Assembly: GCA_964592125.1 (NCBI GenBank) | Contig: CAZQBV010000003.1 | Span: forward strand, 1,605 to 65,604 | Source of the DNA: an uncultured Christensenella sp. | GTDB taxonomy: Bacteria; Bacillota; Clostridia; Christensenellales; Christensenellaceae | Direction of reading: 5' to 3' | Length of the DNA: 64,000 bases | Shown here: one piece after another, positions 1-64,000 of the stretch | Numbering within the stretch: the stretch's first letter is position 1 | Layout of the letters: every line of letters begins with the position of its first letter | Made by a program: the position numbers and the translations under genes | Notes under the pieces: generated by a model | What the model was told of the DNA's origin: nothing | What the model saw: the letters and a program-made list of their open reading frames with translations, nothing else | Database searches by the model: none

Positions 1-1
1 G

Positions 2-826
2 GATGACCAAGTAGATAAAGTGAAAAACATGGTGGATAACTATGAGAAAATGAAGCTGGACTGCCTATGTACACTGGGGGGCAACGGCACCCATAAAACA
101 GCAAATTTACTGACCGAAGAGGGGCTGAATGTAATTGGATTGCCCAAAACGATTGACAATGATATTTGGGGTACGGATGTTACCTTTGGGTTCCACAGTG
201 CAGTGGATATTGCTACGGAGGTAATTGATAGACTACACACCACTGCTGCAAGCCATGGGCGTGTGATGGTGGTGGAACTGATGGGCAACAAAGTAGGATG
301 GCTTACTTTATATGCAGGCCTAGCTGGTGGTGCGGATGTGATTGTAATACCCGAAATACCCTACCACAAGGATATTGTGATTGATGCTGTGGTGGGCAGG
401 GCAAAACGGGGAAAACTATTTTCCATATTGGCAATTGCCGAAGGCGCTATTTCCTTAGAAGAAGTGGGGCTGAAGAAGAAAGCACTAAGAGAAAAACGCG
501 AAAAAACAGGAGTAACCAGCGCTGCAGCAATGCTTACCAAAGCAATAGAAAGCGAAACGGGTATGGAAAGCCGAATGGTGGTGCCTGGCTACATACAACG
601 TGGCGGATCTCCCAGCGCGTATGATCGCATTTTATCTACAAAATTGGGTGTGCGTGCTGCAGAGCTAATTGGAGAGAAGAAATTTGGTTACACAATAGCC
701 ATGAAAGGGGATCGTCTCACTCAAAACCCACTTTCAGAAGTAGCGGGGAAAACGAAATTTGTAGAGCCCAAACACGATATGGTTCGAGTTGCTAGAGATA
801 TGGGCATTTCTATGGGGGATAAGTAA
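2..826 (+). CDS. pfkA: ATP-dependent 6-phosphofructokinase, C-terminal part (5' end lies outside the window)
   Basis: Reading frame is open to the window edge. Contains motifs GLPKTIDNDI, TTAASHGRVMVVELMG and GYIQRGG, typical of PfkA. Confidence 0.85.
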   Translation, partial: DDQVDKVKNMVDNYEKMKLDCLCTLGGNGTHKTANLLTEEGLNVIGLPKTIDNDIWGTDVTFGFHSAVDIATEVIDRLHTTAASHGRVMVVELMGNKVGWLTLYAGLAGGADVIVIPEIPYHKDIVIDAVVGRAKRGKLFSILAIAEGAISLEEVGLKKKALREKREKTGVTSAAAMLTKAIESETGMESRMVVPGYIQRGGSPSAYDRILSTKLGVRAAELIGEKKFGYTIAMKGDRLTQNPLSEVAGKTKFVEPKHDMVRVARDMGISMGDK

Positions 827-846
827 CGAGAAAAGCGAAATACTGG

Positions 847-2385
847 CTACATAAGTGGGCCGAATATGCGAAGCAAGGCCTGTGCAAAACGCTTATACCA
901 AGGATTGTTTTGAGTATCGGCATAAGAAATTTCTTGACTGATGGCTGCTGTATCCAAAAAATCCTTTTTCATATCTGCAAGGCAGGAAGTGGCATACATC
1001 CACACACCGCACTCGAAGTTCAGAAACAGGCTTCTGAAATCTAAATTTACGGTGCCCACAATGCCAAATTTGTCATCACATACCATTGTTTTAGAATGAA
1101 TAAATCCGGGCGTATACTCATAAATGCGGATCCCCGCCTTTATGAGTTGCGCATAATTAGCTTGCGTTACCCAAAACACCATCTTTTTGTCGGGAATGTG
1201 TGGCACGGTTACACGAATATCTACACCGCTTTGTGCGGCCGTACAAAGCACCGCAACAAGCTCGTTGCCCAGTACCAGATAGGGCGTATTGATATACACA
1301 TACTTTTGTGCACGAGATATCATGTTAATTAAAATGCCTTCATTTAAGCTGACATCCGTAAAAGGAGAGTCTGCAAAGGGCTGCACGAAACCTTCGCTTT
1401 TTACTTTTGCTGCTTTAGTTTCAGGAATGTCAAATACAGCCAAGTTGATGGAGAAATCTTTTGCAGTGTATGTCCACAAATGTAGGAAGATAGCCAATAA
1501 AGCCTTTACACCATCACCCTTTAGCATTAAGTGTGAATCTTTCCAAATACCAAAGCGTGGCTTTGCATTGATATATTCATCTGCAATATTGTTGCCGCCG
1601 CAAAAACCAGTTTGCCCATCAATCACTGTAATTTTTCGATGATCCCTATTGTTGAAGAGAGAGTTTAGAACGGGACGAAGCGGGTTGAATACAGCGGTTT
1701 TTATACCACGTTCCTGCATTTTTTTATAGTAACCATGGGGCAGTGTGCTCATGCAACCTATGTCATCATACATGAAGTATACATTGATTCCCTGTGCGGC
1801 TTTTTCTATTAGGATATCCAATATGCTTTTCCACATAACACCCTCGGATACAATAAAATATTCCATTACAATGTATTTTTCTGCTTTTTTCAGTTCGATT
1901 AAAAGATCTGCAAAAAAATCTTGCCCCATAGCATAGTATTTTGTTTGTGTATTCGCATAGAGAGGGTATTGGGAATTGCCTTTGATATAAGTGGATTGTA
2001 GCTGAGCAGAGTGTTCCATGTTTTCGACGTTAGGTGTTTCACTTGTAGTGGGTATCATGAAATGTGCAATTTTTTTGTAGGCTTGAAGTCCTAGTTTTTT
2101 TTCTTTGAAAGTGAGCGAACGCTGGCTAAAAAAGAAATACATAGTGATTCCCAAGATAGGAAGCAGAAGAATGAGTATGATCCAGCTTATTTTGTATGCG
2201 GGGTTTTTAGGTTGGCTGGTAATCCATAGCACCATCAATAAACCAGTGATGGTGAGTGCCATGTTGATCCAACCACTGATGGACTCAAGAATGCTGAGCA
2301 ACAAAAAGACGAAAACCAACTGCACTCCGATGAGGGCAAATAGAATAAAAAGTCTGCTGGTAAAGAAACTTTTAAATTTTTTCAT
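847..2385 (-). CDS. cls: cardiolipin synthase (phospholipase D family)
   Basis: 512 aa with N-terminal TM helices. Two HKD motifs (HRKITVIDG... and HSKTMVCDD...). Confidence 0.85.
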   Translation of the reverse strand: MKKFKSFFTSRLFILFALIGVQLVFVFLLLSILESISGWINMALTITGLLMVLWITSQPKNPAYKISWIILILLLPILGITMYFFFSQRSLTFKEKKLGLQAYKKIAHFMIPTTSETPNVENMEHSAQLQSTYIKGNSQYPLYANTQTKYYAMGQDFFADLLIELKKAEKYIVMEYFIVSEGVMWKSILDILIEKAAQGINVYFMYDDIGCMSTLPHGYYKKMQERGIKTAVFNPLRPVLNSLFNNRDHRKITVIDGQTGFCGGNNIADEYINAKPRFGIWKDSHLMLKGDGVKALLAIFLHLWTYTAKDFSINLAVFDIPETKAAKVKSEGFVQPFADSPFTDVSLNEGILINMISRAQKYVYINTPYLVLGNELVAVLCTAAQSGVDIRVTVPHIPDKKMVFWVTQANYAQLIKAGIRIYEYTPGFIHSKTMVCDDKFGIVGTVNLDFRSLFLNFECGVWMYATSCLADMKKDFLDTAAISQEISYADTQNNPWYKRFAQALLRIFGPLM

Positions 2386-2518
2386 AAAACCACCGTGTTT
2401 ATTGTATTATAGATAGCTTAAGTATATCATAAAGCACTATGCAAGCCCAACTATTCTTAAACTGAAAAAGATAGGAATAAGGAGAATGAGTACGCAAATA
2501 AAAAAAAGAATAGCTGGG

Positions 2519-3643
2519 CTACCTAATGGAGAAGCCCCGAATGCCTCTTAACTCGGAAATGGGCAATGTTTCGTAATGTTTTACGATGGTCATGTTAAAA
2601 GTGGCAGGATTGTTGAATAAATCCAGTTTTTTGTATGGGGGGATTAATAGTTTCACAACAGGATGAAGTGAATTTTCATTTTCTATGACTATGGCTTTGT
2701 TGCCATCATTAAATTCCACAAAAGAACCAATTGGAAAAAATTCTATCTTGCGTAAAAAGCCTCGTACAATATCCATGTCAAAAGCGGAGCCCACATTGCC
2801 CATCATGTATTCCGCTACCTCTGAGGGAAGCTGTGGTGTTCGGTATGGTCGCTTTGAAGTAAGAGCATCGTATACATCTGCAACAGAAATTATTTTACTG
2901 TAGTAGGGAATGCTTTTTTCGGCTAAACCATATGGGTAACCAGTACCATCTATTTTTTCGTGGTGGCACATTACGCTTTCATAGATATCTGGATCTTTGA
3001 TGTTGTTTTGCAGCAAATAATTTTCGCTGCTTTCTGGATGCTTCCTGACAATTTGGAATTCCTCGTTTGTTAGATGGCTGGGCTTGTTTATAATTTCTAT
3101 GGGAACGCTCATTTTGCCGATGTCGTGCATGATGGCGCCAAAACCCAGCTTGTGAAGTTCATCGTGAGACAAACCCAGCTGAACCCCTATGGCCAGAGAA
3201 ACAACCGCTACACTGAGAGAATGATGGTAGGTATATTCATCATAAGCACGCAGATCGGAAATATTAATTAACTGTGATTGATTTTCTTTCACAAGATTGA
3301 TTAACTCCAACACAGTTTGGTCTATATGATTGATGTGTTTTTGCTGTATACTAAGAGAACTGGCACTGTTTTTAAACATCCATTCCAGATTGTTTAAAGA
3401 TTGGGTTTTTAGCTTCTGGGACAAGAGCGGCTTGCTGGGTTCTAAATCGCCGGTGATTCCATCCCGGATATAAACACCTGCTATACCAAATATTTTTAGC
3501 CGCTCTATAAAGCGATCAGTAAGAACGGTGCCTTTTGGAAGCAACCGCAAATTGGATTGCTCAAAAACCATTACATCATCACTTAATTTTAAACCGCTTC
3601 TTAACTGATCAACTGGTATAAACAGCAAAACAAAACTCCCCAC
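2519..3643 (-). CDS. HD-GYP domain c-di-GMP phosphodiesterase with an uncharacterised N-terminal domain
   Basis: Motifs [14 protein letters not shown] and [17 protein letters not shown] start with no obvious SD, so the exact start is uncertain. Confidence 0.8.
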
Positions 3644-3965
3644 CTATAACACTATACAAGTATAGATATTTATTATATCACAGACGTTGAGTATAACAAT
3701 GAAAAACATGTAAATTATGAGCTTTTATAAAAAGCGGCTACAAAAAAATATGTATTTTAAAGCAAAAACAAGAGAAATAATTTCAATAAAAAAAGATGTA
3801 GAAAAATAGGAAGAAGAAGTCTTTTGAAACATAATATAGGAAAGTCTTTTCTTTTTGAAAATAATACTCTATAATATAAATTAAGTAGAATAAATAAACA
3901 ATGGAAAAAGCTTTGATGTAGGTGTATTTAGTTTTTAGTATTATATTAAAAGGATGGTAAGCAAG

Positions 3966-5183
3966 ATGCAGACGTATATTGTGAAACAACCAGTTCATGA
4001 CAAAGATAATAACCTTTTTGCATATGAAATTCTTTACCGTGAGAACCCAGATGATACCCAGGTGGAATCGGATGATGCAATTGCGGCTAATGCCATAGAA
4101 AATCTTTTGCCGCGTTTGTCTGACCAAGATTTTTTTGATGGGAAAGATGTGTTGCTTACTTTTACGGAGCCTTTGCTGCAAAAGGATATTCCCAGCATAT
4201 TTGATGCCAACACATTAATACTGGAACTGGAGTATGAAGTTCTGTTGAATTCCGATGCACTGAACTTGATTCGAAAGTATAAAGAGAAGGGCTACAGAAT
4301 TTCGCTGATGGAGTTTCAGTTTAACCCACGCTACATTACAATGCTGGATGAAGTGGATTTTATTAAGCTGAACATGAAAATACCGTCTACTTCTACAGAA
4401 TCCATTGCGGCAATTGCGCGGGAATTGAATATAAAAACAATTGGGTTTAATGTGGATGACAAACGTACCTTTGACTATGCAAAAAAACTGGAAGTGGATT
4501 ATTTGCAGGGTCAATACATTGGCACAATGATACCTGAGAAGGTGAACAACCTAGAGCATTTGCAAAGTAACTTCTTCCAGCTGATGGCTGCGGTAACGGA
4601 GCGTGAACCAGATTTGGACAAAATAGAAGAACTGGTGGCTCGTGACGTAACACTAACTTATGCGCTGTTGAAACTGGTGAACTCTGCCTTCTTTGGATTT
4701 AGAAACAAGATACAGTCGGTACACCAAGCCATGGTGGTGTTGGGTGTGAACCAGCTGCGCCAGTGGATTTACCTGCTGAGCTTCCGCAGGGATGAAAATG
4801 CACCGGAAGAATTTATTAAGCTTTCGTTTATGCGCGGACAATTTTGTGCGGAGTTGTTTGATTATGCGAAGGATATGCCGATTGTAAAATCCGAAGCGTA
4901 TTTGTTGGGTATGTTCTCTACAATGGACTATATATTGAATGTACCAATGGAAGAAGCGCTGCAGCACCTTGCCATATCGGATGATATTAAAGTGGCATTG
5001 CTAAAACAAGAGGGACGTTGCGGCGTGCTATATAAAATGGTGCTGGCCTATGAGCGTGGCGATTGGCCTGTGATAAACGAATGTGCGGAAGAGCTGGAAA
5101 TGCCCACAGCCATTATTACCGAAAAATATTTTGAGTGCTTGGAAATGGTAAATAATATTTGGGATGGATTGATGACGCTGTAA
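3966..5183 (+). CDS. EAL-like plus HDOD domain signalling protein (COG3434-type); EAL catalytic residues look degenerate
   Basis: N-terminal YEILYR (EAL position), DFIKLN and YLQGQYIG. The HDOD signature is LLKLVNSAFFGF...AMVVLGVNQLRQW. The ATG at 3966 sits about 11 nt after AAAGGA; an alternative ATG lies at 3954. Confidence 0.7.
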   Translation: MQTYIVKQPVHDKDNNLFAYEILYRENPDDTQVESDDAIAANAIENLLPRLSDQDFFDGKDVLLTFTEPLLQKDIPSIFDANTLILELEYEVLLNSDALNLIRKYKEKGYRISLMEFQFNPRYITMLDEVDFIKLNMKIPSTSTESIAAIARELNIKTIGFNVDDKRTFDYAKKLEVDYLQGQYIGTMIPEKVNNLEHLQSNFFQLMAAVTEREPDLDKIEELVARDVTLTYALLKLVNSAFFGFRNKIQSVHQAMVVLGVNQLRQWIYLLSFRRDENAPEEFIKLSFMRGQFCAELFDYAKDMPIVKSEAYLLGMFSTMDYILNVPMEEALQHLAISDDIKVALLKQEGRCGVLYKMVLAYERGDWPVINECAEELEMPTAIITEKYFECLEMVNNIWDGLMTL

Positions 5184-5256
5184 TAGGTGGGAAGCTGAAT
5201 AGAACTGTTGTAGTAGCTATAACAGATATGAAAATACATGAGCTGAAGGGGACGCT

Positions 5257-6093
5257 ATGGGGGAAGAAAAGATTCCTATTATTAATATAATGGAGGAAAT
5301 TGTTGACTTAAAAGTTGATAAGCTGGTGGATATTAAAGATATGTGCAAATGCCAGCACTGCCGTGCCGATGCCAAAGCTCTGGCGTTGAACAAGCTTCCG
5401 CCCAGATATGTAGCCTCGGTAAGCGGGGGCGTTTTTTCCCAAATGCAGGCAACAACAACACAAATGCAGGCAGAGCTGATGGTGGCGGTGGTGGAAGCGG
5501 TGGAGATGGTTGCCAAACGGCCAAGCCATGCTGTGGAAAAAAAGGAAGAAAAGAAAAAGGAACGGCGTCTATCTACACGAAGCGCCAGCGTGGAGAAAAC
5601 AGTACAGATGGAAAACCTCCCGCAGGATGACGGTGTGGAGGAAGTTGGCAATGCCCAAGAAAACGAGACTATAGGCCAGAAACAGGCTGCGACAGTCAAC
5701 AAAATATCGGCTGAAGACATTGGCGGTGAAACGAAACCGAACCTAGGGGGAAAGATTTCCCCGGAGGATATAGGAGGAACTGCCCTAACGCAAGTACCTA
5801 CAGCAAAAGCGGCACAGGAATCTACTGTAACAACTGCCAGTGAAGCGCCAGCAACGCAAAGCCAAGAGGATAAAATGGCTGCGGCATTGGCTGCGGCAAA
5901 AGCCAAGGCTGCGCAGGAAGCCGCCGCGTCAATTGCAAGTGAAACCCCAATAGCGCAAAGCCAAGAGGACAAAATGGCTGCGGCGCTGGCTGCGGCAAAA
6001 GCGAAGGCGGTACAGGAAGCTGCCGAGGAAGATGAGCTGATAGATGTGGGCGGGTATGGCGCATTTGATGGTACGGAATTGCCAGAACTGTGA
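5257..6093 (+). CDS. ComFB-like domain protein with a long charged, Ala-rich C-terminal extension
   Basis: N-terminal IMEEIVDLKVDKL...CKCQHCRADAKALALNKLPPRYV matches my memory of the ComFB (late competence development) signature. The C-terminal 190 aa is low complexity with an internal duplication. Confidence 0.65.
   Translation: MGEEKIPIINIMEEIVDLKVDKLVDIKDMCKCQHCRADAKALALNKLPPRYVASVSGGVFSQMQATTTQMQAELMVAVVEAVEMVAKRPSHAVEKKEEKKKERRLSTRSASVEKTVQMENLPQDDGVEEVGNAQENETIGQKQAATVNKISAEDIGGETKPNLGGKISPEDIGGTALTQVPTAKAAQESTVTTASEAPATQSQEDKMAAALAAAKAKAAQEAAASIASETPIAQSQEDKMAAALAAAKAKAVQEAAEEDELIDVGGYGAFDGTELPEL
5836..6033 (+). repeat. 99-bp direct duplication, in frame, inside the ComFB-like gene
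   Basis: ASEAPATQSQEDKMAAALAAAKAKAAQEAAASI followed by ASETPIAQSQEDKMAAALAAAKAKAVQEAAEE. The copies start at 5836 and 5935. Confidence 0.85.
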
Positions 6094-6156
6094 AGGACAG
6101 TTGAAAGTGGAAAGCTAGATCACCAAAGGAACAATTGGGGAATTTTTTTGAGGATT

Positions 6157-6855
6157 ATGGAGATGGAAAACCAAGAAAAAAATGAAATATTACAACTGCT
6201 GTTGGAGATGCGGCAGGAAACCAGCGAACGATTTGACGCGGTGAGAAATGAAATGCTGGGAATGCGGCAGGAAACCAGTGAACGATTTGACGCGGTGAGA
6301 AATGAAATGCTGGAGATGCGGCAGGAAACCAGCGAACAATTTGACGCGGTGAGAAATGAAATGCTGGAGATGCGGCAGGAAACCAGCGAACAATTTGACG
6401 CGGTGAGAAATGAAATGCTGGGAATGCGACAGGAAACCAACGAACGATTTGACGCGGTGGACAAAAAGTTTGGTGCTGTGGATGAACGATTTGATGCAGT
6501 GGATGAAAAGTTTGAGGTTGTAGATGGGCGATTTGACGCGGTGAGAAATGAAGTGTTGGAAGTGTTGCTGGAAGTGCGGCAGGATTCCAATGAGAGATTT
6601 GACACGCTGAGCGGCAAAGTGGATGAGTGTAACAAAAGAATTGGTGCGGTGGAAACGGATGTGCGGGGGATTGCGCTGCGCATAGAAAACGAACTGCAAC
6701 CAGATATGCGGCTGCTGGCCGAAGGGCATATGGAAACTGTGCGGCGCGGGGAAGTGCTGCCTTTGTTTGAAAAAACAGAGGAACTGACAACCAGAATGGA
6801 TGCAGTGGAAAAAGTGGCGGCCGCCAATACTGAAAAGATGAAAGCACTGGGATGA
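6157..6855 (+). CDS. tandem-repeat coiled-coil protein of unknown function
   Basis: Five 18-aa units MRQETSERFDAVRNEML(G/E), then four heptads D-x-(K/R)-F-x-(A/V)-V, then a charged helical tail. Possible starts at 6148 (TTG), 6157 or 6163 (ATG) after GAGGA. Confidence 0.65.
   Translation: MEMENQEKNEILQLLLEMRQETSERFDAVRNEMLGMRQETSERFDAVRNEMLEMRQETSEQFDAVRNEMLEMRQETSEQFDAVRNEMLGMRQETNERFDAVDKKFGAVDERFDAVDEKFEVVDGRFDAVRNEVLEVLLEVRQDSNERFDTLSGKVDECNKRIGAVETDVRGIALRIENELQPDMRLLAEGHMETVRRGEVLPLFEKTEELTTRMDAVEKVAAANTEKMKALG
6208..6477 (+). repeat. 54-bp tandem repeat, 5 copies, in frame
   Basis: ATGCGGCAGGAAACC recurs at 6208, 6262, 6316, 6370 and 6424, an exact period of 54. The copies differ by a few substitutions. 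Confidence 0.95.
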
Positions 6856-7069
6856 ACAGTCATAATGCAGAATTGAACAGGCGTGCAGGGGAAGGCACCC
6901 CGCTGGGCTATGAGCGATGTTGGCTGGGGGAAGTGGCGCGTTTCGGGGAAAAGCAAAAAAACAATAATGCTTTACAATACTATCAATGTATAAACAATCT
7001 ATAAACATTTCATAAACAAGCGCATATGTGTGCACCAAAAAATCACAGAAAAAATATTTTTAAAATACG

Positions 7070-7097
7070 CTAAAGTATTTGAAAGCACTGACGATAT
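7070..7097 (+). promoter_or_regulatory. candidate sigma-28 (SigD/FliA) promoter for the flagellin gene
   Basis: TAAA-N16-GACGATAT versus the B. subtilis SigD consensus TAAA-N15-GCCGATAT. Lies about 150 nt upstream of the flagellin ATG. Confidence 0.6.
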
Positions 7098-7248
7098 AAC
7101 TAACATAAACTTGAAGCTGGAGTTTTGCTGAGGCAGGAGATCCTAGGTAACTCTTTTGGCAAGGTGGGAAGCTGGCATTCAGGTTTGCGATCTACAATTT
7201 TATATTAACGGCAAGATGCCGGATAAAAAAATCAAGGAGGATTATAAA

Positions 7249-9153
7249 ATGAGAATCGCTAACAACATTATGGCGCTGAACACTCACCGCCAGTACACAA
7301 TTCAGAACGATAAGGTGGCCGCTTCGGCCGAAAAACTATCCTCGGGCTATAGAATTAACCGTGCGGCTGATGACGCTGCTGGCCTTGCTATTTCCGAGAA
7401 AATGCGTTCACAGATTCGTGGCCTAAACAGGGCTTCCATGAACTCTCAGGACGCTGCTTCGTTGATTCAAACAGCTGAGGGCGCGCTGCAAGAAGTGCAC
7501 AGCATGCTGCAGAGAATGAACGAGCTGGCTGTACAAAGTGCTACCGGCACAAACCAAGAGTTTGACCGTACACAGATTGCAAAAGAGTTTGACCAGCTAA
7601 AACGCGAAATAAACGACATTGCAGAGCAGACAACATTCAACAACATGAAAATATTGGATGGCAGCCTGTCTAACTTTGGAGCGCAAAGAAGCGCTGCAAC
7701 TGCAGGGTTGTTTGCAACTAATGCTGATTCTATGGGTGCAGCAGTTAGAAGTATTATGAATGTAAGTGCTATTCCAGGTGTTCCTGCGGCTACGGAATCA
7801 TTCGCTCACTTTGACATTGATTTGACTGGGATGAATGCAACGGCTAGTGGTGCTACCGATACATTCAAGTTATCCATAGGAGGAGTAGACCTTACTTCTG
7901 CTGCTACAGCAGCATATGCTGCTAATGATACATTGGATGGAGCGAAGATAGCGGCATTGTTTGCTGGGGAAAAAGTAACGCTTACAATTGATGGCCAAGC
8001 GAGAGAATTTACAGCAGCGGTAAGTGGCGCTGTTGTATCGCTCACAGCAAGTGACGCTAAGGCATGGGACATTAGTACAGACAACTTAAAAACGGCGGTT
8101 GGGACACCTACGGTTGGCACTACTGGTGCTACAATTGATACTCAACCAAATAGTCTAGCAATAAGAGGTGTGCAAGCGGGAGTTGCGGATCGTCCTGCGA
8201 CAGCAGCAACGAACACATATACCTTTATGGGCAATGTGAAAGCAGGGGATGTATTTACTTTCGCGGGTAAACGTTTTGAACTGGTTGGTACAGGCAATCC
8301 TAATCCTACTACTGCAGGTGCAATAGCAGTGAAAATGGACGTTGATAATGCAGCGACAATTACTGCACTAGCGGCTGCGTTGCAGGCGGAAGGTGGCGCG
8401 GACTACACTATCACGAACTATACAACAAACACAAATGGTAATGCCATTGAGATTGCGCAAGCTGATCCTGCTGTGCCAGTGGATCTTTCTATGAGTATGA
8501 GACCTGCTGCTGCCAGAAATGGCATGGTAGAATTTGATCCGGTAAAATTGAAGGAAGGCGACAAAATTACTGTTAAGTTAACGGATGACAATGGTGACAC
8601 ACAAGAAGTAACTTATTTGCATCAAGAAGGTAATCAGATGACTGATATTGCTGCGATTTTGGCTGGCACAGTAGAGGGCGCAGAACGTAGCGGAAACTTT
8701 ATTAAGTACGCAGGGAAGTTTGTGGAAATTGCATTTGAAGAGACTATTCCTACTGATACGGAGACTATGCGTATTCAAGTAGGTGCGTTGGAAAATGAAC
8801 AGTTGAGTATAGAAGTAAGATCTATGAACACAGCTGGTTTAGGTCTGGATGATTCCAGTATCTATACACAGGATACTGCAGGTAGTGCGATTACATCGGT
8901 ACGTGATGCTGTAAACACAGTTTCCGATCAGCGCGCATTGCTGGGTGCTATGCAGAACAGAATGACATACAAGATAAACAACATTAAGATTTCTGCTGAG
9001 AACCTGCAAGCTGCTGAAAGCCGTATTCGTGACGTTGATATTGCTTCTGAGATGACAAACTTTACAAAAGCGAATATTATGGCGCAGGCCGCAACAGCAA
9101 TGCTGGCACAGGCAAACTCTGCACCACAGAACGTACTGTCTCTGTTGAGATAA
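7249..9153 (+). CDS. fliC: flagellin, unusually large (634 aa) with a roughly 330-370-aa central insert
   Basis: N-terminus is MRIANNIMALNTHRQ...LSSGYRINRAADDAAGLAISEKMR and C-terminus is ...RIRDVDIASEMTNFTKANIMAQAATAMLAQANSAPQNVLSLLR. AGGAGG lies 8 nt upstream of the ATG at 7249. The track start at 7156 is rejected. Confidence 0.95.
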   Translation: MRIANNIMALNTHRQYTIQNDKVAASAEKLSSGYRINRAADDAAGLAISEKMRSQIRGLNRASMNSQDAASLIQTAEGALQEVHSMLQRMNELAVQSATGTNQEFDRTQIAKEFDQLKREINDIAEQTTFNNMKILDGSLSNFGAQRSAATAGLFATNADSMGAAVRSIMNVSAIPGVPAATESFAHFDIDLTGMNATASGATDTFKLSIGGVDLTSAATAAYAANDTLDGAKIAALFAGEKVTLTIDGQAREFTAAVSGAVVSLTASDAKAWDISTDNLKTAVGTPTVGTTGATIDTQPNSLAIRGVQAGVADRPATAATNTYTFMGNVKAGDVFTFAGKRFELVGTGNPNPTTAGAIAVKMDVDNAATITALAAALQAEGGADYTITNYTTNTNGNAIEIAQADPAVPVDLSMSMRPAAARNGMVEFDPVKLKEGDKITVKLTDDNGDTQEVTYLHQEGNQMTDIAAILAGTVEGAERSGNFIKYAGKFVEIAFEETIPTDTETMRIQVGALENEQLSIEVRSMNTAGLGLDDSSIYTQDTAGSAITSVRDAVNTVSDQRALLGAMQNRMTYKINNIKISAENLQAAESRIRDVDIASEMTNFTKANIMAQAATAMLAQANSAPQNVLSLLR

Positions 9154-9170
9154 CACAAATGATTGAATGA

Positions 9171-9200
9171 AAGAAGCCCCTGCTGGGGGCTTCTTTTCTT
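9171..9200 (+). terminator. rho-independent terminator after the flagellin gene
   Basis: 10-bp stem AAGAAGCCCC/GGGGCTTCTT with a 4-nt loop, followed by TTCTTT. Confidence 0.8.
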
Positions 9201-9223
9201 TCAAAAAGAGGGGGAAGAGGCCT

Positions 9224-10459
9224 ATGAAAACAACGAAACAAACTGTGATGATGCCCCAATTTGCAGAAACATTTCAATGTGTGGGCGGTGCATGCATAGA
9301 TACCTGCTGCCGTACATGGGACGTTTCTGTAGATAAAAAAACATTCCAAAAGTATTATGCTGTGGAAGATGAGGGATGGAGAGAAGAGTTTCGCAAATAT
9401 GTACATCGGTGGCAAGAAAACTCGAATTATGGCAAGATTAATATGCTGGAAAATGGGCATTGTCCGTTTTGGACAGAGGATGGAAGGTGTGGCGTGCAGC
9501 TTGCCTTTGGGGAAGAGTATTTGTGCGTAACTTGCAACGTATACCCTAAACGGTATTCTCAGACCAGTAACGAACACTATCAGATTGCCATGACACCTAG
9601 CTGCCCTGAAGTGATATATGCCGGGCTATTAAGCAAAGAGCCTATGCAGTTTGTACAGCGGGAGGCGAATTTTCCGGTGGATTTGTATGCAGCATCAAGA
9701 ACGAAGATGGATGGAAATTCAGCTGAAATTTTACTTCGTGTGCGTCAATATATGATAGAACTGATGCAAAACAGAGACTATGCAATAGAGGAACGCTTTT
9801 TTTTGCTGGGTTTTTTCCTACAGAAATTGCCACATCCATGGAGCAAGTATGCTGACACTGCCATATCTTCATTTAAAAGATTAATTTTAGACCCTTCCTT
9901 GATTAAGGAACAACTGAAAGAATTGCCTGTGCTGGAAGAGTTGCATTTTGAGTTGTTGGAATTATATTTGAAACTATTGGTGGAGACAAAATCAAGAGGT
10001 GTATTTGCAGAATTGATTGGCGATGTATTCGATGGCTTTGATCCGGGAGCAAAAGAAAGCGGCAAATTTACCATGCGACAGGAAAAATATTTCGAGGTGC
10101 GCAAACAATACAAGAAAGCTGCCCCGCAATGGGAGCATGTGTTTGAAAATTATTTTGCAAATAATATATTTTCTTTTATGCCGGAAGTGCTTTTCTATAC
10201 CCATAAGGATGATGATAAAAACATATTGTGGACAGAGTATATAAAATTATGCTTGTCGTATTTGCTTTTGAACATTCATTTTTCCGGCATTTATGCTAAT
10301 TTTGGTAAGCTGACGGAGCAGGACATTGTGAGAATTATTTATTTGTTTAGCAGAAGTGTGTTTGACCATGACAAGTCATTTATTAAAACCAGCTCGCAAT
10401 TTTTAGAAAAAAGCGAAAGGAATTCGCTGGCGCATTTGTATAGTATAATAAATATATGA
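9224..10459 (+). CDS. fliB: FliB-like flagellin lysine-N-methylase (YkgJ-type Cys-cluster family)
   Basis: N-terminal FQCVGGACIDTCCRTWDVSVDKKTFQKYY and GHCPFWTEDGRCGVQ...CVTCNVYPK resemble the Salmonella FliB / CxxCxxCC family. The ATG at 9224 follows GGGGAAGAGG. The track start at 9167 would overlap the terminator. Confidence 0.65.
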   Translation: MKTTKQTVMMPQFAETFQCVGGACIDTCCRTWDVSVDKKTFQKYYAVEDEGWREEFRKYVHRWQENSNYGKINMLENGHCPFWTEDGRCGVQLAFGEEYLCVTCNVYPKRYSQTSNEHYQIAMTPSCPEVIYAGLLSKEPMQFVQREANFPVDLYAASRTKMDGNSAEILLRVRQYMIELMQNRDYAIEERFFLLGFFLQKLPHPWSKYADTAISSFKRLILDPSLIKEQLKELPVLEELHFELLELYLKLLVETKSRGVFAELIGDVFDGFDPGAKESGKFTMRQEKYFEVRKQYKKAAPQWEHVFENYFANNIFSFMPEVLFYTHKDDDKNILWTEYIKLCLSYLLLNIHFSGIYANFGKLTEQDIVRIIYLFSRSVFDHDKSFIKTSSQFLEKSERNSLAHLYSIINI

Positions 10460-10620
10460 TTTTCTAATCGCGCATCAGTGGTTTTAAAAACGAAAGATAA
10501 GGCTGAAAGTGGATTATTTTATGGTTGCAAATTTTTTGCTGTGAGTTTGAACTGCTTTTTCTATCACATCCGTTTTGATGGTGAGATACTCCACCTTTTG
10601 AGGTAGCGACTGCAACTAGC

Positions 10621-10660
10621 CTACTTGCCGCACAAGCCCCATGTGCCCCTCCGCAAGTAG
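10621..10660. other. imperfect long hairpin in an orphan intergenic region
   Basis: Outer stem CTACTTGC/GCAAGTAG and inner stem GCACA/TGTGC. Can form on either strand. Confidence 0.4.
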
Positions 10661-10727
10661 CTGTATGTTGGGTCTTATCTCGTTTTTTTCGTTGTGATTC
10701 ATACCTCAATTTGAAAAGCTTTTATTT

Positions 10728-10756
10728 AGTATACGTTATATAGGGAATGAGAGCAA
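10728..10756 (-). promoter_or_regulatory. candidate sigma-A promoter reading leftwards into the orphan region
   Basis: Minus strand reads TTGCTC-N17-TATACT. Confidence 0.3.
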
Positions 10757-10844
10757 CAGGTTTATTGATCTTGTGTGCCAAAAGTTGAAACTGACAATTT
10801 TGATGCACTGCATAGTATAAAAATAGGGAAGAAAAACAATTTGA

Positions 10845-10874
10845 TGTTTAAAAATCAAAAAACTATGCTATAAT
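10845..10874 (+). promoter_or_regulatory. candidate extended -10 promoter upstream of cheV
   Basis: TGCTATAAT at 10866-10874 (TGnTATAAT). The -35 is weak. Confidence 0.3.
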
Positions 10875-10956
10875 ATAGTATCAGTTTGTATTTATTTGAT
10901 TTGTAGGAATAATATAGTAATTGGAGCGCGAAAATAATTGAAGGCAGGGATTGTAT

Positions 10957-11892
10957 ATGAATGCTGTAAGTAGCGGAAAAAAGGAAATATTGCTGGAGAC
11001 CGGCACAAATGAAATGGAAATTATGGAATTTACCATTGCGGGCAATACCTTTGGTATTAATGTGGCGAAGATTAGGGAAATAATGATGTGCGAGGCTGTG
11101 ACGCCAATGCCGCACTCCCACCCCGCAGTGGAGGGTGTTTTTAAGCCACGTGATATTGTGATTACAGTGATAGATTTGCCGGGGTATTTGGGCTTGGATG
11201 AGGGCGAATCCAAAGAAAAAGACCTGTTTATTATTTCCAATTTTAATAAGATGCACATTGCTTTTAGGGTGAATACGGTGGAAGGAATAGACCGTATTTC
11301 TTGGACGGATATAGAAAAACCGGATGCTACCATTTATGGCGGAGAAGAAGGACTGGTAACCGGCTTGGCTCAGTATGAGAACCGATTGATAACGATACTG
11401 GACTTTGAGAAAATTGTGACAGATATTGCGCCTGAAACCGGCCTGAAAATGCATGAGATATATGAACTGGGTGAGCGCGGCAGGGATGAGCACCACATTG
11501 TGATTGCGGAAGACTCCGTATTGCTGGCAAGAATGATACTGGATGCGCTGAACCAAGCGGGATATGTGAACGTGAAGAAATTTGACAACGGCCAAGAGGC
11601 GTGGGACTATTTAGAGTCTATTCGTGATGAAGCATCTGGAAACCTGCTGGAAAAAGTGGATTTGGTGATAACAGATATAGAAATGCCGCAGATGGACGGA
11701 CATCACCTTACAAAACGTATTAAATCCGACAAAATATTGAAAGACATACCGGTGATAATCTTCTCCTCTTTGGTGACACCAGAGATGCGCGTGAAAGGCG
11801 ATCAAGTGGGTGCGGATGAACAGCTTTCCAAACCTGATATTGGTAAACTGGTGAGCGTGACGGATGGCTTGGTGGGATACCAAGGCGAATAA
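10957..11892 (+). CDS. cheV: CheV (CheW-like domain fused to a receiver domain)
   Basis: The N-terminal CheW-like region is MEFTIAGNTFGINVAKIREI.... The C-terminal REC is IVIAEDS...DLVITDIEMPQMDG...IIFSS. A TTG at 10951 is an alternative start. Confidence 0.85.
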   Translation: MNAVSSGKKEILLETGTNEMEIMEFTIAGNTFGINVAKIREIMMCEAVTPMPHSHPAVEGVFKPRDIVITVIDLPGYLGLDEGESKEKDLFIISNFNKMHIAFRVNTVEGIDRISWTDIEKPDATIYGGEEGLVTGLAQYENRLITILDFEKIVTDIAPETGLKMHEIYELGERGRDEHHIVIAEDSVLLARMILDALNQAGYVNVKKFDNGQEAWDYLESIRDEASGNLLEKVDLVITDIEMPQMDGHHLTKRIKSDKILKDIPVIIFSSLVTPEMRVKGDQVGADEQLSKPDIGKLVSVTDGLVGYQGE

Positions 11893-11906
11893 GTGGGCAC
11901 TTTTGC

Positions 11907-11935
11907 TTGACAAAGCAGTGGGCGAGGGGTAGGAT
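11907..11935 (+). promoter_or_regulatory. candidate sigma-A promoter for the flgB operon
   Basis: TTGACA-N17-TAGGAT, 44 nt upstream of the flgB TTG start. Confidence 0.45.
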
Positions 11936-11978
11936 TGACAGTGTATGTGATTGATAGCAGTAGCGAGGTGAAGCGAAC

Positions 11979-12374
11979 TTGAAAATATTTTCTGGTTTGA
12001 ATGGGCTGGAAAGCGGCCTAAATGCATCGTGGCAACGAAATGCTGTGATATTGAATAACGTGGCCAATGTTGACACACCGGGGTTCAAAGCTTCGGAAGT
12101 GGAATTTGAAAGCCTGTATAAAAATGCTTTAGAGAATGGCTCGGATGGTTTTCAGCTAAAAAGAACACGTGCTACACATATGGTATTGGGAGATTCGGAT
12201 GGAAGCTTGCAGACTGTATTTTCCCATAACACTGTGGAACGTATGGACGAAAACAATGTGAATATAGACAAAGAGATGACGGATTACGCAAAGAATGTAA
12301 TCTTTTATAATACATTGCAGCGGAAAATAAACGGGCAGCTTGGTCAATTGAGAACTGCAATAAAAGGAACCTAA
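11979..12374 (+). CDS. flgB: flagellar basal-body rod protein FlgB
   Basis: NNVANVDTPGFK motif. TTG start after GAGGTG. Sits in flgB-flgC-fliE order. Confidence 0.9.
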   Translation: MKIFSGLNGLESGLNASWQRNAVILNNVANVDTPGFKASEVEFESLYKNALENGSDGFQLKRTRATHMVLGDSDGSLQTVFSHNTVERMDENNVNIDKEMTDYAKNVIFYNTLQRKINGQLGQLRTAIKGT

Positions 12375-12389
12375 TTTTAGGAGGGTACT

Positions 12390-12827
12390 ATGGCATTTTT
12401 ATCATCTATGGACATTAGTTCATCTGCGTTAACAGCTCAAAGGTTGCGCATGGATGTGGTATCTGAAAATGTGGCAAACATAGACACCACAAGGAACGCC
12501 GAGGGGCAACCCTATCGTAGGCGCTATGTTATTTTTCAAGAACGTTCGAACACCACTTTTTCGGATGCGCTGAACACATCGTTAGCGGGAACTGCAGGCA
12601 GCGGTGTGCGTGTGGTGGATATTCGCGAGGATCAATCTGACTTTAAATTGCAGTATGACCCAGACCACCCCGATGCAAACGAATTTGGGTATGTGCAAAA
12701 GCCCAATGTGGAATTGGCGCGGGAAATGGTGGATTATATGTCTGCAACAAGGTCGTATGAAGCCAATATTACTGTGCTGAATGGCACGAAGAGTATGGCA
12801 ATGTCGGCACTGGAAATAGGGCGATAA
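12390..12827 (+). CDS. flgC: flagellar basal-body rod protein FlgC
   Basis: N-terminal SSALTAQRLRMDVVSENVANIDTTR. C-terminal MVDYMSATRSYEANITV. Confidence 0.92.
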   Translation: MAFLSSMDISSSALTAQRLRMDVVSENVANIDTTRNAEGQPYRRRYVIFQERSNTTFSDALNTSLAGTAGSGVRVVDIREDQSDFKLQYDPDHPDANEFGYVQKPNVELAREMVDYMSATRSYEANITVLNGTKSMAMSALEIGR

Positions 12828-12852
12828 ACAAACGAAACCTTAGGGGGTAAGT

Positions 12853-13152
12853 ATGGATAAAATATCGGGTCTTAATTTATCAATTCAAAGAAACCAATAC
12901 AGCATGCTGAACCAAAACAACATAGAGAACGCTGAATCCTTTAAAGATATTCTAAGCAATTCTATTGCAGAAGCGGACAAGCTTTATCAAGTAACAGAGG
13001 CAGATACGCAAGCGTTGCTTTCTGGTGAAGTGGATAACATTGCGCAAGTGATGGTAAACAGCACAAAATCTGAATTGGCACTGAACATGGTGGTGCAGGT
13101 TCGCAATAAAGTAGTGGAAGCATATAATGAAATTGTAAGAATGCAGGTATAA
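12853..13152 (+). CDS. fliE: flagellar hook-basal body complex protein FliE
   Basis: 99 aa. Its position after flgC and the C-terminal ALNMVVQVRNKVVEAYNEIVRMQV are typical of FliE. Confidence 0.85.
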   Translation: MDKISGLNLSIQRNQYSMLNQNNIENAESFKDILSNSIAEADKLYQVTEADTQALLSGEVDNIAQVMVNSTKSELALNMVVQVRNKVVEAYNEIVRMQV

Positions 13153-13166
13153 CTGGAGACATTTAC

Positions 13167-13802
13167 ATGGATGAAAGTACGCTGTTGGCGCAGGATACAC
13201 AGTTGTCACCGGAAGTAGTGAATGTGCAAAGTGTTATCCTGCTCATTCTTTATCTGTTGATATTTGTTGTTGCCATTTATTTTCTAACCAAATTTATTTC
13301 TAAACGCTCGTTGCAACGAGGGATGAAGAAAACAAGCACGAGCCGGAAAACTGGCTCGAAATGGTTTTCCTCCAGCAGGGTGGAACTGGGCAGTTTGGTT
13401 TCGGTAGCAGACCGAATTGTGGTGGACAAAGATAAAACAATTATGGTGGTAGAGTTTAAAGGGCAATACTACTTGATGAGTACTACAGGACAGGATATGC
13501 ATCTGATAGATAAAGTGTTGATCCCGCCAGAGGATATTGAAGCGCGTAAGGAAAAAGAGGAGGCGGATGGCGAGGACAACGCCTCTTATACTGTGTCGGG
13601 AGAAGAACCTAGCTTTTTAGAGTACCTAAAACAATTGGGGAGCACTGTAAAAGTATGGTTTTATAAGTTGTTCCATAAGGGGAAAAATGCGCCGCCGGAA
13701 GAGTTTACGGCGCGTTTGAAAGAAGAAATGGAACTGAGGGATGCCGAAAGTATTGCAAATAAAGAAGGCATTAGTGGAGAAGCGGATGCTGAAGATAAAT
13801 AA
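13167..13802 (+). CDS. fliO: FliO/FliZ-like flagellar export protein with an acidic C-terminal extension
   Basis: Single TM helix (VILLILYLLIFVVAIYFL) followed by the ...VVEFKGQYYLMSTTGQDMHLIDKV core. Lies immediately upstream of fliP. Confidence 0.6.
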   Translation: MDESTLLAQDTQLSPEVVNVQSVILLILYLLIFVVAIYFLTKFISKRSLQRGMKKTSTSRKTGSKWFSSSRVELGSLVSVADRIVVDKDKTIMVVEFKGQYYLMSTTGQDMHLIDKVLIPPEDIEARKEKEEADGEDNASYTVSGEEPSFLEYLKQLGSTVKVWFYKLFHKGKNAPPEEFTARLKEEMELRDAESIANKEGISGEADAEDK

Positions 13803-13820
13803 TCATTTTGCAAAGCAAAG

Positions 13821-14639
13821 TTGGATTGGGATCAGGGGGTTGTTGCCAGTTTGAAGAAAAAGAAACTTCTGATTTTTACAATCGTTTTAATTGTATGCAT
13901 TGTAATTATAAGCGGCTGTGCATCCAGCGCACAAACGCAGACCAGTGGGATTGGTACTACACAATCTACAACCGGAACAGATACAGGTGCAGGCCCGCTG
14001 GGGGAACTTTTGGGTAGTCGCTCACAAAGCTTGCAACTGGTGGGTTTGCTTACTATTCTTAGTATAGCGCCGTCTATATTAATTATGCTATCCGGCTTCA
14101 CCCGGATTGTTATTGTATTGTCATTCACTAGGAATGCATTGGGCTTGCAGCAAATGCCGCCCAACCAGGTTATTGTTGTGTTGGCATTGTTCCTAACGCT
14201 TTTTGTGATGTCGCCTGTGATTACGGAAATAAAGCAGGATGCAATTGACCCATATGTAGCGCAGGAAATAACGTTTCAAGAGGCGATAGACGTTGCAGAA
14301 GTGCCTTTGCGTAAATTTATGCTGCGGAACACATATAAAAGCGATTTGGAGATGTTCAATAGCTTCACGATGGAGCCTGCAACAAAAACGGAAGATGTGC
14401 CCATGAGTACGTTGATTCCTGCTTTTTTGACCAGTGAAATAAAACGTGCTTTCCAGATAGGGTTTTTTATCTATATTCCATTTATTGTAATGGATATGGT
14501 GGTGGCCAGTGTGCTGATGTCTATGGGTATGATGATGTTGCCGCCTATTGTAATTTCGCTGCCTTTTAAGGTGCTGTTATTTGTGCTGGTGGATGGATGG
14601 ACACTTACCATGCGTACCCTTATTATGGGCTTCTACTAG
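13821..14639 (+). CDS. fliP: flagellar export gate protein FliP, with an N-terminal lipobox-like signal and a Thr/Gly-rich linker
   Basis: Core sequence TILSIAPSILIMLSGFTRIVIVLSFTRNALGLQQMPPNQV... TTG starts are possible at 13821 or 13851. Confidence 0.92.
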   Translation: MDWDQGVVASLKKKKLLIFTIVLIVCIVIISGCASSAQTQTSGIGTTQSTTGTDTGAGPLGELLGSRSQSLQLVGLLTILSIAPSILIMLSGFTRIVIVLSFTRNALGLQQMPPNQVIVVLALFLTLFVMSPVITEIKQDAIDPYVAQEITFQEAIDVAEVPLRKFMLRNTYKSDLEMFNSFTMEPATKTEDVPMSTLIPAFLTSEIKRAFQIGFFIYIPFIVMDMVVASVLMSMGMMMLPPIVISLPFKVLLFVLVDGWTLTMRTLIMGFY

Positions 14640-14706
14640 CTAGACGAAGTATAGTTATATTAGGTGATTTTGTAATATAAGGAGTTGATGGATTATCGGA
14701 CAGCAA

Positions 14707-14964
14707 ATGGTAGTAACGATTATGCAAGACGCTATTTTGACGGTGCTGAAAGTATCGCTACCGCCAATTTTAGTGGGTCTTGTGATTGGTATTATTATAT
14801 CTATTTTTCAGGCTGCATCGCAGATAAACGAGCAAACACTGACGTTTGTGCCTAAGATTGTGGGCATACTGCTTGCGATACTTATATTTGGCGGGTTTAT
14901 GTTGAACAATTTAACAGAATTTACAACTCGTATGTATGAATATGCAATAACAGTGCCTACATAA
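14707..14964 (+). CDS. fliQ: flagellar export gate protein FliQ
   Basis: IFQAASQINEQTLTFVPKIVG motif. The start codon is uncertain because the SD is distant. Confidence 0.9.
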   Translation: MVVTIMQDAILTVLKVSLPPILVGLVIGIIISIFQAASQINEQTLTFVPKIVGILLAILIFGGFMLNNLTEFTTRMYEYAITVPT

Positions 14965-14976
14965 AAGTGAGGTAAT

Positions 14977-15765
14977 ATGGAGGATTTTATTGCTGCACTG
15001 GTGACAGACTGGGATTATTTCCTGTTGCTGTTTTTGCGGGTATCGGGTTTGATTTTTAGTTCCCCTATTTTTGGGCGTAGAAATATTCCTCAGGTAGCTA
15101 AAATAGGGTATTGTGCTTGCTTGGCGGTGTTGTTCTATATGTCTGTTCCGCATGCACAGTCTTTGAACTATAACGATGACATTTTTCTTTTTATATTATT
15201 ATGCGTAAAAGAGTTGCTGTTTGGGCTGATACTGGGGTATGTGCTCAATCTTTTTTTTACCATTGCGTTCACAGCCGGGCAAATAATAGATATGCAGATG
15301 GGTTTTGGTATGGTGAATGTATTTGACGTGCAGAGCAACCTGCAGGTACCTATGACGGGTAACTTGCTGAATATTATAATGTTGTTGGTTTTTTTTGCGG
15401 TGGATGGGCATCATCGTTTGATAGAAATTATGTATACTTCTGTGCAGAAAATTCCAATAGGTAGCGTGGTATTTGACCCAGGAATTGGCTGGGTGGCGGC
15501 ACAGCTGTTCATAGAATCATTTATTTTGGCCATTATTGTTGCCATGCCAATTGTGGCGGCCGGCCTTTTGGGTGAGGCCTGCTTTGGTATTTTAATGCGT
15601 GTGGTACCACAGATGAATGCTTTCTCTATAGGAATTCCCATAAAGATGATACTTGGTTTTGCGGTGCTTGCGGCAATGATGCCCGTGTACATTCCATTTA
15701 CACAAACAATATTTGAAGCTATGAACCAAGGGATGGAAAGAATGTTCGCTACGTTAACAGGGTAG
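14977..15765 (+). CDS. fliR: flagellar export gate protein FliR
   Basis: 262-aa polytopic membrane protein lying between fliQ and flhB. Confidence 0.9.
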   Translation: MEDFIAALVTDWDYFLLLFLRVSGLIFSSPIFGRRNIPQVAKIGYCACLAVLFYMSVPHAQSLNYNDDIFLFILLCVKELLFGLILGYVLNLFFTIAFTAGQIIDMQMGFGMVNVFDVQSNLQVPMTGNLLNIIMLLVFFAVDGHHRLIEIMYTSVQKIPIGSVVFDPGIGWVAAQLFIESFILAIIVAMPIVAAGLLGEACFGILMRVVPQMNAFSIGIPIKMILGFAVLAAMMPVYIPFTQTIFEAMNQGMERMFATLTG

Positions 15766-15775
15766 GTGATGAAGC

Positions 15776-16849
15776 ATGGCCGATGATGGCGGCACCGGTG
15801 AACGCACTGAACAAGCGACTCCCAAAAAGAAAGAGGATGCTCGGGAGCGCGGTCAGGTATTAAAAAGCAATGAACTTGTGATGACGGGTTGCCTGCTCAT
15901 CATGTTTGTGGCACTTAGGGCACTGATGCCTATGATTGCTGAAAATTTAATGAATTTTACAAAAACGTACCTATCCGGACAAAAGATGACCGCAGAGGTA
16001 CTGACCACACAAAGGATGATGGTGGTTGGCAACGATATGATATTGGGATTTCTTAATATTATGTTGCCCATATTGGTGGTGGCGGTATTGGCGGCAATTC
16101 TGGTAAATGTGGTGCAGGTGGGCTTTTTATTCAGCACCAAGGCAATGCAGCCCAAAATGGAACGGTTAAATGTACTGGAAGGCTTCAAACGACTGTTTTC
16201 CACTCGTGCGCTGTTTGAACTTGCAAAAGCGGTTTTAAAAGTGGTGGTAATTGGATATATTATATACAGTCAGGTATCTTCTAACTTGGTTGTATTCCCC
16301 GCAATGATGCGAGACAATTATGTGGGGGCAATTCAAAAAATAGCGGAAATGGTTTTTGATGCGGCACTGCAAATATGTATGGTGCTGGCAATTATAGCTG
16401 CGGTGGACTATATGTACCAACGTTGGCGGTATGAAAAAGATTTGCGTATGAGCAAGTACGAAATAAAGATGGAGATGAAAAGCCAAGAGGGTGACCCGCA
16501 AATAAAGGGTAAGATAAAGCAAAAGCAACGTGAAATGTCTATGATGCGTATGATGCAGGGCGTTCCGGATGCGGATGTGGTAATTACCAACCCAACGCAT
16601 TATGCGGTTGCGCTGAAATACGATGAGAGCAAAGGTGATGCACCCATGGTGATTGCGAAGGGCAAAGAACGGGTTGCACAAAAAATAAAGGAAGTTGCCA
16701 AAGAAAATAACGTGGAAATTGTGGAAGACAGAGAGCTGGCTCGTGGAATTTATGCTTACTGTAATATAGGAGATTTTATACCTGTAGAGATGTATCAAGC
16801 GGTAGCAGAAATTCTTGCTCAAATCTTTCGTGCAAAAAATAAGAGATAA
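15776..16849 (+). CDS. flhB: flagellar export switch protein FlhB
   Basis: N-terminal GERTEQATPKKKEDARERGQVLKS. NPTH autocleavage motif at nt 16589-16600. Confidence 0.95.
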   Translation: MADDGGTGERTEQATPKKKEDARERGQVLKSNELVMTGCLLIMFVALRALMPMIAENLMNFTKTYLSGQKMTAEVLTTQRMMVVGNDMILGFLNIMLPILVVAVLAAILVNVVQVGFLFSTKAMQPKMERLNVLEGFKRLFSTRALFELAKAVLKVVVIGYIIYSQVSSNLVVFPAMMRDNYVGAIQKIAEMVFDAALQICMVLAIIAAVDYMYQRWRYEKDLRMSKYEIKMEMKSQEGDPQIKGKIKQKQREMSMMRMMQGVPDADVVITNPTHYAVALKYDESKGDAPMVIAKGKERVAQKIKEVAKENNVEIVEDRELARGIYAYCNIGDFIPVEMYQAVAEILAQIFRAKNKR

Positions 16850-16964
16850 TTGGTCGAATAAGTGGACTGCGAGACTTTTTTATATTAGAATAATAAGAGT
16901 GATGTTTTTTGTGGGGCTGTGTGCACATAAACATAGAGCAAAGTAGTATGATCAGGGGAACTGG

Positions 16965-19010
16965 ATGAAGATAAAAGACGCATCAATTGCATTTGTAATA
17001 CTGGTAGTGATATTGCTGATTATTGTACCGATACCAGCGATGTTATTGGACGTGCTGTTAATTGTGAGTATAACAATGTCTTTGCTGGTGCTGTTGATGT
17101 CTATGTATGTGCGGGAAGCTTTGGATTTCTCTGCATTCCCTACATTATTGTTGATACTTACGCTGTTTAGATTGGGGTTGAATATAGCATCTACCCGCCT
17201 GATTTTGGGGAATGACGGAAAAGCAGGCGAGGTGATAAATGCCTTTGGTAAATTTGCCACGGGCAACAACCTAGTTGTAGGTATTATTATCTTCCTCATC
17301 ATTGTTGTGATTCAATTTATAGTTATTACAAAGGGTGCAGAACGCGTTGCAGAGGTTTCTGCGCGTTTTACACTGGATGCAATGCCGGGCAAACAGATGG
17401 CAATAGATGCCGACCTGAACTCTGGTTTGATTGATGAGCAGCAGGCGAAGGACAGGCGTGAAAAGGTGACGCGTGAAGCAAGCTTCTATGGCGCTATGGA
17501 TGGTGCCAGTAAGTTTGTGAAGGGTGATGCTGTAGTTGGCATATTGGTGGTTATTATAAACATGGTAGGTGGCTTGATTATTGGCATGTTGCAAGGCAGT
17601 ATGCCAATGGATGAAGTGTTGCAGGTTTATAGTGTTGCTACCATTGGTGACGGATTGGTAAGCCAAATACCTGCGTTGATGGTTTCCACAGCAACTGGTA
17701 TTATTGTAACACGTTCAGCATCTAAAGAAAATTTGGGTAGAGACTTGATGGAACAGCTTTCCAGACAGCCCATGATTTTTTATATTTTAGGTGTGATGCT
17801 GTTGATACTGGCACTGATACCCGGCTTGCCAAAGGCACCGTTGTTTATTATTGCTGCAATTATGCTGGTGGGTGGATATATGCTGACACGTGCATCGAAA
17901 AAGCCTGCTGCATTGCCGCCAGAGGAAATTGACAAAGCGGAAGCAGCGGCAGCTGAAAAACGAAAGCCAGAAAATGTGACGTCTTTGTTGCAAATAGAAC
18001 TGATAGGGATAGAGCTGGGCTATGGTTTGGTGCCGCTGGTAGATGCGAATCAAGGTGGAGACTTGCTGGAGCGTGTGGTAATGATACGCAGACAATGTGC
18101 GCTGGATTTGGGTATCATTGTGCCCATCATTCGCATAAGAGATAACATTCAGTTGAATACCAATGAATATGTGATAAAGATAAAAGGTGTGGAAGTTGCC
18201 CAAGGTGAAGTAATGATGGATCATATACTGGCACTGAGTACCGAGGAAACAAAGGGCAAATTGCAGGGGATAGAAACAGTGGAGCCAACATTTGGTTTGC
18301 CCGCAATTTGGATTCCGGAGGAAGAGCGTGAGAAGGCAGAGCTGATGGGCTACACAACGGTGGATGCACCTTCTGTAATTGCCACACACTTAACAGAGAC
18401 AATTAAGCGGCATAGCTTCGAACTGTTAACACGGCAGCAAGTACAATTGCTGATAGACAACTTGAAAAACTCTCAACCAGCATTGGTGGAGGAAGTGGTT
18501 CCCAAGTTGTTCTCGCTGGGTGAAGTACAGAAAGTTTTGGCAAACTTGTTGAAGGAAGGTATTTCCATTCGTGATATGGGTACTATTCTGGAGACGCTTG
18601 CTGATTATGGGGCAATAGTGCGGGATGTGGACTTATTAACGGAATATGTGAGGAAGAGCCTGTACCGCTCTATTTCACGGCAATTTATTCCCACGAATAA
18701 AGCTCGTGTGATTACATTGGATCCGGCATTGGAACAATTGATTTCTGAAAAGACCAAGCAAACAGAACAGGGCACCTATGTGGCGTTGAATCAGGATGAG
18801 ATACAGAAGATTTATGCTAGTTTGAAAAATGCAATAGAGAAGATGACAAAACTAGGAATTACGCCCATTGTGCTAACCTCGCCACTGGTGCGGCGTCAGT
18901 TTAAAAACATTACCAGCCAAATGATACCAGACCTTGTGGTATTGTCATACAATGAATTGGATCAGAGCGTTGAGGTGTATTCCGATGGTGTGATTGCGTT
19001 GGGAGCCTAG
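16965..19010 (+). CDS. flhA: flagellar export gate protein FlhA
   Basis: 681 aa. Contains FPTLLLILTLFRLGLNIASTRLIL and FTLDAMPGKQMAIDADLN motifs. Confidence 0.95.
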   Translation: MKIKDASIAFVILVVILLIIVPIPAMLLDVLLIVSITMSLLVLLMSMYVREALDFSAFPTLLLILTLFRLGLNIASTRLILGNDGKAGEVINAFGKFATGNNLVVGIIIFLIIVVIQFIVITKGAERVAEVSARFTLDAMPGKQMAIDADLNSGLIDEQQAKDRREKVTREASFYGAMDGASKFVKGDAVVGILVVIINMVGGLIIGMLQGSMPMDEVLQVYSVATIGDGLVSQIPALMVSTATGIIVTRSASKENLGRDLMEQLSRQPMIFYILGVMLLILALIPGLPKAPLFIIAAIMLVGGYMLTRASKKPAALPPEEIDKAEAAAAEKRKPENVTSLLQIELIGIELGYGLVPLVDANQGGDLLERVVMIRRQCALDLGIIVPIIRIRDNIQLNTNEYVIKIKGVEVAQGEVMMDHILALSTEETKGKLQGIETVEPTFGLPAIWIPEEEREKAELMGYTTVDAPSVIATHLTETIKRHSFELLTRQQVQLLIDNLKNSQPALVEEVVPKLFSLGEVQKVLANLLKEGISIRDMGTILETLADYGAIVRDVDLLTEYVRKSLYRSISRQFIPTNKARVITLDPALEQLISEKTKQTEQGTYVALNQDEIQKIYASLKNAIEKMTKLGITPIVLTSPLVRRQFKNITSQMIPDLVVLSYNELDQSVEVYSDGVIALGA

Positions 19011-19041
19011 CGGTTACAAGTTTGCAGGGAGAAGGTAGAAA

Positions 19042-20250
19042 ATGAAGCTCAAGAAGTATTATGCAGACAACATGCAGGATGCATTGAAAATTATAAAAGA
19101 AGAAATTGGATCGGATGCGGTTATTTTAAGCAGTAAATTTGTGCGCACCAAAAAAGGATTGTTTGGTTTGTTTTCTAAAAAGCAGATAGAAGTGGTGGCA
19201 GGATACGAGGAAAAACCGAAGGAAAAGCCCTATATACCACCAGTAGAAATTAAAAAATTTGCTCCATTGGTGCCTGTGCCCCCTGTAGACGAGCAGAAGA
19301 ATGCCATTAGCACGGTGGCTGCCCATATGGAAAAAATGGTTGAAAAAAACATAAAGGAATCCAATGAAAAACTAAAAAAGATTGAAGTGCTGGATGAAAG
19401 CATTGACCAGTTAAAAGATATGATTAGTGGACTTTCCAGCAAGATGGAAAGTTATTCGGTAGGTATGGATGCAAAATTCTCTAGCGAGGTGCGAGAACTT
19501 TTCAATAAACTGCTGGAAAGTGATGTAGAACGTAACTTAGCCATTGAGTTGTGTATAAAAACAGAAGATGTTTTGACTAGCAGAGAAGCAGACCCCAAGG
19601 ATGTTTTGAAAAGCCTGATGCTGGATGTGATTGGAAATGCAAAACCAGTGCAGTGCACAAAGTTTAAACGCAAGGTGGTAATGCTAATTGGCCCGACAGG
19701 TGTTGGCAAAACTACCACCCTGGTAAAACTGGCAGCAAAACTACTTTACGAGCAAAAGCTGAATGTTGGCGTGATTAATGCAGATGTTTTTAGAGTGGCG
19801 GCCAAAGAACACCTGAAGGCATATTGTGAAATTTTGAATACAGAAATGATTACGATATATCGACAAAACGAGATTATTGACGCGCTGGAGGCCTTTAAAA
19901 GCAAAGATATTGTATTTATAGATACGGCAGGCAAGTTGTCCAGCAACACCCAATATCAAGATGAGATTAAGGAACTGGTGAAGCTGGGGCAAGTGGATGA
20001 GATTTATTTGCTGGTGAGTGCATCCACATCCGAAAAAGTGATTAAAACAATTGTGGACAACTATTCTTTTTTGAAAGTGCACAATATTATTATTACGAAG
20101 ATGGATGAATCGCCCACACAAGGGGTACTGTTATACACGGCAAAGGAAAGCGGTAGACCACTTAGCTATGTGACAACTGGTCAAAATGTACCGGATGATA
20201 TTACCGAGGTAAACCCGGAGGAAGTGGCACAGGCAATTTTGGAGAGATGA
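19042..20250 (+). CDS. flhF: flagellar SRP-type GTPase FlhF
   Basis: GPTGVGKTTT, DTAG and TKMDE motifs. Confidence 0.9.
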   Translation: MKLKKYYADNMQDALKIIKEEIGSDAVILSSKFVRTKKGLFGLFSKKQIEVVAGYEEKPKEKPYIPPVEIKKFAPLVPVPPVDEQKNAISTVAAHMEKMVEKNIKESNEKLKKIEVLDESIDQLKDMISGLSSKMESYSVGMDAKFSSEVRELFNKLLESDVERNLAIELCIKTEDVLTSREADPKDVLKSLMLDVIGNAKPVQCTKFKRKVVMLIGPTGVGKTTTLVKLAAKLLYEQKLNVGVINADVFRVAAKEHLKAYCEILNTEMITIYRQNEIIDALEAFKSKDIVFIDTAGKLSSNTQYQDEIKELVKLGQVDEIYLLVSASTSEKVIKTIVDNYSFLKVHNIIITKMDESPTQGVLLYTAKESGRPLSYVTTGQNVPDDITEVNPEEVAQAILER

Positions 20251-21164
20251 TGTTGATAGGAGATCAGGCGGCAAAATTACGAGAGATGGCAGAACAGCTG
20301 AATGCGGAAACACCCAAGGTGGCTGCCCCTGAGACAAATAAAAAAGCCATGGTGTACTGTATAACCAGCGGAAAAGGCGGCGTGGGGAAAACCAGTTTTA
20401 CCGTTAATTTTGCTATTGCGCTTTCCAGATGCAACAAGAAAGTTGTGATTATTGACGCAGACTTTGGTTTTTCCAATGTAAATATATTGCTGGGCGCGAA
20501 CTCCAAATATAACATGAGCCATGTTTTAAGTGGTGAAAAACGGTTAAATGAAATTATGGAGGAGTGTTTTCCGAATGTGTGGCATATTTCGGGTGGGGCA
20601 GGGCTGATGGACTTGGTGCATATGCAGGAGGACAAGCTGGCATCTGCATTGGCTCAATTGGAGCCGCTGGAAGATGTTATGGATTTTATATTGATAGATA
20701 CAGGTGCGGGACTTAGCCACAATATACTGCAGATGATAGCGGCAAGTGACAGAACAATACTGGTGATGACATCGGAGCCTACTTCGATATTGGATAGTTA
20801 TGTGATGCTGAAGGCAACTGCTGGGCTGCCGGTGAAGCCTGAAATATATGCATTGATAAATAAAGCGGAATCTGAGAGAAGTGCGATAAAGACATTTGAA
20901 AGCTTCTCCAACGTGGTAAAGAAGCACTTAGGTTGTAACGTGGATATGCTGGGCTTTATGCCTATGGATAGCAAGATGACAGAATCTATCTTGTCATTGG
21001 TGCCCTATACAATAAAGCACCCAACAAAGTTGCTTTCCATGAGAATACAGAGCATGGCCAATGCAGTTTCGCGTCCTGAAGAGGGGCAAAAAGATGCAAA
21101 AGGGTTGAAGAAATTTTTTGGGCACTTTTTAACTAAGGGAGGAAATAAGGATGAATACCGATGA
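20247..21164 (+). CDS. flhG: MinD/ParA-type ATPase FlhG (YlxH)
   Basis: SGKGGVGKT deviant Walker A. ATGA overlap with flhF. Confidence 0.88.
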   Translation: MMLIGDQAAKLREMAEQLNAETPKVAAPETNKKAMVYCITSGKGGVGKTSFTVNFAIALSRCNKKVVIIDADFGFSNVNILLGANSKYNMSHVLSGEKRLNEIMEECFPNVWHISGGAGLMDLVHMQEDKLASALAQLEPLEDVMDFILIDTGAGLSHNILQMIAASDRTILVMTSEPTSILDSYVMLKATAGLPVKPEIYALINKAESERSAIKTFESFSNVVKKHLGCNVDMLGFMPMDSKMTESILSLVPYTIKHPTKLLSMRIQSMANAVSRPEEGQKDAKGLKKFFGHFLTKGGNKDEYR

Positions 21165-21825
21165 GCAAAAACTCATGAATGAAGAAAATATTGAGCCGGT
21201 GATTGGTGACCAATTGCTTATTGATATATCTGATGATAAAACGGTTACTACGCATATTGAACTGATAGAAAACAATATGATATGGGCAGCGGATTTTTTA
21301 ACAGATATTTGGAACTATAGGTGGAGGCGGCAAGCCTTTGATGTTTCCTATACAAGGGGAGAACGGTGTTTTTCCTTTTTAGCTGAAATAGAGGGCAGAG
21401 ATACAATAGACAAACTACCTGTAACTCGTATGGTGCGTATCTCTACCATTCAAGAAATTCAAAGAAGGGCAAGTTTTCGTTTGCCGTATTCCTTTGATAT
21501 TTATATGCGTAAAATGTGGGACAAGCATGGCAATGAGGAAGAACAACGCCAATATGTGCAGTGCAAGGGAATGGATATTTCCGAAACGGGAATTGGGTTT
21601 ACTACCGAGGACAACCGGTGGAAATCGGGCGATGTGGTGCAGTGCAAGTTTGTAATTAACGATGAGGAATATGTGTTTGATGCAAAAGTAATGCGTCGTA
21701 TTGTATGGTTTAAAGATAATGTTTATATTTACCGTATAGGCATAAAGTTTCATACAGAGGATGAGAAACAACTGAAGAAAATTCGGCGTTTTGTATTTAG
21801 TCAGCAAGTTGCACGCAAAGTTTAG
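21151..21825 (+). CDS. PilZ-domain protein (YcgR/MotI-like c-di-GMP flagellar brake candidate)
   Basis: RRASFR (RxxxR) and DISETG (DxSxxG) motifs. Overlaps the flhG 3' end by 14 nt. Confidence 0.75.
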   Translation: MNTDEQKLMNEENIEPVIGDQLLIDISDDKTVTTHIELIENNMIWAADFLTDIWNYRWRRQAFDVSYTRGERCFSFLAEIEGRDTIDKLPVTRMVRISTIQEIQRRASFRLPYSFDIYMRKMWDKHGNEEEQRQYVQCKGMDISETGIGFTTEDNRWKSGDVVQCKFVINDEEYVFDAKVMRRIVWFKDNVYIYRIGIKFHTEDEKQLKKIRRFVFSQQVARKV

Positions 21826-21858
21826 GCGAATGATAGGGGAAGGAGGCCTTTACTTCAA

Positions 21859-22656
21859 TTGGAGGAGGTTTCTTTGGAAAAAAGTGGAAAGATTAATCGG
21901 GAACAAAATATAGATGTGTTGTGGGAGAACTATTTTGCTGACCCAAGCGTGGAAAACAAAAATGAGCTTCTGATGCATTATTTGTTTTTGGTGAAAAAAA
22001 TAGTGCTTAGAATGATGCCCACCTATAAAAATCAAAACGACTATGATGACCTGGTTTCCAACGGTGTGATTGGCCTGATGGATGCAATAGGTAAGTTTGA
22101 CAGTATGCGGAATGTGAAATTTGAAACCTATGCGTCTAAACGAATTCAAGGCGAAATACTGGATTATATGCGAAAACAGGATTGGATCTCCAGCAGTATG
22201 CGCACCCGTATAAAAAAGGTGAAACAGGAATTCGAGAAACTCTCTATGCTGTATGGAAGGGAGGCAACAGACAAAGAAGTTGCACAAAGCCTTGAACTAT
22301 CCCCAGTGCAGGTAAAAGAGGCACTGGAGAATGAATATATTTATAGCATTATCTATTTTGAAAGTGTGATATCGTCGGGCTCTACAGAGCAGCCAATAAA
22401 AGTAATTGATACTATAAAGGATCATGATGAGGGTGCATTGCCCGAACAACATTTTGAAAAAAAAGAAATGTTGCGTATATTAACAGAAATATTGGATGAA
22501 TTGCCTGAAACAGAAAAGCTGGTAATAGAGCTTTACTATAACAAAGAACTTCTGCTTAAGGAAATTGCGAAGATACTGGGAGTAAGTGAATCACGTGTTT
22601 CTCAAATACACTCTAAGGCCATTAAACGAATACAAAGCCGCTTGAAATCTGTGTGA
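21859..22656 (+). CDS. fliA: flagellar sigma factor sigma-28 (FliA/SigD)
   Basis: Region 2 is DLVSNGVIGLMDAIGKFD...FETYASKRIQGEILDYMR. Region 4 is LKEIAKILGVSESRVSQIHSKAIKRI. The TTG at 21874, after GGAGGAGG, is probably the real start. Confidence 0.9.
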   Translation: MEEVSLEKSGKINREQNIDVLWENYFADPSVENKNELLMHYLFLVKKIVLRMMPTYKNQNDYDDLVSNGVIGLMDAIGKFDSMRNVKFETYASKRIQGEILDYMRKQDWISSSMRTRIKKVKQEFEKLSMLYGREATDKEVAQSLELSPVQVKEALENEYIYSIIYFESVISSGSTEQPIKVIDTIKDHDEGALPEQHFEKKEMLRILTEILDELPETEKLVIELYYNKELLLKEIAKILGVSESRVSQIHSKAIKRIQSRLKSV

Positions 22657-22712
22657 TATGGCCGAGAAGAAAAAAGGTAAATTTTAGGGGATAGAGAAAA
22701 AAGGGGTAATGT

Positions 22713-24410
22713 ATGGCAGTGGATACAGAAAATAAGCTGAATGAGATTGTTGACACGAATGATGCGGAAGAGATTGTAGTAATAACAAGTGAATCTCATT
22801 CGGGTGTTAGTGGACTACAACTCTACTATGAACAGAGCGGTGTGTACTTATCATTTAATAAGAATGATATGGATGCAAATGTAACAATAGCACACATGGT
22901 AGGCTATATAAAACGAAAAGAAATACAAGGCGTTAACCTTTCCATTGTGAGTGCGCTGATTTCGGCGGGGTATGCGAACGAAGACAAGATAGCGCCCCCT
23001 CAAGAAGAGAAAATACTGGATGCGGATGTTGAGATAAGAACTGAAAACAGCAACATGAAGGCATGGATGATATTGCTGCCGCCCGATGCAGGGGGGGGAG
23101 CATTCACGGCGGAGACGCTTACAGAGACCCTGAAATCTAAATACAAACTAAATGGCGAGTTGAATAAAGACGCCCTTGCACAAGCGTTGCAGGAGGAAGC
23201 ATATTTTAGCGAGGTTTTGATTGCTGAGGGAAAACCGGTTGAAGATGGCGTGGATGGCAGGCTGGAGCATCATTATACTTTGCCGGAGGACATTATTAAA
23301 ACCAAACAAGATGCCAGTAAAATTGACCATCGTGAAATCCATGAGTTTGTAAAAGTGGACAAAGGACAGGTTTTGATTACGCGCATACCTGCTACGTCTG
23401 GGGAAATGGGCTATGATGTGTTTGGGAATGAACTGAAACCGCGTCCCGGAAAAGAGGTGGCGCTACCCAAAGGCAAGAACATGGCGATTTCCGAAGATAA
23501 AAGTGCTCTTGTTGCGGGAATAGATGGCCGCCTAGAAATGGTGTCGGGTACATTGGAGATATCGCCAGCTGTAAAAATTCCCGGTGATGTGGATATGGCA
23601 GTGGGTAATATTGATTTCGCCGGAGATGTGGAGGTGGCTGGAAATGTAAACGCCGGGTTTACCATTCGAGCGGCTGGCAACATAACGGTAGATGGTAGAG
23701 TGGAAAGTGCAGAGCTTTACGCAGGTGGAGACATTATCCTGAAAAGTGGAATAAACGGTGGAGATAAAGCAGTTGTAAGTGCTGGTGGCAGCATAAATGT
23801 GAAATATGTAGAGCGGGCTTCGCTGGATGCGGCGGTTGGCATTACAACAGAATTTGCATTGCATAGTACCATGATGAGTGAAGGATATATTGATGTATCT
23901 TATGGAAAGGGTACTATTATTGGCGGACTAACCAGTGGGAGTAGCTTTATAGTTGCAAAGATAATAGGCACGGAGGCAGGTACGGCAACAGTAGTGGAAA
24001 TTGGCGTATCACCTAAAAAACGTGCCCGCCTTAAAGAAGTGCAAGATACCCTAAAAATGCTGGATGGCAGCATTAGCAGAATGAGGCTGGCGCTAGAGGT
24101 GGCATCTCGCCCAGACGGCCCGCGGAGCAACCCAAAAGTGGTGTTGGAAGTGCGGGCTAAATTGGCACAAATGGAGACGCAGAGGAATGAACTTTTTTTA
24201 GAACAAACGCATCTGGAAGAATCTATGCAGGGCGCAATGGACGGCAATATTCATGTGCAGGATAAAATATTTAGAGGTGCTAAAATTATTATTGGAAGCA
24301 GTGTATTGCAAATTAGACAGGATAATCAATATGTTACATACTTTTCTGAAAACAAAGAAATTACTTCTAAAGTATTTTCTTATAGCAAAGAGGCGAAGCA
24401 ACGAAGTTAA
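22713..24410 (+). CDS. FapA family protein (DUF342)
   Basis: Beta-helix-like repeats GNIDFAGDVEVAGNVNAGFTIRAAGNITVDGRVESAELYAGGDIILKSGI... with a C-terminal coiled coil. Confidence 0.75.
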   Translation: MAVDTENKLNEIVDTNDAEEIVVITSESHSGVSGLQLYYEQSGVYLSFNKNDMDANVTIAHMVGYIKRKEIQGVNLSIVSALISAGYANEDKIAPPQEEKILDADVEIRTENSNMKAWMILLPPDAGGGAFTAETLTETLKSKYKLNGELNKDALAQALQEEAYFSEVLIAEGKPVEDGVDGRLEHHYTLPEDIIKTKQDASKIDHREIHEFVKVDKGQVLITRIPATSGEMGYDVFGNELKPRPGKEVALPKGKNMAISEDKSALVAGIDGRLEMVSGTLEISPAVKIPGDVDMAVGNIDFAGDVEVAGNVNAGFTIRAAGNITVDGRVESAELYAGGDIILKSGINGGDKAVVSAGGSINVKYVERASLDAAVGITTEFALHSTMMSEGYIDVSYGKGTIIGGLTSGSSFIVAKIIGTEAGTATVVEIGVSPKKRARLKEVQDTLKMLDGSISRMRLALEVASRPDGPRSNPKVVLEVRAKLAQMETQRNELFLEQTHLEESMQGAMDGNIHVQDKIFRGAKIIIGSSVLQIRQDNQYVTYFSENKEITSKVFSYSKEAKQRS

Positions 24411-24516
24411 AGTAGCAAAGAATTTTAACGATATTATAGTGATAGAGTAAATGATTTGAGTTTTGTTGTGGCATAAGCAAATAGGCCGGAACATAATGCT
24501 AAGAGGGGGAGGTTAT

Positions 24517-24858
24517 ATGATACGCGGTATAGATAATCAGATGATGATACAGCAAAGTCTTAACGCTTCTAAAATTGTTGGGGAACGGCATGCGGACAAA
24601 GAGGTTCGCAAAGAATTTCAGGCGCATTTGGAAAGAGAGCGTGTTGTAAACGAGCAAAACACTGTGGGGGATGCAGAAAAAGTAGAGCATCGCAGGATAG
24701 AAAAAGAGAAAGATGAACAGCATACCAGTGATGAGTATACTGACCCTGAAAGCAGAATGTTAAAGAAGAATAAAAGAGGCGCTAAAACACCACAAGAGGA
24801 GAACGCTGAAAAGCTTTTGGCAGGTGGTGTAGGTGTAGAAATAGACATAGATGTATAA
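24517..24858 (+). CDS. small, highly charged hypothetical protein (113 aa)
   Basis: ATG at 24517 lies 6 nt after GAGGGGGAGG. K/E/R/D-rich with no motif I recognise. Confidence 0.5.
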   Translation: MIRGIDNQMMIQQSLNASKIVGERHADKEVRKEFQAHLERERVVNEQNTVGDAEKVEHRRIEKEKDEQHTSDEYTDPESRMLKKNKRGAKTPQEENAEKLLAGGVGVEIDIDV

Positions 24859-24868
24859 AGAAAAATAA

Positions 24869-24900
24869 GTTAGTCTGCCTTATGGGTGGGCTAACTATTT
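24869..24900 (+). terminator. weak terminator-like hairpin
   Basis: 11-bp stem GTTAGTCTGCC/GGGTGGGCTAAC with three G-U pairs and loop TTAT, followed by TATTT. Confidence 0.3.
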
Positions 24901-24954
24901 ATGTTATGCATAAGGTTTTGGTGATAAATGATAGGCGAAATGGAGTAAGCATAT

Positions 24955-25479
24955 ATGGGGGTAGAGTACTATCTATTTGCATTGTTTGTCTTTGGTCTGG
25001 TAATACTATTGCTTGTCCTTTTTTTGAATGGCATGAAAAAGAACCGAAAAAAAGAAGAGGCCGACCTGGATGAAAAAGAAAAAAAAGTGATGATGCTTTA
25101 TTTTGAAGTGGAAGATATGATAGAAGCATTGAAAGAGTATGTAGATAGCAGCAAGGAGAATATTGAGACCAATATAAAAAGAATAGAGACGGACATGCAG
25201 GCGCTTTCTACTTTGCGGGAGGGCTTTACATATATTCGAGAGGAGAGTGGTCGGCAACAGGAGATTGATTCCTTTAAGGAGATGCAGGAGACTCGTCCTT
25301 CTATAGATATAGTGGTGGGGACTGAAGAAGAGTATATACCCGAAGAGGAAAAGACTTTAGAGGATTTGCTAAGAGAAGGCGAAGATGTGGAGGCCATTGC
25401 AAAGAGAATGAACTTATCCAAGACGGAAGTTGCATTGATGCTAAAGCTGAATTCTTATAATATCAATCGAGGAATATAA
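24955..25479 (+). CDS. SwrB-like membrane protein (N-terminal TM, coiled coil, C-terminal HTH-like segment)
   Basis: TM helix is YYLFALFVFGLVILLLVLFL. The C-terminal LREGEDVEAIAKRMNLSKTEVALMLKLN resembles the B. subtilis SwrB tail as I remember it. Its position downstream of sigD mirrors B. subtilis. Confidence 0.4.
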   Translation: MGVEYYLFALFVFGLVILLLVLFLNGMKKNRKKEEADLDEKEKKVMMLYFEVEDMIEALKEYVDSSKENIETNIKRIETDMQALSTLREGFTYIREESGRQQEIDSFKEMQETRPSIDIVVGTEEEYIPEEEKTLEDLLREGEDVEAIAKRMNLSKTEVALMLKLNSYNINRGI

Positions 25480-25532
25480 TAAAATTCAAACAAAAAATAA
25501 ATATTAAATATGCTTTTGACTGTAGAATTGAC

Positions 25533-25560
25533 TAAAGTTTTGCAGGAGACCTAACGATAA
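25533..25560 (+). promoter_or_regulatory. candidate sigma-28 promoter for the rod/yvyF/flgM block
   Basis: TAAA-N16-AACGATAA. Confidence 0.45.
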
Positions 25561-25592
25561 ACTAATATTAAGATTAAGGTGGAGATAAATGT

Positions 25593-26357
25593 ATGCTGAG
25601 AAGTTTTTACATTGCAGGTACTGGAATGATGACGCAACGCGCAAAGATGGATGTTGTGATCAATAATATAACGAATGGCGATACAGTGGGATACAAGAAT
25701 GACAAGGTGATTACTCGCTCTTTTCAGGATATGCTTTTGGAGCGTTTGCACGACCCGAATTTTATTAGCCGTAGGCAGGTGGGGCCGCAGAACACAGGCC
25801 TTTATGTAGATGAGCTGGTAACAAATTTTGCACAGGGGTCGCCTCAAACCACTAACATAGCAACTGATATGATGATAAATGGAGAGGGCTTCTTCACGAT
25901 ACAAACACCGGAAGGCATTCAGTATACGCGAGCGGGAAACTTTGCTACCAATGCAGCGGGGGATTTGCTGACGCAGGATGGTAACTATGTGCTGGGTCAG
26001 GGCGGTGGACGCATCAATTTGGGGCCGGGCGGGCCGGCAAGAATGGTTGTGAACCCAGATGGTACGATAACTGTGGATGGAGTACAGCGTGCCAGATTGC
26101 AAATAGTAGAATTTGAAGATACAAATGTACTGCGAAAAATGGGTAACAATAATTTTGTACCATACAACAACGCAGCGCCGCGACAGGCACAAAATTCTTC
26201 TGTACAGCAGGGCGCAATAGAAGGCTCTAATGTGGAAATGGGGCAGGAAGTAACAGAAATGTTAATGACGAATAGAGTGTATGAATCCAGCCAGCGTATA
26301 TTGCGAATGACGGACGAATCCTTATCTAGAACAGTAAACGATATAGCGAAGTTTTAA
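25593..26357 (+). CDS. flagellar basal-body rod protein, FlgF/FlgG family (FlhO-like)
   Basis: N-terminal MLRSFYIAGTGMMTQRAKMDVVINNITNGDTVGYK. C-terminal QGAIEGSNVEMGQEVTEMLMTNRVYESS. Confidence 0.9.
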   Translation: MLRSFYIAGTGMMTQRAKMDVVINNITNGDTVGYKNDKVITRSFQDMLLERLHDPNFISRRQVGPQNTGLYVDELVTNFAQGSPQTTNIATDMMINGEGFFTIQTPEGIQYTRAGNFATNAAGDLLTQDGNYVLGQGGGRINLGPGGPARMVVNPDGTITVDGVQRARLQIVEFEDTNVLRKMGNNNFVPYNNAAPRQAQNSSVQQGAIEGSNVEMGQEVTEMLMTNRVYESSQRILRMTDESLSRTVNDIAKF

Positions 26358-26371
26358 GGAGAATTGAGACT

Positions 26372-27184
26372 ATGATGCAGGGCACTTACACTGCGGCACT
26401 GGGAATAATGTCGCAGCAAAAAAGAATAGATACCATAGCCAATAACTTGGCAAATGTAAGCACAAATGGCTATAAAAGCAACCGTGCGGATTTTAAAGAT
26501 GCGTTGTACCAAACCATGCAGCGTGTGGAGCAACCGCAGGACAACTTGAACATGAAAAAGGGATCGGGTGTACTGGTTTCTGGTTTTATTAGAAATTTTG
26601 TAACGGGCTTTATGAACGAAGGCTCGGAAACCAATTGTTTTATGGAAAACCCACCCGGTGTAACCACTTTTTTTGCTGTAAGGCAGGGAAATGGTGAAGT
26701 GGCATATACCAGAGATGGCGCATTTGAAAAAAGTGTTGAGGCAGATGGTGTTTATCTTGTGACAGCAGGCAGACAATATGTATTGGATCAAAATGGTCAA
26801 AGGATTAGATTGCCTGAGGATGGACAGCTTTTGATTGGCAAAGATGGAACGATATCCAGTGTGACGACTGTAAAGAACGAAAAGGGTGAAGATGTTGTGA
26901 CAACTACCCCCTATGCAAAAATTGGGATTTATGCTTTTCCAAACCCAGATGGTTTGGAACTGATATCTGGCAACATGTTTGCGGCATCTGCTAACTCGGG
27001 CACTGCGCGTGCAGCGGGTACAGATGAATACAGTGTAGTGCAGGGGGCGTATGAAGGCTCCAATGTAGACCTTGCTGAGGAGATGTCTCAATTGGTGAGA
27101 GGTACACGCATGTTGCAATTCTCTTCACGGGCACTGTCCACGGCAGATCAGATGGATGAAACTGCAATATCGGTGAGACGTTAA
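26372..27184 (+). CDS. flagellar basal-body rod protein, FlgF/FlgG family (FlhP-like)
   Basis: N-terminal AALGIMSQQKRIDTIANNLANVSTNGYK. C-terminal QGAYEGSNVDLAEEMSQLVRGTRMLQF. Confidence 0.9.
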   Translation: MMQGTYTAALGIMSQQKRIDTIANNLANVSTNGYKSNRADFKDALYQTMQRVEQPQDNLNMKKGSGVLVSGFIRNFVTGFMNEGSETNCFMENPPGVTTFFAVRQGNGEVAYTRDGAFEKSVEADGVYLVTAGRQYVLDQNGQRIRLPEDGQLLIGKDGTISSVTTVKNEKGEDVVTTTPYAKIGIYAFPNPDGLELISGNMFAASANSGTARAAGTDEYSVVQGAYEGSNVDLAEEMSQLVRGTRMLQFSSRALSTADQMDETAISVRR

Positions 27185-27216
27185 TAGAGGGCATCTGGCG
27201 AGGAGGGTGAAAAGAA

Positions 27217-27645
27217 GTGCTGAATAATTTTAAAAAGTGCAAATCTTGCGGTAAGATTTTTTCGAATATGGGAAGACCTATTTGTCCCGAATGCATTAAG
27301 AAACAGGATGAAGAGTTTACAAAGGTAAGAAAGTATATATATGATAATCCAACTGTAAAAGTAGAGGATGTCGCCGAAGAGACAGAAGTGCCGCTGAAAA
27401 CAATACTACAGTTTTTGAAAGAAGGAAGACTACAACTAAAGAGTGCAGATGGCTTGTTGGCCTGTGAAAAATGTGGAATAGCCATTACAACAGGAACGAT
27501 GTGCGAGAACTGCAAAAAGAATCTTGCAAGTGCGTTGCAAAGCAGTGTGGCACCGGGAGGGGCAGCCGTAGCACCACCGAAACAAAAGGATACAAGCGGA
27601 CTTAAGACGCAAAATAAGCTGCATATAAACTTGAACAAAAGGTAG
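27217..27645 (+). CDS. yvyF: YvyF-type flagellar operon zinc-ribbon protein
   Basis: CKSCGK...CPEC and CEKCG...CENC pairs. Position upstream of flgM, as in B. subtilis. GTG start after AGGAGGG. Confidence 0.7.
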   Translation: MLNNFKKCKSCGKIFSNMGRPICPECIKKQDEEFTKVRKYIYDNPTVKVEDVAEETEVPLKTILQFLKEGRLQLKSADGLLACEKCGIAITTGTMCENCKKNLASALQSSVAPGGAAVAPPKQKDTSGLKTQNKLHINLNKR

Positions 27646-27663
27646 AAATTGAGGTAGATAGAG

Positions 27664-27978
27664 ATGAAAGTAAATGTGACTTTTCCTGTAGCAGGATTGG
27701 AACAATACAAAGCAACAAGGAAAAAGGCAGAAGTGGGCTCGGCAACCCAGGTAAGCCAGCATGATGAAATTGCATTCTCTAAAGATGCAACCTTGTTTTC
27801 TGATGTTTTGAAAGCTGCAAAAAGCTCTATAAGTGATCGCTTGGAGAAGTCTGACATCAATATTGATACGATAAAGAGCAAAATTGAAAGTGGAGCCTAT
27901 GAAGTGAAAGCGGAAGAACTGGCAGACAGCATACTGATGCTTCAGGGGTATTACGAAAGAAGGCAGTTGAATGATTGA
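27664..27978 (+). CDS. flgM: anti-sigma-28 factor FlgM
   Basis: 104 aa. C-terminal IDTIKSKIESGAYEVKAEELADSIL is typical of FlgM. Confidence 0.8.
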   Translation: MKVNVTFPVAGLEQYKATRKKAEVGSATQVSQHDEIAFSKDATLFSDVLKAAKSSISDRLEKSDINIDTIKSKIESGAYEVKAEELADSILMLQGYYERRQLND

Positions 27979-28456
27979 TAAGATTATCGCTTTACTGGAA
28001 CAGCTGAAAGAGGTGTACAGTAAGCTTTATGATATGTCAAAGAAAAAACAGGAATATATTATTGCCAATGAAGCGCAACATGTGAGTGACTTGATAAAAG
28101 AGGAATGGCACCTTATGGAGGATGCTACCCGCTTGGAAGATGAAAGAAATAGCTTGGTATTGTCGCTTTTGCAAGGCAAAGAGGAAGAAACCTCTATACA
28201 GGAAATTATAAAAGTTGCGAACCCAGGGCAACAAGCAAAACTGGTTGACATATCGGATGAGCTGAAGGGAATAATAGAAAAGCAGAAGAGGATTAATGCA
28301 GAGAACCAGTCACTGATAGAATTCCATTTGGAATATATGGAATATATGATTAATACAGTGCTGAAGGAACCCGATGTAAGTAGCATATATGGCAATACAG
28401 GAACGGTGGATGACAGCGGGATAGATAACAGAAGTATACTGGATAGTGAAGCATAG
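27971..28456 (+). CDS. flgN: FlgN-like flagellar chaperone
   Basis: 161-aa helical protein overlapping the flgM stop and lying upstream of flgK. Confidence 0.6.
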   Translation: MIDKIIALLEQLKEVYSKLYDMSKKKQEYIIANEAQHVSDLIKEEWHLMEDATRLEDERNSLVLSLLQGKEEETSIQEIIKVANPGQQAKLVDISDELKGIIEKQKRINAENQSLIEFHLEYMEYMINTVLKEPDVSSIYGNTGTVDDSGIDNRSILDSEA

Positions 28457-28499
28457 ACTAGCAAAAACGGCTTTATCAATAGAGATTGGCTTTTGTAGA

Positions 28500-28526
28500 T
28501 AAAAAGCGTATGAATGATGGCGATTT
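28500..28526 (+). promoter_or_regulatory. weak candidate sigma-28 promoter upstream of flgK
   Basis: TAAA-N15-GGCGATTT. Confidence 0.25.
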
Positions 28527-28620
28527 ATATACGCAGCGGGAGCCATCACTGCTCTGCTTGACTCACGTAGAGCGTGGATGACTAAAAAATGGATGTGAGA
28601 CGGAAAGGTTTTGGTTTTTT

Positions 28621-30144
28621 ATGAGATCAACATTTTACGGACTGGAAATAGCAAAAACGGGATTGTTTACAGCACAAAATCAATTGGATGTAACAGGGCA
28701 CAATATGTCTAACTCCTCTACAGTTGGATATACCCGGCAAAGGCTTGTAACAAAGGCGATGCCGCCGGGATATGGCGATACCTTTATAGCTGTGGATAGG
28801 AAAAGCACAGCAGGACGTGGTGTAAACACAATGTTTATCGAGCAGGTGCGCAACCCGTTCCTAGACCATCAATATAGGAATGAAAATGCCACAACTACGC
28901 AATGGACAACAAAAGAGCAACATTTTGAATATGTAGAGGCTCTGTTTAACAACGAGCTGGATCAAATGGATGTTTCGGCAGGACTGACCAGTGTGATAGA
29001 AGGTTTTTATAGCAGCCTGTATGCCTTGGTGGCGAGCCCATCCAATTCCCCCGCACGTAACAGTGTGAAGGAAAATGCGATAAAGATTACTGATTCCATG
29101 CATCTTTATTACAACAAGCTAATAGAACAGCAGGATGCATTGAATGAAAGTATACGGATTTCTGTAAATGAAGTAAATGATTTGGTAGACCAAATTGCGC
29201 TTTTGAATAAGCAAATTAGTTCTTTTGAAATAACAGGCGCACGGGCGAATGATCTGCGTGACCAGCGTAACGTTTTGTTGGATACGCTTTCGGGAATTAT
29301 GAACATTACAGTGAGTGAAGACCCCAATGGACAGATGGTGGTGCAGGTGGGCAACAAGACACTGATACACCATGACCGCACAAAGCATATGGTGGTAGAA
29401 AAAGATGTGCCGAACGCGATACCGGGTGAAGCAGATGTATACGGAATTTACTGGGCGGATGCTGACGGAAACTCTACGGGTAGAGCTGTGGAGATTACCA
29501 ATGGTGCGTTGCGGGGCTATTTGGACATTCGCGATGGAGACAGCTCTACCAACCCGGGTATACCGCAGGTGGTGGAGCAATTGAATGCCATGGCTCGTAA
29601 ATTGGTGGAAGAATTCAATGCAGTGCATACAACGGGTTGGACATTGCCGGGCACGGTGAATCAAGCTTCGCGCACGGGTATTAATTTTTTTGATGTGGCA
29701 GGGCTGACTGCAAAAACAATTTCGCTGGATGCAGAAATTTTGAAGGATGCCAGTAACATTGCTTGCTCGGACATGCCAGTGTTGGATCCAACAAAAGAAA
29801 ACAATCAAACGGGTAATGCCGAAATATTAAAAAAACTTTGCGACCTGATATACAAGAAGGATGACGATGGCAGACCGGACAACCTGAGCGGACGTTATAA
29901 GGAACTGTTAAACAGTATTTCTTTATCTATGAGCCATATGCATACTACGTCTGATGCGCAGAGTGTGATGAGGGCTCATTTGGATCAACAACGGAAATCT
30001 ATCAGCGCAGTTTCACTTGACGAGGAAATGACTAATATTGTGCGTTTTGGCCATTCTTACAGTGCTGCGTCGCGTATGATAACTGCAATAGATGAGGAAC
30101 TGGATACTTTAATAAACAGAATGGGTCTGGTGGGGCGGTCTTAA
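28621..30144 (+). CDS. flgK: flagellar hook-associated protein 1, FlgK
   Basis: N-terminal MRSTFYGLEIAKTGLFTAQNQLDVTGHNMSN. C-terminal VSLDEEMTNIVRFGHSYSAASRMI. Confidence 0.92.
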   Translation: MRSTFYGLEIAKTGLFTAQNQLDVTGHNMSNSSTVGYTRQRLVTKAMPPGYGDTFIAVDRKSTAGRGVNTMFIEQVRNPFLDHQYRNENATTTQWTTKEQHFEYVEALFNNELDQMDVSAGLTSVIEGFYSSLYALVASPSNSPARNSVKENAIKITDSMHLYYNKLIEQQDALNESIRISVNEVNDLVDQIALLNKQISSFEITGARANDLRDQRNVLLDTLSGIMNITVSEDPNGQMVVQVGNKTLIHHDRTKHMVVEKDVPNAIPGEADVYGIYWADADGNSTGRAVEITNGALRGYLDIRDGDSSTNPGIPQVVEQLNAMARKLVEEFNAVHTTGWTLPGTVNQASRTGINFFDVAGLTAKTISLDAEILKDASNIACSDMPVLDPTKENNQTGNAEILKKLCDLIYKKDDDGRPDNLSGRYKELLNSISLSMSHMHTTSDAQSVMRAHLDQQRKSISAVSLDEEMTNIVRFGHSYSAASRMITAIDEELDTLINRMGLVGRS

Positions 30145-30198
30145 AAGCTAGCACCATTGCTTTTTGTTTAAGATGATAACGCATGGAGGAACAAGTAG

Positions 30199-31749
30199 AT
30201 GCGAATAACAAATTCCATGATGATGGATAATGTACTAAAAGATTTGAATAACGGCATGCTGCGCATGGATAAATATAGTTCACAGCTTGCAAGTAACCGC
30301 AAAATGGTGCGGTTGTCGGACAACTCAATTGGGCTGAATAATAGCTTGAATGCGCGGGCTCAACTGAGACAAATTCAGCAATATCGTGATAATATTGTGA
30401 CGGCACGCCAATGGACGCAGCAGGCAGAATCTTCTATTACTGATATGCAGAGCATTGTGAGGACGGTTTACGAGAACACGATTGATGCTGGTGGCGTAAA
30501 AAATCCTGATGACAAAAAAAATATTGCGACGTTGATTAACCAGATGAAACAACATTTGTTTGAAACCTGCAATACTGCAATTGCGGATAAATATATTTTT
30601 GGTGGGTTCAATACATCTACAAAGCCTTTTTCTATGGATGCAAATGGTAAAGTTTTGTATAATGGCTTGGATTTGGGCGCTAGCACGCCGCCAAGGCCTG
30701 CGAATGCGTTTGGCATTGTTACTGATGTAACATTTGGAGCGTGGACAGGCGATATTTACCCACTGGAAAATTATACAATTACTGCAAATGGTGCGGATGA
30801 ATTGCTCTTTACAACCGCAGATGGGTCAGTTACAAAAACGGTGAAAATACCTACGCCCCGAGAAGGTATGAATACGATTAATATGACAAGCCAAGGGTTG
30901 GGTGTGATTACCTACGAATGTACGGATCCTCTCAACCTGCCTACGGCTACGGATATAAGAGATGCAATTGCTGTTGCGGGTAGTGTTTCGTCGGATTTAT
31001 ATGTGATGGCCACACAAATTGAGATGGAAACTGCAATACAGCAGCCAGCGAGTGACCCAGCTGCTGCAATTACTTGGAATGGTCCTATGACGGCACAGGG
31101 TAAGTTTACTGTTTCTACAACCAATAATCCGGGAGAGATTGCCATACACGATGAGCGGGGCACTTTGATTACAAAGCAAACATTGGTGCCCGGTGCTGGG
31201 GGCATAGACCTGACATCTGTAGGGTTGGGCACAATCACTTGGAACCCAGCGACCGTTGCCACTGCAGAAGATATAGCAGATTCCTTGTCTAACACAGGGT
31301 TTGTAACAACAAAACTGGGACAGGAAATGTCGCAGCATATTCGATTTGAGACAGGGTTTGAAACGTCTACAGATGCCACTTTCAATGGAATACAGCTGGT
31401 GGGCTTGGGCAAAGAAAATTTATTTCGCATCCTAGACGATTTGCTGACAGATTTAAATGCGGGTGAAAATAATGATGTGCTTACAACACACTTAACGCGT
31501 TTATTAAATAAGCAAGATGCTTTCTTGACCAATATTGTGGAGCTGGGCGCACGTGCAACGAAGCTGGATATGATGGAGAATAGGTATCAAGTAGACTTTA
31601 TCAATGCAGAAGCGGTGCGTACAGATATTGAGGATATTGACCAGGCGTATGTTATTATGCAGTATAAGTTCTGTGAAGCGATATACAGACAGGCGTTGGC
31701 AGCCGGAGCACAAATTATACAGCCGACTTTGATGGATTTCTTAAGATAA
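30199..31749 (+). CDS. flgL: flagellar hook-associated protein 3, FlgL, enlarged (516 aa)
   Basis: Flagellin-like N and C termini (MRITNSMMMDNVLKDLNN...; ...DIDQAYVIMQYKFCEAIYRQALAAGAQIIQPTLMDFLR). Follows flgK. Confidence 0.88.
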   Translation: MRITNSMMMDNVLKDLNNGMLRMDKYSSQLASNRKMVRLSDNSIGLNNSLNARAQLRQIQQYRDNIVTARQWTQQAESSITDMQSIVRTVYENTIDAGGVKNPDDKKNIATLINQMKQHLFETCNTAIADKYIFGGFNTSTKPFSMDANGKVLYNGLDLGASTPPRPANAFGIVTDVTFGAWTGDIYPLENYTITANGADELLFTTADGSVTKTVKIPTPREGMNTINMTSQGLGVITYECTDPLNLPTATDIRDAIAVAGSVSSDLYVMATQIEMETAIQQPASDPAAAITWNGPMTAQGKFTVSTTNNPGEIAIHDERGTLITKQTLVPGAGGIDLTSVGLGTITWNPATVATAEDIADSLSNTGFVTTKLGQEMSQHIRFETGFETSTDATFNGIQLVGLGKENLFRILDDLLTDLNAGENNDVLTTHLTRLLNKQDAFLTNIVELGARATKLDMMENRYQVDFINAEAVRTDIEDIDQAYVIMQYKFCEAIYRQALAAGAQIIQPTLMDFLR

Positions 31750-31874
31750 TCGAAGCGTTGGTGCTGAAAAAGAGTTGCTTTTGTCTGGTGAGAAAGTAGA
31801 TAAAATAGTTTGCAAAAAACGGTTGAATTATGAGGTTGTTTTCATAATATTATTTGGTAGGGAGGTGACTACCG

Positions 31875-32480
31875 ATGAAGACATTGGATATCCAAACCAG
31901 TAGGCCGCGTCTAGACATTACTACTACAAACGCCAAGTTAATTGTATCCAACAAAATAAGGCGTTTTAGGGCCAAGCGAGTTGCACCCCAAATGATGGTG
32001 GAGCGGCAAGCACCTGTTATGAAAGTGGATTGGAGTCAGGTGTGGGCAGAATCTGGAAGAAGGTCTCCTGAAAAGCTGAAGCAGTACATGAATCAATTGA
32101 GCAAGCAAAATGTTGAGCGTGCCATCCAAACGATTGTGGGAAATGGCAACTACATGCTGCAATTGGAAAATTATATTGGCACTAAGAAAAACCCAATTGG
32201 TGATATATCATTTGAACAAATGATGAGCGAGTTACCAGAAATTAATGTGGCCATGATGCCACAATCTATGCCAGATGTATCTTGGGATCCTGGATTTGTA
32301 AAGATAGAGTGGACCACCGGTGAAATGCAGATTGAGTGGGATGATGACTTTATGCCAGATGTTACCGTGACACCGCACTCTGTGGAGATTAGACTTTCAG
32401 GGCATAGTGAAGTAAAAATATCGGTAAAGGAAGATAGGGTGCCCTATACAAACGGAAAAAAGGTGAATCAAAAAGCTTAA
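31875..32480 (+). CDS. YviE-like protein (DUF6470-type) of the flgL-fliW interval
   Basis: 201 aa occupying the same position as B. subtilis yviE. No catalytic motif. Confidence 0.5.
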   Translation: MKTLDIQTSRPRLDITTTNAKLIVSNKIRRFRAKRVAPQMMVERQAPVMKVDWSQVWAESGRRSPEKLKQYMNQLSKQNVERAIQTIVGNGNYMLQLENYIGTKKNPIGDISFEQMMSELPEINVAMMPQSMPDVSWDPGFVKIEWTTGEMQIEWDDDFMPDVTVTPHSVEIRLSGHSEVKISVKEDRVPYTNGKKVNQKA

Positions 32481-32496
32481 AGAGAGGATTTAAACA

Positions 32497-32991
32497 GTGG
32501 AAATAATCTCATCACGTTTTGGTACAGTAAATATAAATGAAAAAAGCATTATTACTTTCCCCGGGGGACTTCCGGGGTTTGCTAATTTAACGAAGTTTAC
32601 GATTATTAGGTGTGACCAAACAGAACCGATTCAATGGTTGCAAAGTATAGAGGATGTAGATGTCTCAGTTCCTATTATAAATCCATTTATAATAAAGCCA
32701 GAATATGAAATAGAAGTGAATGACGATGAGCTGGAAATCATAAAGACACATAGTGAAGAAGATATGATTGTGCTGAATATCATGGTGCTACCTGAAGAAT
32801 TGAGCAAGATGACAGTGAACTTGATGGCACCTGTGTTGATAAATGTAAAGGAGATGCTGGGCACACAAGTAATGATGGACTATAAGCCCCTTCCCATAAG
32901 ATATCCTGCATTTGATTCGCTGATGAAGTACTATCGAAACATTTCAAAGGAGGTGGGTCTCAGTGCTGGTTCTAACACGGAAAATAAATGA
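32497..32991 (+). CDS. fliW: flagellar assembly factor FliW
   Basis: ITFPGGLPGFANLTKFTII...EPIQWLQSIED...PIINPF. GTG start. Confidence 0.88.
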   Translation: MEIISSRFGTVNINEKSIITFPGGLPGFANLTKFTIIRCDQTEPIQWLQSIEDVDVSVPIINPFIIKPEYEIEVNDDELEIIKTHSEEDMIVLNIMVLPEELSKMTVNLMAPVLINVKEMLGTQVMMDYKPLPIRYPAFDSLMKYYRNISKEVGLSAGSNTENK

Positions 32992-33214
32992 GGCGATTCT
33001 AATAGGAGATGACATAAAAATAACATTGTTGAATATTGAGTCGGATCGAATAAGAATTGGCATAGATGCACCAAAGAATATGCGGATATATAGATATGAA
33101 ACACTAAAAAAAGTTGTTTTGGAAAATCAAATGGCTGCAAGTGTAAATGTAAACCTTGTCACTTTATCACATCTAAAAGAAGAGATAGAGTTGCCAGAAA
33201 ACAATAAAGAATAA
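32963..33214 (+). CDS. csrA: carbon storage regulator CsrA
   Basis: MLVLTRKINEAILIGDDIKITLLNIESDRIRIGIDAPKNMRIYRYE. The GTG start lies inside the fliW 3' end, after AAGGAGGTGGG. Confidence 0.95.
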   Translation: MLVLTRKINEAILIGDDIKITLLNIESDRIRIGIDAPKNMRIYRYETLKKVVLENQMAASVNVNLVTLSHLKEEIELPENNKE

Positions 33215-33233
33215 AAGAATTTGAATTGGACAG

Positions 33234-33275
33234 GGCTGTTATATTTGTTAGGATATAGCAGCCGTTTTGCTTTTT
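33234..33275 (+). terminator. rho-independent terminator after csrA
   Basis: 11-bp stem GGCTGTTATAT/ATATAGCAGCC with one G-U pair and an 8-nt loop, followed by GTTTTGCTTTTT. Confidence 0.75.
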
Positions 33276-33368
33276 AAACAGCTCAAATATTTAGAGAGTA
33301 GTTAAATAACACCTGAGTGGTATAATATATCTGTGATGAGCACTTTGCAAATTCAAAGGAATAGTCTA

Positions 33369-33397
33369 TTGATTTATTGTAAAAAATAAGCTATTAT
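33369..33397 (+). promoter_or_regulatory. candidate sigma-A promoter upstream of cheC
   Basis: TTGATT-N17-TATTAT. A second candidate, TGGTATAAT, lies at 33318-33326. The context is AT-rich, so a chance match is possible. Confidence 0.3.
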
Positions 33398-33583
33398 GGA
33401 TTAGTGAGACTCGGTATATGAATATTGAGCTTGCTTCCCAAAGCTATGTACAAAATTTGTGGAAGGCTAAGGCAGTTGAATAAAGCGGTGCAATATAACT
33501 GAAAAGATATGAAACTTGCGTTAGGGCACTGTTTTTTTGGTTTATAAAACATTTAGAAGTGTAAATTTATTAGGAGTGCTAAG

Positions 33584-34183
33584 ATGAACATTAATGAAGC
33601 AGACCTTGATCTATTAAAAGAAATAGGGAACATTGGGGCGGGAAATGCTGCATCTGCACTTTCTGAAATGATTGGCTCAACTGTTCATATAGAAGTGCCC
33701 AGAGCCGAGATGATACCATATTCGGAGATGAGCAGGATTATTGGTGATCCTGAGCATGTGGTGTTGGGCATATTGGTTCGTATGGGCGGCGATATGGAAG
33801 GCTACATCTTAATGGCTCAAGAAATGGACGACGCAGTGGCTACTGTGAAGGCATTGATGGGGCGCGAAGTTGACATAAACGATGGAATAAACCTAGAAGA
33901 TTTTGAACTGATGAAAGAAGTATTCAATATCTTGTCGGGTGCGTTTCTTTCTGCAATATCTGAAATGACAAGTATGTCCATAGTACCCTCGGTACCCGAA
34001 ATGACGGCCGATATGGCGATGGCTATTATGAACGTTCCGGTATTGGTTTATGGCGAAATTGGGGATTCGGTGTTGATGCTTGACACAAAATTTGGTGGAG
34101 CTGCCGAATGTATACACGGCCATTTCTTTTTAATACCTACGATAAAGTCATTGGAAGCTCTTAAGAAAGCGTTGTACATGTAG
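33584..34183 (+). CDS. cheC: CheY-P phosphatase CheC
   Basis: LLKEIGNIGAGNAASALSEMIG plus a second half-repeat. Confidence 0.88.
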   Translation: MNINEADLDLLKEIGNIGAGNAASALSEMIGSTVHIEVPRAEMIPYSEMSRIIGDPEHVVLGILVRMGGDMEGYILMAQEMDDAVATVKALMGREVDINDGINLEDFELMKEVFNILSGAFLSAISEMTSMSIVPSVPEMTADMAMAIMNVPVLVYGEIGDSVLMLDTKFGGAAECIHGHFFLIPTIKSLEALKKALYM

Positions 34184-34185
34184 AT

Positions 34186-34668
34186 ATGAAACCGATTATT
34201 ATTGGGATGGCAGAACTGGATGTTGTGAAATGTCCGCAAAATATTACTACACTTGGCTTAGGTTCTTGTGTGGGCGTGGTGCTATATGACAAGGTGAGCA
34301 AGATTGGTGGTATGGTTCATGTTGTTTTGCCAGACTCAAAATCTTCTACTGGCCCAATAAACAAGGCGAAATTTGCCGATACAGGGATTGTGGAGCTTTA
34401 TAACAAAATGCTTCGCACAGGTGCAAATAAGAGTACAATGATAGCAAAACTAGCAGGTGGAGCTCACATGTTTGGAAACATTATGCAAAATGATGCTCTG
34501 AAAGTGGGCGATAGAAATGCTTTTAATAGTAAGATGGCTGTGCTGAAATTGCGTATACCCATTGTAGCTGAGGACTTAGGCGGCTCATATGGTAGAACGA
34601 TAGAGTTAAATACAGAGGATGGAAAGCTTACAGTGAAAACTGTGGGCAAAGGTGTGAATGTGCTGTGA
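34186..34668 (+). CDS. cheD: chemoreceptor glutamine deamidase CheD
   Basis: TLGLGSCVGVVLYD and MVHVVLP motifs. Confidence 0.9.
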   Translation: MKPIIIGMAELDVVKCPQNITTLGLGSCVGVVLYDKVSKIGGMVHVVLPDSKSSTGPINKAKFADTGIVELYNKMLRTGANKSTMIAKLAGGAHMFGNIMQNDALKVGDRNAFNSKMAVLKLRIPIVAEDLGGSYGRTIELNTEDGKLTVKTVGKGVNVL

Positions 34669-34714
34669 AGGCATTTTTGCAATATTTTAGAACAAAACTT
34701 TTAGGAGGGTAAAT

Positions 34715-35071
34715 ATGAAAAAAGTGGTAGTAGTAGACGATGCTGCTTTTATGAGGCTCACAATCAAAAACATGTTGACAAAAAATGGTTTTGATGTTGT
34801 TGGTGAGGCGGAAAATGGTGCGCAGGCGATTACGAAATGTCAGGAATTAGAGCCAGATATTATGACGTTGGATATTACAATGCCGGAAGTTTCTGGAATT
34901 GATGCTCTAAGAGAAATAATGAAAGTTAGACCACAAACTGTTTGTGTTATGGTATCGGCATTGGGGCAAGAAGCCATGGTGAAAGAGGCCGTAATGCTTG
35001 GTGCAAAGGGTTTTGTGGTGAAGCCTTTTAAGGAAGAAATTATTATTTCGGCGTTGAATAAGTTTAAGTAA
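34715..35071 (+). CDS. cheY: chemotaxis response regulator CheY
   Basis: 118-aa stand-alone receiver with VVVVDDAAFMR, IMTLDITMP and KGFVVKPF. Confidence 0.92.
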   Translation: MKKVVVVDDAAFMRLTIKNMLTKNGFDVVGEAENGAQAITKCQELEPDIMTLDITMPEVSGIDALREIMKVRPQTVCVMVSALGQEAMVKEAVMLGAKGFVVKPFKEEIIISALNKFK

Positions 35072-35175
35072 ACCTTTAGCTTCTTGGCAAGTTGTCATTT
35101 GTATAAGATGCATGTTAACATGCAGGCCAAAAGTGGTGGTGTTTATATTTTATTTGTAAGTGAGGTGTTCGGCAA

Positions 35176-37257
35176 GTGGGTGAAAACGAATCCATGCTCG
35201 AAATATATGTCCTTGAGAACAGTCAACTGCTAGAGCAACTGGAAGAGCTGTTTTTAGGTAGTGAACAAAATGCAACAATGGAGCAGGGGCAAATTGATGA
35301 AACTTTTCGTGTGATGCACACGATTAAAGGTTCCTCTGCGATGATGGGCTTTGATGCAATTACTGCTTTGGCTCATGCTGTGGAGGATTTGTTTTCAAAA
35401 ATTCGTGAGCAGCTGCCGCCGGAGGCGGAGTGGGCTCAGATTTTCGATGTCGTTTTGCGTGCAATAGACTTTTTCAAAGGCGAAATGGAAAAGATTGAGT
35501 CGGGCATTACGCCTGATGGACATGCAGAGGAAATGTGCACAGAATTAAGGACGATTTTAAAGCGCCTAAAAAACGAAGATGCATCGGAATTGCCAGCAGC
35601 TGATGTGCAAGGACAAACTGCAGTTGATGCTGTGGGGGAAGCTGATACTGAAGATGAAGGTATTGATATCTCCCCGGAAATGTTTGAAAAACTAAGCCCG
35701 GAAGAGGGCGACCAGTATTACCGTCTAAAATTGTTTTTTGAAGATGGTTGCCAGATGGAAACAGTGCGTACATTTGGCGTGGTGATGTCTTTGGAGGATC
35801 TTTACAGCAGCAAAGTATCGGTTCCTGAAGATTTGAATGAAAATAAAGATGAAACCATTATCAATGATGGTTTCTTGATGTTGTTTACAGCAAAACCAGA
35901 GAACATTGAATTTATAAGGCAAAAGCTTTTTGAAACGATGTTTTTACAGAGTGTAGAGTTGAGTGAAGTGGAATTACCGGTGCCGCAACCAGTAAAGGAT
36001 CAGCAAACTAGTCCGTTGGCTGGTTCTACAGCTGTTACACAGGCTAAAAAAGCATCTCAAGGCTTGCCTGCAAAAGATGACAAACACGCGAAACAGAGTT
36101 TTATCAGTGTAAATGTGAATAAAATTGATAAACTGATGAATTTGGTGGGAGAAATTGTTACTACGGAGTCTATGGTAACGAAAAATCCCGATATAGAAGA
36201 CCTGCATTTGGAGAATTTTGACAAGCAAGCAAGGCAGCTGAGAAAACTGACCGATGAGTTGCAGGATATTGTTATGTCTATACGAATGGTTCCAATTGCT
36301 GCTACCTTCCACAAGATGAAACGTATTGTGCGCGATATTAACAAGAAGACAAATAAAAATGCCGATCTTGTTATTATTGGTGAAGAAACAGAAGTGGATA
36401 AGAATGTGATAGATGCACTTTCAGATCCTTTGTTGCATTTGATTAGAAATGCAATGGATCATGGAATGGAAACTCCCGAGGAGCGCTTGGCAGCAGGAAA
36501 GCCTGAAAAAGGGACGGTAACCCTAGAAGCGTTGAACTCTGGTGGAGATGTTGTAGTGCGTGTGAAAGATGATGGGCGTGGATACAACAGAGCAAAAATA
36601 TATGAAAAAGCTGTAGAACGTGGCTTAACAACAAAAGCAGAAAATGAAATTTCGGATTCGGAAGTATATGGCTTCACTTTGATGGCCGGATTTTCCACAA
36701 ATGATGTGGTTTCGGAATATTCAGGCCGTGGCGTGGGTATGGACGTGGTACGCACCAATATTGACAACATTGGTGGAAGCATAGTAATTGAAAGTGAACC
36801 TGGTACTGGCTCTACCATAACAATGCATATACCGCTGACTCTTGCAATATTAAATGGCATGAAAATCACCGTAGGTGAATCGCTTTATATTGTGCCCATT
36901 TTATCAATTAGAGAATCGTTGGAACCTAAATTGCATAAGATTATTATAGATCCAAATGGCAATGAGATGATAATGATACGGGGAGAGTGCTACCCTATTA
37001 TTCGGTTACATCAGTTCTTTAATGTAAAACAATCTGCAGAGAATTTTAATGATGGAATTATGATATTGGTTGAAACAGAAGTAGGTGCCGCATGCTTATT
37101 TGCAGACAAGCTGTTGGGAGAGCAACAAGTAGTTATTAAGCCAATGCCTTTGTATATTTCTAGGACATTTGGTAGAATTAAGGGAATTGCTGGTTGCAGC
37201 GTGATGGGTGATGGTGGCATTGCACTCATTTTAGATATTAATAGGATATTGACTTAG
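35176..37257 (+). CDS. cheA: chemotaxis histidine kinase CheA
   Basis: HPt motif is HTIKGSSAMMGF. Kinase boxes are HLIRNAMDHG, DDGRG and GRGVGMDVV. A CheW-like domain lies at the C-terminus. GTG start. Confidence 0.95.
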   Translation: MGENESMLEIYVLENSQLLEQLEELFLGSEQNATMEQGQIDETFRVMHTIKGSSAMMGFDAITALAHAVEDLFSKIREQLPPEAEWAQIFDVVLRAIDFFKGEMEKIESGITPDGHAEEMCTELRTILKRLKNEDASELPAADVQGQTAVDAVGEADTEDEGIDISPEMFEKLSPEEGDQYYRLKLFFEDGCQMETVRTFGVVMSLEDLYSSKVSVPEDLNENKDETIINDGFLMLFTAKPENIEFIRQKLFETMFLQSVELSEVELPVPQPVKDQQTSPLAGSTAVTQAKKASQGLPAKDDKHAKQSFISVNVNKIDKLMNLVGEIVTTESMVTKNPDIEDLHLENFDKQARQLRKLTDELQDIVMSIRMVPIAATFHKMKRIVRDINKKTNKNADLVIIGEETEVDKNVIDALSDPLLHLIRNAMDHGMETPEERLAAGKPEKGTVTLEALNSGGDVVVRVKDDGRGYNRAKIYEKAVERGLTTKAENEISDSEVYGFTLMAGFSTNDVVSEYSGRGVGMDVVRTNIDNIGGSIVIESEPGTGSTITMHIPLTLAILNGMKITVGESLYIVPILSIRESLEPKLHKIIIDPNGNEMIMIRGECYPIIRLHQFFNVKQSAENFNDGIMILVETEVGAACLFADKLLGEQQVVIKPMPLYISRTFGRIKGIAGCSVMGDGGIALILDINRILT

Positions 37258-37493
37258 TTGTTATGTGAAAGTAGCATTGCAAAATAAGCATGACGCTTTG
37301 CTAAAACACAGGAACTGATTGGTTTAGTTAGGACTAAAATATATTACATTTTATTCTATGTGTGTTTTGGCTGGCTTTTGCATGGTATCTTCGATAAACA
37401 TAAAGAATGATTATGCATGAAGATACAGCTAACATGTATGAAGAAGCGCGATGGGGTTGTTGTGTCAGTGTGCAATTTGTATGCTGAGAATGA

Positions 37494-39173
37494 TTGGGTA
37501 TAAGGAGGCATATTCTTCTGAATAATTTTGCAGAGTTTTTTAAAAAGATTGGTTTATCTTGGCAAAAAACAAACAGATCACAAAAAATAATAGTTATTGC
37601 GGTTATTGTATTAACAATTATTCTGATAGGTGTAGTGGTTACTGTCTCTGGTCAGACTACTTATACTGTTTTGTATAGCGGATTGAGTGCTGCTGATTCC
37701 GGTGCTATTTATCAAGCCTTGCAAGAGATGCAGGTGGATGTGCAGGCGCCTACAAGTGGTACTATTATGGTGCCCGCAGATCAGGCGGAATCCATACGCA
37801 ATCAATTGTTTGCGCGGGGGCTGCCAGCTTCGGCAATGGGTGGGGCAGCCGGTGGTATCAACTATGGTGACTTCTATATAGAAAATGGAATGGCGTTTAA
37901 TGCTACCGACAGCGACAAGCAGATGATTAACAAGATTCAGATGCAATATAACCTGTCGCAAATGATCAATCAATCGGACAAGATAGAAAGCAGCATGGTT
38001 CTGCTGAATGTGGCGCCCACCACACAGTTTGCATTAGATACAAATGAAAGTTCATCCAGCGCCACTGTTATGGTGCGGTTGAAACCGGGCGCTACCTTTA
38101 CGGATGAAGATGCCATTGCGATTAAAAAGATGGTGGCAGCCACTGTGCCTGACTTAAAGGAAGAAGATGTTGTAGTAACGGATCAATCCTTGCGTGTTTT
38201 TGGGGGGAATGGTATGCAAAGCAGCGGTACGGGCGCTGTTGCAAACCAAATGCAAATTGAGCAGGAAGCATCTGCCAGACTAAGCAATCAGCTAATGAGT
38301 TTATTTGCCCCGGTATTTGGTGCGGAAAATATTGCGCCAAGCGTGCACTTGAAACTAGATTTTGATAATAGGACAACTGAATCTATTACTTTGGAACCGC
38401 CTACAGAGGTTGGTGCGGATGAAAACAGGGGTATTGCTACCAGCATGAAGTCGATGGTGGAGCATATTGCAAATGGGGATACGGCGCAAGGGCAACCGGG
38501 ATTGGATACCAATGGTGGCGCACCCACATACCAAGAAGTGGTAGATAATATAAACAATACCGATTACTACAAAGTGACAGAAGAATTTAACTTTGAAGTA
38601 AATGAAGTAAAAGAATTAATTGAAGCGGCGCAGGGCGGTATTGTGGAAGCATCGGCCACTATTATGATAAATGGTGGAGATGAAGTACAGGCTGCAATTG
38701 AGGATGTAAGAACAGCAGCTTCTACAGCAATTGGCATTCCTGCGGAGAATATTACGGTTTTGGCTATGCCTTTTGTGGAAAACACGACAATGCAACAACA
38801 ATTAGATGATCAAGCGGCAGCAGTTGCAGAATTGCAACGTAACCAGATGATTAAAACAATTGTACCATATGTTGTGGTTGCAGGCGTCATTATATTAATA
38901 GCGCTATTGCTGTTAAACGCATTTAAGAAAAAGAAAGAAATGGAACTGGAGGCGCAGCGCTTGCAGTGGATGCAGGAGCAGGCTGAGAGGGAAGCGATGA
39001 TGAGGCAGTCTGGCATGGTTGATGTGGTTGCGGGCGAAGATATTGACCTAGATGCTATTATGGAAGAAGAAAAGAACAGCACTTTAGGGCAGTTGCAGGC
39101 TCTTGTACAAAAAAACCCAGATGGAATTGCTCAAATATTGCGCAATTGGCTTATGGATGACTACAGGAGGTAG
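37494..39173 (+). CDS. fliF: flagellar M-ring protein FliF
   Basis: 559 aa with N- and C-terminal TM helices. Position upstream of fliG. The exact non-ATG start near AAGGAGG (37502-37508) is uncertain. Confidence 0.9.
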   Translation: MGIRRHILLNNFAEFFKKIGLSWQKTNRSQKIIVIAVIVLTIILIGVVVTVSGQTTYTVLYSGLSAADSGAIYQALQEMQVDVQAPTSGTIMVPADQAESIRNQLFARGLPASAMGGAAGGINYGDFYIENGMAFNATDSDKQMINKIQMQYNLSQMINQSDKIESSMVLLNVAPTTQFALDTNESSSSATVMVRLKPGATFTDEDAIAIKKMVAATVPDLKEEDVVVTDQSLRVFGGNGMQSSGTGAVANQMQIEQEASARLSNQLMSLFAPVFGAENIAPSVHLKLDFDNRTTESITLEPPTEVGADENRGIATSMKSMVEHIANGDTAQGQPGLDTNGGAPTYQEVVDNINNTDYYKVTEEFNFEVNEVKELIEAAQGGIVEASATIMINGGDEVQAAIEDVRTAASTAIGIPAENITVLAMPFVENTTMQQQLDDQAAAVAELQRNQMIKTIVPYVVVAGVIILIALLLLNAFKKKKEMELEAQRLQWMQEQAEREAMMRQSGMVDVVAGEDIDLDAIMEEEKNSTLGQLQALVQKNPDGIAQILRNWLMDDYRR

Positions 39174-39178
39174 GGAAC

Positions 39179-40189
39179 TTGTCAGAATTGTCACCAAAAG
39201 AAAAAGCCGCGGTTTTGATGGTTGCGCTGGGAAAAGACAGCTCGGCGGAAATATATAGGCACTTGTCTGAAGAGGAAATTGAACAGCTTACTTTGGGAAT
39301 TACCTCTTTGGATGCCTTTGATAAAGAATTACGCGATAGTGTTCTGGAAGAGTTTTACGAAATATGTTTGGCGCAAAACTATATTTCCGAGGGCGGTATT
39401 GACTACGCGCGGGATATACTGATGGATGCTGTAGGCGCAGAAAAGGCAGATGAGCTAATAAGAAAGCTGTCGGCCTCTTTGCAGGTACGCCCATTTGATT
39501 TTGTGAGGCGTGCAGATTCTACACAGCTGGGGAATTTTATACAGAATGAACATCCGCAAACGATGGCGTTGATTCTCTCTTATATGGATCCGGCGAAGTC
39601 GGCGGATATGTTGTCGCGGTTGCCAGAAGATATACAGCCCCAAGTGGTGCAGCGCATAGCCAATATGAATTCTGTTTCTTTGGAATATATAAAAGAGGCG
39701 GAGCGCATATTAGAACACAAGCTTTCCAGTATTGGACAAGAAGAGAATGCCTCTGTGGGCGGCGTGGATACGATTGTTGAAATGTTGAATGCAATAGATC
39801 GCAGCACAGAAAAAAATATTATGGAAAAAATTGAAATTGATGACCCAGCATTGGCAGATGAGATACGCAGAAAGATGTTTGTATTTGAAGATATAGTGAA
39901 ACTGACAGATCAAGCGGTGCAGCGTGTACTTCGTGAGGTGGACAATGACGTTCTAACCATGGCACTGAAGGGCACCAGCGAAGAGGATGCCATTGCGCAG
40001 AAGATATATGCCAATATCTCTACTCGTTTACGTGAAACGATTGTGGAGAATATGGAATATATGGGACCGGTTCGCGTGCGTGATGTAGAAGAAGCGCAGC
40101 AGAAATTTGTAAATGTAATTCGCAAATTGGAAGACGATGGCGAGATAGAGATAGCAAGAGGGGGAGAGGATGATGCCCTCATTGTTTAG
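39179..40189 (+). CDS. fliG: flagellar motor switch protein FliG
   Basis: KAAVLMVALG at the N-terminus and a MFVFEDIV motif. Confidence 0.95.
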   Translation: MSELSPKEKAAVLMVALGKDSSAEIYRHLSEEEIEQLTLGITSLDAFDKELRDSVLEEFYEICLAQNYISEGGIDYARDILMDAVGAEKADELIRKLSASLQVRPFDFVRRADSTQLGNFIQNEHPQTMALILSYMDPAKSADMLSRLPEDIQPQVVQRIANMNSVSLEYIKEAERILEHKLSSIGQEENASVGGVDTIVEMLNAIDRSTEKNIMEKIEIDDPALADEIRRKMFVFEDIVKLTDQAVQRVLREVDNDVLTMALKGTSEEDAIAQKIYANISTRLRETIVENMEYMGPVRVRDVEEAQQKFVNVIRKLEDDGEIEIARGGEDDALIV

Positions 40190-40940
40190 AATTGATAGAA
40201 ATTCGCTTACCGCGGATAGCCTAGACCCGGCAAGCGTGGTGCAACTGCCGGGCTTTGAAGAGCTGATAGAGCAAAACAGCCCTGAACCGGAAGATGCTCA
40301 GATATTTGACAATGAAACAGAGCAAGAAACAGAAATTGATATAAAGCAAGAGCAACTGGAGCAATTGAACCGACAGATAGCAGAGGCGCAAGCACGGGCA
40401 AGTGAAATAATTGAACAGGCCAATGCAGAAGCGCAACGTTTGACAGAAGATGCGATAAGAAAAGGATATGAGGAGGGGTACAATCAAGCAATGGCTTCTG
40501 CCCGGCAGGAGCAAGAAAATGCAAAGAGACAGATGGAAGATGCGGTAATGGCTTTGAAACAGGCAAAAGAAGAAGTTTTTTCGCAGGTGGAAGAAAGCGT
40601 ATTGGATCTTTCGCTTTATGTGGCGGAACGTATTATAAAAATACAGCTGGATCATGGAGATGAGGCATTTCTGAATATTGTACGAAGCACCTTATCTTCA
40701 GTGCAAAACCAAAGTAATCTAGTAGTGAACGTAAGTAAATTGGAATATGAACAAATATTTGCGGATCAAAGCAGCGAAATAGCAACGGAACTGAAAAGTT
40801 CTGGTGTGGAGATAAAGCAGGACTTATCACTAAAACGTGGAGACTGCGTAATAGAGACAGAATATGGGAACATCAATGCGGGGATAAAAACGCAGCTGAA
40901 GCGACTTGGAAATGCTTTGGAAGAAAGCCGAACGGAGTAG
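40170..40940 (+). CDS. fliH: flagellar assembly protein FliH
   Basis: E/A/Q-rich coiled coil followed by a C-terminal globular part. Lies between fliG and fliI. Confidence 0.75.
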   Translation: MMPSLFRIDRNSLTADSLDPASVVQLPGFEELIEQNSPEPEDAQIFDNETEQETEIDIKQEQLEQLNRQIAEAQARASEIIEQANAEAQRLTEDAIRKGYEEGYNQAMASARQEQENAKRQMEDAVMALKQAKEEVFSQVEESVLDLSLYVAERIIKIQLDHGDEAFLNIVRSTLSSVQNQSNLVVNVSKLEYEQIFADQSSEIATELKSSGVEIKQDLSLKRGDCVIETEYGNINAGIKTQLKRLGNALEESRTE

Positions 40941-40946
40941 GCAATT

Positions 40947-42269
40947 ATGTTGGAAGACAGAATAGCGCGGTTTAAAGATATTATTTCCAAAGCGGACTCG
41001 GTTGAAATGAGCGGAATGGTTTCCAAAGTGGTTGGCATTACAGTGGAATCAACCGGCCCTATGGTAAAAATGGGTGACATATGCAAAATATATCCTTATT
41101 CAGGGAATGAAGCCATATTGTCCGAAGTGGTGGGGTTTAAAGACAGAAAAGTGCTGCTGATGCCATTTGGAGATGTAACGGGAATAGGAACCGGGAACAA
41201 AGTGGTTGCTACAGGGGAGGAATTCCGTGTGGCGGTAGGAGATTGCCTAAAGGGACGCATTTTAGATGCATTGGGGAGGCCTATGGATAGCCTAGGCCCC
41301 TTGGAAACTGAAACCACATATCCAATAGAGAGCTACCCTCCCAATCCTTTGGAAAGGGTTAGAATAAAAGAAGCGTTGCCAGTGGGGGTACGTGCCATAG
41401 ATGGTTTGCTTACAATGGGAAAAGGCCAAAGAATTGGTGTTTTTTCAGGCAGCGGCGTGGGTAAAAGTACATTGATGGGCATGATAGCCAGAAACTCTAG
41501 TGCCGATATAAACGTGATTACCCTAGTGGGTGAGCGTGGCAGAGAAGTGCTGGATTTTGTGGAAAAAGATTTGAAAGAAGAGGGACTGGCAAAGTCGGTA
41601 TTGGTGGTGGCCACTTCGGATCAACCAGCGTTGCTAAGGCTGAAATCGGCTATGGTGGGCACGGCGATAGCAGAATATTTTAGGGATCAGGGAAACAATG
41701 TGATGTTGATGATGGACTCTTTGACCCGTTTTGCTATGGCGCAGCGTGAAATAGGTATGACCGTGGGCGAACCGCCGGTATCTCGTGGATTTCCGCCTTC
41801 TGTGTATGCCATGTTGCCCAAGCTTCTGGAACGATCGGGCACATCTAAGAAGGGTAGCATTACTGGTATCTATACAGTGCTAGTAGAAGGGGATGATATG
41901 AACGAACCGATCTCTGACACTGTACGGGGTATATTGGATGGACACTTTGTGCTTTCTAGGAAATTGGCTAACAACAACCAATACCCAGCAATAGATGTGC
42001 TGGCCAGTGTGAGCCGTTTAATGGTAGACATTGTGACCCCCGAGCATTGGGAAATGGCGGGCTCTATAAAAAATATGATGACTTCATATAATGATGTGTT
42101 GGATTTGATAAGCATTGGTGCATACAAAGAGGGAACAAACCCGCAAGTAGATAGAGCAATAAAATTGCATGACCCTATACTGGGATTTTTGAAACAAACG
42201 ATAGGCGAAGATGTAACGTTTGATCAGGTAATTGAGCAAATGAAGGAAATAACAGGTACGGAAGGATAG
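40947..42269 (+). CDS. fliI: flagellum-specific ATPase FliI
   Basis: Walker A is GSGVGKST. Walker B is VMLMMDSLTRFA. Confidence 0.95.
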   Translation: MLEDRIARFKDIISKADSVEMSGMVSKVVGITVESTGPMVKMGDICKIYPYSGNEAILSEVVGFKDRKVLLMPFGDVTGIGTGNKVVATGEEFRVAVGDCLKGRILDALGRPMDSLGPLETETTYPIESYPPNPLERVRIKEALPVGVRAIDGLLTMGKGQRIGVFSGSGVGKSTLMGMIARNSSADINVITLVGERGREVLDFVEKDLKEEGLAKSVLVVATSDQPALLRLKSAMVGTAIAEYFRDQGNNVMLMMDSLTRFAMAQREIGMTVGEPPVSRGFPPSVYAMLPKLLERSGTSKKGSITGIYTVLVEGDDMNEPISDTVRGILDGHFVLSRKLANNNQYPAIDVLASVSRLMVDIVTPEHWEMAGSIKNMMTSYNDVLDLISIGAYKEGTNPQVDRAIKLHDPILGFLKQTIGEDVTFDQVIEQMKEITGTEG

Positions 42270-42282
42270 GAATTATCTGGAA

Positions 42283-42714
42283 ATGAAAAAGTTTGTTTTT
42301 TCCTTACAAAGGTTGTATGATGTAAAAGAATCTGAAGAGGAACAGAAGCGTATTGAGCTGAAAGAGCTGGATAAGAAGTTGGATGGGTTGAGGCTGCGGT
42401 TGCAGGACACCATTGACAATTTTAACGGACAGAAAGCAAAATATACAGTAAAATGCAAAAAAGGGATTCATGCATTTGATTTAAAAAATTACGGAGATTA
42501 TTTTCAGTATCTGATAGGAGAGATAGATGCCATACACAATCTGATTATGAATTGTGAAGCTGAAATTGTGGCTTGCCGGCAAGAACTTTTAAAACTAATG
42601 AATGAGCAGAAAGTTTTGGATCGTATGCGGGAAGAGCAATTGCAACAGTACAATGCAGAGATTGCGAAGTTTAATGAAAAAGAGATAGAAGACTTCATGC
42701 AAGGCAAGCTATAA
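42283..42714 (+). CDS. fliJ: flagellar export chaperone/stalk protein FliJ
   Basis: 143-aa coiled coil following fliI. Confidence 0.75.
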   Translation: MKKFVFSLQRLYDVKESEEEQKRIELKELDKKLDGLRLRLQDTIDNFNGQKAKYTVKCKKGIHAFDLKNYGDYFQYLIGEIDAIHNLIMNCEAEIVACRQELLKLMNEQKVLDRMREEQLQQYNAEIAKFNEKEIEDFMQGKL

Positions 42715-42734
42715 TTGTTTTGCAGCTGATATAG

Positions 42735-43640
42735 ATGGGAGAGAAAGAGTTGGCAGATAATAACGAGAGCCAGGCTCTGCAACGGGACGCAGAAACAACT
42801 GAAACGGCGGAAACAAACTCTGGCACACCAGAAGAAACTGGTGCAAAAAAGGGAATATTTGCTTCGAAAAAACCCAAGAAGGAAAAGCCGCCCAAGGTAA
42901 AAAAAGAAAAGCCGCCCAAGGTGAAAAAAGAAAAGCCTCCTAAAGTAAAAAAGGCTAAGCCACCAAAGCCAGCAAAACCGCCTAAGCCACCTAAGCCAAA
43001 GAAGGAGAAAGCGCCAAAGGTGAAGAAAGAGAAAAAGACAAAAGAGACGAAAGAGCCAAAAGAGACGAAAGAGCGTGGAACAGGCAAAAGTAAGCGCGGC
43101 TTGATTGGTGCTTTGGTTATTATTATAGTAATTGGTGCTGCAGTAGGCATATATTATTTCAATTTGTTTGGAGTGAAAGATACGGTGGTTCGTTTTTTCA
43201 TTTCTCAGGACAGTCAATTTCAAGAAGCGATAGACGCCAAACAATCCTATATAGACAAGGAAGAGGGGCTGAACACGCGGCAACTGGAAATGGCTGAAAA
43301 AGAAAAGAAATTGATGGAAAAGGAGACACAACTTAAAACAAAAGAGGAGCAGTTACGTGAGAGTGAGAAGCAGGCAGCAAGCAACAATGCTTCAACGGGA
43401 GGAGCGTCTTCTACAGCAGCGGGAAGTGTGGATAAAAATCAAACGCCTCAGATTGTACAAGTGTATGAATCTATGAAGGTGGATGCGGCGGCAAGCATAA
43501 TGAATGCAACTACAGACAACACATGGATTGCAGATATATTACGTCAAATGAATCAAAGACGAGCCGCGCAAATTATTGCTGCGCTGGATGTAGATAAGGC
43601 AGTTGTTGTTACAAGACTGATATCTGAAATGGATTCTTAA
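42735..43640 (+). CDS. YlxF/MotE-like protein (MgtE-N-like C-terminal domain) with a Lys/Pro-rich repeat tail
   Basis: Contains a TM helix (LIGALVIIIVIGAAVGIYYF) and a coiled coil. The C-terminus is VYESMKVDAAASIM...RRAAQIIAALDVDKAVVVTRLI. Position after fliJ, as for B. subtilis ylxF. Confidence 0.65.
   Translation: MGEKELADNNESQALQRDAETTETAETNSGTPEETGAKKGIFASKKPKKEKPPKVKKEKPPKVKKEKPPKVKKAKPPKPAKPPKPPKPKKEKAPKVKKEKKTKETKEPKETKERGTGKSKRGLIGALVIIIVIGAAVGIYYFNLFGVKDTVVRFFISQDSQFQEAIDAKQSYIDKEEGLNTRQLEMAEKEKKLMEKETQLKTKEEQLRESEKQAASNNASTGGASSTAAGSVDKNQTPQIVQVYESMKVDAAASIMNATTDNTWIADILRQMNQRRAAQIIAALDVDKAVVVTRLISEMDS
42876..43071 (+). repeat. 24-bp in-frame tandem repeat (3 good copies) degenerating into a K/P/E-rich tract
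   Basis: KKEKPPKV x3, then KKAKPPKPAKPPKPPKPKKEKAPKVKKEKKTKETKEPKETKE. Confidence 0.85.
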
Positions 43641-43711
43641 AAAGATCGTAATGTTAATATTGTTTTTACCGATATATATAAATGGGTATAAAATAGAGAG
43701 GAGGTGAAAGA

Positions 43712-45142
43712 GTGGTAGTTACAAAAAATATTTTGGAGATTGCGCCCGCGCAGCCAGTAAAGCAAAGAGACCCTGCCAGAAGCAATGGTGACTTTATGAA
43801 GCAGCTGGATCAAGCAGCAAGATATAGAGCTGATAGCAAGCAGGATAGGCCAGAGCGAGCAAATGCTATCCAAGAGAAGAGCGATGACAACAAGTGTTGT
43901 GAAAAAAAGGTTGCTGATTCCCCAAAAGAGGAAGCAAAAAGCGAAACACCTGTAGCAGAAGAGTTGCAAAAAACGCCTGAGACAGAAATGGTAGAAGAGC
44001 CTTTGGAAGAGAAAAAAGACCAACCCGAGGTATTTGCTGCAATTCCAATGATTATGGCAAATGAAATTGCAGACGTTTTTGTTGTGGAACAACAGTCTGC
44101 TGTGATTGATGTAGCCACTGGTATCAGCATTGAGCCTATTAACGAACTGAACTTAGAGGTAAATATGCCCGTGGTGGATGCCCAGCAGCCAGTGAAAACA
44201 GAGGTAGCGTCATTTGTTGAACTGATGCATGAAAATGCACAGACGGTACTTCAGAATGAAAATGGACAGATTGCATCGGCTGCCAAGGAAGTATTGGAAC
44301 AACCTGTAAACATATTGACAGATGCAGATACAATGGATACGGAACCGGACGTGCAACAGCAAAAGGCCGGAACGAAGACAGTGGCGGTGGAGCAAGCGGC
44401 ACAGCCGGAAACAATGCAGTTTGTAAAACAGGTTGTGCAGGAAATGGACGCTAAGTTAAAACAAGAAGTAGACACTACACCCAAAGCAATGCCAAGCACA
44501 ACAAATGTTGAACTGGAAACTGCTGTGGAAAAACCTGCTATGATGCAGGGAAATGACGATTCCGACAATGCGGCGACCAAGCAAAAGGAGATACCTGTAT
44601 TGCAGCACCCCCTAACAGCGCCAATTGCGCAAGATGGCAAGGTGGATTTTAAAATGAGTATGCAGGAACTTCAGCCGCAGGAACAGCAGCTATTGAAACA
44701 AAATGTGCAGACGCAAATTATTGACCAAGTAAGAAGCCTGGTAACGCAGGAGAAGACAGAGTTTTACCTGCAACTGAAGCCGGAACACTTGGGTGGACTT
44801 TCCATTATGCTGGCAGCGGGCGAAAAAGGCCTTGTGGCCAAATTGATGACAGCAAGCAAGGATGTTCACATGATGTTGCAAAATGATATGACACAAATTC
44901 AGGAAAGCTTGAAAGAGCGTGGTATCACAATTGTTCAAATGGAAGTGGTTTACGATCAAATGGCCAGTACAACTGGCAAACAAAATACAAATGATGGACA
45001 GGGCTGGGAAGCAAATGGTTCCCCCGGTAGTCAAGGAAGAGTACTGGAAGATATAATCGAGGGAGGATCCCTCACATATGACGAACTGTCTAATTATGAT
45101 ATACTTGCAGAGCAAGGAGGTTCTGTGGAATTTAGTGCATAG
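43712..45142 (+). CDS. fliK: flagellar hook-length control protein FliK
   Basis: Long Q/E/P-rich ruler region followed by C-terminal EFYLQLKPEHLGGLSIMLAAGEKGLVAKLMTASKDV (Flg_hook-type). GTG start after GAGAGGAGGTG. Confidence 0.85.
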   Translation: MVVTKNILEIAPAQPVKQRDPARSNGDFMKQLDQAARYRADSKQDRPERANAIQEKSDDNKCCEKKVADSPKEEAKSETPVAEELQKTPETEMVEEPLEEKKDQPEVFAAIPMIMANEIADVFVVEQQSAVIDVATGISIEPINELNLEVNMPVVDAQQPVKTEVASFVELMHENAQTVLQNENGQIASAAKEVLEQPVNILTDADTMDTEPDVQQQKAGTKTVAVEQAAQPETMQFVKQVVQEMDAKLKQEVDTTPKAMPSTTNVELETAVEKPAMMQGNDDSDNAATKQKEIPVLQHPLTAPIAQDGKVDFKMSMQELQPQEQQLLKQNVQTQIIDQVRSLVTQEKTEFYLQLKPEHLGGLSIMLAAGEKGLVAKLMTASKDVHMMLQNDMTQIQESLKERGITIVQMEVVYDQMASTTGKQNTNDGQGWEANGSPGSQGRVLEDIIEGGSLTYDELSNYDILAEQGGSVEFSA

Positions 45143-45172
45143 GTTGCATACAACTTAGAAAGGAAATTATTT

Positions 45173-45862
45173 ATGGCAACAATACCAACGCCGGTAACGG
45201 CAGGGACAACAGGCACGACGTCCACACAAAGCACAAACCGGGTTCCCAAACAGAATCTGGGGAAGAACGAGTTTCTACAAATATTGGCAGTACAGATGTC
45301 CAATCAGGATCCTTTGGAGCCTACGAGCGATACCGAATGGATTGCCCAAATGGCACAGTTTTCTTCATTGGAACAAATGCAGGAAATGAATGCTTCTGTT
45401 ACAAGCCAAAAAGCGCACTCCATGATTGGAAAATTTGTAGCTGCGGATGTGAAGGATGCAACTGGAGCAACGCAGAGTATACAGGGTCTTGTTTCTGGAG
45501 TTGTAAAATCTGGTGGAACAGATTACCTGATAGTAGGTGATTTTAAAGTGCCGATGGAATCGGTGAAGTATGTTTATGACAGTGGTATAGATCAACAAGC
45601 GCTGGTGGCACAAACAGCAAACTTGATTGGCAAAACAGTAACGGCAGAAGTGGCGACAAACGAAAAAGACGAGTCGGGCAACTATAAAACCGAGAAAATT
45701 ACGGGTGAAGTAGAATATGTTGTCATAGAAAATGGCATTATGTATGCCAAACTGAAAGACACGGCCGATATGAAGGGCAGAAAAATCATGATTTCGGATA
45801 TTATACAATTTGGAGCGACAAGCGCAAGTGGCAGTGAAGAGACTGTTGCTGGAGAGGGCTGA
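45173..45862 (+). CDS. flgD: flagellar hook capping/assembly protein FlgD
   Basis: NEFLQILAVQMSNQDPLEPTSDTEWIAQMAQFSSLEQM. Confidence 0.92.
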   Translation: MATIPTPVTAGTTGTTSTQSTNRVPKQNLGKNEFLQILAVQMSNQDPLEPTSDTEWIAQMAQFSSLEQMQEMNASVTSQKAHSMIGKFVAADVKDATGATQSIQGLVSGVVKSGGTDYLIVGDFKVPMESVKYVYDSGIDQQALVAQTANLIGKTVTAEVATNEKDESGNYKTEKITGEVEYVVIENGIMYAKLKDTADMKGRKIMISDIIQFGATSASGSEETVAGEG

Positions 45863-46001
45863 GATATCCGATGTGCTAATCTGAGTAAGAGAACTTTAAG
45901 GAGTAACCTTATTCAACATTATTGGCAATGATGGCTACTATAATAATGATTGAATACAATTAAAATTTATATATAATGGATAGTAGAGGAGGATCTTCAC
46001 T

Positions 46002-47297
46002 ATGATGAGATCACTGTTCTCTGGTGTAACAGGTCTAAGATCACACCAGACGAAAATGGACGTAGTAGGTAATAATATTGCCAACGTAAATACGTTGGGA
46101 TATAAAAAGAGCGTAACAAACTTTGCAGATTTGTATAGTCAAACGATGTCTATCGCTTCCGGCCCTACAGGCGAAATTGGTGGAACCAATGCAAGGCAAA
46201 TTGGGTTGGGCACAAAGGTGAATTCTATCGTAATCAAACACAGCCCGGGTGCTGCGCAATACACTGGAAATACACTGGATGTAGCAATTGAAGGCGATGG
46301 ATTTTTCATTCTAAGGACAAATGAAGGCGAACGTTATTCGCGTGCTGGTGATTTGGCGGTGGATGGAGCGGGCTCTTTGGTGAACCAGAGTGGCTTCAAG
46401 GTGCAAGCCTATAATAGTGTATATCAACAAGGTACAATAGGCAAAGCGAAACCGACGGGCTTGACAACGGGAATTGGCACAATAAAATTTGACCCAGCCG
46501 GATCTACGAATGTAGGTTTTGTTTCGGATCCGGCAATGGTAAATGTACCTTCTGGCACGTATACTTTTTCTTTCGGACAAGCAACTGCCCCGAATATGCC
46601 TGCTGTGCAGATTTATAGAAATGGCGTTGATGTGACAGATATTATGGGGCCTGTTACGATTACGAAAGGTGGTACCGCTGTAACAACCACTGCTCAGCTT
46701 GTGAATGCTACAGCCAATGTTCAAGATGATCTTGAAATTAGTATACCAGCATTTGGTAAAATAAAATTTGGTATTGCCCCAAACTCTACAGATGGTGCAA
46801 AAGTATTATCTGATTTGGAAGATGTGATAGACAATGCGTTCATTACTGTATCCAACAATGATGGATTTGTATCTGGAACACAGCGAGGTAATATGGAGAT
46901 AGACCAAGAGCTGTACACAAACTTCGCTGTGAATGAACGTGGTCAATTGATTGCACAGTTGAAAGAAGATGTAACCATTAATGGTGTGAGATTTGCAAAA
47001 AATGAACAAATTGTATTGGGCTTTTTAGCATTGGCCACATTTACGAATAACGAAGGTTTGGAAAAAGTAGGTACAAATATGTACAGATCTTCGGCAAACT
47101 CGGGCTTGGCACAGTACGGCAGACCGGGAGAGCCGGGCTTTGGTGGTTTGACACCATCCTCTCTGGAAATGTCCAATGTAGACCTTTCGGAAGAAATGGT
47201 GAATATGATTACCACACAAAGGGGATTCCAAGCGAATTCCAGAATTATTACTACATCAGATTCTATGCTGGAAGAATTGGTAAATCTGAAACGATAA
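46002..47297 (+). CDS. flgE: flagellar hook protein FlgE
   Basis: N-terminal MMRSLFSGVTGLRSHQTKMDVVGNNIANVNTLGYK. C-terminal LEMSNVDLSEEMVNMITTQRGFQANSRIITTSD. Confidence 0.95.
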   Translation: MMRSLFSGVTGLRSHQTKMDVVGNNIANVNTLGYKKSVTNFADLYSQTMSIASGPTGEIGGTNARQIGLGTKVNSIVIKHSPGAAQYTGNTLDVAIEGDGFFILRTNEGERYSRAGDLAVDGAGSLVNQSGFKVQAYNSVYQQGTIGKAKPTGLTTGIGTIKFDPAGSTNVGFVSDPAMVNVPSGTYTFSFGQATAPNMPAVQIYRNGVDVTDIMGPVTITKGGTAVTTTAQLVNATANVQDDLEISIPAFGKIKFGIAPNSTDGAKVLSDLEDVIDNAFITVSNNDGFVSGTQRGNMEIDQELYTNFAVNERGQLIAQLKEDVTINGVRFAKNEQIVLGFLALATFTNNEGLEKVGTNMYRSSANSGLAQYGRPGEPGFGGLTPSSLEMSNVDLSEEMVNMITTQRGFQANSRIITTSDSMLEELVNLKR

Positions 47298-47318
47298 TGA
47301 ACGAAATAGGAGCATTCA

Positions 47319-47609
47319 ATGATCGAAGTTTCTAAATTAAATGGTGAGAAATATTATGTGAATGCGGAGACAATAGATTTTATTGAAGAGACTCCAGATA
47401 CTGTGTTGACTCTGGCATCGGGAAAAAAACTTCTGGTGCTGGAGCCACCAAGTATCATAATAAAAAGGATTGTAGCCTACAAGCAGCTTATATATTTAAA
47501 TCTTCCCACCACGCTTTCAGATACGCTGGAGCAGGTTTCGGGTCTTGTTGAAGAAACAAGGGAGGCTAGACAAAATAATTTAGAAGGCAGACGCCTTCTG
47601 GAGGGGTGA
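47319..47609 (+). CDS. flbD: flagellar protein FlbD (SwrD-like)
   Basis: MIEVSKLNGEKYYVNAETIDFIEETPDTVLTLASGKKLLV. Lies upstream of motA. Confidence 0.85.
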   Translation: MIEVSKLNGEKYYVNAETIDFIEETPDTVLTLASGKKLLVLEPPSIIIKRIVAYKQLIYLNLPTTLSDTLEQVSGLVEETREARQNNLEGRRLLEG

Positions 47610-47615
47610 TATAAC

Positions 47616-48416
47616 TTGAATATTGCACTTATACTGGGTTGGGGAATTGCAATAGGTTGTACAATTGCATCTATTATGATGACGGGAGCGATTGGGGATT
47701 ACATTGATCCTGGCTCTATTTTCATTGTGGTAGGTGGTACCATTGGTGCTTGGTTTGCGGCTATGCCTATGAATGATATCAAGAATATATTTACATTGGT
47801 AAAAGTGGCAATGCAAAATACAGAGCTGGATCTAAACCAACAAATAGAAGATATTGTGGAAATGGCAAACATTGCGAGAAAAAATGGACTTTTGGCATTG
47901 GAAGACAAGGTGAACAGCATGGAGGATCCGTTTATGAAAAATGGTGTTATGCTGATTCTAGATGGTACAGACCCAGAGTTGGTGAAGAATGTGATGGAGA
48001 CAGAGGTTTACTTTATAGATGAACGGCATTCCAGAAATGCGGCTTTGTTTGATAAGGGCTCTGCTTTGGCACCTGCTTTTGGTATGATAGGTACTTTGAT
48101 TGGTCTTATTAACATGCTTCAAAAGCTGGATGACCCAAGCAACCTGGGGCCATCTATGGCCGTTGCGTTGATTACAACATTTTATGGTGTTATTATAGCT
48201 AATATAATGTTTAATCCTATATCCTCGCATTTAAAAGCGAAGAGTGCGGATGAACAAATACAGAAGAATATTATTATAGAAGGAATTTTGTCTATTCAAG
48301 ATGGTGAAAATCCACGTGTGATAAGGGACAAACTGAAAGCATTTATCTCTAAAACTGCTGCAGCATCGGCAGGTGAAGAGGGAGCTGCGCCCTCTGAAGG
48401 GAGCGGCGGAGTATGA
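47616..48416 (+). CDS. motA: flagellar stator protein MotA
   Basis: 266-aa, four-TM MotA/TolQ/ExbB-type protein with APAFGMIGTLIGLI. TTG start. Confidence 0.9.
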   Translation: MNIALILGWGIAIGCTIASIMMTGAIGDYIDPGSIFIVVGGTIGAWFAAMPMNDIKNIFTLVKVAMQNTELDLNQQIEDIVEMANIARKNGLLALEDKVNSMEDPFMKNGVMLILDGTDPELVKNVMETEVYFIDERHSRNAALFDKGSALAPAFGMIGTLIGLINMLQKLDDPSNLGPSMAVALITTFYGVIIANIMFNPISSHLKAKSADEQIQKNIIIEGILSIQDGENPRVIRDKLKAFISKTAAASAGEEGAAPSEGSGGV

Positions 48417-49324
48417 GGCAAAAGAAACAGCGCGATGAAGGTGGTGGCGCAAGCTGGATGGATACATATGGAGATCTTGTAACCTTACTGCTGTGTTTCT
48501 TTGTTATGCTGTTTGCGTCCTCTACTGTAAATGAAGAAAAATGGGTTGCGTTGATAAACTCCTTTAAAAGTTATCCTACGGGTTCGGTAATAGAAACGAT
48601 AGATGTAAACGCTCCTACGCCCGGTTTTTCGGAATCAGACCAGATGCTGGATACCAATATGGCACCAAGCAGCCAAGAAGAAGCGGACTTGCAACAACAG
48701 CTGGCACAATTGCAAGAGGCCAACAAATCTGATGCACAAAGGGCAATAGAGCAGGAGTTTAATCAGCTGTATGAGCAAATATCCGAATATATTGGGGAAA
48801 CGGGACTGGAATCTCAATTGCTTTTAAACAAAAGTGGAAGAGAGATATACTTGACCATTGTGGATGGGGTACTATTTGATTCGGGAAGTGCCACAATACG
48901 AGAAGATGCGAAACCTATGTTGACTGAGATTGGCACTATGGTAAATACGTATTTGAATAGCATACAGCAAATAACGGTGGAAGGGCATACAGATAATGTA
49001 CCCATAAGCAATTCGATGTTCAATGATAACTTGGATTTGTCATCCATGCGCGCAAACAATGTGGCTAGGTTTGTTTCCACAAATAGTGGCATTGGTAAGC
49101 ATATGTTTATTAGCTTGGGTCGTTCTGAATTTGACCCGCTTGTACCCAACGACTCGCCCGAAAACAAACAGAAAAATCGAAGAGTACAGATGATTTTATT
49201 GGCAAAGAATGTGGATGCATTGACACAAGGGGTTTCAAGCTATGGTGGGGCAGATGCCACTGTGGGGGAAGAAGAAACCAACGTAGTAATGAATACAGAA
49301 AACAGCGATGCTGTGCAGCCGTAA
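48413..49324 (+). CDS. motB: flagellar stator protein MotB (OmpA-like C-terminal domain)
   Basis: WMDTYGDLVTLLLCFFV with the conserved Asp. C-terminal VEGHTDNVPI...SSMRANNVARFV. 4-nt overlap with motA. Confidence 0.9.
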   Translation: MRQKKQRDEGGGASWMDTYGDLVTLLLCFFVMLFASSTVNEEKWVALINSFKSYPTGSVIETIDVNAPTPGFSESDQMLDTNMAPSSQEEADLQQQLAQLQEANKSDAQRAIEQEFNQLYEQISEYIGETGLESQLLLNKSGREIYLTIVDGVLFDSGSATIREDAKPMLTEIGTMVNTYLNSIQQITVEGHTDNVPISNSMFNDNLDLSSMRANNVARFVSTNSGIGKHMFISLGRSEFDPLVPNDSPENKQKNRRVQMILLAKNVDALTQGVSSYGGADATVGEEETNVVMNTENSDAVQP

Positions 49325-49353
49325 GAAATAAATATAAACGAAGAAGGAACTGA

Positions 49354-49839
49354 GTGATGAATAAGAGAAAAACAGCAGTGATATTGGTGATTATAATGAT
49401 TCTGGCCTTGGGACTTTCAGCATGTAGCCTATTTGGTGGTGGCGACAAAGCAGAAGGTGAATTGCCGGAGCTTAAGAAGCGGTTTTATTTTACACCAGGT
49501 GAGCCTTTTGTTGTAAATTTGAAGCAAGAACCTGTGGCTGAACAGACAGCGGCTGATGCAACAACAGCGACTACCAACACAAGCAAAAAAGCACCGCCGT
49601 TGGCTAAGGTATCGGTTTCGTTGGTTACTTTGGAAAAAGATATGACAGCAGTGCTGGAGCAAAACCAGCCTGCAATACGAAATATTTGTATAGAGATCAT
49701 TCGTAACATGACTGAAAAAGAGGCACGGGCGGATGATGCGATTGAAGTATTGGAAGCGGAAATGACGAAACAATTGACTGAATTTTTGAATATGCCAGAA
49801 TTTCATGCGGTGTATATCAGTGATTTTGTAATTCAATAA
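49354..49839 (+). CDS. fliL: flagellar basal body-associated protein FliL
   Basis: Single N-terminal TM helix. C-terminal IRNICIEIIRNMTEKE...VYISDFVIQ is typical of FliL. Confidence 0.8.
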   Translation: MMNKRKTAVILVIIMILALGLSACSLFGGGDKAEGELPELKKRFYFTPGEPFVVNLKQEPVAEQTAADATTATTNTSKKAPPLAKVSVSLVTLEKDMTAVLEQNQPAIRNICIEIIRNMTEKEARADDAIEVLEAEMTKQLTEFLNMPEFHAVYISDFVIQ

Positions 49840-49989
49840 AATTCACGATTCCGTAGTAAGTGGCGGGTAGTTTGGATGCGGACAGAAAAATATATTTGTC
49901 AATGTTCCGTTTTTAAGGAAAACATTCAAGTAGCGGGGCATTGGCTATAATGTGAAATAAAAGGGCGTGTTAAATAAAGTAATGTGGTG

Positions 49990-50018
49990 TTGTGTAATTT
50001 TCCGTAAGTTGTTATAAT
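49990..50018 (+). promoter_or_regulatory. candidate sigma-A promoter in the fliL-fliM gap
   Basis: TTGTGT-N17-TATAAT. Confidence 0.3.
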
Positions 50019-50104
50019 AATACTATTATTCAAAAAGTCTGTAACGGAATATTGTAAAATGATCCCACAGGCTTTTTAAGATATTACGCCAGGAGGAAGC
50101 CAAT

Positions 50105-51100
50105 TTGGCTAATGTATTATCTCAAAATGAAATAGACGATTTATTAAATGCGTTAAACTCGGGCGAAGATGTTGCACAAACAGAAGTGTCGACAGATGCT
50201 AATGCAGGTGTTCGTATTTATGACTTTAGAACTGCAAACAAGTTCTATAAAGAACAAATGCGTACGTTGAATATAGTATTTGATAACTTTGCATTCTTAC
50301 TTGCCAATAGATTGACAGGTATGTTGCACACTGTTTGTGACATTGAAGTTATTTCTGTAGAAGAAACTAGTTTTGGTGAATTCAACAACTCATTGCCTTC
50401 GCCAGTGGTGTTGGGTATTATAGAAATGGAGCCACTGACAGGTTCTCTGATATTGGAAATGTCTTCGGCACTGGTATATGGATTGATTAGCAGGCTTTTT
50501 GGTGGCATTGCAGATTATACGCAAAGTGATAAAAGCTTTACTGAAATTGAGACATCAATTATAGAGAATATACTTTACCAAATTATGGGTATACTAAAAG
50601 ATTCTTGGGAAAAAATAACAGATGTAAATCCAGTTTTGGCAAGAGTGGAATATAGTTCTCAGTTTTCCCAAATTGTAGAAACGAACGAACCTGCGGCCAT
50701 TGTCACTTTAAGTGTATCTTTGGATGAAATACAGGGATTGGTTTCTATCTGTATTCCTCATTTGGCAATACAGCCAATATCTAAACAGCTAAATACTGTG
50801 AATTGGACACTTTCTAACCAAAAAGTGCACCATAGGGACAGCAAAGAGGAGGAGATACGCGAACAGTTAATGAACACATATGTATCTCTTCGGGCTATTT
50901 TTAACGAAACAAAAACGTCACTGCGTGAAATTATGAATATGCAGGTGGGCGATGTGATATGTCTGGATCATGGAATTAGGGAATATATCAATGTAAATGT
51001 GGAAGACATTCCAAAGTTTAAGGGAGTAGTTGGCACGGATAATCATAAATACGCTGTTCAAATAGCGAAGATTATTAAGGAGAATGAAAACATTGAGTAA
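50105..51100 (+). CDS. fliM: flagellar motor switch protein FliM
   Basis: N-terminal LSQNEIDDLL CheY-P binding motif. TTG start 9 nt after AGGAGG. Confidence 0.93.
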   Translation: MANVLSQNEIDDLLNALNSGEDVAQTEVSTDANAGVRIYDFRTANKFYKEQMRTLNIVFDNFAFLLANRLTGMLHTVCDIEVISVEETSFGEFNNSLPSPVVLGIIEMEPLTGSLILEMSSALVYGLISRLFGGIADYTQSDKSFTEIETSIIENILYQIMGILKDSWEKITDVNPVLARVEYSSQFSQIVETNEPAAIVTLSVSLDEIQGLVSICIPHLAIQPISKQLNTVNWTLSNQKVHHRDSKEEEIREQLMNTYVSLRAIFNETKTSLREIMNMQVGDVICLDHGIREYINVNVEDIPKFKGVVGTDNHKYAVQIAKIIKENENIE

Positions 51101-52475
51101 TGAGGTTATGAGTCCTGAAGAAATAGAAAGAATGTTGAGCGGTGCAGGCGAGATTGAAGATACAGGAAGTGCCGATGCTGGGGCAGAGCAAGCCCAGGAG
51201 GAAGCACCGCCTATGGAGGAGCCACAGGCAGAAATGCAGCCCGCTGTTGTTGTCGAAGAGCCGCCTGCACATGGTGAAGGCAAGGCAGAGGTTCAACCGT
51301 TGGACGTATCGGATTTTCTTTCCAAAGACGAGCAGGATGTGCTGGGCGAGGTAGGGAATATCTGTATGGGTACTTCTGCTACAACTATGTCTACCCTGCT
51401 TGATAGAAGGGTAATTATTACTACGCCTAAAATATCCATTCATACCTTGGAAACTTTGAGTGATGAATATCCGGCACCTTTGGTGGTGGCTGAAGTAAGC
51501 TATACAAAGGGGTTGTTTGGCGATAACCTCCTGATATTAAGAGAGTATGATGTTGCACTGATAACCAACACTTTGCTTGGGGAAACGGAAGAAATTGACC
51601 CGGATAATATTGATCTGAATGAAATACATATGAGTGCCATGAATGAGGTTATGAACCAGATGGTAGGTTCATCGGCAACCTCTATGGCTGATATATTTGG
51701 AAAAACAATTGATATTTCTACACCTACTTCAAAAAGATTAAAAATGGATGAGGGTAATATATCTGATGTGTTTTCCAAGCGAAATGAACCCTTTGTAAAA
51801 ATATCTTTCGCAATGGAAATTGAAAATTTGCTTACAAGCGAAATTATGCAAATCATTCCCATTGAAATGGCACATCAGATGGCAAGGGAAGTACTGGGAG
51901 ACCAACCGCTTGAAGCAATGGCAACACCTGCGCCTCAACCGGTGGAGGCAGCTTCGCAACCAGTAGCTGCGACACAGCCAATGGCTGCTGCACCACCGCA
52001 ACAAGCGCCAATACAGGAGCAACCTATGGATCAACAAATGCCTCAGGAGCAGTTCCAACAACAGCCGCCAGCATATCAACAACAGCCGGCATACCAACAG
52101 CCGCCGATGTATCAGCAACAGCCGATGTATCAGCCGCCGCCACAGCAGCCAATGTATCAAAATGTGCAGCAACCGTCCTTTCCCAGCTTTTCTACGGGCG
52201 AGCCGGGAAGCATGTCATCTGCAGAAAATATTGAGATGATCTTGGATGTTCCCATGCGTGTTACTGTGGAGCTGGGTAAGGCGAGGCAGAAGATAAAGAA
52301 CATATTGGATTACAATATGGGGTCTGTAATTGTGCTGGATAAAATTGCTGGCGAAGCAGTGGATATTCTGGTGAATGGGAAGAGGATAGGTAGAGGTGAA
52401 GTAGTAGTTATTGATGATAACTATGGCGTGAGAATTACCGAAATAAATTCTTTTTCCGCACAGGAATTACTGTAA
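51084..52475 (+). CDS. fliY: flagellar motor switch protein FliY (CheC-like domain plus FliN domain) with a Gln/Pro-rich linker
   Basis: CheC-like segments are GEVGNICMGTSATTMSTLL and NEVMNQMVGSSATSMADIF. The FliN C-terminus is MRVTVELGKARQKIKNILDYNMGSVIVLDK...VVVIDDNYGVRITEI. Confidence 0.92.
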   Translation: MKTLSNEVMSPEEIERMLSGAGEIEDTGSADAGAEQAQEEAPPMEEPQAEMQPAVVVEEPPAHGEGKAEVQPLDVSDFLSKDEQDVLGEVGNICMGTSATTMSTLLDRRVIITTPKISIHTLETLSDEYPAPLVVAEVSYTKGLFGDNLLILREYDVALITNTLLGETEEIDPDNIDLNEIHMSAMNEVMNQMVGSSATSMADIFGKTIDISTPTSKRLKMDEGNISDVFSKRNEPFVKISFAMEIENLLTSEIMQIIPIEMAHQMAREVLGDQPLEAMATPAPQPVEAASQPVAATQPMAAAPPQQAPIQEQPMDQQMPQEQFQQQPPAYQQQPAYQQPPMYQQQPMYQPPPQQPMYQNVQQPSFPSFSTGEPGSMSSAENIEMILDVPMRVTVELGKARQKIKNILDYNMGSVIVLDKIAGEAVDILVNGKRIGRGEVVVIDDNYGVRITEINSFSAQELL

Positions 52476-52495
52476 TATGTTTTTTACTTCCAGCG

Positions 52496-52529
52496 TAATG
52501 TTGGCTATATAAACATAGCTAACATTACC
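52496..52529 (+). other. strong 14-bp hairpin between fliY and cheB
   Basis: GTAATGTTGGCTAT-ATAAAC-ATAGCTAACATTAC with one G-U pair. No flanking T-run on either strand. Confidence 0.7.
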
Positions 52530-52557
52530 TTACTAATATCGGAAAGGCAGAACCTTT

Positions 52558-53613
52558 ATGTTGGCCACTCCCAAAAGGATAAGAGTTCTTATTGTAGATG
52601 ATTCGGTTTTTTTTAGAACCATTTTAACCAACTTATTGCTAAAGTTTCCACAGATACAAGTAGTGGGGTTGGCGGCTGATGCTGATGAGGCGCAGGCAAA
52701 AGTGGTAGAGCTAAAGCCTGATGTGATTACTTTAGATATCAATATGCCCAAAATGAACGGGGTTGATTTTTTAAAGACGCAAATTCCACGTAAATGGATT
52801 CCTGTTGTTGTAATTAGCACTCGGAATGATATTGTTTTTGAGGCAATGGATGCGGGGGCTGTAGATTTTGTGGAAAAGCCAAGTATTACGCCTAGGCAAA
52901 GTTTGGATGGTTTTGCAAGCGAAATTGCAGATAAAATTACGGTGGCTGCCAATGCAACTCCTGCAAAAAGCAAAATACGCTCGGCTCCGATTGTTGTACC
53001 GCCAGAAAAGGGTGTAGCTTCTGCGCGCTTAGGAGGTGCGGCTACCAAAGGTCTTATTGCGTTGGGGGCATCAACGGGTGGTACAGAAGCAACAAGTTTT
53101 ATTTTAAAACAATTGCCAAGCGATATTCCGGGCATGGTAATTGTGCAGCACATGCCGCCGATTTTTACAAAGATGTATGCGGAACGGTTGAATAGGGAAA
53201 CCAAGCTAACTGTAAAAGAAGCTGAAGAGCGAGACGTTATTTTGGCGGGGCATGCGTATGTGGCTCCCGGAGATGCACATATTGAAGTAATTAAAGAAGG
53301 TACAGAGCTTTACATACACTGTAACAAAAAGGAAAAAGTGAACGGGCATCGCCCTTCTGTAGATGTGATGTTTGACTCTGTGGCAAAATTTGCCGATAAA
53401 AGCACAACCGCAATTATATTAACAGGAATGGGTCAGGATGGTGCAAAGGGAATGGTGCGCCTTCGCAAACGTGGCGCATTTACCATTGGGCAGGACGAAG
53501 CCTCCAGTGTGGTATATGGCATGCCTATGGTGGCATATCAACTAGGTGGTGTTGAAAAACAGGCACCTTTGGATATGATTGCTCAAGTGTTAATGGAACA
53601 TTTAAAAAGGTAG
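52558..53613 (+). CDS. cheB: chemotaxis methylesterase/deamidase CheB
   Basis: REC is VLIVDDS...DINMPKMNG. The esterase domain has GASTGG, QHMPP and GMGQDG. Confidence 0.93.
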   Translation: MLATPKRIRVLIVDDSVFFRTILTNLLLKFPQIQVVGLAADADEAQAKVVELKPDVITLDINMPKMNGVDFLKTQIPRKWIPVVVISTRNDIVFEAMDAGAVDFVEKPSITPRQSLDGFASEIADKITVAANATPAKSKIRSAPIVVPPEKGVASARLGGAATKGLIALGASTGGTEATSFILKQLPSDIPGMVIVQHMPPIFTKMYAERLNRETKLTVKEAEERDVILAGHAYVAPGDAHIEVIKEGTELYIHCNKKEKVNGHRPSVDVMFDSVAKFADKSTTAIILTGMGQDGAKGMVRLRKRGAFTIGQDEASSVVYGMPMVAYQLGGVEKQAPLDMIAQVLMEHLKR

Positions 53614-53895
53614 TTTATCTTTGAACGAGCTATCTTGCTGACTGATATAAATTAATATTTGCGCCACGGCTTCATAAAGTTTTGGTGGAATAATATCTCC
53701 AACGGATAGCTGCATAAGCACGTCGGAGAGTTTTTTATCTTCAACAATAGGCACGTCATGTTTTTGGGCGCTTTCAATAATTTTTTCGGCAACATGCCCC
53801 ATACCAAGTGCAGCAATGATAGGCGCATCGTCCTTATCGGGATCATAGCGCAAAGCCGCCGCTTTTGTTTTTTTGTCGGAATTTTTATTAGCCAT
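53602..53895 (-). CDS. stand-alone FlhB C-terminal subdomain-like protein (YlqH-like)
   Basis: 97 aa. It aligns by eye to the post-NPTH part of the FlhB encoded in this window (ALRYDPDKDDAP..., PIVEDKKL, GDIIPPKLYEAVAQIL versus ALKYDESKGDAP..., EIVEDREL, GDFIPVEMYQAVAEIL). It has no NPTH motif and no TM region. Confidence 0.75.
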   Translation of the reverse strand: MANKNSDKKTKAAALRYDPDKDDAPIIAALGMGHVAEKIIESAQKHDVPIVEDKKLSDVLMQLSVGDIIPPKLYEAVAQILIYISQQDSSFKDKLPF

Positions 53896-54078
53896 AGTAT
53901 GATTATACTAATTTCAGTTAGAAAAGCAATGAAAATACAATGATACAGTGCCTAAAATAATTTGTTCAAGCAATGAAAAGTAGAAAATAAGGCTTTTATC
54001 TAAACAAATCAGGCATATGTACGATATAAAATATATAGTTTGCCTTGGGAAGCAAGTGTTTTGAGATGGAGGATAGTA

Positions 54079-56016
54079 ATGCAAATTACACCTATGAATA
54101 GTAAACCGATTGGTGCAGATATTGTAAATTGGGGCGAAGGTGGGAACTCGCCTTTTCATGCTGTGCGTGAAGGTCAAATCATAAAGGCGGAAGTTGTTGC
54201 TGCGGAAGGAAGTTCGCTTACAATAAAACTAAGTGACGGAAGTACTGTAAAGGCAGATTTTCCGGGCGCACAGGTGATGTTGCCTGGAGATCAACTGGAG
54301 CTGATGATGATGTCTAAAGCGGATGGCAACATTCACCTAAGGCTAACCACAATAAATGGCCAGCAAGTGCAAATGGGCACTGGAGACCTGCAGGTTCGCC
54401 TTATGGACATGGGTGTACAGCCTTCTGAAATAAACACAAAGGCGGCTCAATTTTTAGTCGATAGAAATGTGCAGCCCACACCGGAACGTGTTGCATTACT
54501 CGTAAAAATAGCAATGCAGTATCCAGAACTGCCAGCTTCTGTGGCCTTGTTTGTTGCAGAAAACAACATACCGGTTACTCAGCAAAATATAAATGCATTG
54601 ATGTTGTGGCTGCAAAGTGGGCAAACCCTCGGCAATGAAGCACAACAACTTATTAATGATGTGAATCTTTTCCTAACGGAGCAACTTGGTAAAACAACCC
54701 AGCCGGAATTGGTACCTTCAATCGCAGGGCAAACAGAGCAGAATGCTGAGCCATTGCAAAACAAAGCAATGCACACAAATGTAGATCATTCGGCAGCGAT
54801 GCCTGGGCAGGTGCCAGCGAATGATGCAGCCCAGACGGGTTTGGATGCGCGTGCAAAATTGCTTGCGTTGATTGCGCAGCTAAACAATCCCGCCCCTTCC
54901 GCCGAAACGGCGCAACCAGCATTTATGGCAGAAATTACACAGGGACAATCTGGAGTTGTAGCAGAACAGATACTCACAAATTCTCAGCAGGCAGTATTTC
55001 AAAATGCTTTTATGTCTATTGTAAGCCATAGCCCGGTAGAGCGGGCAATTCACCAATTGCCACAAAATGCCGTTTTGGATTTTGCCTCCACATTGGCAAA
55101 CACGAATGAGACACAAGTACAACAAGCCATAGAAGGGTTTCTTTCGAAGTTTCCGCTAACAGCAGAGCAGAAAGCCGAAGTGGCACAAACTTTGCAAATT
55201 GCGTATCAAACTGGACGTGTGGCGGCCTCCACAGTGCTGGCTGATTCGGCTGTAGACGGACAGGCGCAAATGGCGCAACAACCAACTTCCAATGCGCAGG
55301 AAACGATGGCACAGCAAAATACTATGTTGCAGGGCAGTGCCGCAAAACAGAATGGCACAGCAATAAACCAACCGCAAGTGTTTGGGGACGCAGCCATACA
55401 GGAAATGCAGCAGCTGTTGCAAGTATTGGATAAGTTGACTGTTGGTATCAGGCACAATGCGCGAATAGATGCCGAAAACTTGCAAAATGCTGTGAAAAGC
55501 CAGCAACAAATTGCGGACAGTGTGCAGAGCGGCCTTTCTAGGGTGATGGGGGATTCCAGCAACGTAACACAGCGTGCTGCGGATATTTCCTCTCGGATAC
55601 AACTGGGAAACAACATAGAAAATTTTTACTATTGCCAGATACCCATAGAAATGAGTCAAAATAAGAGCACGGCAGAGCTATACGTATTTGAACGCAAGCA
55701 AAAGGGCAATGCAGAAGAGCGCACCAATACAACCATATTGATTGCATTGGAAACGCAGAATATGGGCAGGGTGGAAACGGTAATGCGTTCTGAACGGGAT
55801 AGTTTGGGAATAGAATTTCGGGTACAGAGCCCAGTTATTGTAAACTATTTGCAAAAAACAACTGCAGAGCTTGCGCAGTCGCTTGCAGGTGATGATTTTG
55901 CTGTCAAGGAAATTCGCGTGGTACAGATGAATAAGCCTGTTACCCCGCTAAATGTGGATCAGATGCTGGGAGAAAAAGAATATTTTCAGTTGCAAACTGT
56001 GGATATAAGTATATAA
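54079..56016 (+). CDS. 645-aa hypothetical protein with a Q/A-rich middle and a FliK-C-terminal-like domain
   Basis: ATG at 54079 after GATGGAGGA. C-terminal ILIALETQNMGRVETVMRSERDSLGIEFRVQSPVIVNYLQKTTAELAQSLAGDDFAVKEIRV follows the LxLxPExLGxLxI pattern of the FliK switch domain. Confidence 0.55.
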   Translation: MQITPMNSKPIGADIVNWGEGGNSPFHAVREGQIIKAEVVAAEGSSLTIKLSDGSTVKADFPGAQVMLPGDQLELMMMSKADGNIHLRLTTINGQQVQMGTGDLQVRLMDMGVQPSEINTKAAQFLVDRNVQPTPERVALLVKIAMQYPELPASVALFVAENNIPVTQQNINALMLWLQSGQTLGNEAQQLINDVNLFLTEQLGKTTQPELVPSIAGQTEQNAEPLQNKAMHTNVDHSAAMPGQVPANDAAQTGLDARAKLLALIAQLNNPAPSAETAQPAFMAEITQGQSGVVAEQILTNSQQAVFQNAFMSIVSHSPVERAIHQLPQNAVLDFASTLANTNETQVQQAIEGFLSKFPLTAEQKAEVAQTLQIAYQTGRVAASTVLADSAVDGQAQMAQQPTSNAQETMAQQNTMLQGSAAKQNGTAINQPQVFGDAAIQEMQQLLQVLDKLTVGIRHNARIDAENLQNAVKSQQQIADSVQSGLSRVMGDSSNVTQRAADISSRIQLGNNIENFYYCQIPIEMSQNKSTAELYVFERKQKGNAEERTNTTILIALETQNMGRVETVMRSERDSLGIEFRVQSPVIVNYLQKTTAELAQSLAGDDFAVKEIRVVQMNKPVTPLNVDQMLGEKEYFQLQTVDISI

Positions 56017-56025
56017 TATTGCGCG

Positions 56026-56066
56026 CGATTTATTATGAAGTATGTCGCTTCATTCATCGGTTTTTT
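56026..56066 (+). terminator. rho-independent terminator after the FliK-like gene
   Basis: CGAT...ATGAAG-TATGTCG-CTTCAT...ATCG stem followed by GTTTTTT. Confidence 0.6.
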
Positions 56067-56144
56067 AGGGCGATAAAACGGAGGCTTTAAATCGGAATTA
56101 GTGTAAATTCATATATTGCAGTGGAAGTATGTGGAATTAATGTT

Positions 56145-56172
56145 TTGCTTTTTAAATAAATTCTGATATAAT
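56145..56172 (+). promoter_or_regulatory. candidate extended -10 sigma-A promoter
   Basis: TTGCTT-N16-TATAAT with TG at -15/-14 (TGATATAAT). Confidence 0.4.
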
Positions 56173-56207
56173 ATTTTATATGTATGCACAGGAGGGATAT
56201 TTTAACT

Positions 56208-57272
56208 ATGCCAATTACAGATTCGGTTAGTAATGTTTACATGAACAACATGTATGTAACTGGTGGCAATGCCAACAATAATTATGCAAGTGGTGTTTCG
56301 CAAACTCCATCTTTGACTAATCTAGGCAATGCTCTCCCGACTGCAAATAACAGTAACAATCTTACAAACTCATTTTCGCAAATGTTAAGCGGTATGATGG
56401 CTGGCAATACAGCCAATATGGCTTCGGGCATTGGCGATTTTTCTGGTTTGGGAGGAAGTGGCGATACCAGCTCTGCTTTAAGCGGACTAATGGGCATGGG
56501 CAGCGGTAGCAGTATGGATAGTATGGGTGGATCTTCCGAATCCAACATAATGATGATGATGGTACTGTTGCTTTTGGCACAGCAGAACAACAATGGGCAA
56601 AACAACAACCTATTAAATAGCTTGAATGGAAACAATGCTGCTACAATGGGCTACAACAATGCCAATGCATCTGCGCAGACCTATGCCAATATGGCAAGCC
56701 AGGGAATCCCTACAAATTCAGCTTCGGTTGCCAATGCGGCAATTACTAGCAACGTTGGGCAGCGCAGTGCAGATCTTTATCGTGCAGTTATTAACCAGTT
56801 TAATGTGGAATCAAATCAGCGTTATGCTGTGAATAAGCAGGGGATAGGTGATACCTACTGCAATATCTTCGCATGGGACGTAACGCGAGCAATGGGTGCG
56901 GAAGTGCCGCACTATATAGATAGCGCAACGGGTGCACCGGTTTCTTCTGGCGCAGGCGGTGCCAAGGAGCTGAATGCAAACCAAGTGAACGATTGGCTCA
57001 ATAGCACTGGGCGAGCCTTTGGCTGGACAAAAGTTTCCGCAGAAGAGGCACAGTACTACGCCAATATGGGAATGCCAGCCATTACTTCGTGGAAAAATTC
57101 TGCTGGGCATGGGCATTTGCAGGTAGTAAGCCCATCGGTGGATGGACAGTACGACCCCTCCAGAGGGGTGGCAATTGCTCAGGCAGGTCGTCAGGTGAAA
57201 AACTACGACTATATCACATCGGTATATGGCGCAAGCACCTTGCCACATGTGGAGTATTTTGTGCATGTATAA
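56208..57272 (+). CDS. hypothetical protein with an N/G/S/M-rich low-complexity N-terminal half and a C-terminal Cys/His papain-like (CHAP/NlpC-P60-like) domain
   Basis: ATG at 56208 downstream of GGAGGG. The C-terminal half contains GDTYCNIFAWDVTRAMG and NSAGHGHLQVVSP. No classical signal peptide. Confidence 0.5.
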   Translation: MPITDSVSNVYMNNMYVTGGNANNNYASGVSQTPSLTNLGNALPTANNSNNLTNSFSQMLSGMMAGNTANMASGIGDFSGLGGSGDTSSALSGLMGMGSGSSMDSMGGSSESNIMMMMVLLLLAQQNNNGQNNNLLNSLNGNNAATMGYNNANASAQTYANMASQGIPTNSASVANAAITSNVGQRSADLYRAVINQFNVESNQRYAVNKQGIGDTYCNIFAWDVTRAMGAEVPHYIDSATGAPVSSGAGGAKELNANQVNDWLNSTGRAFGWTKVSAEEAQYYANMGMPAITSWKNSAGHGHLQVVSPSVDGQYDPSRGVAIAQAGRQVKNYDYITSVYGASTLPHVEYFVHV

Positions 57273-57447
57273 TCAGGTTTGTAGTTCTATGTTTTACTTA
57301 TATGATGCGGATTTATGTGAAAGTCCACCTTTTGCGGCTAGCAAGGGGCAAGGGCTTTTCTGCTTTTTGATAGGATCATTTAGGGCATGAAATCAACACA
57401 AAATGTCGTAAGGTCAATATTTCGCAAAAAACAGTTGCTAAAAACGA

Positions 57448-57474
57448 TAAAGTTTCACTGCTATCTTACGATAT
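57448..57474 (+). promoter_or_regulatory. candidate sigma-28 promoter for the fliD operon
   Basis: TAAA-N15-TACGATAT, about 60 nt upstream of the fliD ATG. Confidence 0.55.
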
Positions 57475-57536
57475 AAGAAATAGTGAGAAGATTAATGTTT
57501 GGTTATTTGATTATTTAGATAAAGGAAGTGGATATT

Positions 57537-59807
57537 ATGGCAACAAGCCCAATAAGTTCTTATTCAACATCAAGGATAACCGGCCTTGCATCCGGGATGG
57601 ATACAGATAGCTTGATTCAAAAACTGATGAAGACCGAGCAAATGAAGCTGGACAGGGTGTTTAAGCAGACAACCACCTTGGAATGGAAGAAGAGTGCCTA
57701 TACGGATATCAATGCTCAAATAAAAACATTCCGGGACAAGTTTATGAACACTTTGAGTGCAGACAACGTGCTTTCTAAAAGTGTTTATAAGGCAAACAAA
57801 GTAAACTATACAGAAAATAAATATGTTGATATAAAGGCAACCTCCACCGCAAGTATATCCAGCCATAAAATAAGTGGCATTTCGCTTGCGGATTATGCAA
57901 AGCTTGATGGTGTGAAGCATCGCAATCGTTATATATCTGCTTCAGGCGATGGCGGGAAAAATTTAGTTGCATCAACAACAGGTGCAGCTTTAACCGGTGA
58001 AACCGCAGCCAGCACTATGGAAGATGTCTTTGGCATTGCATCGGGAGAACAAGTTTCCTTTTCCATCAATGGGGAAGTATTTACTTTTGACCATACCGAT
58101 ACATTGCAGGATGTTATGAACAGTGTGAATGCATCCAGCAAAGCAAATGTCACAATGGAGTTTGCAGGCGAAAAAATAACACTCACCAGCAAAACTGCTG
58201 GTGAAAGCTCTAAATTGGTATTGAAAAACATCACAGGCCCCGAAGTGTTTGGTACAAACAAAGCTTTTGGTGCTGTGGGCACAGTGAATGCCACAAACAA
58301 GGTTGACCCGGCTACCACCACCTTGGCTCAACTGGAAACCATAACCGGCAATAGCTTTGGTTTTGTAGGCGGAGCGGTAAAGCTGAAAATAAATGATGTA
58401 GAAATTACACTGACCAATACAATGACAGTGGACGATATGCTTGCAGAAATCAATGGTTCTGCAGCGAACGTGACTGCAAGTTATGACAAAAATGCAGATA
58501 AATTCTACATCAGAAACAACAACGGTGGCTCTGGTGCGGCGCTAAAGCTGGAAAACAGTGTAGGCAAAGTGTTTGGGGAAAAGGGCTTGCTGGGAGGAAT
58601 TGCAGCAGGTACTCTTTCTAAATACGAAGCAGTGGATAGGGATAAGGATAGCATTGTTACAGCTGCCGAAAAAATGGGTATAAAGCTGCAGCTGGATGAA
58701 AGTGGTAAATTTAGCTTTACCGTTTCAGATGGAACAAAGTCCAAAGACTTTTCATTTGATGCCAAAACCACCACACTAAAGTCTATGATAGACAAGGTGA
58801 ACGGGGATGCCGACATCAATGTAACGATGTCCTATAGCCAGATTACAGATTCCTTTACCTTTACCAGTGGTGAGACAGGGGAAGCATCTAAAATAACGGT
58901 TTCAAACAAAGGTGGCACAAATGCTTTTGGCGGTGCAGATTCGTTCTTTGGTATTGCTGCAGGTACTACCACAGGTAAAGATGCAGTTATTGTAATTGAT
59001 GGCGAAGAAGTGAAGCAGGCAAGCAACTCCTTTGTATTGGATGGCATTCAATTTACCTTGAAAGCGAACATGGCAACGGTGGATTCTGCTGACGACGATA
59101 AGATGATAAACTTTTCTATCAGTCAGGATATTGATAGCGTTGTAGACAAAGTAAAAGCATTTGTAGCCGAATACAACAAGCTGGTTCAAAGCTTGAATGA
59201 TAGGATTCATGAAGAAAAGGACTTTGACTATGAGCCGCTAACGCAAGAAGAACTTAGTGCGATGTCCGAAAAAGAGATAGAGAAGTTTGAGACAGAGGCA
59301 AAAAAAGGTTTGCTAAGGAATGACACCACAATCAATTCCTTACTAACCACAATGCGCCAGAGCTTGTTTGAAAAGGTAGGAGATACAGGCCTTTCCCCTC
59401 ATGACATTGGCCTTACCACAGGCGACTGGGTAAACAATGGCCAAATTAAATTTGATGAGGATAAATTCCGTGCTGCTTTAAAGGAAAATCCTGATGCGGT
59501 AGCCACTGTAATGGCCGCGTCTTCTTCCTCTTCAGATAAAGCTGTAGCGCGTGCGGAATCTGGGCTGCTGGGGCGTTACTTTGATCAGTTGTCAGACACG
59601 CAAAATACGCTAACAAAAACAAATATTAAGAACACAGACAAAGCTATTTACGACAACGAGAAGAAAATGAGTGATATGTTGGATCGTATGTACCAGATGG
59701 AAGAACGCTATTATCTGCAGTTTGCACAAATGGAAACATTGCTTACCAGTTACCAACAGCAGAGTTCTTGGCTTACACAACAGCTTGGCTCTTTGGGAAC
59801 TAATTAA
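57537..59807 (+). CDS. fliD: flagellar filament cap protein FliD, enlarged (756 aa)
   Basis: N-terminal ITGLASGMDTDSLIQKLMKTEQMKLDRV and a C-terminal coiled coil. ATG at 57537 after AAAGGAAGTGG. Confidence 0.92.
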   Translation: MATSPISSYSTSRITGLASGMDTDSLIQKLMKTEQMKLDRVFKQTTTLEWKKSAYTDINAQIKTFRDKFMNTLSADNVLSKSVYKANKVNYTENKYVDIKATSTASISSHKISGISLADYAKLDGVKHRNRYISASGDGGKNLVASTTGAALTGETAASTMEDVFGIASGEQVSFSINGEVFTFDHTDTLQDVMNSVNASSKANVTMEFAGEKITLTSKTAGESSKLVLKNITGPEVFGTNKAFGAVGTVNATNKVDPATTTLAQLETITGNSFGFVGGAVKLKINDVEITLTNTMTVDDMLAEINGSAANVTASYDKNADKFYIRNNNGGSGAALKLENSVGKVFGEKGLLGGIAAGTLSKYEAVDRDKDSIVTAAEKMGIKLQLDESGKFSFTVSDGTKSKDFSFDAKTTTLKSMIDKVNGDADINVTMSYSQITDSFTFTSGETGEASKITVSNKGGTNAFGGADSFFGIAAGTTTGKDAVIVIDGEEVKQASNSFVLDGIQFTLKANMATVDSADDDKMINFSISQDIDSVVDKVKAFVAEYNKLVQSLNDRIHEEKDFDYEPLTQEELSAMSEKEIEKFETEAKKGLLRNDTTINSLLTTMRQSLFEKVGDTGLSPHDIGLTTGDWVNNGQIKFDEDKFRAALKENPDAVATVMAASSSSSDKAVARAESGLLGRYFDQLSDTQNTLTKTNIKNTDKAIYDNEKKMSDMLDRMYQMEERYYLQFAQMETLLTSYQQQSSWLTQQLGSLGTN

Positions 59808-59821
59808 ATATTTAGAATCTG

Positions 59822-59849
59822 ATATGCAGGTCTAGTATTGCCTGCATAT
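59822..59849 (+). other. perfect 9-bp hairpin between fliD and fliS
   Basis: ATATGCAGG-N10-CCTGCATAT with no T-run. Confidence 0.6.
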
Positions 59850-59883
59850 TCACTATACACACAGTGTGTGAAGGAGGTATGTA

Positions 59884-60303
59884 ATGTACTACGCAACAGC
59901 CAACCTACAAAATAGATATAAGCAGGATTATGTTACCACTGCCAGTCCAATTGATTTAGTAATCATGCTTTATGATGGGTGCATCAAGCAGTTGAAGTTG
60001 GCAAAAATTCACTTGGAAGAAACAGAGCCTGAATCGCCAAGAAATTTCCTGATTTCAATAGAAAAAGCAGAGGAAATTATACTGGAGCTGATCCGAAGCT
60101 TGAACCTGAAAATTGAGATTTCAAAAGATCTGTTAGATTTGTATCAATTTATGGTGAATGAGCTAGTGGATGTTACTTTCTCTCGAGAATCAGAAAAGAT
60201 TGATCCGGTGATTGATATGCTTAATACCTTGAGGGAATCTTGGGTGGAAGCCAAAAATAGTTTGGGAAATACATTCCAAACTGAAGATGAAATGCAAGGG
60301 TAG
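59884..60303 (+). CDS. fliS: flagellin-specific chaperone FliS
   Basis: YKQDYVTTASPIDLVIMLYDGCIKQLKLA... Follows fliD. Confidence 0.9.
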   Translation: MYYATANLQNRYKQDYVTTASPIDLVIMLYDGCIKQLKLAKIHLEETEPESPRNFLISIEKAEEIILELIRSLNLKIEISKDLLDLYQFMVNELVDVTFSRESEKIDPVIDMLNTLRESWVEAKNSLGNTFQTEDEMQG

Positions 60304-60733
60304 AGCATTGGAAAGCAAAGTGGAGCTGGTTAAGCAGAAATCTTCTTTATTGCAAAAGTTTTTAGATGCAACAAAAAACATACAGGAAATTTTGAATGCA
60401 CCTGAGGAGAAGGAAAAAGTTTCTAAATTGCAAAAAAATGTTGCAGTGCGTGATGCAGTGATAGAGGAAATCAATAGAATAAATAAAATAATTGATCAAC
60501 CGGGCAAGTCGGATGATCAATTTGAAGTAGAACGAGAGAAACATGCATGGCTGTGGGAAAAGCTATTTGAGCAGATAAATGAACTGGAAGAAGACAATGC
60601 GGCTAAAATGGATGCTCTTATGAAAGAATATATGAGTAAGGTGCGTTCAACCAAAGATTCTATTCGCGTGATTGACGCATATGCCAAACAGATGGTTGAA
60701 GAAAGTGCTGCAAATATTGACAAAAATCGCTAA
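60287..60733 (+). CDS. helical protein in the FliT position (putative FliT-like chaperone)
   Basis: 148-aa charged helical protein overlapping the fliS stop. Called on position only. Confidence 0.4.
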   Translation: MKCKGRALESKVELVKQKSSLLQKFLDATKNIQEILNAPEEKEKVSKLQKNVAVRDAVIEEINRINKIIDQPGKSDDQFEVEREKHAWLWEKLFEQINELEEDNAAKMDALMKEYMSKVRSTKDSIRVIDAYAKQMVEESAANIDKNR

Positions 60734-60763
60734 TAACGATAGAATGCTCAGAGAAGAGATTTT

Positions 60764-61216
60764 ATGAAAATTAATCATGTGAACTCTGCGGCAATGGATC
60801 ATGCGGCAAAGAGTGAGCTTAGTGAGACGGATGCTGCAAAGAGTACTGGGTTGGTGTTTAAACGCCACCTAACAAATGAATCGAAAAGTGCATACTTGGG
60901 TCACATTGAAGAGCTGATTGCAGACATAGAAAAGCAAGGTGTCAAATTGGGCAAAAAAGCTGATATGGCTGAAATGCAGAAATATAGAGAAATGATTACT
61001 AAGCTTTTAAATGAGACGGTAAGCAATGGCTTTGCTTTCGAAAAAGAAGGCAAAATGGGTTTTAATGGAAGAAGTAAAATTTTTGTGATTATAAAAAAGA
61101 TCAACACAAAGTTGGATGATATGACACAAAAAGTTTTAGAAGCTGAAAAAGAAAATATTAATCTTTTAGATGATATAGACGACATCAGAGGTTTATTAGT
61201 AGATATGTACTATTGA
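60764..61216 (+). CDS. YaaR/DUF327-family protein
   Basis: 150 aa. EELIADIEKQGVKLGKKADMAEMQKYREMITKLLNETV...KIFVIIKKINTKLDDMT resembles DUF327 as I remember it. Confidence 0.5.
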   Translation: MKINHVNSAAMDHAAKSELSETDAAKSTGLVFKRHLTNESKSAYLGHIEELIADIEKQGVKLGKKADMAEMQKYREMITKLLNETVSNGFAFEKEGKMGFNGRSKIFVIIKKINTKLDDMTQKVLEAEKENINLLDDIDDIRGLLVDMYY

Positions 61217-61235
61217 TAAGATGGAGGGGAACGGA

Positions 61236-61745
61236 ATGGCTGAAGCAGCAGGAAGCATACAAATACCCGTACAGGGGGATGAAGAAAGCTCGTTAAAAGA
61301 TAGGTACTTAGTATTCAATATTAAAGATGAGTTTTATGCTATAGAGATTGTATATATTACAGAAATTGTAGAAATGTTGCCTATCACAGAGGTTCCCAGC
61401 ATTCCAGAATGCATTGTGGGTATTATTAATTTGAGAGGTACCATTATTCCAATTATGGATGTGCGTATGCGGTTTGGATACGAAACCAAAGAATATGATT
61501 CTCGTACTTGTATTGTGGTTTTGGAGAATGAGGATATTTCTATGGGAGTAATTGTTGATTCAGTTCAGGAAGTTGCTCGCATTGGTGATGATGTAGTCGC
61601 AAAGCCACCGGAAAATATAAAGGGTGCAAGCGAGATGGATTACTACATTAAAGGCATAGCAAAATGGAAAAATGAAATACAACTTATTATTGATTGCGAA
61701 AAGTTTTTTGTTTTTGATGATTATACAGGTGCTGTATGCAGTTAA
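61236..61745 (+). CDS. cheW: chemotaxis coupling protein CheW
   Basis: YLVFNIKDEFYAIEIVYITEIV...GIINLRGTIIPIMDVRMRFG. ATG at 61236 lies 6 nt after GGAGGGG. Confidence 0.9.
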   Translation: MAEAAGSIQIPVQGDEESSLKDRYLVFNIKDEFYAIEIVYITEIVEMLPITEVPSIPECIVGIINLRGTIIPIMDVRMRFGYETKEYDSRTCIVVLENEDISMGVIVDSVQEVARIGDDVVAKPPENIKGASEMDYYIKGIAKWKNEIQLIIDCEKFFVFDDYTGAVCS

Positions 61746-62548
61746 CAGATAACGATTTTCATAGATTACGCGATTTTATGTACAATAATTTCGGTATTAA
61801 TCTAGCCCAAAAGCGCACTTTGATAGAGGGGCGCTTGCAAGGTGTACTGAAGCAGAGAGGCTTTAGTACTTTTTCTGATTTTATTGATGATTTGATTGCG
61901 GATAAAACAGGTGGAGATGTTTCGATGCTGGTATCGAAACTAACTACAAATTTTACTTATTTTATGCGGGAAGAACAACATTTCGATTTTATGCGCAATA
62001 CTATTTTACCCGAAATTGTTCCCAATCTGAAGGATAATAATATTTCTATCTGGAGTGCAGGCTGCTCTTCTGGGGAGGAGCCTTATAGCATTGCTATGGT
62101 ATTGGATGATTACTTTAAAAATAAAAAAGGATCTTTAGATACGCGGCTATTGGCATCTGATATTTCCGAACGTGTATTAAATGCTGCAAAAATTGGCATA
62201 TACGGAGAGGACAGAATGTCCAAGCTGTCGGATGAATGGAAAAAGCGTTATTTTATCAATCTGGATAAAGATAGATACCAGGTGGTTCCACAATTAAAAA
62301 AAGAGGTGGTTTTCCGTAAGTTTAATCTGATGGAGCCTGTTTTTCAATTTAAACGCAAGTTTCATTTGATATTTTGTAGGAATGTTATGATTTATTTTGA
62401 TGCTCCAACAAGAACGGCCTTGGCGAATAGATTCTGTCAAAGTTTATTGCCCGGGGGATATTTGTTTATCGGTATGTCGGAAAGCCTTCTCAATAGTAAA
62501 ACGGATTTAGAATATGTTAAACCATCTATATACCGCAAGAGTTTATAG
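61736..62548 (+). CDS. cheR: chemotaxis methyltransferase CheR
   Basis: IWSAGCSSGEEPYSIAM SAM-binding motif plus FCRNVMIYFD. Confidence 0.92.
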   Translation: MQLTDNDFHRLRDFMYNNFGINLAQKRTLIEGRLQGVLKQRGFSTFSDFIDDLIADKTGGDVSMLVSKLTTNFTYFMREEQHFDFMRNTILPEIVPNLKDNNISIWSAGCSSGEEPYSIAMVLDDYFKNKKGSLDTRLLASDISERVLNAAKIGIYGEDRMSKLSDEWKKRYFINLDKDRYQVVPQLKKEVVFRKFNLMEPVFQFKRKFHLIFCRNVMIYFDAPTRTALANRFCQSLLPGGYLFIGMSESLLNSKTDLEYVKPSIYRKSL

Positions 62549-62570
62549 TGGGCTGAGGAGGAGTATTTAG

Positions 62571-63353
62571 TTGAGCATTGCAGATATTCAAACAAGAATA
62601 AGCCAATTTCAAAGAGATCCCCTGTCTATAACGCAAGCATCGCAGAGCCCTTCAAAAATGTTTGATGCAATTTTGCAGGAAAAATTAGGAGCGTTTCAGA
62701 TGCCTGAAAGCACCTCGGATACTGTAACTCCTGCTGCAGCCAGTTTATTGGATCAGGAAAGTGTAACTGCTAAGGAAATCTTTTTAGAAAATACGATAAA
62801 TGGGAGCACACCAGTGCTTAGCAACAATTTTGCTACACAAGCCTATAACAGCAGTATGAATATTGCAGAAACAATGGCACAAGGGGCTGCTTCTATAGGT
62901 GGAATGCCCACGAATACAGGCTTAACTGAAAGAGACCTGACAAAAGCAGCACCTTATATGCAGTATGTAAATGAGGCATCACAGCGCTATGGGATGCCGG
63001 TCAACCTAATTTTGGGCATAATGAAGTCGGAATCCGATTTTAACAACGAATGTGTTTCCTATGCTGGTGCAAAAGGGTTAATGCAATTGATGCCAGAAAC
63101 TGCTGCAGAAGTTGGGGTTACCGATGAGTTTGATCCTCGGCAAAATATTCTGGGTAGTGTAGAATACGTTACTAAGTTAATCAATAAATACAATGGCGAT
63201 GTAAGGCTGGCATTGGCTGCTTACAACACAGGCCCCGGCAAAATTGCGCGTAGGGGAGTTACCAGTAGCACTAGTCCTGAATATCTTACAGTGCCCCAGT
63301 CGATAAGGGATTATGCAGATAGGGTGCTTAGATACGCAGGATACCAGAATTAA
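62571..63353 (+). CDS. SLT-domain lytic transglycosylase with an unstructured N-terminal half
   Basis: GIMKSESDFNNECVSYAGAKGLMQLMPETA ... AAYNTGPG. TTG start after GAGGAGGAG. Confidence 0.8.
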   Translation: MSIADIQTRISQFQRDPLSITQASQSPSKMFDAILQEKLGAFQMPESTSDTVTPAAASLLDQESVTAKEIFLENTINGSTPVLSNNFATQAYNSSMNIAETMAQGAASIGGMPTNTGLTERDLTKAAPYMQYVNEASQRYGMPVNLILGIMKSESDFNNECVSYAGAKGLMQLMPETAAEVGVTDEFDPRQNILGSVEYVTKLINKYNGDVRLALAAYNTGPGKIARRGVTSSTSPEYLTVPQSIRDYADRVLRYAGYQN

Positions 63354-63578
63354 AAGGCGTTCATGCAAAGATTGCGATTTAGTAAACTATAGACTATGAA
63401 AAATAAATATTTTTCTAATTGGTTGACTTTATTTTATATAAATAGTAGGATGAAATTAGTTTTATGTTAGTCAAAAGCTTTTTGTGTTTAAAATTTTTGT
63501 GGGTGTTGATATAAATATCAATGAGTGCAAACTGTTTTCATATAAATTTTATACTGTTCAAGATAAGGAGTTTGGGGA

Positions 63579-64000
63579 ATGAAGAATCTAAAGATTGGTA
63601 CAAAACTGATTGCATCTTTTGTTATTATTGCCATTATTGCAAGTGCTTCAGGTGTTTTCGCGGTAATCATGTCAAAGAAGATGGATAAAGCCTATTCATC
63701 AGCCCTTGTAAATGAAGGTTTTTCGCAAGGCGATATGGGAATGGCATTAACACTGGTTACTGACGCTGGTGCAAACTTGCGTGATTTGGCATTTTTTGCC
63801 GATGATCCCGAGATGGTAAAACGCTCAAAAGAGCGTTTGGATGAAGGCAATGCAGCGTTTATAGAAAGTTTTGACAAAGTACAGGCGGTTGTATCTAAGG
63901 AAGACCAAAAGCAGCTGATTGAAAAGATAAATAAAGAATTGGCAGCATATGATACAGTTGTAGCAAAAATGATAGAATTTGTGGACAGTGGAGATGTTGA
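63579..64000 (+). CDS. methyl-accepting chemotaxis protein, N-terminal part (3' end outside the window)
   Basis: ATG at 63579 after AAGGAG. MKNLKIGTKLIASFVIIAIIASASGVFAV is followed by a helical sensor region, and the frame is open to the window end. This ORF is not in the supplied track. Confidence 0.75.
   Translation, partial: MKNLKIGTKLIASFVIIAIIASASGVFAVIMSKKMDKAYSSALVNEGFSQGDMGMALTLVTDAGANLRDLAFFADDPEMVKRSKERLDEGNAAFIESFDKVQAVVSKEDQKQLIEKINKELAAYDTVVAKMIEFVDSGDV

Follow-up and report, generated by a model that had tools for sequence, protein, structure and literature searches.

The window analyzed here, a 64,000-nucleotide stretch of a contig from an uncultured Christensenella sp., contains a flagellin gene followed on the same strand by a gene for a FliB-family protein. 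The features at this locus are as follows.

7071..7096, + strand: TAAA-N18-CGATA, a promoter motif of the sigma-28 (FliA) type that precedes the flagellin start by about 150 nt
7249..9153, + strand: flagellin gene (P0001), 634 aa, matching Flagellin_N, Flagellin_C and several NCBIfam flagellin models
Flagellin residues 1-150 and 506-634: conserved D0/D1 helices
7699..8763, + strand: beta-rich outer domains of the flagellin, residues ~151-505
9163..9204, + strand: hairpin, probably a leaky intrinsic terminator, after the flagellin stop; its end precedes the FliB start by 20 nt
9208..9221, + strand: purine-rich ribosome-binding site, AGAGGGGGAAGAGG, before the FliB ATG at 9224
9224..10459, + strand: gene for a FliB-family [4Fe-4S] protein-lysine N-methylase (P0002), 411 aa, matching NF038110

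An earlier note on this DNA had described a "giant" flagellin of 634 aa with D0/D1-type termini. The open reading frame and the Pfam profile search agreed on the protein and its termini: Flagellin_N matched residues 3-139 (147.4 bits) and Flagellin_C residues 549-633 (96.8 bits), so that both helical ends that define a flagellin were found, and the predicted fold resembles that of solved filaments. The central region, which the note had singled out as A/T/G/V-rich and unlike the termini, indeed spans about 355 aa (residues ~151-505), with 17.7% alanine, 13.0% threonine and 9.3% glycine. It holds 14 lysines (3.9%), from K207 to K490, and is thus not lysine-rich. In the AlphaFold model, the means of 10-residue blocks between residues 170 and 500 ranged from ~68 to 93, mostly near 80. 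A fold search with the modeled outer domains returned only other flagellins as significant matches (best, 9au6_A; E = 7.7e-18), and BLASTP detected no internal repeats in this region. Sub-threshold Pfam matches to BT_MCC_alpha and SoxZ in the outer region were discarded as chance. The term "giant" is applied to flagellins that reach about 1,000 aa or beyond and have very large outer domains. At 634 aa, the protein falls short of this size, and frames of 613 to 668 aa are usual in the bacterial family of the host; the word was therefore an overstatement. The genome carries two further flagellin-like genes, on contigs C28 and C9, which could be the target of FliB or additional targets.

The 411-aa frame at 9224-10459 contains the cysteine motifs that the earlier note had quoted, namely FQCVGGACIDTCC...W...DKKT..KY near the N terminus and CPF...C...C..YPK further on. 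The same note had left room for a generic YkgJ-type protein. NF038110, the model for FliB, a lysine-N-methylase of flagellin, scored 230.8 bits (cut-off, 85), aligning residues 11-387 with model positions 1-370 of 373, and the precomputed Pfam annotation also assigned PF27117. The YkgJ/CxxCxxCC domain (PF03692) was rejected, as it reached 15.1 bits against a gathering threshold of 23 (E = 0.039); by sequence, any relation to that domain would be distant at most. We aligned 13 sequences of the family, one of them a Xenorhabdus protein that bears the name flagellin lysine-N-methylase. Eight cysteines were invariant across the 13 sequences (C19, C24, C28, C29, C80, C89, C104, and C127), and the CX4CX3CC motif, C19-VGGA-C24-IDT-C28-C29 in the window protein, was exact and invariant in its spacing. 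In Salmonella, the CX4CX3CC motif of FliB has been mutated, and the protein binds [4Fe-4S] and has "8 highly conserved cysteines" (PMC8598068), to which the motif and the eight invariant cysteines found here correspond. The window protein keeps every invariant family column, that is, the eight cysteines, W32, G21, G96, P108, and S126-E129. This wide alignment held no conserved stretch of 7 to 10 columns, and the search for related FliB loci used the five closest sequences. The structure model (pLDDT, 84.6; pTM, 0.88) predicts a cysteine-rich alpha/beta N-terminal domain (residues ~1-150) and an all-helical C-terminal domain (~164-410); neither sequence nor fold searches returned a solved structural relative. 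There is one copy of the family in this genome, its frame is full length and has no internal stops, and its nearest sequence among 1.84 billion representatives is at most 36% identical.

The sigma-28 motif occurs seven times in the window, always on the + strand, against 1.0 match expected, and none of 100 shuffles reached seven. The scan of the window placed no such motif before the FliB gene; a sigma-70-like site within the 3' end of the flagellin gene (9052-9080) is an alternative candidate for a FliB promoter. The "clean terminator" reported between the two genes proved to be a strong hairpin (9163-9204), consisting of a 13-bp G+C-rich stem plus an outer 5-bp helix. Its folding energy is -26.3 kcal/mol (z = -3.07), and only 2 of 200 shuffles were equally stable. 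A simple terminator scan did not call it, which our reading of the sequence attributes to pairing of part of the T-run within the stem; the hairpin is probably a leaky intrinsic terminator. An ATG at 9167 falls inside the hairpin. As regards the translation start of FliB, position 1 of the NF038110 alignment corresponds to residue 11 of the 411-aa reading, which favors 9224 over 9167.

The pairing of the two genes, also proposed earlier, is real. The FliB gene begins 71 nt past the flagellin stop, and the slot between flagellin and cheV is kept in the genus. In two congeners (G002, G003) and one genome of a sister genus (G014), FliB abuts a flagellin gene, so that linkage extends to related genomes. 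The same slot, beside cheV-flgB-flgC-fliE, holds FliB in G001, G002, and G003; in G001, an assembly gap lies at the position expected for flagellin. Relative to the congeners, the orientation of FliB is inverted in the window. In a tree of 76 sequences, built with a quick tree search and with SH-aLRT values as support rather than bootstrap or AU tests, the window protein belonged to a clade of five (SH-aLRT, 99), four of whose members are flagellin adjacent. The FliB copies of genomes without flagellin formed separate clades of 13 (SH-aLRT, 99) and 8 (SH-aLRT, 100) sequences.

Within the genus, no gene of the flagellar locus diverges nearly as much as FliB, which shows 31 to 43% identity versus 65 to 89% for its neighbors. 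The window copy shares 31 to 33% with the FliB of its congeners, compared with 65 to 82% for CheV, FlgC, and FlhB, and its end branch (1.21) is the longest in its clade. Moreover, FliB is absent from many relatives that are flagellated and whose flagellins are just as large (e.g., G033, G035, G305, and G007), which indicates that the gene is dispensable. These observations would suit a decaying or functionally relaxed relic, which evolved fast and was inverted after its role was lost, leaving the flagellin unmethylated. However, we consider a relic very improbable, given the intact frame, the retention of all invariant columns, the end-to-end NF038110 match far above the cut-off, the confident predicted fold, and the strong ribosome-binding site. 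In addition, the FliB proteins of the other congeners are only 36 to 43% identical to one another, so that divergence characterizes the family here and not the window copy alone. We also considered co-diversification of FliB and flagellin. The window flagellin is nearest to that of G014 (65%), whereas FliB is equally distant (30 to 33%) from all relatives compared, and these few pairs thus do not support co-diversification. One somewhat doubtful possibility is fast turnover of the flagellin-FliB slot as a cassette, with FliB replaced or inverted here and now riding on read-through of the leaky flagellin terminator. On this view, if the helical C-terminal domain is tuned to the outer domains of each flagellin, such pairs would be natural matched sets, which would help to work out how this structurally unsolved [4Fe-4S] methylase chooses its lysines.

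Linkage to flagellin is not general to the whole FliB family. Flagellin was undetected in about 21 of the 26 carriers within a 301-genome sample of the order, and of 52 family loci drawn from across bacteria, only about 13 had a flagellin gene within 6 kb. Both counts would fit a FliB-family protein whose substrate is not flagellin but, for instance, a peptide or a different surface protein; its position would then reflect only the variability of this end of the flagellar locus. Nevertheless, this is improbable for the window protein: it lies outside the well-supported clades of non-flagellar copies, the genus keeps its slot between flagellin and cheV, and its neighbors are flagellar and chemotaxis genes, with no other candidate substrate gene nearby. 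The neighborhoods of the non-flagellar clades, inspected for hints of a substrate, contained no conserved neighbors. Since most carriers in the order have no flagellin, and their copies fall in separate clades, an HMM match alone is insufficient. Many proteins in flagellin-less genomes carry the NCBIfam "equivalog" name "flagellin lysine-N-methylase"; a call of flagellin methylation therefore has to draw on gene context and tree position as well.

The flagellum is of the monoderm type, in agreement with the Gram-positive-type locus described earlier, as neither FlgH nor FlgI was found in the genome. The reported absence of glycosylation genes from the window held for every open reading frame scanned; a few small frames and a 362-aa frame (56184-57272) had no family match. 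The suggestion drawn from it, that methylation may replace glycosylation, is weakened by sugar genes elsewhere in the genome: contig C112 carries a NeuB, GNAT, and GT28-like cluster of pseudaminic-acid-type genes, and C25 a CMP-sugar synthetase-type gene. A search of the genome for a Maf-type flagellin glycosyltransferase (PF01973) gave no match, which leaves room for other glycosyltransferases.

Taken together, what was observed for the pair (the identities of both genes, their motifs, linkage, and synteny, and the place in the tree) suggests, with a probability of roughly 0.75, a late flagellar cassette in which a FliB-family enzyme would methylate lysines of the flagellin outer domains. The cofactor, chemistry, substrate, read-through expression, and biological effect of FliB are inferred. 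According to this model, the sigma-28-type promoter would drive the flagellin gene, some transcripts would read through the hairpin, and FliB would be translated from its strong ribosome-binding site. Fractional read-through combined with such a site would yield much flagellin and little enzyme. By analogy with Salmonella FliB, the protein may hold an oxygen-sensitive [4Fe-4S] cluster on CX4CX3CC and use S-adenosylmethionine in the cytoplasm to methylate lysine epsilon-amino groups. FliB of Salmonella places methyl groups on lysines exposed at the surface of D2 and D3, the outer domains (PMC7181671). Here, the 14 lysines within the outer domains (~355 residues) would be the likely targets, with methylation preceding export of the subunits, and the expected outcome is a less charged and more hydrophobic filament surface. 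In the literature, we found no demonstration of methyl-lysine for any Firmicute FliB.

Compared with Salmonella enterica FliB (PMC8598068 and PMC7181671), the window protein belongs to the same NF038110 family over its full length and shares the CX4CX3CC [4Fe-4S] motif, the eight conserved cysteines, and a size of ~400 aa. Both are encoded beside a flagellin gene, and both lack a Rossmann or SET methyltransferase domain and a solved structural relative. In contrast, the host here is a monoderm anaerobe without L or P ring genes, a hairpin separates the FliB gene from the flagellin gene upstream of it, the two flagellins differ in their outer domains, and the methylase activity is a predicted one. 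Identity to the aligned enterobacterial member, from Xenorhabdus (P0015), is only ~20%. The flagellin methylation islands of Enterobacteriaceae (PMC4875605, cited in PMC7181671) are likewise optional and patchy modifying genes at the flagellin locus, whereas here a single gene occupies a conserved flagellin-cheV slot.

Closer parallels exist in Firmicutes. fliB adjoins fliC in Clostridium chauvoei JF4335 (PMC5465433), as well as in C. butyricum CBUT and CFSA-TJ-E and C. beijerinckii NCIMB 8052 (PMC13317340); for C. butyricum CBUT, flagellin modification "solely by methylation" has already been predicted (PMC13317340). As in the window, these are Firmicute flagellar loci with fliB beside one or more fliC genes, methylation is predicted from annotation only (as the sole modification in one Clostridium strain), and presence is patchy among strains and species. 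The window differs in coming from another order (a Christensenellales-type MAG), in a locus without transposases or sugar genes, and in a FliB whose identity to any known sequence does not exceed 36%. Its flagellin has about twice the length of the Firmicute flagellins of roughly 270 to 400 aa among the PDB flagellins and reading frames compared. Annotations of Clostridia already include the fliB-fliC pairing, so the case here is an ordinary further one and not new, and the known FliB mechanism is unchanged by it. What it adds is a well-supported FliB-flagellin pair from an uncultured, strictly anaerobic gut-type Firmicute lineage (Christensenellales), where an oxygen-sensitive iron-sulfur methylase would make physiological sense.

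An ORF-by-ORF profile scan revealed that the window is almost wholly a flagellar and chemotaxis regulon. It holds cheV, flgB, flgC, fliE, fliOPQR, flhB, flhA, flhF, flhG, a PilZ gene, fliA and fapA; two rod genes (flgF/flgG-type), flgM, flgN, flgK, flgL, a DUF6470 gene, fliW, cheC, cheD, cheY and cheA; and fliF through fliL, motA, motB, fliM, fliY, cheB, fliD, fliS, a DUF327 gene, cheW and cheR. A search of the genome (2.73 Mb in 158 contigs, 96% complete) found neither FlgH nor FlgI, so that, judged by gene content, this is a monoderm-type flagellum. FliK hook-length-control domains occur in two proteins, of 476 and 658 aa, encoded at 43712-45142 and 54040-56016; the second gene is followed closely downstream by an unannotated 362-aa ORF (56184-57272) and fliD. 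The flagellin and FliB genes, with their candidate expression signals, are arranged as follows.

7071-7096, + strand: sigma-28-type motif TAAA-N18-CGATA, upstream of the flagellin gene
7249-9153, + strand: flagellin gene, an open frame of 634 codons
9163-9204: stable hairpin after the flagellin stop codon (-26.3 kcal/mol, z = -3.07)
Between the hairpin and the ATG at 9224: purine-rich ribosome-binding site
9224-10459, + strand: FliB gene, a 411-residue frame with its ATG at 9224

Among named records, "Clostridiales bacterium UBA8132" and "Christensenellaceae bacterium" come nearest to the FliB locus. NF038110, the NCBIfam profile named flagellin lysine-N-methylase FliB, matched the 411-residue product with 230.8 bits over model positions 1 to 370 of 373 (curated cut-off, 85 bits), whereas the score for the generic YkgJ-type CxxCxxCC domain stayed below threshold (15.1 versus 23). 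Together with the flagellin domains and the hairpin, this match bears out in all parts what the earlier note had observed, namely a 634-aa flagellin followed by a terminator and a FliB-like protein. In Salmonella FliB, a CX4CX3CC motif binds a single oxygen-sensitive [4Fe-4S] cluster; the enzyme, in which eight cysteines are highly conserved, depends on SAM and on reducing conditions, and no methyltransferase fold can be recognised in it (PMC8598068). The window FliB carries this motif as C19-VGGA-C24-IDT-C28-C29. Exactly eight cysteines were invariant in a 13-member family alignment, which takes in a Xenorhabdus protein named flagellin lysine-N-methylase by NCBI, and the window FliB has all eight. 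AlphaFold modelled the protein confidently (pLDDT 84.6, pTM 0.88), with a Cys-rich alpha/beta domain first and an all-helical domain second. Neither a sequence search nor a fold search related it to a solved structure, which has likewise been reported for Salmonella FliB.

In the flagellin, Pfam Flagellin_N covers residues 3-139 (147 bits) and Flagellin_C residues 549-633 (97 bits), and many NCBIfam flagellin models matched as well. The middle part of about 355 residues is Ala-, Thr- and Gly-rich and holds 14 of the protein's 23 lysines; BLASTP detected no internal repeats there. AlphaFold, built on ten relatives, modelled the middle part as beta-rich domains; across residues 170-500, the means over 10-residue blocks run from about 68 to 93 and are mostly close to 80. 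A PDB fold search gave significant matches to flagellins only, the best being a 792-residue Geovibrio flagellin (E 7.7e-18). On these models, the middle part therefore consists of outer domains of the usual flagellin kind. The protein had also been called giant, a description that we drop because about 630 residues is normal in this lineage: flagellins of flagellated relatives commonly have 613-668. Many such relatives lack any FliB match, and the FliB gene is thus optional in the lineage. Two further flagellin-like genes occur in the genome, both outside the flagellar locus. Contig C9 encodes a 632-aa paralogue (L072, 6539-8437, - strand; 33% identity to the window flagellin), whose terminal domains score weakly (60 and 25 bits), and, next to it, a GtrA-domain membrane protein. 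On contig C28, an orphan flagellin of 388 aa is encoded amid V-ATPase and plsX genes (L071, 8551-9717, + strand).

The FliB family is large and varied, with 5230 representatives at 50% identity (E <= 0.001), none of which exceeds 36% identity to the window FliB. Of 301 genomes sampled within the order of the window genome, 26 had matches to NF038110 above the cut-off. A flagellin gene was found in only four of these carriers (the window genome, G183, G078 and G231), plus one doubtful fragment, and was lacking in about 21; three further carriers in a first genome sample also lacked flagellin. Among 52 family loci drawn from across bacteria, a flagellin gene lies within 6 kb in only about 13. 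Judged from these genomes, the "equivalog" name of NF038110 thus reaches beyond the function it names.

As an HMM match alone is insufficient, we placed 76 family members in a tree, each labelled for a flagellin gene in its locus. The window FliB fell in a five-member clade (SH-aLRT 99) with sister-genus member G014 and congeners G001, G002 and G003. FliB adjoins a flagellin gene in four of the five, and in the fifth, G001, it occupies the same slot beside cheV-flgB. Hence, within the family, the window FliB groups with the flagellar members. Copies from flagellin-less genomes (L079, L081-L083, L085 and L088-L109, from G017, G023, G036, G054, G064, G087, G115 and others) formed two other well-supported clades of 13 and 8 rows. 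We looked for conserved neighbours of these two clades and found none; such copies are probably misnamed by NCBIfam. A non-flagellin substrate for the window FliB, which lies outside these two clades, appears unlikely. On the G001 contig, an 83-N scaffold gap (L076, 4858-4940) lies about 320 nt past the FliB 3' end, at the expected flagellin position, and the G001 flagellin genes are on other small contigs; the gap is probably an assembly collapse of flagellin paralogues.

The order flagellin, FliB, cheV-flgB-flgC-fliE is common to the window and its three congeners, so the linkage to flagellin extends to related genomes. FliB and the flagellin gene point the same way in the window but converge in the congeners (L076, L078 and L080). 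The FliB-cheV gap measures 490 bp in the window (10460-10950) versus about 200 bp in G002 (L078), the one congener examined. Within the genus, CheV, FlgC and FlhB share 65-89% identity, flagellins 47-53% and FliB 31-43%. The window flagellin is closest to that of G014 (65%), and the window FliB is equally far from all relatives (30-33%); no co-variation of FliB with its flagellin was seen in these few pairs. From these comparisons, the window FliB looks to have been replaced, or inverted and accelerated. That so divergent a protein is a relaxed relic, with all eight cysteines kept, we regard as very improbable.

The pattern TAAA-N17/18-CGATA occurs seven times in the window (1.0 expected), always on the coding strand (+; 7071, 24408, 25533, 25876, 54001, 57448 and 63709), with at least four sites in gaps between listed ORFs. 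This set is consistent with a sigma-28 late regulon. The scan detected no such motif in front of the FliB gene. Motif, hairpin and ribosome-binding site are seen in the sequence; for read-through, chemistry, substrate and effect, we infer the following. A sigma-28 promoter would transcribe the flagellin gene, and the hairpin would halt most transcripts. A fraction would read through, and on these the strong ribosome-binding site 20 nt past the hairpin would start translation, giving little enzyme and much substrate. FliB loaded with [4Fe-4S] would then methylate outer-domain lysines while the flagellin is still in the cytoplasm, awaiting export. Salmonella FliB targets lysines exposed on the surface of D2 and D3, and the methylated filament is more hydrophobic and more adhesive (PMC7181671). 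We give a probability of about 0.75 to this reading, a late flagellar cassette in which FliB methylates the window flagellin.

None of the window ORFs scanned matched a glycosyltransferase or a sugar-nucleotide gene, in agreement with the earlier note. Its suggestion that methylation may replace glycosylation is not upheld, since sugar genes lie elsewhere in the genome. The 7-kb contig C112 carries a NeuB-type nonulosonic acid synthase (298 bits) in a row with a GNAT acetyltransferase and a GT28/GT1-like protein (L073, 3026-5546), which by sequence looks like part of a pseudaminic-acid-type pathway, and C25 carries a CTP_transf_3 gene. A genome search for a Maf-type transferase found none.

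We found no mass-spectrometric proof for a Firmicute FliB in the literature. A 2026 preprint describes fliB as sporadic within both major bacterial superclades that it analyses (PMC13277936). The gene has been noted beside fliC in Clostridium chauvoei (PMC5465433); C. butyricum and C. beijerinckii are further cases, from a paper that predicts modification "solely by methylation" for C. butyricum strain CBUT (PMC13317340). The window pair is a further example of this known arrangement.

Follow-up and report, generated by a model that had tools for sequence, protein, structure and literature searches.

Two divergently transcribed genes in the flagellar DNA of the window, by which we mean the whole 64,000-nucleotide stretch of uncultured Christensenella DNA analysed here, are, on homology and gene order, a flagellar accessory module of two genes that is widespread and here has its Christensenellales-type form. 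The smaller gene, flhX (ylqH-type; 53602..53895, minus strand), is predicted to encode a soluble, stand-alone homologue, 97 residues long, of the post-cleavage C-terminal subdomain of FlhB (FlhB-CC). The larger gene, fliK2 (ylqG-type; 54079..56016, plus strand), encodes 645 residues, predicted to form, from the N-terminus, a small beta-barrel and a helical domain, then variable spacers rich in Q and A, and last a T3S4 switch domain at the C-terminus. The pair is already named (FlhX/YlqH and FliK2/YlqG) and does not represent a new type of system: the FlhX family was named in 2005 and has been tested in Helicobacter pylori (Wand 2006; Smith 2009; both as described in a citing paper), and in Pseudomonas putida the pair is known as fliK2-flhX, so that the novelty implied in an earlier reading of the locus from its letters alone (the sequence-only reading) falls away. 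We propose that FlhX would stand in, in trans, for the C-terminal domain of FlhB, with FliK2 as its own late-acting switch-domain partner, a reading on which we are evenly balanced.

Judged by homology, the 97-residue protein is a member of the FlhX/YlqH family, that is, a stand-alone FlhB-CC equivalent. It passes the gathering score of Pfam Bac_export_2 (74.5 against 24.4; E 1.2e-20), with the match confined to profile positions 262-335 of 335, and its top NCBIfam model is TIGR00789 (flhB_rel), of which positions 2-82 of 84 are covered. A canonical full-length FlhB with an intact NPTH at residues 269-272 is also encoded in the window (15776..16849, plus strand; Bac_export_2 E 2e-127; TIGR00328 400 bits, above cut-off), and BLASTP aligns the small protein with residues 277-347 of this FlhB, starting right behind NPTH-Y, at 46% identity over 71 residues, slightly better than the roughly 40% over about 75 residues first estimated. 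The CC chains of the solved FlhB structures 3b1s_B (E 8e-16) and 3b0z_B align with it as well, from chain position 5. The sequence-only reading had described the protein as free of the NPTH motif, of transmembrane segments and of the FlhB-CN part, and all of these absences are borne out: residues 8-11 read KKTK at the position of PTHY, the maximum Kyte-Doolittle value over 19 residues is 0.94, and the Pfam and BLASTP matches are limited to post-NPTH FlhB. None of 130 distinct FlhX family sequences contains NPTH, searched for as NP[TES]H.

Aligned residues indicate that the pocket with which FlhB docks early substrates, and whose function is described in PMC9307174, is preserved in FlhX: A24, P25, A78 and L81 correspond to A286, P287, A341 and L344 of Salmonella, and the 130 sequences hold A in 113, P in 128, A in 130 and L in 111 (plus F in 15) at these positions. 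The earlier label of a FlhB-CC mimic is apt as far as stand-alone equivalence goes, and undersells a protein that appears to retain functional pocket residues. The window's FlhX resembles the rest of its family (H. pylori HP1575; Bacillus subtilis YlqH; TIGR00789, 'FlhB-like flagellar biosynthesis protein') in length, which is about 90-105 residues, in its homology to FlhB-CC only, in starting about 10 residues ahead of the strand that follows NPTH, and in having neither NPTH nor transmembrane segments; it differs from known members in scoring 100.8 bits on TIGR00789, under the curated cut-off of 117.35, in being divergent from its partner, in converging at its 3' end on cheB with a 12-bp overlap, and in perhaps being leaderless. 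Its predicted pI of 5.6 is slightly acidic, and comparison with the locus L008 of a Christensenella MAG gives a dN of 0.15 with saturated dS. The claim that flhX alone is encoded on the minus strand is correct for the roughly 60 kb between about 3.95 kb and the end of the window. The other long ORFs on that strand overlap genes of the plus strand, and the ones tested gave no family hits, unlike their plus-strand partners.

The start of fliK2, an ATG at 54079 with GGAGG ahead of it at 54068-54072, lies exactly 183 bp from flhX, and gap, length and divergent orientation are as first read. A FliK-type (T3S4/Flg_hook) C-terminal domain, proposed from the residue pattern, is supported by Pfam and by predicted fold: Flg_hook matches residues 541-619 (E 5.5e-9, gathering score exceeded), as Bac_export_2 had matched FlhX, both families being those suggested for checking, and the top Foldseek domain match of the switch domain (residues 517-616; 55627..55926, plus strand) is PscP 5cuk (TM 0.60, rmsd 1.9 A, prob 1.0). 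In the AF2 model, with a mean pLDDT of 78.5, the N-terminal 15-30 residues are disordered and precede a module at residues 34-206 (54178..54696, plus strand; pLDDT mostly 84-97), composed of a five-stranded barrel at 34-92, in agreement with the beta-rich N-terminus noted before, and a helical bundle at 103-206. The middle of the protein had been called Q/A-rich and disordered; the richness stands (Q+A = 32%) and the disorder is only partial, with low confidence at 217-253, 270-293 and 392-428 and a conserved, confidently predicted helical segment at 301-391. Compared with L008, the domains are constrained (dN 0.22 for the N-terminal module; dN/dS 0.08 for residues 437-645) and the spacers evolve almost freely. 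The N-terminal module is conserved throughout the family, with invariant blocks in the family alignment, and its HMM matches genes upstream of FlhX in several phyla. Counted at E<=1e-3, the FliK2 family numbers 1071 cluster representatives, with lengths from about 340 to 700 residues; N- and C-terminal HMMs were both matched by 139 of the 149 representatives listed, Flg_hook was matched by all 51 aligned members, and no FliK2-FlhX fusion protein occurs among the sampled sequences.

The two domain types of the pair, T3S4 and an FlhB-CC with an early-substrate pocket, are those of the canonical FliK/FlhB-CC switch (Salmonella; YscP and PscP with YscU), except that here the FlhB-CC copy is a separate polypeptide, made without autocleavage, and that genuine FliK and FlhB are present beside it in the window. 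This FliK, a canonical hook-length ruler (43712..45142, plus strand; Flg_hook E 3.7e-11, residues 339-414), occupies the usual position upstream of flgD/flgE-sized genes. The comparison originally drawn between it and the 645-residue protein is sound for the shared Flg_hook domain and goes little beyond it: BLASTP found no similarity between the two Flg_hook proteins of the window, profile comparison of the FliK2 family with this FliK gave a weak match in the switch domain only (546-616 against 344-414; E 0.0034), and jackhmmer seeded with FliK2 did not recruit FliK. The folded barrel and helical N-terminus of FliK2 is unrelated to FliK-N; it has no counterpart in canonical FliK and no match to the FliK of the window. 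The 645-residue protein was rejected as a candidate for the canonical FliK, being unrelated outside the switch domain, with the gene at 43712-45142 holding the canonical position before flgD-flgE. A conserved FxxxPhi export motif was not found in FliK2.

In a comparison of 80 genome loci that span many phyla, a FliK2/YlqG-type gene adjoins about 70 of the 79 stand-alone FlhX genes, and the reverse check, from FliK2 to a neighbouring flhX, succeeded in all five evaluable cases, so that the co-occurrence proposed as a check was found. The divergent orientation, earlier presented as a feature of the system, is not typical. Usually flhX lies directly 3' of fliK2 and overlaps it: a co-directional upstream ORF was present for 73 of 78 small FlhX genes (65 of these ORFs being homologous to the 645-residue protein), with gaps of -3 or -4 bp that suggest translational coupling, and the divergent layout was seen at five further loci. 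From these layouts, the co-directional order of fliK2 then flhX is taken as ancestral as well as usual, and the divergent one as specific only to a Christensenellales-like lineage in which an inversion has placed flhX on the opposite side of fliK2. FliK2-type proteins of Clostridia have 500-660 residues, against the 340-450 typical of Gram-negative loci. Bacillota, Thermodesulfobacteriota, Nitrospirota, Aquificota and others share the pair, its pocket residues and the N-terminal module of FliK2, all conserved under purifying selection.

The link to the B. subtilis ylqG-ylqH pair, at first a guess, proved well founded. The FlhX search recovered loci with the context rnhB-(596 aa)-(89 aa)-sucCD, which is the same gene pairing; the FliK2 family and a profile of Bacillaceae YlqG-type proteins align over their whole length (hhalign 99.3%, E 7.7e-21, 504 columns), and a B. 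subtilis-type YlqH is 53% identical to the window's FlhX, although Pfam Flg_hook did not detect the one Bacilli YlqG-type protein tested. The Bacillus-type genes are co-directional, overlap by 4 bp and sit among housekeeping genes (rnhB-ylqG-ylqH-sucCD), whereas the window's pair is divergent and lies in a flagellar cluster. The literature we searched contained no study of what ylqG or ylqH does, and ylqG is described in one paper as 'rarely reported'. The P. putida pair (PP_4328-PP_4329), likened here by description and not by sequence, likewise joins a Flg_hook protein and an FlhX orthologue within a flagellar cluster, in co-directional order; its operon has been shown experimentally to be FliA-dependent, whereas sigma-28/FliA-type late expression is predicted from a motif in the window. 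A 'flhX-fliK' has also been mentioned for Nitratiruptor.

That motif, TAAA-N17-CGATAT, lies upstream of fliK2 at 54001..54027 on the plus strand; set against a TAAA-N15-GCCGATAT-type sigma-28 (SigD/FliA) promoter it reads TAAA-N15-taCGATAT, which is a match to consensus only. In the window TAAA-N16-18-CGATA occurs 8 times against 1.7 expected (at least 8 in 0 of 100 shuffles), including shortly 5' of a flagellin gene (motif at 7071, gene at 7156), of a flgF/G-type rod gene (25533, 25593) and of fliD (57448, 57528). The motif precedes 7 of 65 FliK2-type genes compared with 0.5% of background 200-bp windows, an enrichment of about 20-fold spread over several phyla, and the motif is missing 5' of fliK2 in the close relatives L002 and L006. 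FliK2 appears, from promoter motifs, to be expressed late, with genes of the flagellin and fliD type. For flhX, the candidate promoter at 53902..53929 (minus strand) is of the sigma-A type, with TTGCTT (53929-53924), 16 nt, TATAAT (53907-53902) and 6 nt to the ATG, and the L008 locus has a matching layout (TTGTTT-16-TATAAT-7-ATG) in spacer DNA that has otherwise diverged. Because no Shine-Dalgarno sequence precedes flhX, its mRNA may be leaderless. The gene appears to have a sigma-A-type promoter of its own in the window, not a sigma-28 one, so that flhX and fliK2 may be under separate regulation here.

What FlhX does in wild-type cells is called 'not well understood' in the literature. By its title, Wand et al. 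2006 reports that HP1575, the H. pylori 'spare part', permits export upon deletion of FlhB-CC. FlhX would lack the FlhB-CN beta-strand of the FlhB-C fold and would keep the conserved strand that pairs with it, together with the A/P/A/L pocket; because strand and pocket seem to be retained, and as the 'spare part' result implies, we propose trans docking of FlhX onto FlhB-CN at the export gate, with the FlhB-CN of the window's own FlhB as the presumed partner. Chevance et al. 2026 reported that the apparatus becomes locked in late mode once the cis FlhB-CC domain has been lost in a FliK-dependent manner; early substrates are no longer exported when FlhB-CCD is missing, and its disappearance requires FliK. 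FlhX could then be a replaceable FlhB-CC copy that re-supplies or holds the early-mode docking site, and FliK2, made with the late genes from a sigma-28-type promoter, a dedicated T3S4 partner that would engage FlhX for delivery or removal. With FlhX replaceable and FliK2 a dedicated late partner, the two would thus let the cell control export specificity at a second level, after the hook stage. Several points count against this proposal. Filament growth would seem to be hindered, not helped, if an early-mode domain were supplied again once sigma-28 is active; flhX and fliK2 appear to have promoters of different types in the window, and L002 and L006 have no sigma-28-like motif before fliK2; FliK2 has a folded N-terminal module and lacks a conserved FxxxPhi export motif; and the sampled sequences contain no FliK2-FlhX fusion. 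Salmonella, the source of the ejection model, has to our knowledge no FlhX.

A stronger form, which we regard as distinctly unlikely, would make the pair a reset-and-re-switch device: FlhX would re-occupy FlhB-CN after FliK has expelled the cis FlhB-CC, early-type export would re-open at a finished basal body, and sigma-28-dependent FliK2 would remove FlhX again. Were it true, the device might serve rod or hook repair, or let out proteins that are made late yet depend on the early pocket, the adjacent Tae1-like amidase being an example, and, enterics apart, most flagellated phyla would be able to reverse the 'irreversible' switch. FlhX might instead act away from the gate as a cytoplasmic decoy or buffer that would titrate either the switch domain of FliK proper or, with its hydrophobic pocket, early subunits of rod and hook, and so delay or sharpen the switch, as with Fluke in enterics, until FliK2 neutralises it once the late genes are on. 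The retained pocket, the solubility of FlhX, the apparently late FliK2 beside a housekeeping-type flhX promoter in the window, and the lack of a Fluke homologue in Gram-positive bacteria (Chevance et al.) are consistent with this; we nevertheless hold it to be unlikely, since the result in H. pylori points to FlhX docking productively at FlhB, beyond titration, and translational coupling in most genomes would have inhibitor and antidote made together.

That FliK2 is itself secreted by the flagellar T3SS, for example as a second ruler for another structure, with FlhX as a private cytoplasmic partner on its T3S4 domain that would accompany FliK2 or retain it ahead of export, is in our view quite unlikely. 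In T3SS chaperone-substrate pairs a small acidic partner is encoded beside a larger gene, which the slightly acidic FlhX beside or overlapping fliK2 recalls, and the disordered first 15-30 residues, ruler-like variable spacers and wide length range of the FliK2 family fit as well; on the other side, FlhX is predicted to have the FlhB-CC fold and not that of a T3SS chaperone, the folded N-terminal module is unlike known rulers, and the strict conservation of the pocket would be left without explanation. We give little credence to the pair being redundant back-up paralogues that duplicate FlhB-CC and FliK-C function and matter only when the primary proteins fail: conservation of pair, pocket and unique N-module across phyla under purifying selection is hard to reconcile with redundancy, and FliK2 is no copy of FliK outside the switch domain, even if the H. 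pylori phenotype, so far as the title of the study conveys, was seen only with FlhB-CC deleted, and no functional study of ylqG or ylqH was found. The Flg_hook domain in both proteins might also mean that FliK2 is the organism's real hook-length ruler and the 43712-45142 gene does something else, which is extremely improbable given the canonical site and better Flg_hook score of that gene and the membership of the 645-residue protein in the YlqG family. In B. subtilis, a YlqG family protein coexists with a separate FliK.

Between fliK2 and fliD lies gene X (56184..57272, likely start 56208, plus strand), whose product has a disordered N-half and, by structure prediction, a C-terminal papain-fold domain like Tae1/Tse1; it is predicted to be an unannotated Tae1-like peptidoglycan amidase. 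The product has no sequence match in Pfam, NCBIfam or the PDB, and among 120 listed of its more than 440 homologues none carries a functional name. Its C-domain is modelled at AF2 pLDDT >90 and matches Tse1/Tae1 in Foldseek (4fge, 7tvh; TM 0.70-0.74, E 4e-6), and C226 and H311 are nearly invariant in the homologues. Gene X precedes fliD, and it comes after FliK2-FlhX in related Clostridia (L001, L002, L006, L090 and L094).

FlhX, the 97-aa product of a minus-strand ORF at 53602-53895, matches the Pfam family Bac_export_2 (E 1.2e-20), the profile search that the sequence-only reading had suggested, and the match is confined to the final 74 positions of the profile (262-335 of 335). Its top NCBIfam model, TIGR00789 ("FlhB-like flagellar biosynthesis protein"), is matched over nearly its whole length at 100.8 bits, under the curated cut-off of 117.35. 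Compared with the canonical FlhB of the window (15776-16849, plus strand), FlhX is 46% identical over 71 residues in an alignment that starts at FlhB residue 277, the NPTH autocleavage site being residues 269-272; the original description of the small gene as equivalent to the post-cleavage part of FlhB was therefore accurate. FlhX also aligns with the separate post-cleavage chains of the solved Aquifex and Salmonella FlhB-C structures, 3b1s_B (E 8e-16) and 3b0z_B, and as the first aligned residue in these chains is the fifth, the start of FlhX corresponds to the start of cleaved FlhB-CC, the part of FlhB after the autocleavage site. The PTHY position is occupied in FlhX by a basic KKTK, and no hydrophobic segment was found in the protein. 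Relatives of FlhX are all stand-alone proteins of ~53-124 aa, the closest in a scan of one genome per species coming from an uncultured Christensenella sp. MAG (78% identity).

Early substrates dock in a hydrophobic pocket of Salmonella FlhB-CC formed by A286, P287, A341 and L344 (PMC9307174). The equivalents in FlhX, taken from the 3b0z_B alignment, are A24, P25, A78 and L81, and across 130 distinct FlhX sequences these positions hold A in 113, P in 128, A in all 130, and L in 111 (F in 15). Conservation of AxALxY, the strand next after the cleavage site in FlhB, is 97% or higher in the same sequences, none of which contains NPTH. With pocket and strand kept and NPTH absent, FlhX resembles a functional FlhB-CC, complete but for the partner strand from FlhB-CN, the part of FlhB before the cleavage site.

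The large protein, FliK2, is encoded on the plus strand at 54079-56016 (ATG at 54079, GGAGG at 54068-54072), divergent from flhX at a distance of 183 bp. Its 645 residues carry the FliK-type C-terminal domain that had been proposed for it: the Pfam substrate-specificity-switch (T3S4) domain Flg_hook is found at residues 541-619, above the gathering score (E 5.5e-9). An AlphaFold2 model built from 51 homologues, in all of which Flg_hook is likewise found, has a mean pLDDT of 78.5 and predicts a small beta-barrel (residues 34-92), a helical bundle (103-206), a confident helical segment (301-391), long helices (437-511) and an alpha/beta domain (517-616), with low-confidence spacers at 217-253, 270-293 and 392-428. 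Foldseek with the full-length multidomain model gave nothing at E<=0.001 and usable matches only at the level of domains, the best of them, with prob 1.0, being to 5cuk, the T3S4 domain of PscP, an injectisome ruler (TM 0.60; 68 columns at rmsd 1.9 A). The barrel is similar in structure to generic SH3/OB-like barrels. By sequence, no solved homologue was found, the family profile giving only chance coiled-coil and bL19 matches among PDB sequences. The middle of the protein had been read as Q/A-rich and disordered; it is Q/A-rich (32% Q+A) and only partly disordered, with a conserved folded part inside.

Comparison with the orthologue in a Christensenella MAG (54% identical) separates these regions further. 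Constraint is seen in the N and C modules (dN 0.22 and 0.21; dN/dS 0.08 in the C part), and the spacers change almost freely (dN 0.9-1.4), with only the dN contrasts to be read, dS being saturated in most segments. To the window's canonical FliK (43712-45142, plus strand) FliK2 shows no similarity by BLASTP, nor was this FliK recruited by a local iterative search with FliK2; at profile level the two are weakly related through their switch domains only (546-616 of FliK2 against 344-414 of FliK, E 0.0034). Two candidate motifs in FliK2 were rejected: an FxxxPhi gate-recognition motif in the N-terminus, whose F26 is kept in close relatives only and whose +4 residue is Arg, and a chance likeness to the FlhB-CN beta-1 strand ("GADIVN" versus "DADVVITN"), unconserved in relatives.

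A word-indexed search with FliK2 returned only 4 relatives, and the family was reached by an exhaustive profile search, with 1071 cluster representatives at E<=1e-3, of which 416 pass E<=1e-10. Members are mostly 500-660 aa long, with one stretch of similarity towards each terminus; HMMs of the two domains both match in 139 of the 149 representatives listed, and the family carries a conserved N-terminal module of its own. The suspected relation to the ylqG-ylqH pair of B. subtilis was borne out for the large protein. Bacillaceae proteins encoded just upstream of ylqH-type genes yield a profile that aligns end to end with the FliK2 family (hhalign 99.3%, E 7.7e-21, 504 columns), and by this profile evidence FliK2 is a YlqG homologue. 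In the one Bacilli YlqG-type protein tested, Flg_hook was undetected by Pfam. Fusions of FliK2 with FlhX (Rosetta-stone proteins) were absent among 212 proteins and about 4000 locus ORFs.

The scan of one genome per species supplied 80 FlhX loci. Within Bacillota they occur in Lachnospiraceae, Bacillus, Tepidibacter, Alicyclobacillus, Negativicutes and Heliorestis, and elsewhere in Thermodesulfobacteriota and other "delta" lineages, Nitrospirota, Nitrospinota, Aquificota, Spirochaetia, Bdellovibrionales and Burkholderiales. A same-strand ORF of 150 aa or more ends no further than 400 bp upstream of 73 of the 78 small FlhX ORFs, as a rule with a short overlap (about 4 bp in the gene calls), and 65 of these 73 upstream ORFs are homologous to FliK2 by local iterative search; five further loci, of Christensenellales type, have the divergent layout of the window. 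In the reverse direction, tested by contig look-ups, all five evaluable FliK2-type representatives are directly followed by a Bac_export_2 gene of 91-105 aa; a metagenome scan with a narrower FliK2-family alignment gave two loci only. Co-occurrence and synteny, raised earlier as a check, are thus conserved across phyla in both directions. Before some Lachnospiraceae FlhX genes (loci L013, L019, L020 and L027) there are only ORFs of 170-220 aa that FliK2 HMMs do not recognise, and one Nitrospiraceae contig (L061) has FlhX twice, with a separate partner upstream of each copy.

Two gene orders recur: lepB-rbgA-rnhB-FliK2-FlhX, as in the B. subtilis ylq region, and CheD-CheC divergent from FliK2-FlhX-X-FliD, X being the gene that in the window lies between fliK2 and fliD. 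The second order shows that the window's layout arose by relocation or inversion of flhX, which left its place between fliK2 and X for the opposite flank of fliK2. In many Bacillota (L004, L005, L093, L095 and L096 among the homologous loci) the pair sits outside the flagellar cluster, in a housekeeping block of lepB-rbgA-rnhB, the pair, and sucCD or yraN. The claim that flhX is the only minus-strand gene in the flagellar DNA of the window held up: beyond ~3.95 kb, all other long minus-strand ORFs overlap plus-strand genes, and those tested have no family matches, which their plus-strand partners do have. The flhX and cheB genes are convergent and overlap by 12 bp (53602-53613), an overlap also seen at loci L001 (12 bp) and L006 (4 bp). 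On the plus strand no terminator-like site was found after cheB before about 55.87 kb, so that the long fla/che transcript, on reading through, would run antisense to flhX.

The window has 8 matches to the pattern TAAA-N16-18-CGATA, with 1.7 expected, and no shuffle attains 8. Five plus-strand pattern matches lie within about 100 bp upstream of a gene and share TAAA(GT)-N-(A/T)ACGATA: at 7071 (flagellin gene, 7156), 24408 (a 131-aa gene without known function), 25533 (flgF/G-type rod gene, 25593), 54001 (fliK2, 54079) and 57448 (fliD, 57528). This motif probably marks the sigma-28 regulon of the organism. The same motif also stands within 200 bp upstream of 7 of 65 FliK2-type genes, in several phyla, against 0.5% of background windows; it is absent upstream of fliK2 in two close relatives. 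The promoter-like element TTGCTT-16-TATAAT, noted by eye on the minus strand at 53896-53929, ends 6 nt before the flhX ATG. Together with the lack of a Shine-Dalgarno sequence, this suggests a leaderless transcript from a housekeeping-type promoter. Locus L008, of the Christensenella MAG, shows this arrangement too, and flhX at L002 and L006 has a normal GGAG ribosome-binding site instead. Divergent flhX-fliK2 intergenic regions are little conserved in MAFFT alignments, the promoter elements having been compared by eye.

The window pair is almost certainly the FlhX/YlqH plus FliK2/YlqG module, and as such it is not novel; it is known, named and widely conserved, so the sequence-only reading was right in outline only. 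A study of the P. putida flagellar cluster names PP_4328 "fliK2" and PP_4329 "flhX", the same named kind as here, and reports that the operon is FliA-dependent, which the motif enrichment before FliK2-type genes fits, and that the role of FlhX is not understood. As cited in that study, the FlhX family goes back to Pallen 2005, and partial replacement of FlhB function in H. pylori to Wand 2006 and Smith 2009. Elsewhere, "flhX-fliK" is mentioned for Nitratiruptor, FlhX serves as a query in flagellar surveys, and B. subtilis ylqG and ylqH have passing mentions only in the literature searched. The genes themselves will not surprise a flagellar specialist, and the window adds no new kind of system; what it adds is the conservation of the pair across phyla in both test directions, the N-terminal module of FliK2/YlqG, the early-substrate pocket kept in FlhX, and the sigma-28-type signal upstream of fliK2 in several phyla.

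In Salmonella, the cleaved FlhB C-terminal domain keeps the apparatus in early mode, export of early substrates is abolished when it is deleted, and FliK is needed for its disappearance at hook completion (Chevance et al. 2026); switching is proposed there to be the FliK-driven loss of this domain, and FlhX is undiscussed. This ejection model makes the function of the pair directly testable. Drawing on conservation, promoter motifs and the genetics of two organisms, we tentatively favour a mechanism in which FlhX would act in trans as an FlhB-CC, docking on FlhB-CN and so supplying or restoring an early-type docking domain, with FliK2 as its dedicated T3S4 partner, active once late genes are on; identity and mechanism, taken as one statement, seem to us evenly poised. 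It is doubtful that the pair is a cytoplasmic decoy or buffer for the FliK C-terminus or for early subunits, and more doubtful still that it is a substrate with its adaptor, FliK2 being secreted. Mere redundancy is improbable, and that FliK2 is the true ruler very improbable.

The type III secretion specificity switch is a long-studied problem, and many flagellated bacteria encode FlhB-CC as a free protein beside a second T3S4 protein. We know of no enteric model that includes such an arrangement. It raises the question of whether an FlhB-CC supplied in trans re-arms, buffers or replaces the switch, and it permits a concrete, cheap experiment in B. subtilis, with ylqG and ylqH, or in P. putida, with fliK2 and flhX.

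Gene X (56184-57272, plus strand, likely start 56208) stands after FliK2(-FlhX) and before FliD in several Clostridia loci. No sequence match to its product came from Pfam, NCBIfam or the PDB; homologues number more than 440, with a functional name on none of the 120 listed. The N-half is disordered and of low complexity; the C-terminal half, modelled with high confidence, matches the papain-like fold of the type VI peptidoglycan amidase effector Tse1/Tae1 (TM 0.70-0.74, E 4e-6), and Cys226 and His311 are nearly invariant. Protein X is a candidate flagellum-associated cell-wall hydrolase of a Gram-positive lineage, possibly exported. A ComFB-domain protein is encoded elsewhere in the window's flagellar region (5257-6093, plus strand), and a second directly adjoins FlhX in a related contig (locus L092, 3834-4127).

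What the first reader, a model, noticed from the sequence alone, without database searches (positions are those of the whole stretch)
56208..57272. Self-contained gene upstream of fliD: low-complexity N-terminus fused to a Cys/His papain-like domain (candidate flagellar cell-wall hydrolase or secreted factor)
- The gene has its own extended -10 promoter candidate (56145-56172). It sits between a terminator (56026-56066) and the fliD sigma-28 promoter.
- Residues 1 to about 170 are N/G/S/M-rich (NANNNYASG..., GLGGSGDTSSALSGLMGMGSGSSMDSMGGSS) with one hydrophobic stretch, IMMMMVLLLLA.
- The N-terminal half contains FSQMLSGMM, which loosely recalls the F-x-x-M-L-x-x-M rod-binding motif of the FlgJ N-terminus.
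- The C-terminal half contains GDTYCNIFAWDV and, about 85 residues later, GHGHLQVV. This is the Cys...His arrangement of CHAP/NlpC-P60/amidase-type papain-fold enzymes.
- There is no Sec signal peptide, so export, if any, would need another route such as the flagellar type III apparatus.
- Bacillota generally lack a Salmonella-type bifunctional FlgJ. This protein could therefore be the missing peptidoglycan-remodelling activity, or an unrelated secreted effector.
Basis: partly seen in the sequence, partly recalled or inferred. Interest (0 to 1): 0.65.

Follow-up and report, generated by a model that had tools for sequence, protein, structure and literature searches.

The report
Flagellar-cluster Tae1-like cell-wall peptidase gene
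A conserved but unannotated gene just upstream of the flagellar cap gene fliD encodes a disordered, flagellar-export-like N-terminus fused to a cysteine peptidase domain related to the peptidoglycan-cutting toxin Tse1, which makes it a candidate cell-wall-cutting enzyme for flagella in a Gram-positive lineage where none is known.

Summary
Window 56208-57272 (+) is a 354-aa gene with a good RBS and more than 300 homologues, all unnamed and without a Pfam, NCBIfam or PHROG hit.

- **C-terminal domain.** Residues ~166-354 are modelled with pLDDT above 90. The closest solved fold is the P. aeruginosa type VI peptidoglycan amidase Tse1/Tae1. A profile alignment puts the protein's only Cys (C218) on Tse1 Cys30 and H303 on Tse1 His91. 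In other proteins the same domain is fused to PG_binding_1, LysM, glucosaminidase and SLT domains.
- **Gene context.** In the 80 genomes kept, mostly Christensenellales, the gene lies directly upstream of fliD in 77 of 80 loci and within ~1.6 kb of it in two more. fliS follows in nearly all loci long enough to show it.
- **N-terminal half.** It is disordered, has no signal peptide and has no Lys/Arg before residue 186. It carries one invariant Phe in an F-x-x-Φ-L helix like the FlhB gate-recognition motif. This genome's rod and hook proteins share that motif and its filament-class proteins lack it. A CwlQ-like lytic transglycosylase in the same cluster also has it.

Best reading: a flagellar type III-exported peptidoglycan endopeptidase. 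Export, activity and role are inferred. Homology to the FlgJ rod-binding domain was not detected.

The parts
54001..54027 (+). SigD/sigma-28-like promoter candidate (TAAACAAATCAGGCATATGTACGATAT) ahead of the second FliK-like gene. Read-through from here could also drive gene X.
   Evidence: Pattern TAAA-N13-17-CGATAT: 5 matches in the window against 0.84 expected.
53602..53895 (-). Small FlhB C-terminal-domain-like protein (97 aa). With FliK2 it precedes X in most related loci.
   Evidence: Pfam Bac_export_2 1.2e-20. NCBIfam flhB_rel 3.5e-29. Synteny.
54040..56016 (+). Second FliK-like (Flg_hook domain) gene, the immediate upstream neighbour of X.
   Evidence: Pfam Flg_hook 5.7e-09. Conserved upstream of X.
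56164..56172 (+). Extended -10-like element TGATATAAT (candidate own promoter, with a poor -35).
   Evidence: Read from the sequence. Not called by the consensus scan.
56190..56195 (+). Ribosome-binding site AGGAGG, 12 nt before the ATG.
   Evidence: Sequence.
56208..57272 (+). Gene X: 354-aa protein of an unannotated family, including the stop codon.
   Evidence: ORF. 307 homologues. Alignment A1.
56208..56702 (+). N-terminal region (residues 1-165). It is disordered, S/G/N/M-rich, acidic, has no Lys/Arg and no signal peptide. It is the proposed flagellar type III export/targeting region.
   Evidence: Mostly low model confidence: 10-residue block means 38-67, with most of residues 1-109 below 50. 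Composition and hydropathy.
56373..56399 (+). F-motif FSQMLSGMM (residues 56-64). The Phe is invariant and the pattern is F-x-x-Φ-Φ-x-x-x-Φ on a predicted helix. It is a candidate FlhB gate-recognition motif.
   Evidence: F56 is the only invariant N-terminal residue. Its median position is 30, range 26-69. The same motif occurs in this genome's FliE, FlgC, FlgD, FlgF/G and SLT but not in FlgK, FlgL, FliD or flagellin. GRM literature: PMC8983047.
56547..56579 (+). Met/Leu-rich hydrophobic patch IMMMMVLLLLA (residues 114-124), conserved about 50 residues after the F-motif. It is too short and too weakly hydrophobic for a clear transmembrane helix. Its role is unknown.
   Evidence: Present in most homologues. 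KD19 maximum 1.32. Predicted helix 112-125.
56703..57269 (+). C-terminal catalytic domain (residues 166-354): a Tae1/Tse1-like papain-fold peptidoglycan peptidase/amidase domain, unassigned in Pfam.
   Evidence: Block-mean pLDDT 89-98 over most of residues 171-354, with a dip to 68-81 over residues 201-220. Foldseek top 17 hits are all Tse1/Tae1, E 6e-6 to 1e-4, TM 0.61-0.71. hhalign probability 85%, E 6.4e-6. 2571 cluster representatives. Fusions to PG_binding_1, LysM, Glucosaminidase and SLT.
56859..56861 (+). Codon of Cys218, the only Cys in the protein and the proposed nucleophile. It aligns with Tse1 Cys30.
   Evidence: Conserved in 251 of 253 domain sequences. Alignment to Tse1. Single Cys.
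57114..57116 (+). Codon of His303, the proposed general base. It aligns with Tse1 His91.
   Evidence: Conserved in 253 of 254. hhalign.
57319..57369 (+). Terminator-like hairpin plus U-rich tract after gene X.
   Evidence: Fold -24.5 kcal/mol for 57273-57360, z = -1.9. Sequence.
57448..57474 (+). SigD/sigma-28-like promoter candidate for fliD.
57528..59807 (+). fliD (filament cap), the conserved downstream neighbour.
   Evidence: Pfam FliD_N and FliD_C. Directly downstream of X in 77 of 80 loci.
62571..63353 (+). CwlQ-like lytic transglycosylase: N-terminal region without a signal peptide and with 31-FDAIL, plus a C-terminal SLT domain. It is the probable partner enzyme in the same cluster.
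   Evidence: Pfam SLT 1.7e-26. Best NCBIfam hit is the Borrelia flagellar LT BB0259, at domain level only. N-terminal F-motif conserved in orthologues. CwlQ precedent, bioRxiv 10.1101/2021.01.13.426625.

Best explanation
Gene X encodes a two-part protein dedicated to the flagellum.

**C-terminal domain (residues ~166-354).** It is a papain-fold cysteine peptidase of the Tse1/Tae1 type. Cys218 would be the nucleophile and His303 the general base. It would cut peptide stems or cross-links of peptidoglycan. By analogy with Tse1 the target would most likely be the gamma-D-Glu-diamino-acid bond (inferred).

**N-terminal ~165 residues.** This region is disordered and has no signal peptide. It would serve as the export and targeting region for the flagellar type III apparatus. 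A non-polar extreme N-terminus (MPI...) is followed, at least 26 residues later, by the invariant F-x-x-Φ-L helix. That helix would dock on FlhB-C in the way the gate-recognition motif of rod and hook subunits does.

**Proposed action.** The enzyme would be exported through the nascent basal body and loosen the thick wall locally. That would let the rod and hook pass, or let them rotate freely. It would act alongside the CwlQ-like lytic transglycosylase encoded about 5 kb downstream, which cuts the glycan strands.

**Shown here:**
- The gene and its conservation.
- The predicted fold and its homology to Tse1.
- Conservation of Cys, His, Asn, Asp and Gln in the domain.
- Fusion of the domain to cell-wall-binding and cell-wall-cleaving modules in other proteins.
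- Strict synteny with fliD-fliS.
- The conserved motif, and its pattern among this genome's own flagellar proteins.

**Inferred:** catalytic activity, bond specificity, export route, timing and physiological role.
For: **Real, conserved gene.**
- 307 homologues, with identities of 40-70%.

**Fold.**
- AlphaFold model with pLDDT above 90 for most of residues 171-354.
- The top 17 Foldseek PDB hits are all Tse1/Tae1: E 5.9e-6 to 1e-4, probability 1.0, target TM 0.61-0.71.
- The next hits are other papain-fold toxins, Tae4 and C39 peptidases.

**Sequence-profile link to Tse1.**
- hhalign of a 247-sequence domain profile against Tse1 gives probability 85%, E 6.4e-6, over 132 columns.
- It aligns DTYC218NIF with DNC30SGF, and GH303 with GH91.
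- The Tse1 sequence used was checked against PDB 4EOB and is identical.

**Conserved residues.**
- Cys in 251/253, Asn in 253/253, Asp in 253/253, His in 253/254 and Gln in 253/254 of the domain sequences.
- C218 is the protein's only Cys.

**Peptidoglycan substrate.**
- Relatives at E 1e-50 to 1e-61 fuse the domain to PG_binding_1, LysM, Glucosaminidase, SLT, GH19 or GH46.
- One relative, P0242, is membrane-anchored by a hydrophobic stretch of about 23 residues ahead of the domain, which may place the domain outside the cell (topology not tested).
- A stand-alone relative sits in a sporulation and cell-wall neighbourhood.

**Flagellar link.**
- X lies directly upstream of fliD (36-448 nt after the X match) in 77 of 80 loci, and fliD is 1.4-1.6 kb downstream in two more. 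fliS follows in nearly all loci long enough to show it, usually with DUF327. FliK2 and FlhB-C-like genes usually lie upstream.
- The X-fliD gap is 4-41 nt in 24 of 75 loci, which implies co-transcription there.

**Export signal.**
- No signal peptide and no Lys/Arg before R186.
- F56 is the only invariant N-terminal residue. Its median position is 30 and its minimum is 26.
- In this genome F-x-x-Φ-L sits at residues 30-57 of FliE, FlgC, FlgD and both FlgF/G copies. FlgB and FlgE have F-x-x-L-Y. The motif is absent from FlgK, FlgL, FliD and flagellin.
- The cluster's SLT enzyme and its orthologues carry the same motif and also lack a signal peptide.

**Precedent.**
Against: - No experiment supports activity, export or a motility phenotype.
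- No Pfam CHAP, NlpC/P60 or amidase model matches. The best papain-clan hits among 59 members have E 0.04-0.4.
- Identity to Tse1 is only 17-26%. The third catalytic residue could not be assigned.
- I could not inspect model coordinates, so Cys-His proximity rests on alignment to Tse1 and not on a measured distance.
- The F-motif is short. A stricter version occurs in residues 20-75 of 8.5% of background ORFs.
- The putative FlgM, a late substrate, also carries the motif, so it does not cleanly mark early substrates.
- hhalign finds no homology between X's N-terminus and either the E. coli FlgJ N-terminus or the SLT protein's N-terminus.
- Work in B. subtilis and Salmonella argues that dedicated wall hydrolysis is dispensable for rod transit (PMC13584718; bioRxiv 10.1101/2021.01.13.426625). 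The role may therefore be accessory.
- A few homologues lack the Cys, for example P0051.
- The conserved Met/Leu-rich patch has no assigned role.
Confidence: 0.55

Rival explanations
1. X leaves the cell through the flagellar type III apparatus but is not an assembly factor. It is a secreted effector. It could be an antibacterial Tae1-like toxin that lyses neighbouring bacteria. It could instead be a muropeptide-releasing enzyme that acts on shed or foreign peptidoglycan in the gut.
For: - The closest solved structures are interbacterial toxins: Tse1/Tae1, Tae4, CDI toxins and papain-like toxin/immunity pairs.
- There is no signal peptide, and the N-terminus is disordered in the way type III substrates are.
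- From general knowledge, flagellar export machines are known to secrete non-flagellar proteins in some bacteria.
Against: - No candidate immunity gene lies next to X. The flanking genes are fliK2/flhB-C and fliD in essentially all loci.
- A toxin would be expected to show patchy, mobile distribution. X instead keeps fixed order-wide synteny, and is often only 4-40 nt from fliD.
- A single-membrane producer would expose its own wall to the enzyme.
- Non-flagellar relatives look like housekeeping wall hydrolases (PG_binding, LysM, glucosaminidase fusions; a sporulation locus) and not like toxin cassettes.
Confidence: 0.15
2. X is the functional FlgJ of this lineage in the full sense. Its N-terminal region, made of the F-motif helix plus a hydrophobic helix about 50 residues later, is a very divergent rod-binding/rod-cap domain. 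It would scaffold rod polymerisation while the C-domain clears the wall. This mirrors FlgJ variants that pair a rod-binding domain with different hydrolase domains.
For: - E. coli FlgJ has 43-FVQMMLKSM followed about 45 residues later by GLGLAEMMVKQM.
- X has 56-FSQMLSGMM and 114-IMMMMVLLLLAQQ. The spacing of about 50 residues is conserved across homologues.
- No Rod_binding protein was found among the window's flagellar genes that I scanned.
- From general knowledge (Nambu et al. 2006), FlgJ domain architecture is known to be plastic.
Against: - Pfam Rod_binding (PF10135) is not hit by X at E <= 10 or by any of 59 family members at E <= 1.
- hhalign of the family profile against E. coli FlgJ residues 1-150 finds nothing in the N-terminus.
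- The gene sits with late genes (fliD, fliS) and not with rod genes.
- Only 64 kb of the genome was available, so a canonical FlgJ elsewhere is not excluded.
Confidence: 0.12
3. X stays in the cytoplasm, where the papain-fold domain acts on a protein substrate. It might process, deamidate or cross-link FliD, flagellin or a regulator. The N-terminal region would mediate protein-protein contacts.
For: - There is no classical secretion signal.
- Papain-fold domains include proteases, deamidases and transglutaminases. Weak Pfam hints include Gln_amidase, C39 and C92.
- X is tightly coupled to fliD.
Against: - The specific domain family is repeatedly fused to peptidoglycan-binding and glycan-cleaving modules. 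One relative (P0242) is membrane-anchored, possibly with the domain outside the cell.
- Its closest structural and profile relative is a peptidoglycan amidase.
- A long disordered, Lys/Arg-free N-terminus with a GRM-like motif is more typical of exported flagellar proteins.
Confidence: 0.1
4. The C-terminal domain is a catalytically dead binding module, and X is a purely structural or regulatory flagellar accessory protein.
For: Two of 253 domain sequences lack the Cys, for example P0051.
Against: Cys, His, Asn, Asp and Gln are conserved in more than 99% of 253 sequences spanning several architectures. That level of conservation argues for retained catalysis.
Confidence: 0.04

Closest known systems
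Tse1/Tae1 (PA1844), type VI secretion peptidoglycan amidase effector of Pseudomonas aeruginosa (PDB 4EOB, 4EQ8, 4FQA, 7TVH)
   Same: - It is the best structural match to X's C-domain: E ~6e-6, target TM up to 0.71.
- It is the only solved protein linked at profile level: probability 85%, E 6.4e-6.
- Shared local motifs: D-x-C-x-x-F-x-x-x-V-x-x-x-(L/M)-G around the nucleophile, NAN, and G-H-V-x-V-V around the His. Catalytic Cys30 and His91 align with C218 and H303.
- Both domains are small and single.
   Different: - Identity is only 17-26%.
- X has an insertion of about 20 residues between the Cys helix and the NAN motif, plus a ~50-residue N-terminal extension of the domain.
- Tse1 is a T6SS toxin of a Gram-negative bacterium with an adjacent immunity gene (Tsi1). 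X is in a Bacillota flagellar cluster with no immunity gene and carries a long disordered N-terminus.
- The position equivalent to Tse1 Cys110 could not be mapped.
FlgJ (Salmonella/E. coli): rod cap with a C-terminal glucosaminidase
   Same: - It is encoded in the flagellar regulon.
[quoted passage not shown]
- Its N-terminal region is disordered and carries an F-x-x-M-(M/L)-x-x-M helix (E. coli 43-FVQMMLKSM).
- Its C-terminal domain is a peptidoglycan hydrolase.
   Different: - The catalytic domain is unrelated: GH73 glucosaminidase (glycan bonds) against a papain-fold peptidase (peptide bonds).
- Pfam Rod_binding is not detected in X and hhalign is negative.
- X lies next to fliD and not next to the rod genes.
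CwlQ (YjbJ) of Bacillus subtilis
   Same: - It is a Gram-positive protein.
- Its architecture is a poorly conserved N-terminal domain plus a C-terminal wall hydrolase.
- It has no Sec or Tat signal.
[quoted passage not shown]
   Different: - CwlQ's catalytic domain is an SLT lytic transglycosylase. The CwlQ-like protein of this window is the separate gene at 62571-63353.
- X would cut peptides and not glycans.
- CwlQ is not required for flagellar assembly.
NlpC/P60 and CHAP cell-wall peptidases (Pfam clan Peptidase_CA), including the other Tae families
   Same: - They share the papain-like alpha+beta fold. The nucleophilic Cys sits at a helix N-terminus and the His on a beta-strand.
- They act on peptidoglycan stem peptides.
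- They are often combined with LysM, SH3 or PG-binding modules.
   Different: No Pfam model of the clan matches X or its relatives significantly. The family is a distinct, currently unassigned branch with its own invariant set: C-N, D, H, Q and a C-terminal H.
SltF (Rhodobacter) and BB0259 (Borrelia) flagellar lytic transglycosylases
   Same: They are dedicated wall-cutting enzymes recruited to the flagellum as proteins separate from the rod cap.
   Different: They are Sec-exported, periplasmic glycan-cleaving enzymes of diderm bacteria. X is a peptidase in a Bacillota lineage and has no Sec signal.

Membership tests
Papain-like (clan CA) NlpC/P60-CHAP-Tae superfamily | Alpha+beta papain-like fold | tested here: met
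   The confident model (block-mean pLDDT 89-98 over most of residues 171-354) matches Tse1/Tae1, Tae4, papain-like toxins, C39 and C70 peptidases. The top hits have probability 1.0 and TM 0.61-0.71.
Papain-like (clan CA) NlpC/P60-CHAP-Tae superfamily | Conserved nucleophilic Cys and general-base His in the canonical order (Cys first) | tested here: met
   C218 and H303 align to Tse1 C30 and H91. They are conserved in 251/253 and 253/254 sequences. Spatial proximity was not measured because no coordinates were available.
Papain-like (clan CA) NlpC/P60-CHAP-Tae superfamily | Significant match to a curated family model (Pfam CHAP, NLPC_P60, Amidase_5 and similar) | tested here: not met
   No Pfam or NCBIfam hit for X. 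Among 59 members only sub-threshold hints appear: CHAP 0.43, C39_2 0.036, C92 0.17, Gln_amidase 0.4.
Papain-like (clan CA) NlpC/P60-CHAP-Tae superfamily | Hydrolysis of peptidoglycan stem peptides | not testable with these tools
   Supported only indirectly, by fusions to PG_binding_1, LysM, Glucosaminidase and SLT.
Tae1 (type VI amidase effector family 1) | Sequence and structure similarity to Tse1 | tested here: met
   Foldseek E ~6e-6. hhalign E 6.4e-6, 26% identity over 132 columns. The relationship is distant.
Tae1 (type VI amidase effector family 1) | Adjacent cognate immunity gene (Tai1) and a T6SS context | tested here: not met
   The neighbours are fliK2/flhB-C and fliD in nearly all 80 loci, so the flanks hold no obvious immunity partner. 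The window holds flagellar and chemotaxis genes only.
FlgJ (flagellar rod cap / muramidase) | N-terminal Rod_binding domain (PF10135) | tested here: not met
   No hit for X at E <= 10 or for 59 members at E <= 1. hhalign against E. coli FlgJ 1-150 is negative. Only motif-level resemblance remains.
FlgJ (flagellar rod cap / muramidase) | C-terminal glucosaminidase (PF01832) | tested here: not met
   The C-domain is papain-fold and not GH73.
FlgJ (flagellar rod cap / muramidase) | Encoded in the flagellar regulon | tested here: met
   Directly upstream of fliD in 77 of 80 loci, with fliS downstream in nearly all. The window carries nearly the whole flagellar regulon.
FlgJ (flagellar rod cap / muramidase) | [quoted passage not shown] | not testable with these tools
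   Consistent features only: no signal peptide, a GRM-like invariant F-motif at least 26 residues from the N-terminus, and the same motif in this genome's rod and hook proteins.
CwlQ-type flagellar-secreted wall hydrolase | N-terminal export region without a Sec/Tat signal, plus a C-terminal wall hydrolase, in the motility regulon | tested here: met
   Architecture and context as above. Compared with the description of CwlQ.
CwlQ-type flagellar-secreted wall hydrolase | SLT lytic transglycosylase catalytic domain | tested here: not met
   X has no SLT domain. The SLT enzyme is a different gene, at 62571-63353.

The most novel reading that the evidence does not exclude
Christensenellales flagella come with a dedicated two-enzyme wall-opening kit. 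It consists of a Tae1-like peptide-stem endopeptidase (X) and a CwlQ-like lytic transglycosylase. Both would be exported through the flagellar type III channel using the same F-x-x-Φ-L gate-recognition motif that rod and hook subunits use. X would then be the first flagellum-dedicated peptidoglycan endopeptidase, and the first example of a Tae1-type amidase recruited from (or ancestral to) interbacterial toxins for assembly of a cell's own machine. In these bacteria it would supply the 'missing' Gram-positive activity for flagellar transit of the wall.
Probability: 0.35. Interest if true: 0.75.

Novelty: new variant of a known kind. Interest (0 to 1): 0.62.

Why it matters
**An open question.** How flagella cross the thick wall of Gram-positive bacteria is explicitly unresolved. 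The Kearns laboratory states that no dedicated hydrolase is known in Gram-positive bacteria and that the one for B. subtilis 'remains unknown' (bioRxiv 10.1101/2021.01.13.426625). Recent work proposes hydrolase-independent capture at wall pores.

**What this gene offers.** It is an order-wide conserved, flagellar-cluster-encoded enzyme that cuts peptides and not glycans. That gives a concrete, testable candidate. It also suggests that different Bacillota lineages solved the problem differently.

**Other consequences.**
- It defines a large domain family (2571 cluster representatives) that Pfam, NCBIfam and PHROGs do not cover. The family connects housekeeping wall hydrolases to the Tae1 toxin fold.
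- It provides a natural test case, outside proteobacteria, for whether the FlhB gate-recognition motif governs export of non-structural cargo.
- Christensenellaceae are health-associated gut bacteria. A secreted stem-peptide endopeptidase could also shape the muropeptides seen by host NOD receptors. This last point is speculative.

Tried and rejected
- **Family and sequence searches on X.** Pfam, NCBIfam, PHROGs and PDB-sequence searches with X or the family profile gave no significant hit. Classification had to come from structure and from profile-profile comparison.
- **Viral structure library.** Nothing below E 0.5. A phage endolysin origin is not supported.
- **FlgJ rod-binding homology.** Negative by Pfam and by hhalign. 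Rejected as membership and kept only as motif resemblance.
- **Homology between the N-termini of X and the SLT protein.** hhalign was negative. Only the short motif and the absence of a signal peptide are shared.
- **Transmembrane anchor for the Met/Leu patch.** Judged unlikely. KD19 is 1.32, the hydrophobic run is about 11-13 residues, and there are no flanking positive charges.
- **Upstream terminator (56026-56066).** Not supported (z = -0.5).
- **Own sigma-70 promoter.** Not called by the scan.
- **SigD-type promoter directly upstream of X.** Absent here and found in only 4 of 75 loci.
- **Structured RNA in 53000-60000.** None in Rfam.
- **Toxin-immunity reading of the domain family.** Contexts of three non-flagellar relatives showed ordinary cellular or sporulation neighbourhoods and no immunity-like partner.
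- **First hhalign against Tse1.** With the narrow family alignment it gave only a 46-column match (probability 10%). Broadening the profile to 247 sequences gave the full-domain alignment.
- **Literature searches.** No paper described a flagellar NlpC/P60-type or Tae-like endopeptidase next to fliD (one search failed on syntax).


Full report
**1. The observation**

Window 56184-57272 (+) is an open reading frame. The ATG at 56208 is the functional start. AGGAGG lies 12 nt upstream, and homologues begin at the equivalent MPI(T/N)D. The product is 354 aa.

- FSQMLSGMM at residues 56-64.
- IMMMMVLLLLA at residues 114-124.
- GDTYCNIFAWDV at residues 214-225.
- GHGHLQVV at residues 300-307.
- C218 and H303 are 85 residues apart.

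The N-terminal 165 residues are S/G/N/M-rich. They contain no Lys or Arg (the first is R186). They have no hydrophobic signal-peptide core: the maximum Kyte-Doolittle value is 0.06 for 19-residue windows starting in residues 1-40. The Met/Leu patch reaches only 1.32, below the usual transmembrane threshold. C218 is the only cysteine in the protein.

The gene is real. There are 307 homologues at E <= 1e-3, none with a name or a Pfam domain. An alignment of 59 has many invariant positions.

**2. Transcription signals**

The proposed upstream terminator is a weak A/U stem that folds no better than shuffled sequence (z = -0.5). A more convincing hairpin plus U-tract follows the gene at 57319-57369 (z = -1.9).

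A SigD/sigma-28-like element (TAAA-N-CGATAT) precedes fliD at 57448-57474, and another precedes the upstream FliK-like gene at 54001-54027. The pattern occurs five times in the window against 0.84 expected.

In relatives the X-fliD gap has a median of 95 nt. It is only 4-41 nt in 24 of 75 loci. 'Self-contained' therefore describes this window and not the family.

**3. The C-terminal domain**

Sequence-model libraries are silent: Pfam, NCBIfam, PHROGs and PDB sequences, whether queried with the single sequence or with the family profile. Scanning all 59 members gave only sub-threshold hints. These are nonetheless all in the papain clan: C39_2 0.036, C92 0.17, Gln_amidase 0.4, CHAP 0.43.

AlphaFold2 with the family alignment gives a confident C-domain. 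Block-mean pLDDT is 89-98 over most of residues 171-354, with a dip to 68-81 over residues 201-220. The N-terminal half is largely disordered, with three low-confidence helices at 51-69, 112-125 and 151-166.

Foldseek against the PDB returns Tse1/Tae1 as the top 17 hits. This is the type VI peptidoglycan amidase effector of P. aeruginosa. The hits have E 5.9e-6 to 1e-4, probability 1.0, target TM 0.61-0.71 and 17-19% identity. They are followed by other papain-fold toxins, Tae4, C39 and C70 peptidases. The viral structure library gives nothing.

I recalled the Tse1 sequence from memory and verified it as identical to PDB 4EOB. A first hhalign, using the narrow family profile, aligned X 256-307 with Tse1 49-95 and put H303 on His91. 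A broader 247-sequence domain profile gave a full-domain alignment: probability 85%, E 6.4e-6, 132 columns, 26% identity. It places DTYC218NIF on DNC30SGF and GH303 on GH91.

The extra spacing between Cys and His is 85 residues in X against 61 in Tse1. It is explained mainly by an insertion of about 20 residues after the Cys helix.

**4. The domain family and its substrate**

An exhaustive HMM search with the C-domain profile found 2571 cluster representatives at E <= 1e-3, of which 478 are at E <= 1e-30.

Of 254 sequences in hand, 202 have the X-type architecture: a 90-260-residue N-terminal extension with the domain at the C-terminus.

The others place the domain in multidomain proteins together with PG_binding_1, LysM, Glucosaminidase, SLT, GH19 or GH46. 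One relative, P0242, has a ~23-residue hydrophobic stretch ahead of the domain and is probably membrane-anchored. None of these proteins has a Pfam hit on the domain itself.

One multidomain relative lies in an ordinary cellular neighbourhood. One stand-alone relative lies between the dacF-spoIIAA-spoIIAB-sigF block and spoVAE-gerA.

Across all architectures the following are conserved:
- Cys in 251/253.
- The adjacent Asn in 253/253.
- Asp in 253/253.
- His in 253/254.
- Gln in 253/254.
- The penultimate His in 236/238.

This is the pattern of an active enzyme acting on peptidoglycan. By analogy with Tse1 the likely bond is gamma-D-Glu-diamino acid. That specificity is an inference from established knowledge of the Tae families and was not tested here.

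**5. The flagellar link**

The window holds almost the whole flagellar and chemotaxis regulon.

A scan of one genome per species (GTDB) found 257 genomes with a relative. The 80 kept are mostly Christensenellales or unclassified Bacillota and Clostridia MAGs.

In 77 of the 80 loci fliD follows X directly, 36-448 nt after the X match. In two more loci (L053, L071) fliD lies 1.4-1.6 kb downstream. L035 is a 2.1-kb contig with no fliD in view. fliS follows in nearly all loci long enough to show it, usually with DUF327 and then CheW, CheR and an SLT gene. A second FliK-like gene and a small FlhB-C-terminal-like gene usually lie upstream.

**6. The N-terminal half**

It is poorly conserved except for one invariant residue, F56. 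This Phe heads a predicted helix with the pattern F-x-x-Φ-Φ-x-x-x-Φ. Across homologues it sits at median position 30, range 26-69. A Met/Leu-rich patch follows about 50 residues later. The region is acidic and poor in Lys/Arg.

Early flagellar subunits in Salmonella carry two signals. One is a gate-recognition motif (FlgD 36-FLTLL-40) that docks on FlhB-C. [quoted passage not shown] The two must be separated by at least ~19-30 residues (PMC8983047). X fits both the motif and the spacing.

This genome's own proteins show a clear pattern:
- F-x-x-Φ-L is at residues 30-57 of FliE (FKDIL), FlgD (FLQIL), FlgC (FSDAL) and both FlgF/G copies (FQDML, FKDAL).
- FlgB and FlgE have F-x-x-L-Y.
- The motif is absent from the filament-class proteins FlgK, FlgL, FliD and flagellin.
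- The putative FlgM also has it.

The cluster's SLT protein (62571-63353) also lacks a signal peptide and has 31-FDAIL. Its orthologues in the other loci keep the motif at a similar position.

**Caveats on the N-terminal reading.**
- The motif is short. A stricter version is found in 8.5% of background ORFs.
- Profile comparisons find no homology between X's N-terminus and the E. coli FlgJ N-terminus or the SLT N-terminus.
- Pfam Rod_binding is not detected.
- E. coli FlgJ does show the same layout: 43-FVQMMLKSM, then GLGLAEMMVKQM about 45 residues later. This is a resemblance and not a demonstrated relationship.

**7. Mechanism proposed**

X is made in the cytoplasm and recognised by the flagellar export gate through its N-terminal signals. 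It is exported through the nascent structure and cuts peptide stems or cross-links of the wall locally. It complements the glycan-cleaving CwlQ-like transglycosylase of the same cluster.

The precedent is B. subtilis CwlQ. [quoted passage not shown] Yet it is dispensable for assembly (bioRxiv 10.1101/2021.01.13.426625).

Shown here: the gene, the predicted fold, homology to Tse1, conserved catalytic residues, domain associations, synteny, and the motif with its in-genome distribution. Inferred: activity, bond specificity, export route, timing (early, as the motif suggests, or late, as the fliD linkage suggests) and physiological role.

The role of the Met/Leu patch is unexplained.

**8. Rivals**

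- A flagellum-secreted antibacterial or muropeptide-releasing effector.
- A true FlgJ-type rod cap with a very divergent rod-binding region.
- A cytoplasmic protein-modifying enzyme.
- A dead binding module.

Each is weighed in the rivals section. The main arguments against them are:
- Fixed synteny, with no immunity gene in the flanks.
- The negative Rod_binding tests.
- The peptidoglycan-module fusions.
- The better than 99% conservation of the catalytic set.

**9. Novelty**

Flagellum-associated wall hydrolases are a known kind: FlgJ, SltF, BB0259 and CwlQ. X differs from all of them in three ways. It uses a Tae1-like papain-fold peptidase. It belongs to a large domain family with no curated model. 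It sits next to fliD in a Gram-positive order.

Literature searches found no description of it.

I rate it a new variant of a known kind. Interest is moderately high because the question of how Gram-positive flagella cross the wall is open.

Noticed in passing
window 62571-63353 (+): A 260-aa protein with a C-terminal SLT lytic transglycosylase domain. Its N-terminus has no signal peptide and carries 31-FDAIL, the same F-x-x-Φ-L motif as X. It is conserved at the end of the same flagellar cluster in most related loci. [quoted passage not shown]
   Followed up: partly
window 43712-45142 (+) and 54040-56016 (+); 53602-53895 (-): There are two FliK-like (Flg_hook) genes. One is in the canonical fliJ-fliK-flgD position. 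The second has its own SigD-like promoter and is paired with a 97-aa FlhB C-terminal-domain-like protein. The FliK2 + FlhB-C pair precedes X in most relatives. Its role, possibly a second specificity switch or ruler, is unknown.
   Followed up: partly
window 7071-7097, 24408-24434, 52536-52558 (-), 54001-54027, 57448-57474: SigD/sigma-28-like promoter pattern TAAA-N13-17-CGATAT. It occurs five times against 0.84 expected by shuffling. The hits lie ahead of the flagellin gene, an unknown 131-aa ORF, the FliK2 gene and fliD.
   Followed up: partly
window 12853-13152, 12390-12827, 25593-26357, 26372-27184, 45173-45862 vs 28621-31749, 57528-59807, 7156-9153: Within this one genome the F-x-x-Φ-L motif at residues 30-57 separates rod and hook-class proteins (FliE, FlgC, FlgF/G x2, FlgD) from filament-class proteins (FlgK, FlgL, FliD, flagellin). 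The putative FlgM (27664-27978) is an exception and carries it.
   Followed up: partly
window 24463-24858 (+) and 60287-60733 (+): Two flagellar-cluster ORFs (131 aa and 148 aa) have no Pfam or NCBIfam family. The second overlaps the end of fliS and sits where fliT would be expected.
   Followed up: no
P0051 (homologue; locus L061): A Christensenellaceae homologue has lost the catalytic Cys (…SVVPENVF… in place of …DTYCNIF…) and has GDGH in place of GHGH. It keeps the rest of the domain and the position next to fliD. It may be a pseudo-enzyme.
   Followed up: no
L070 (JBLNCA010000037.1): A MAG labelled Burkholderiales carries the complete Christensenellales-type FliK2-FlhBc-X-fliD-fliS locus on a 447-kb contig. 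The likely cause is mis-binning or mislabelling.
   Followed up: no
L003 (Christensenella intestinihominis AF73-05CM02): The species was described as non-motile (PMC7937921 abstract). Its genome nevertheless holds the CheB-FlhBc-FliK-X-fliD-fliS-...-SLT cluster.
   Followed up: no
L085-L087 (relative P0231): A stand-alone 216-aa version of the X catalytic domain lies between the dacF-spoIIAA-spoIIAB-sigF block and spoVAE-gerA in a spore-former from rock porewater metagenomes. This hints at a sporulation-linked use of the same domain.
   Followed up: no
P0188, P0228 (relatives; L083): High-GC multidomain relatives carry the X-domain with PG_binding_1, plus LysM and Glucosaminidase in P0188 (P0228 was inspected by eye only and not scanned). 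They also show no obvious N-terminal signal peptide. How they reach the wall is unclear.
   Followed up: no
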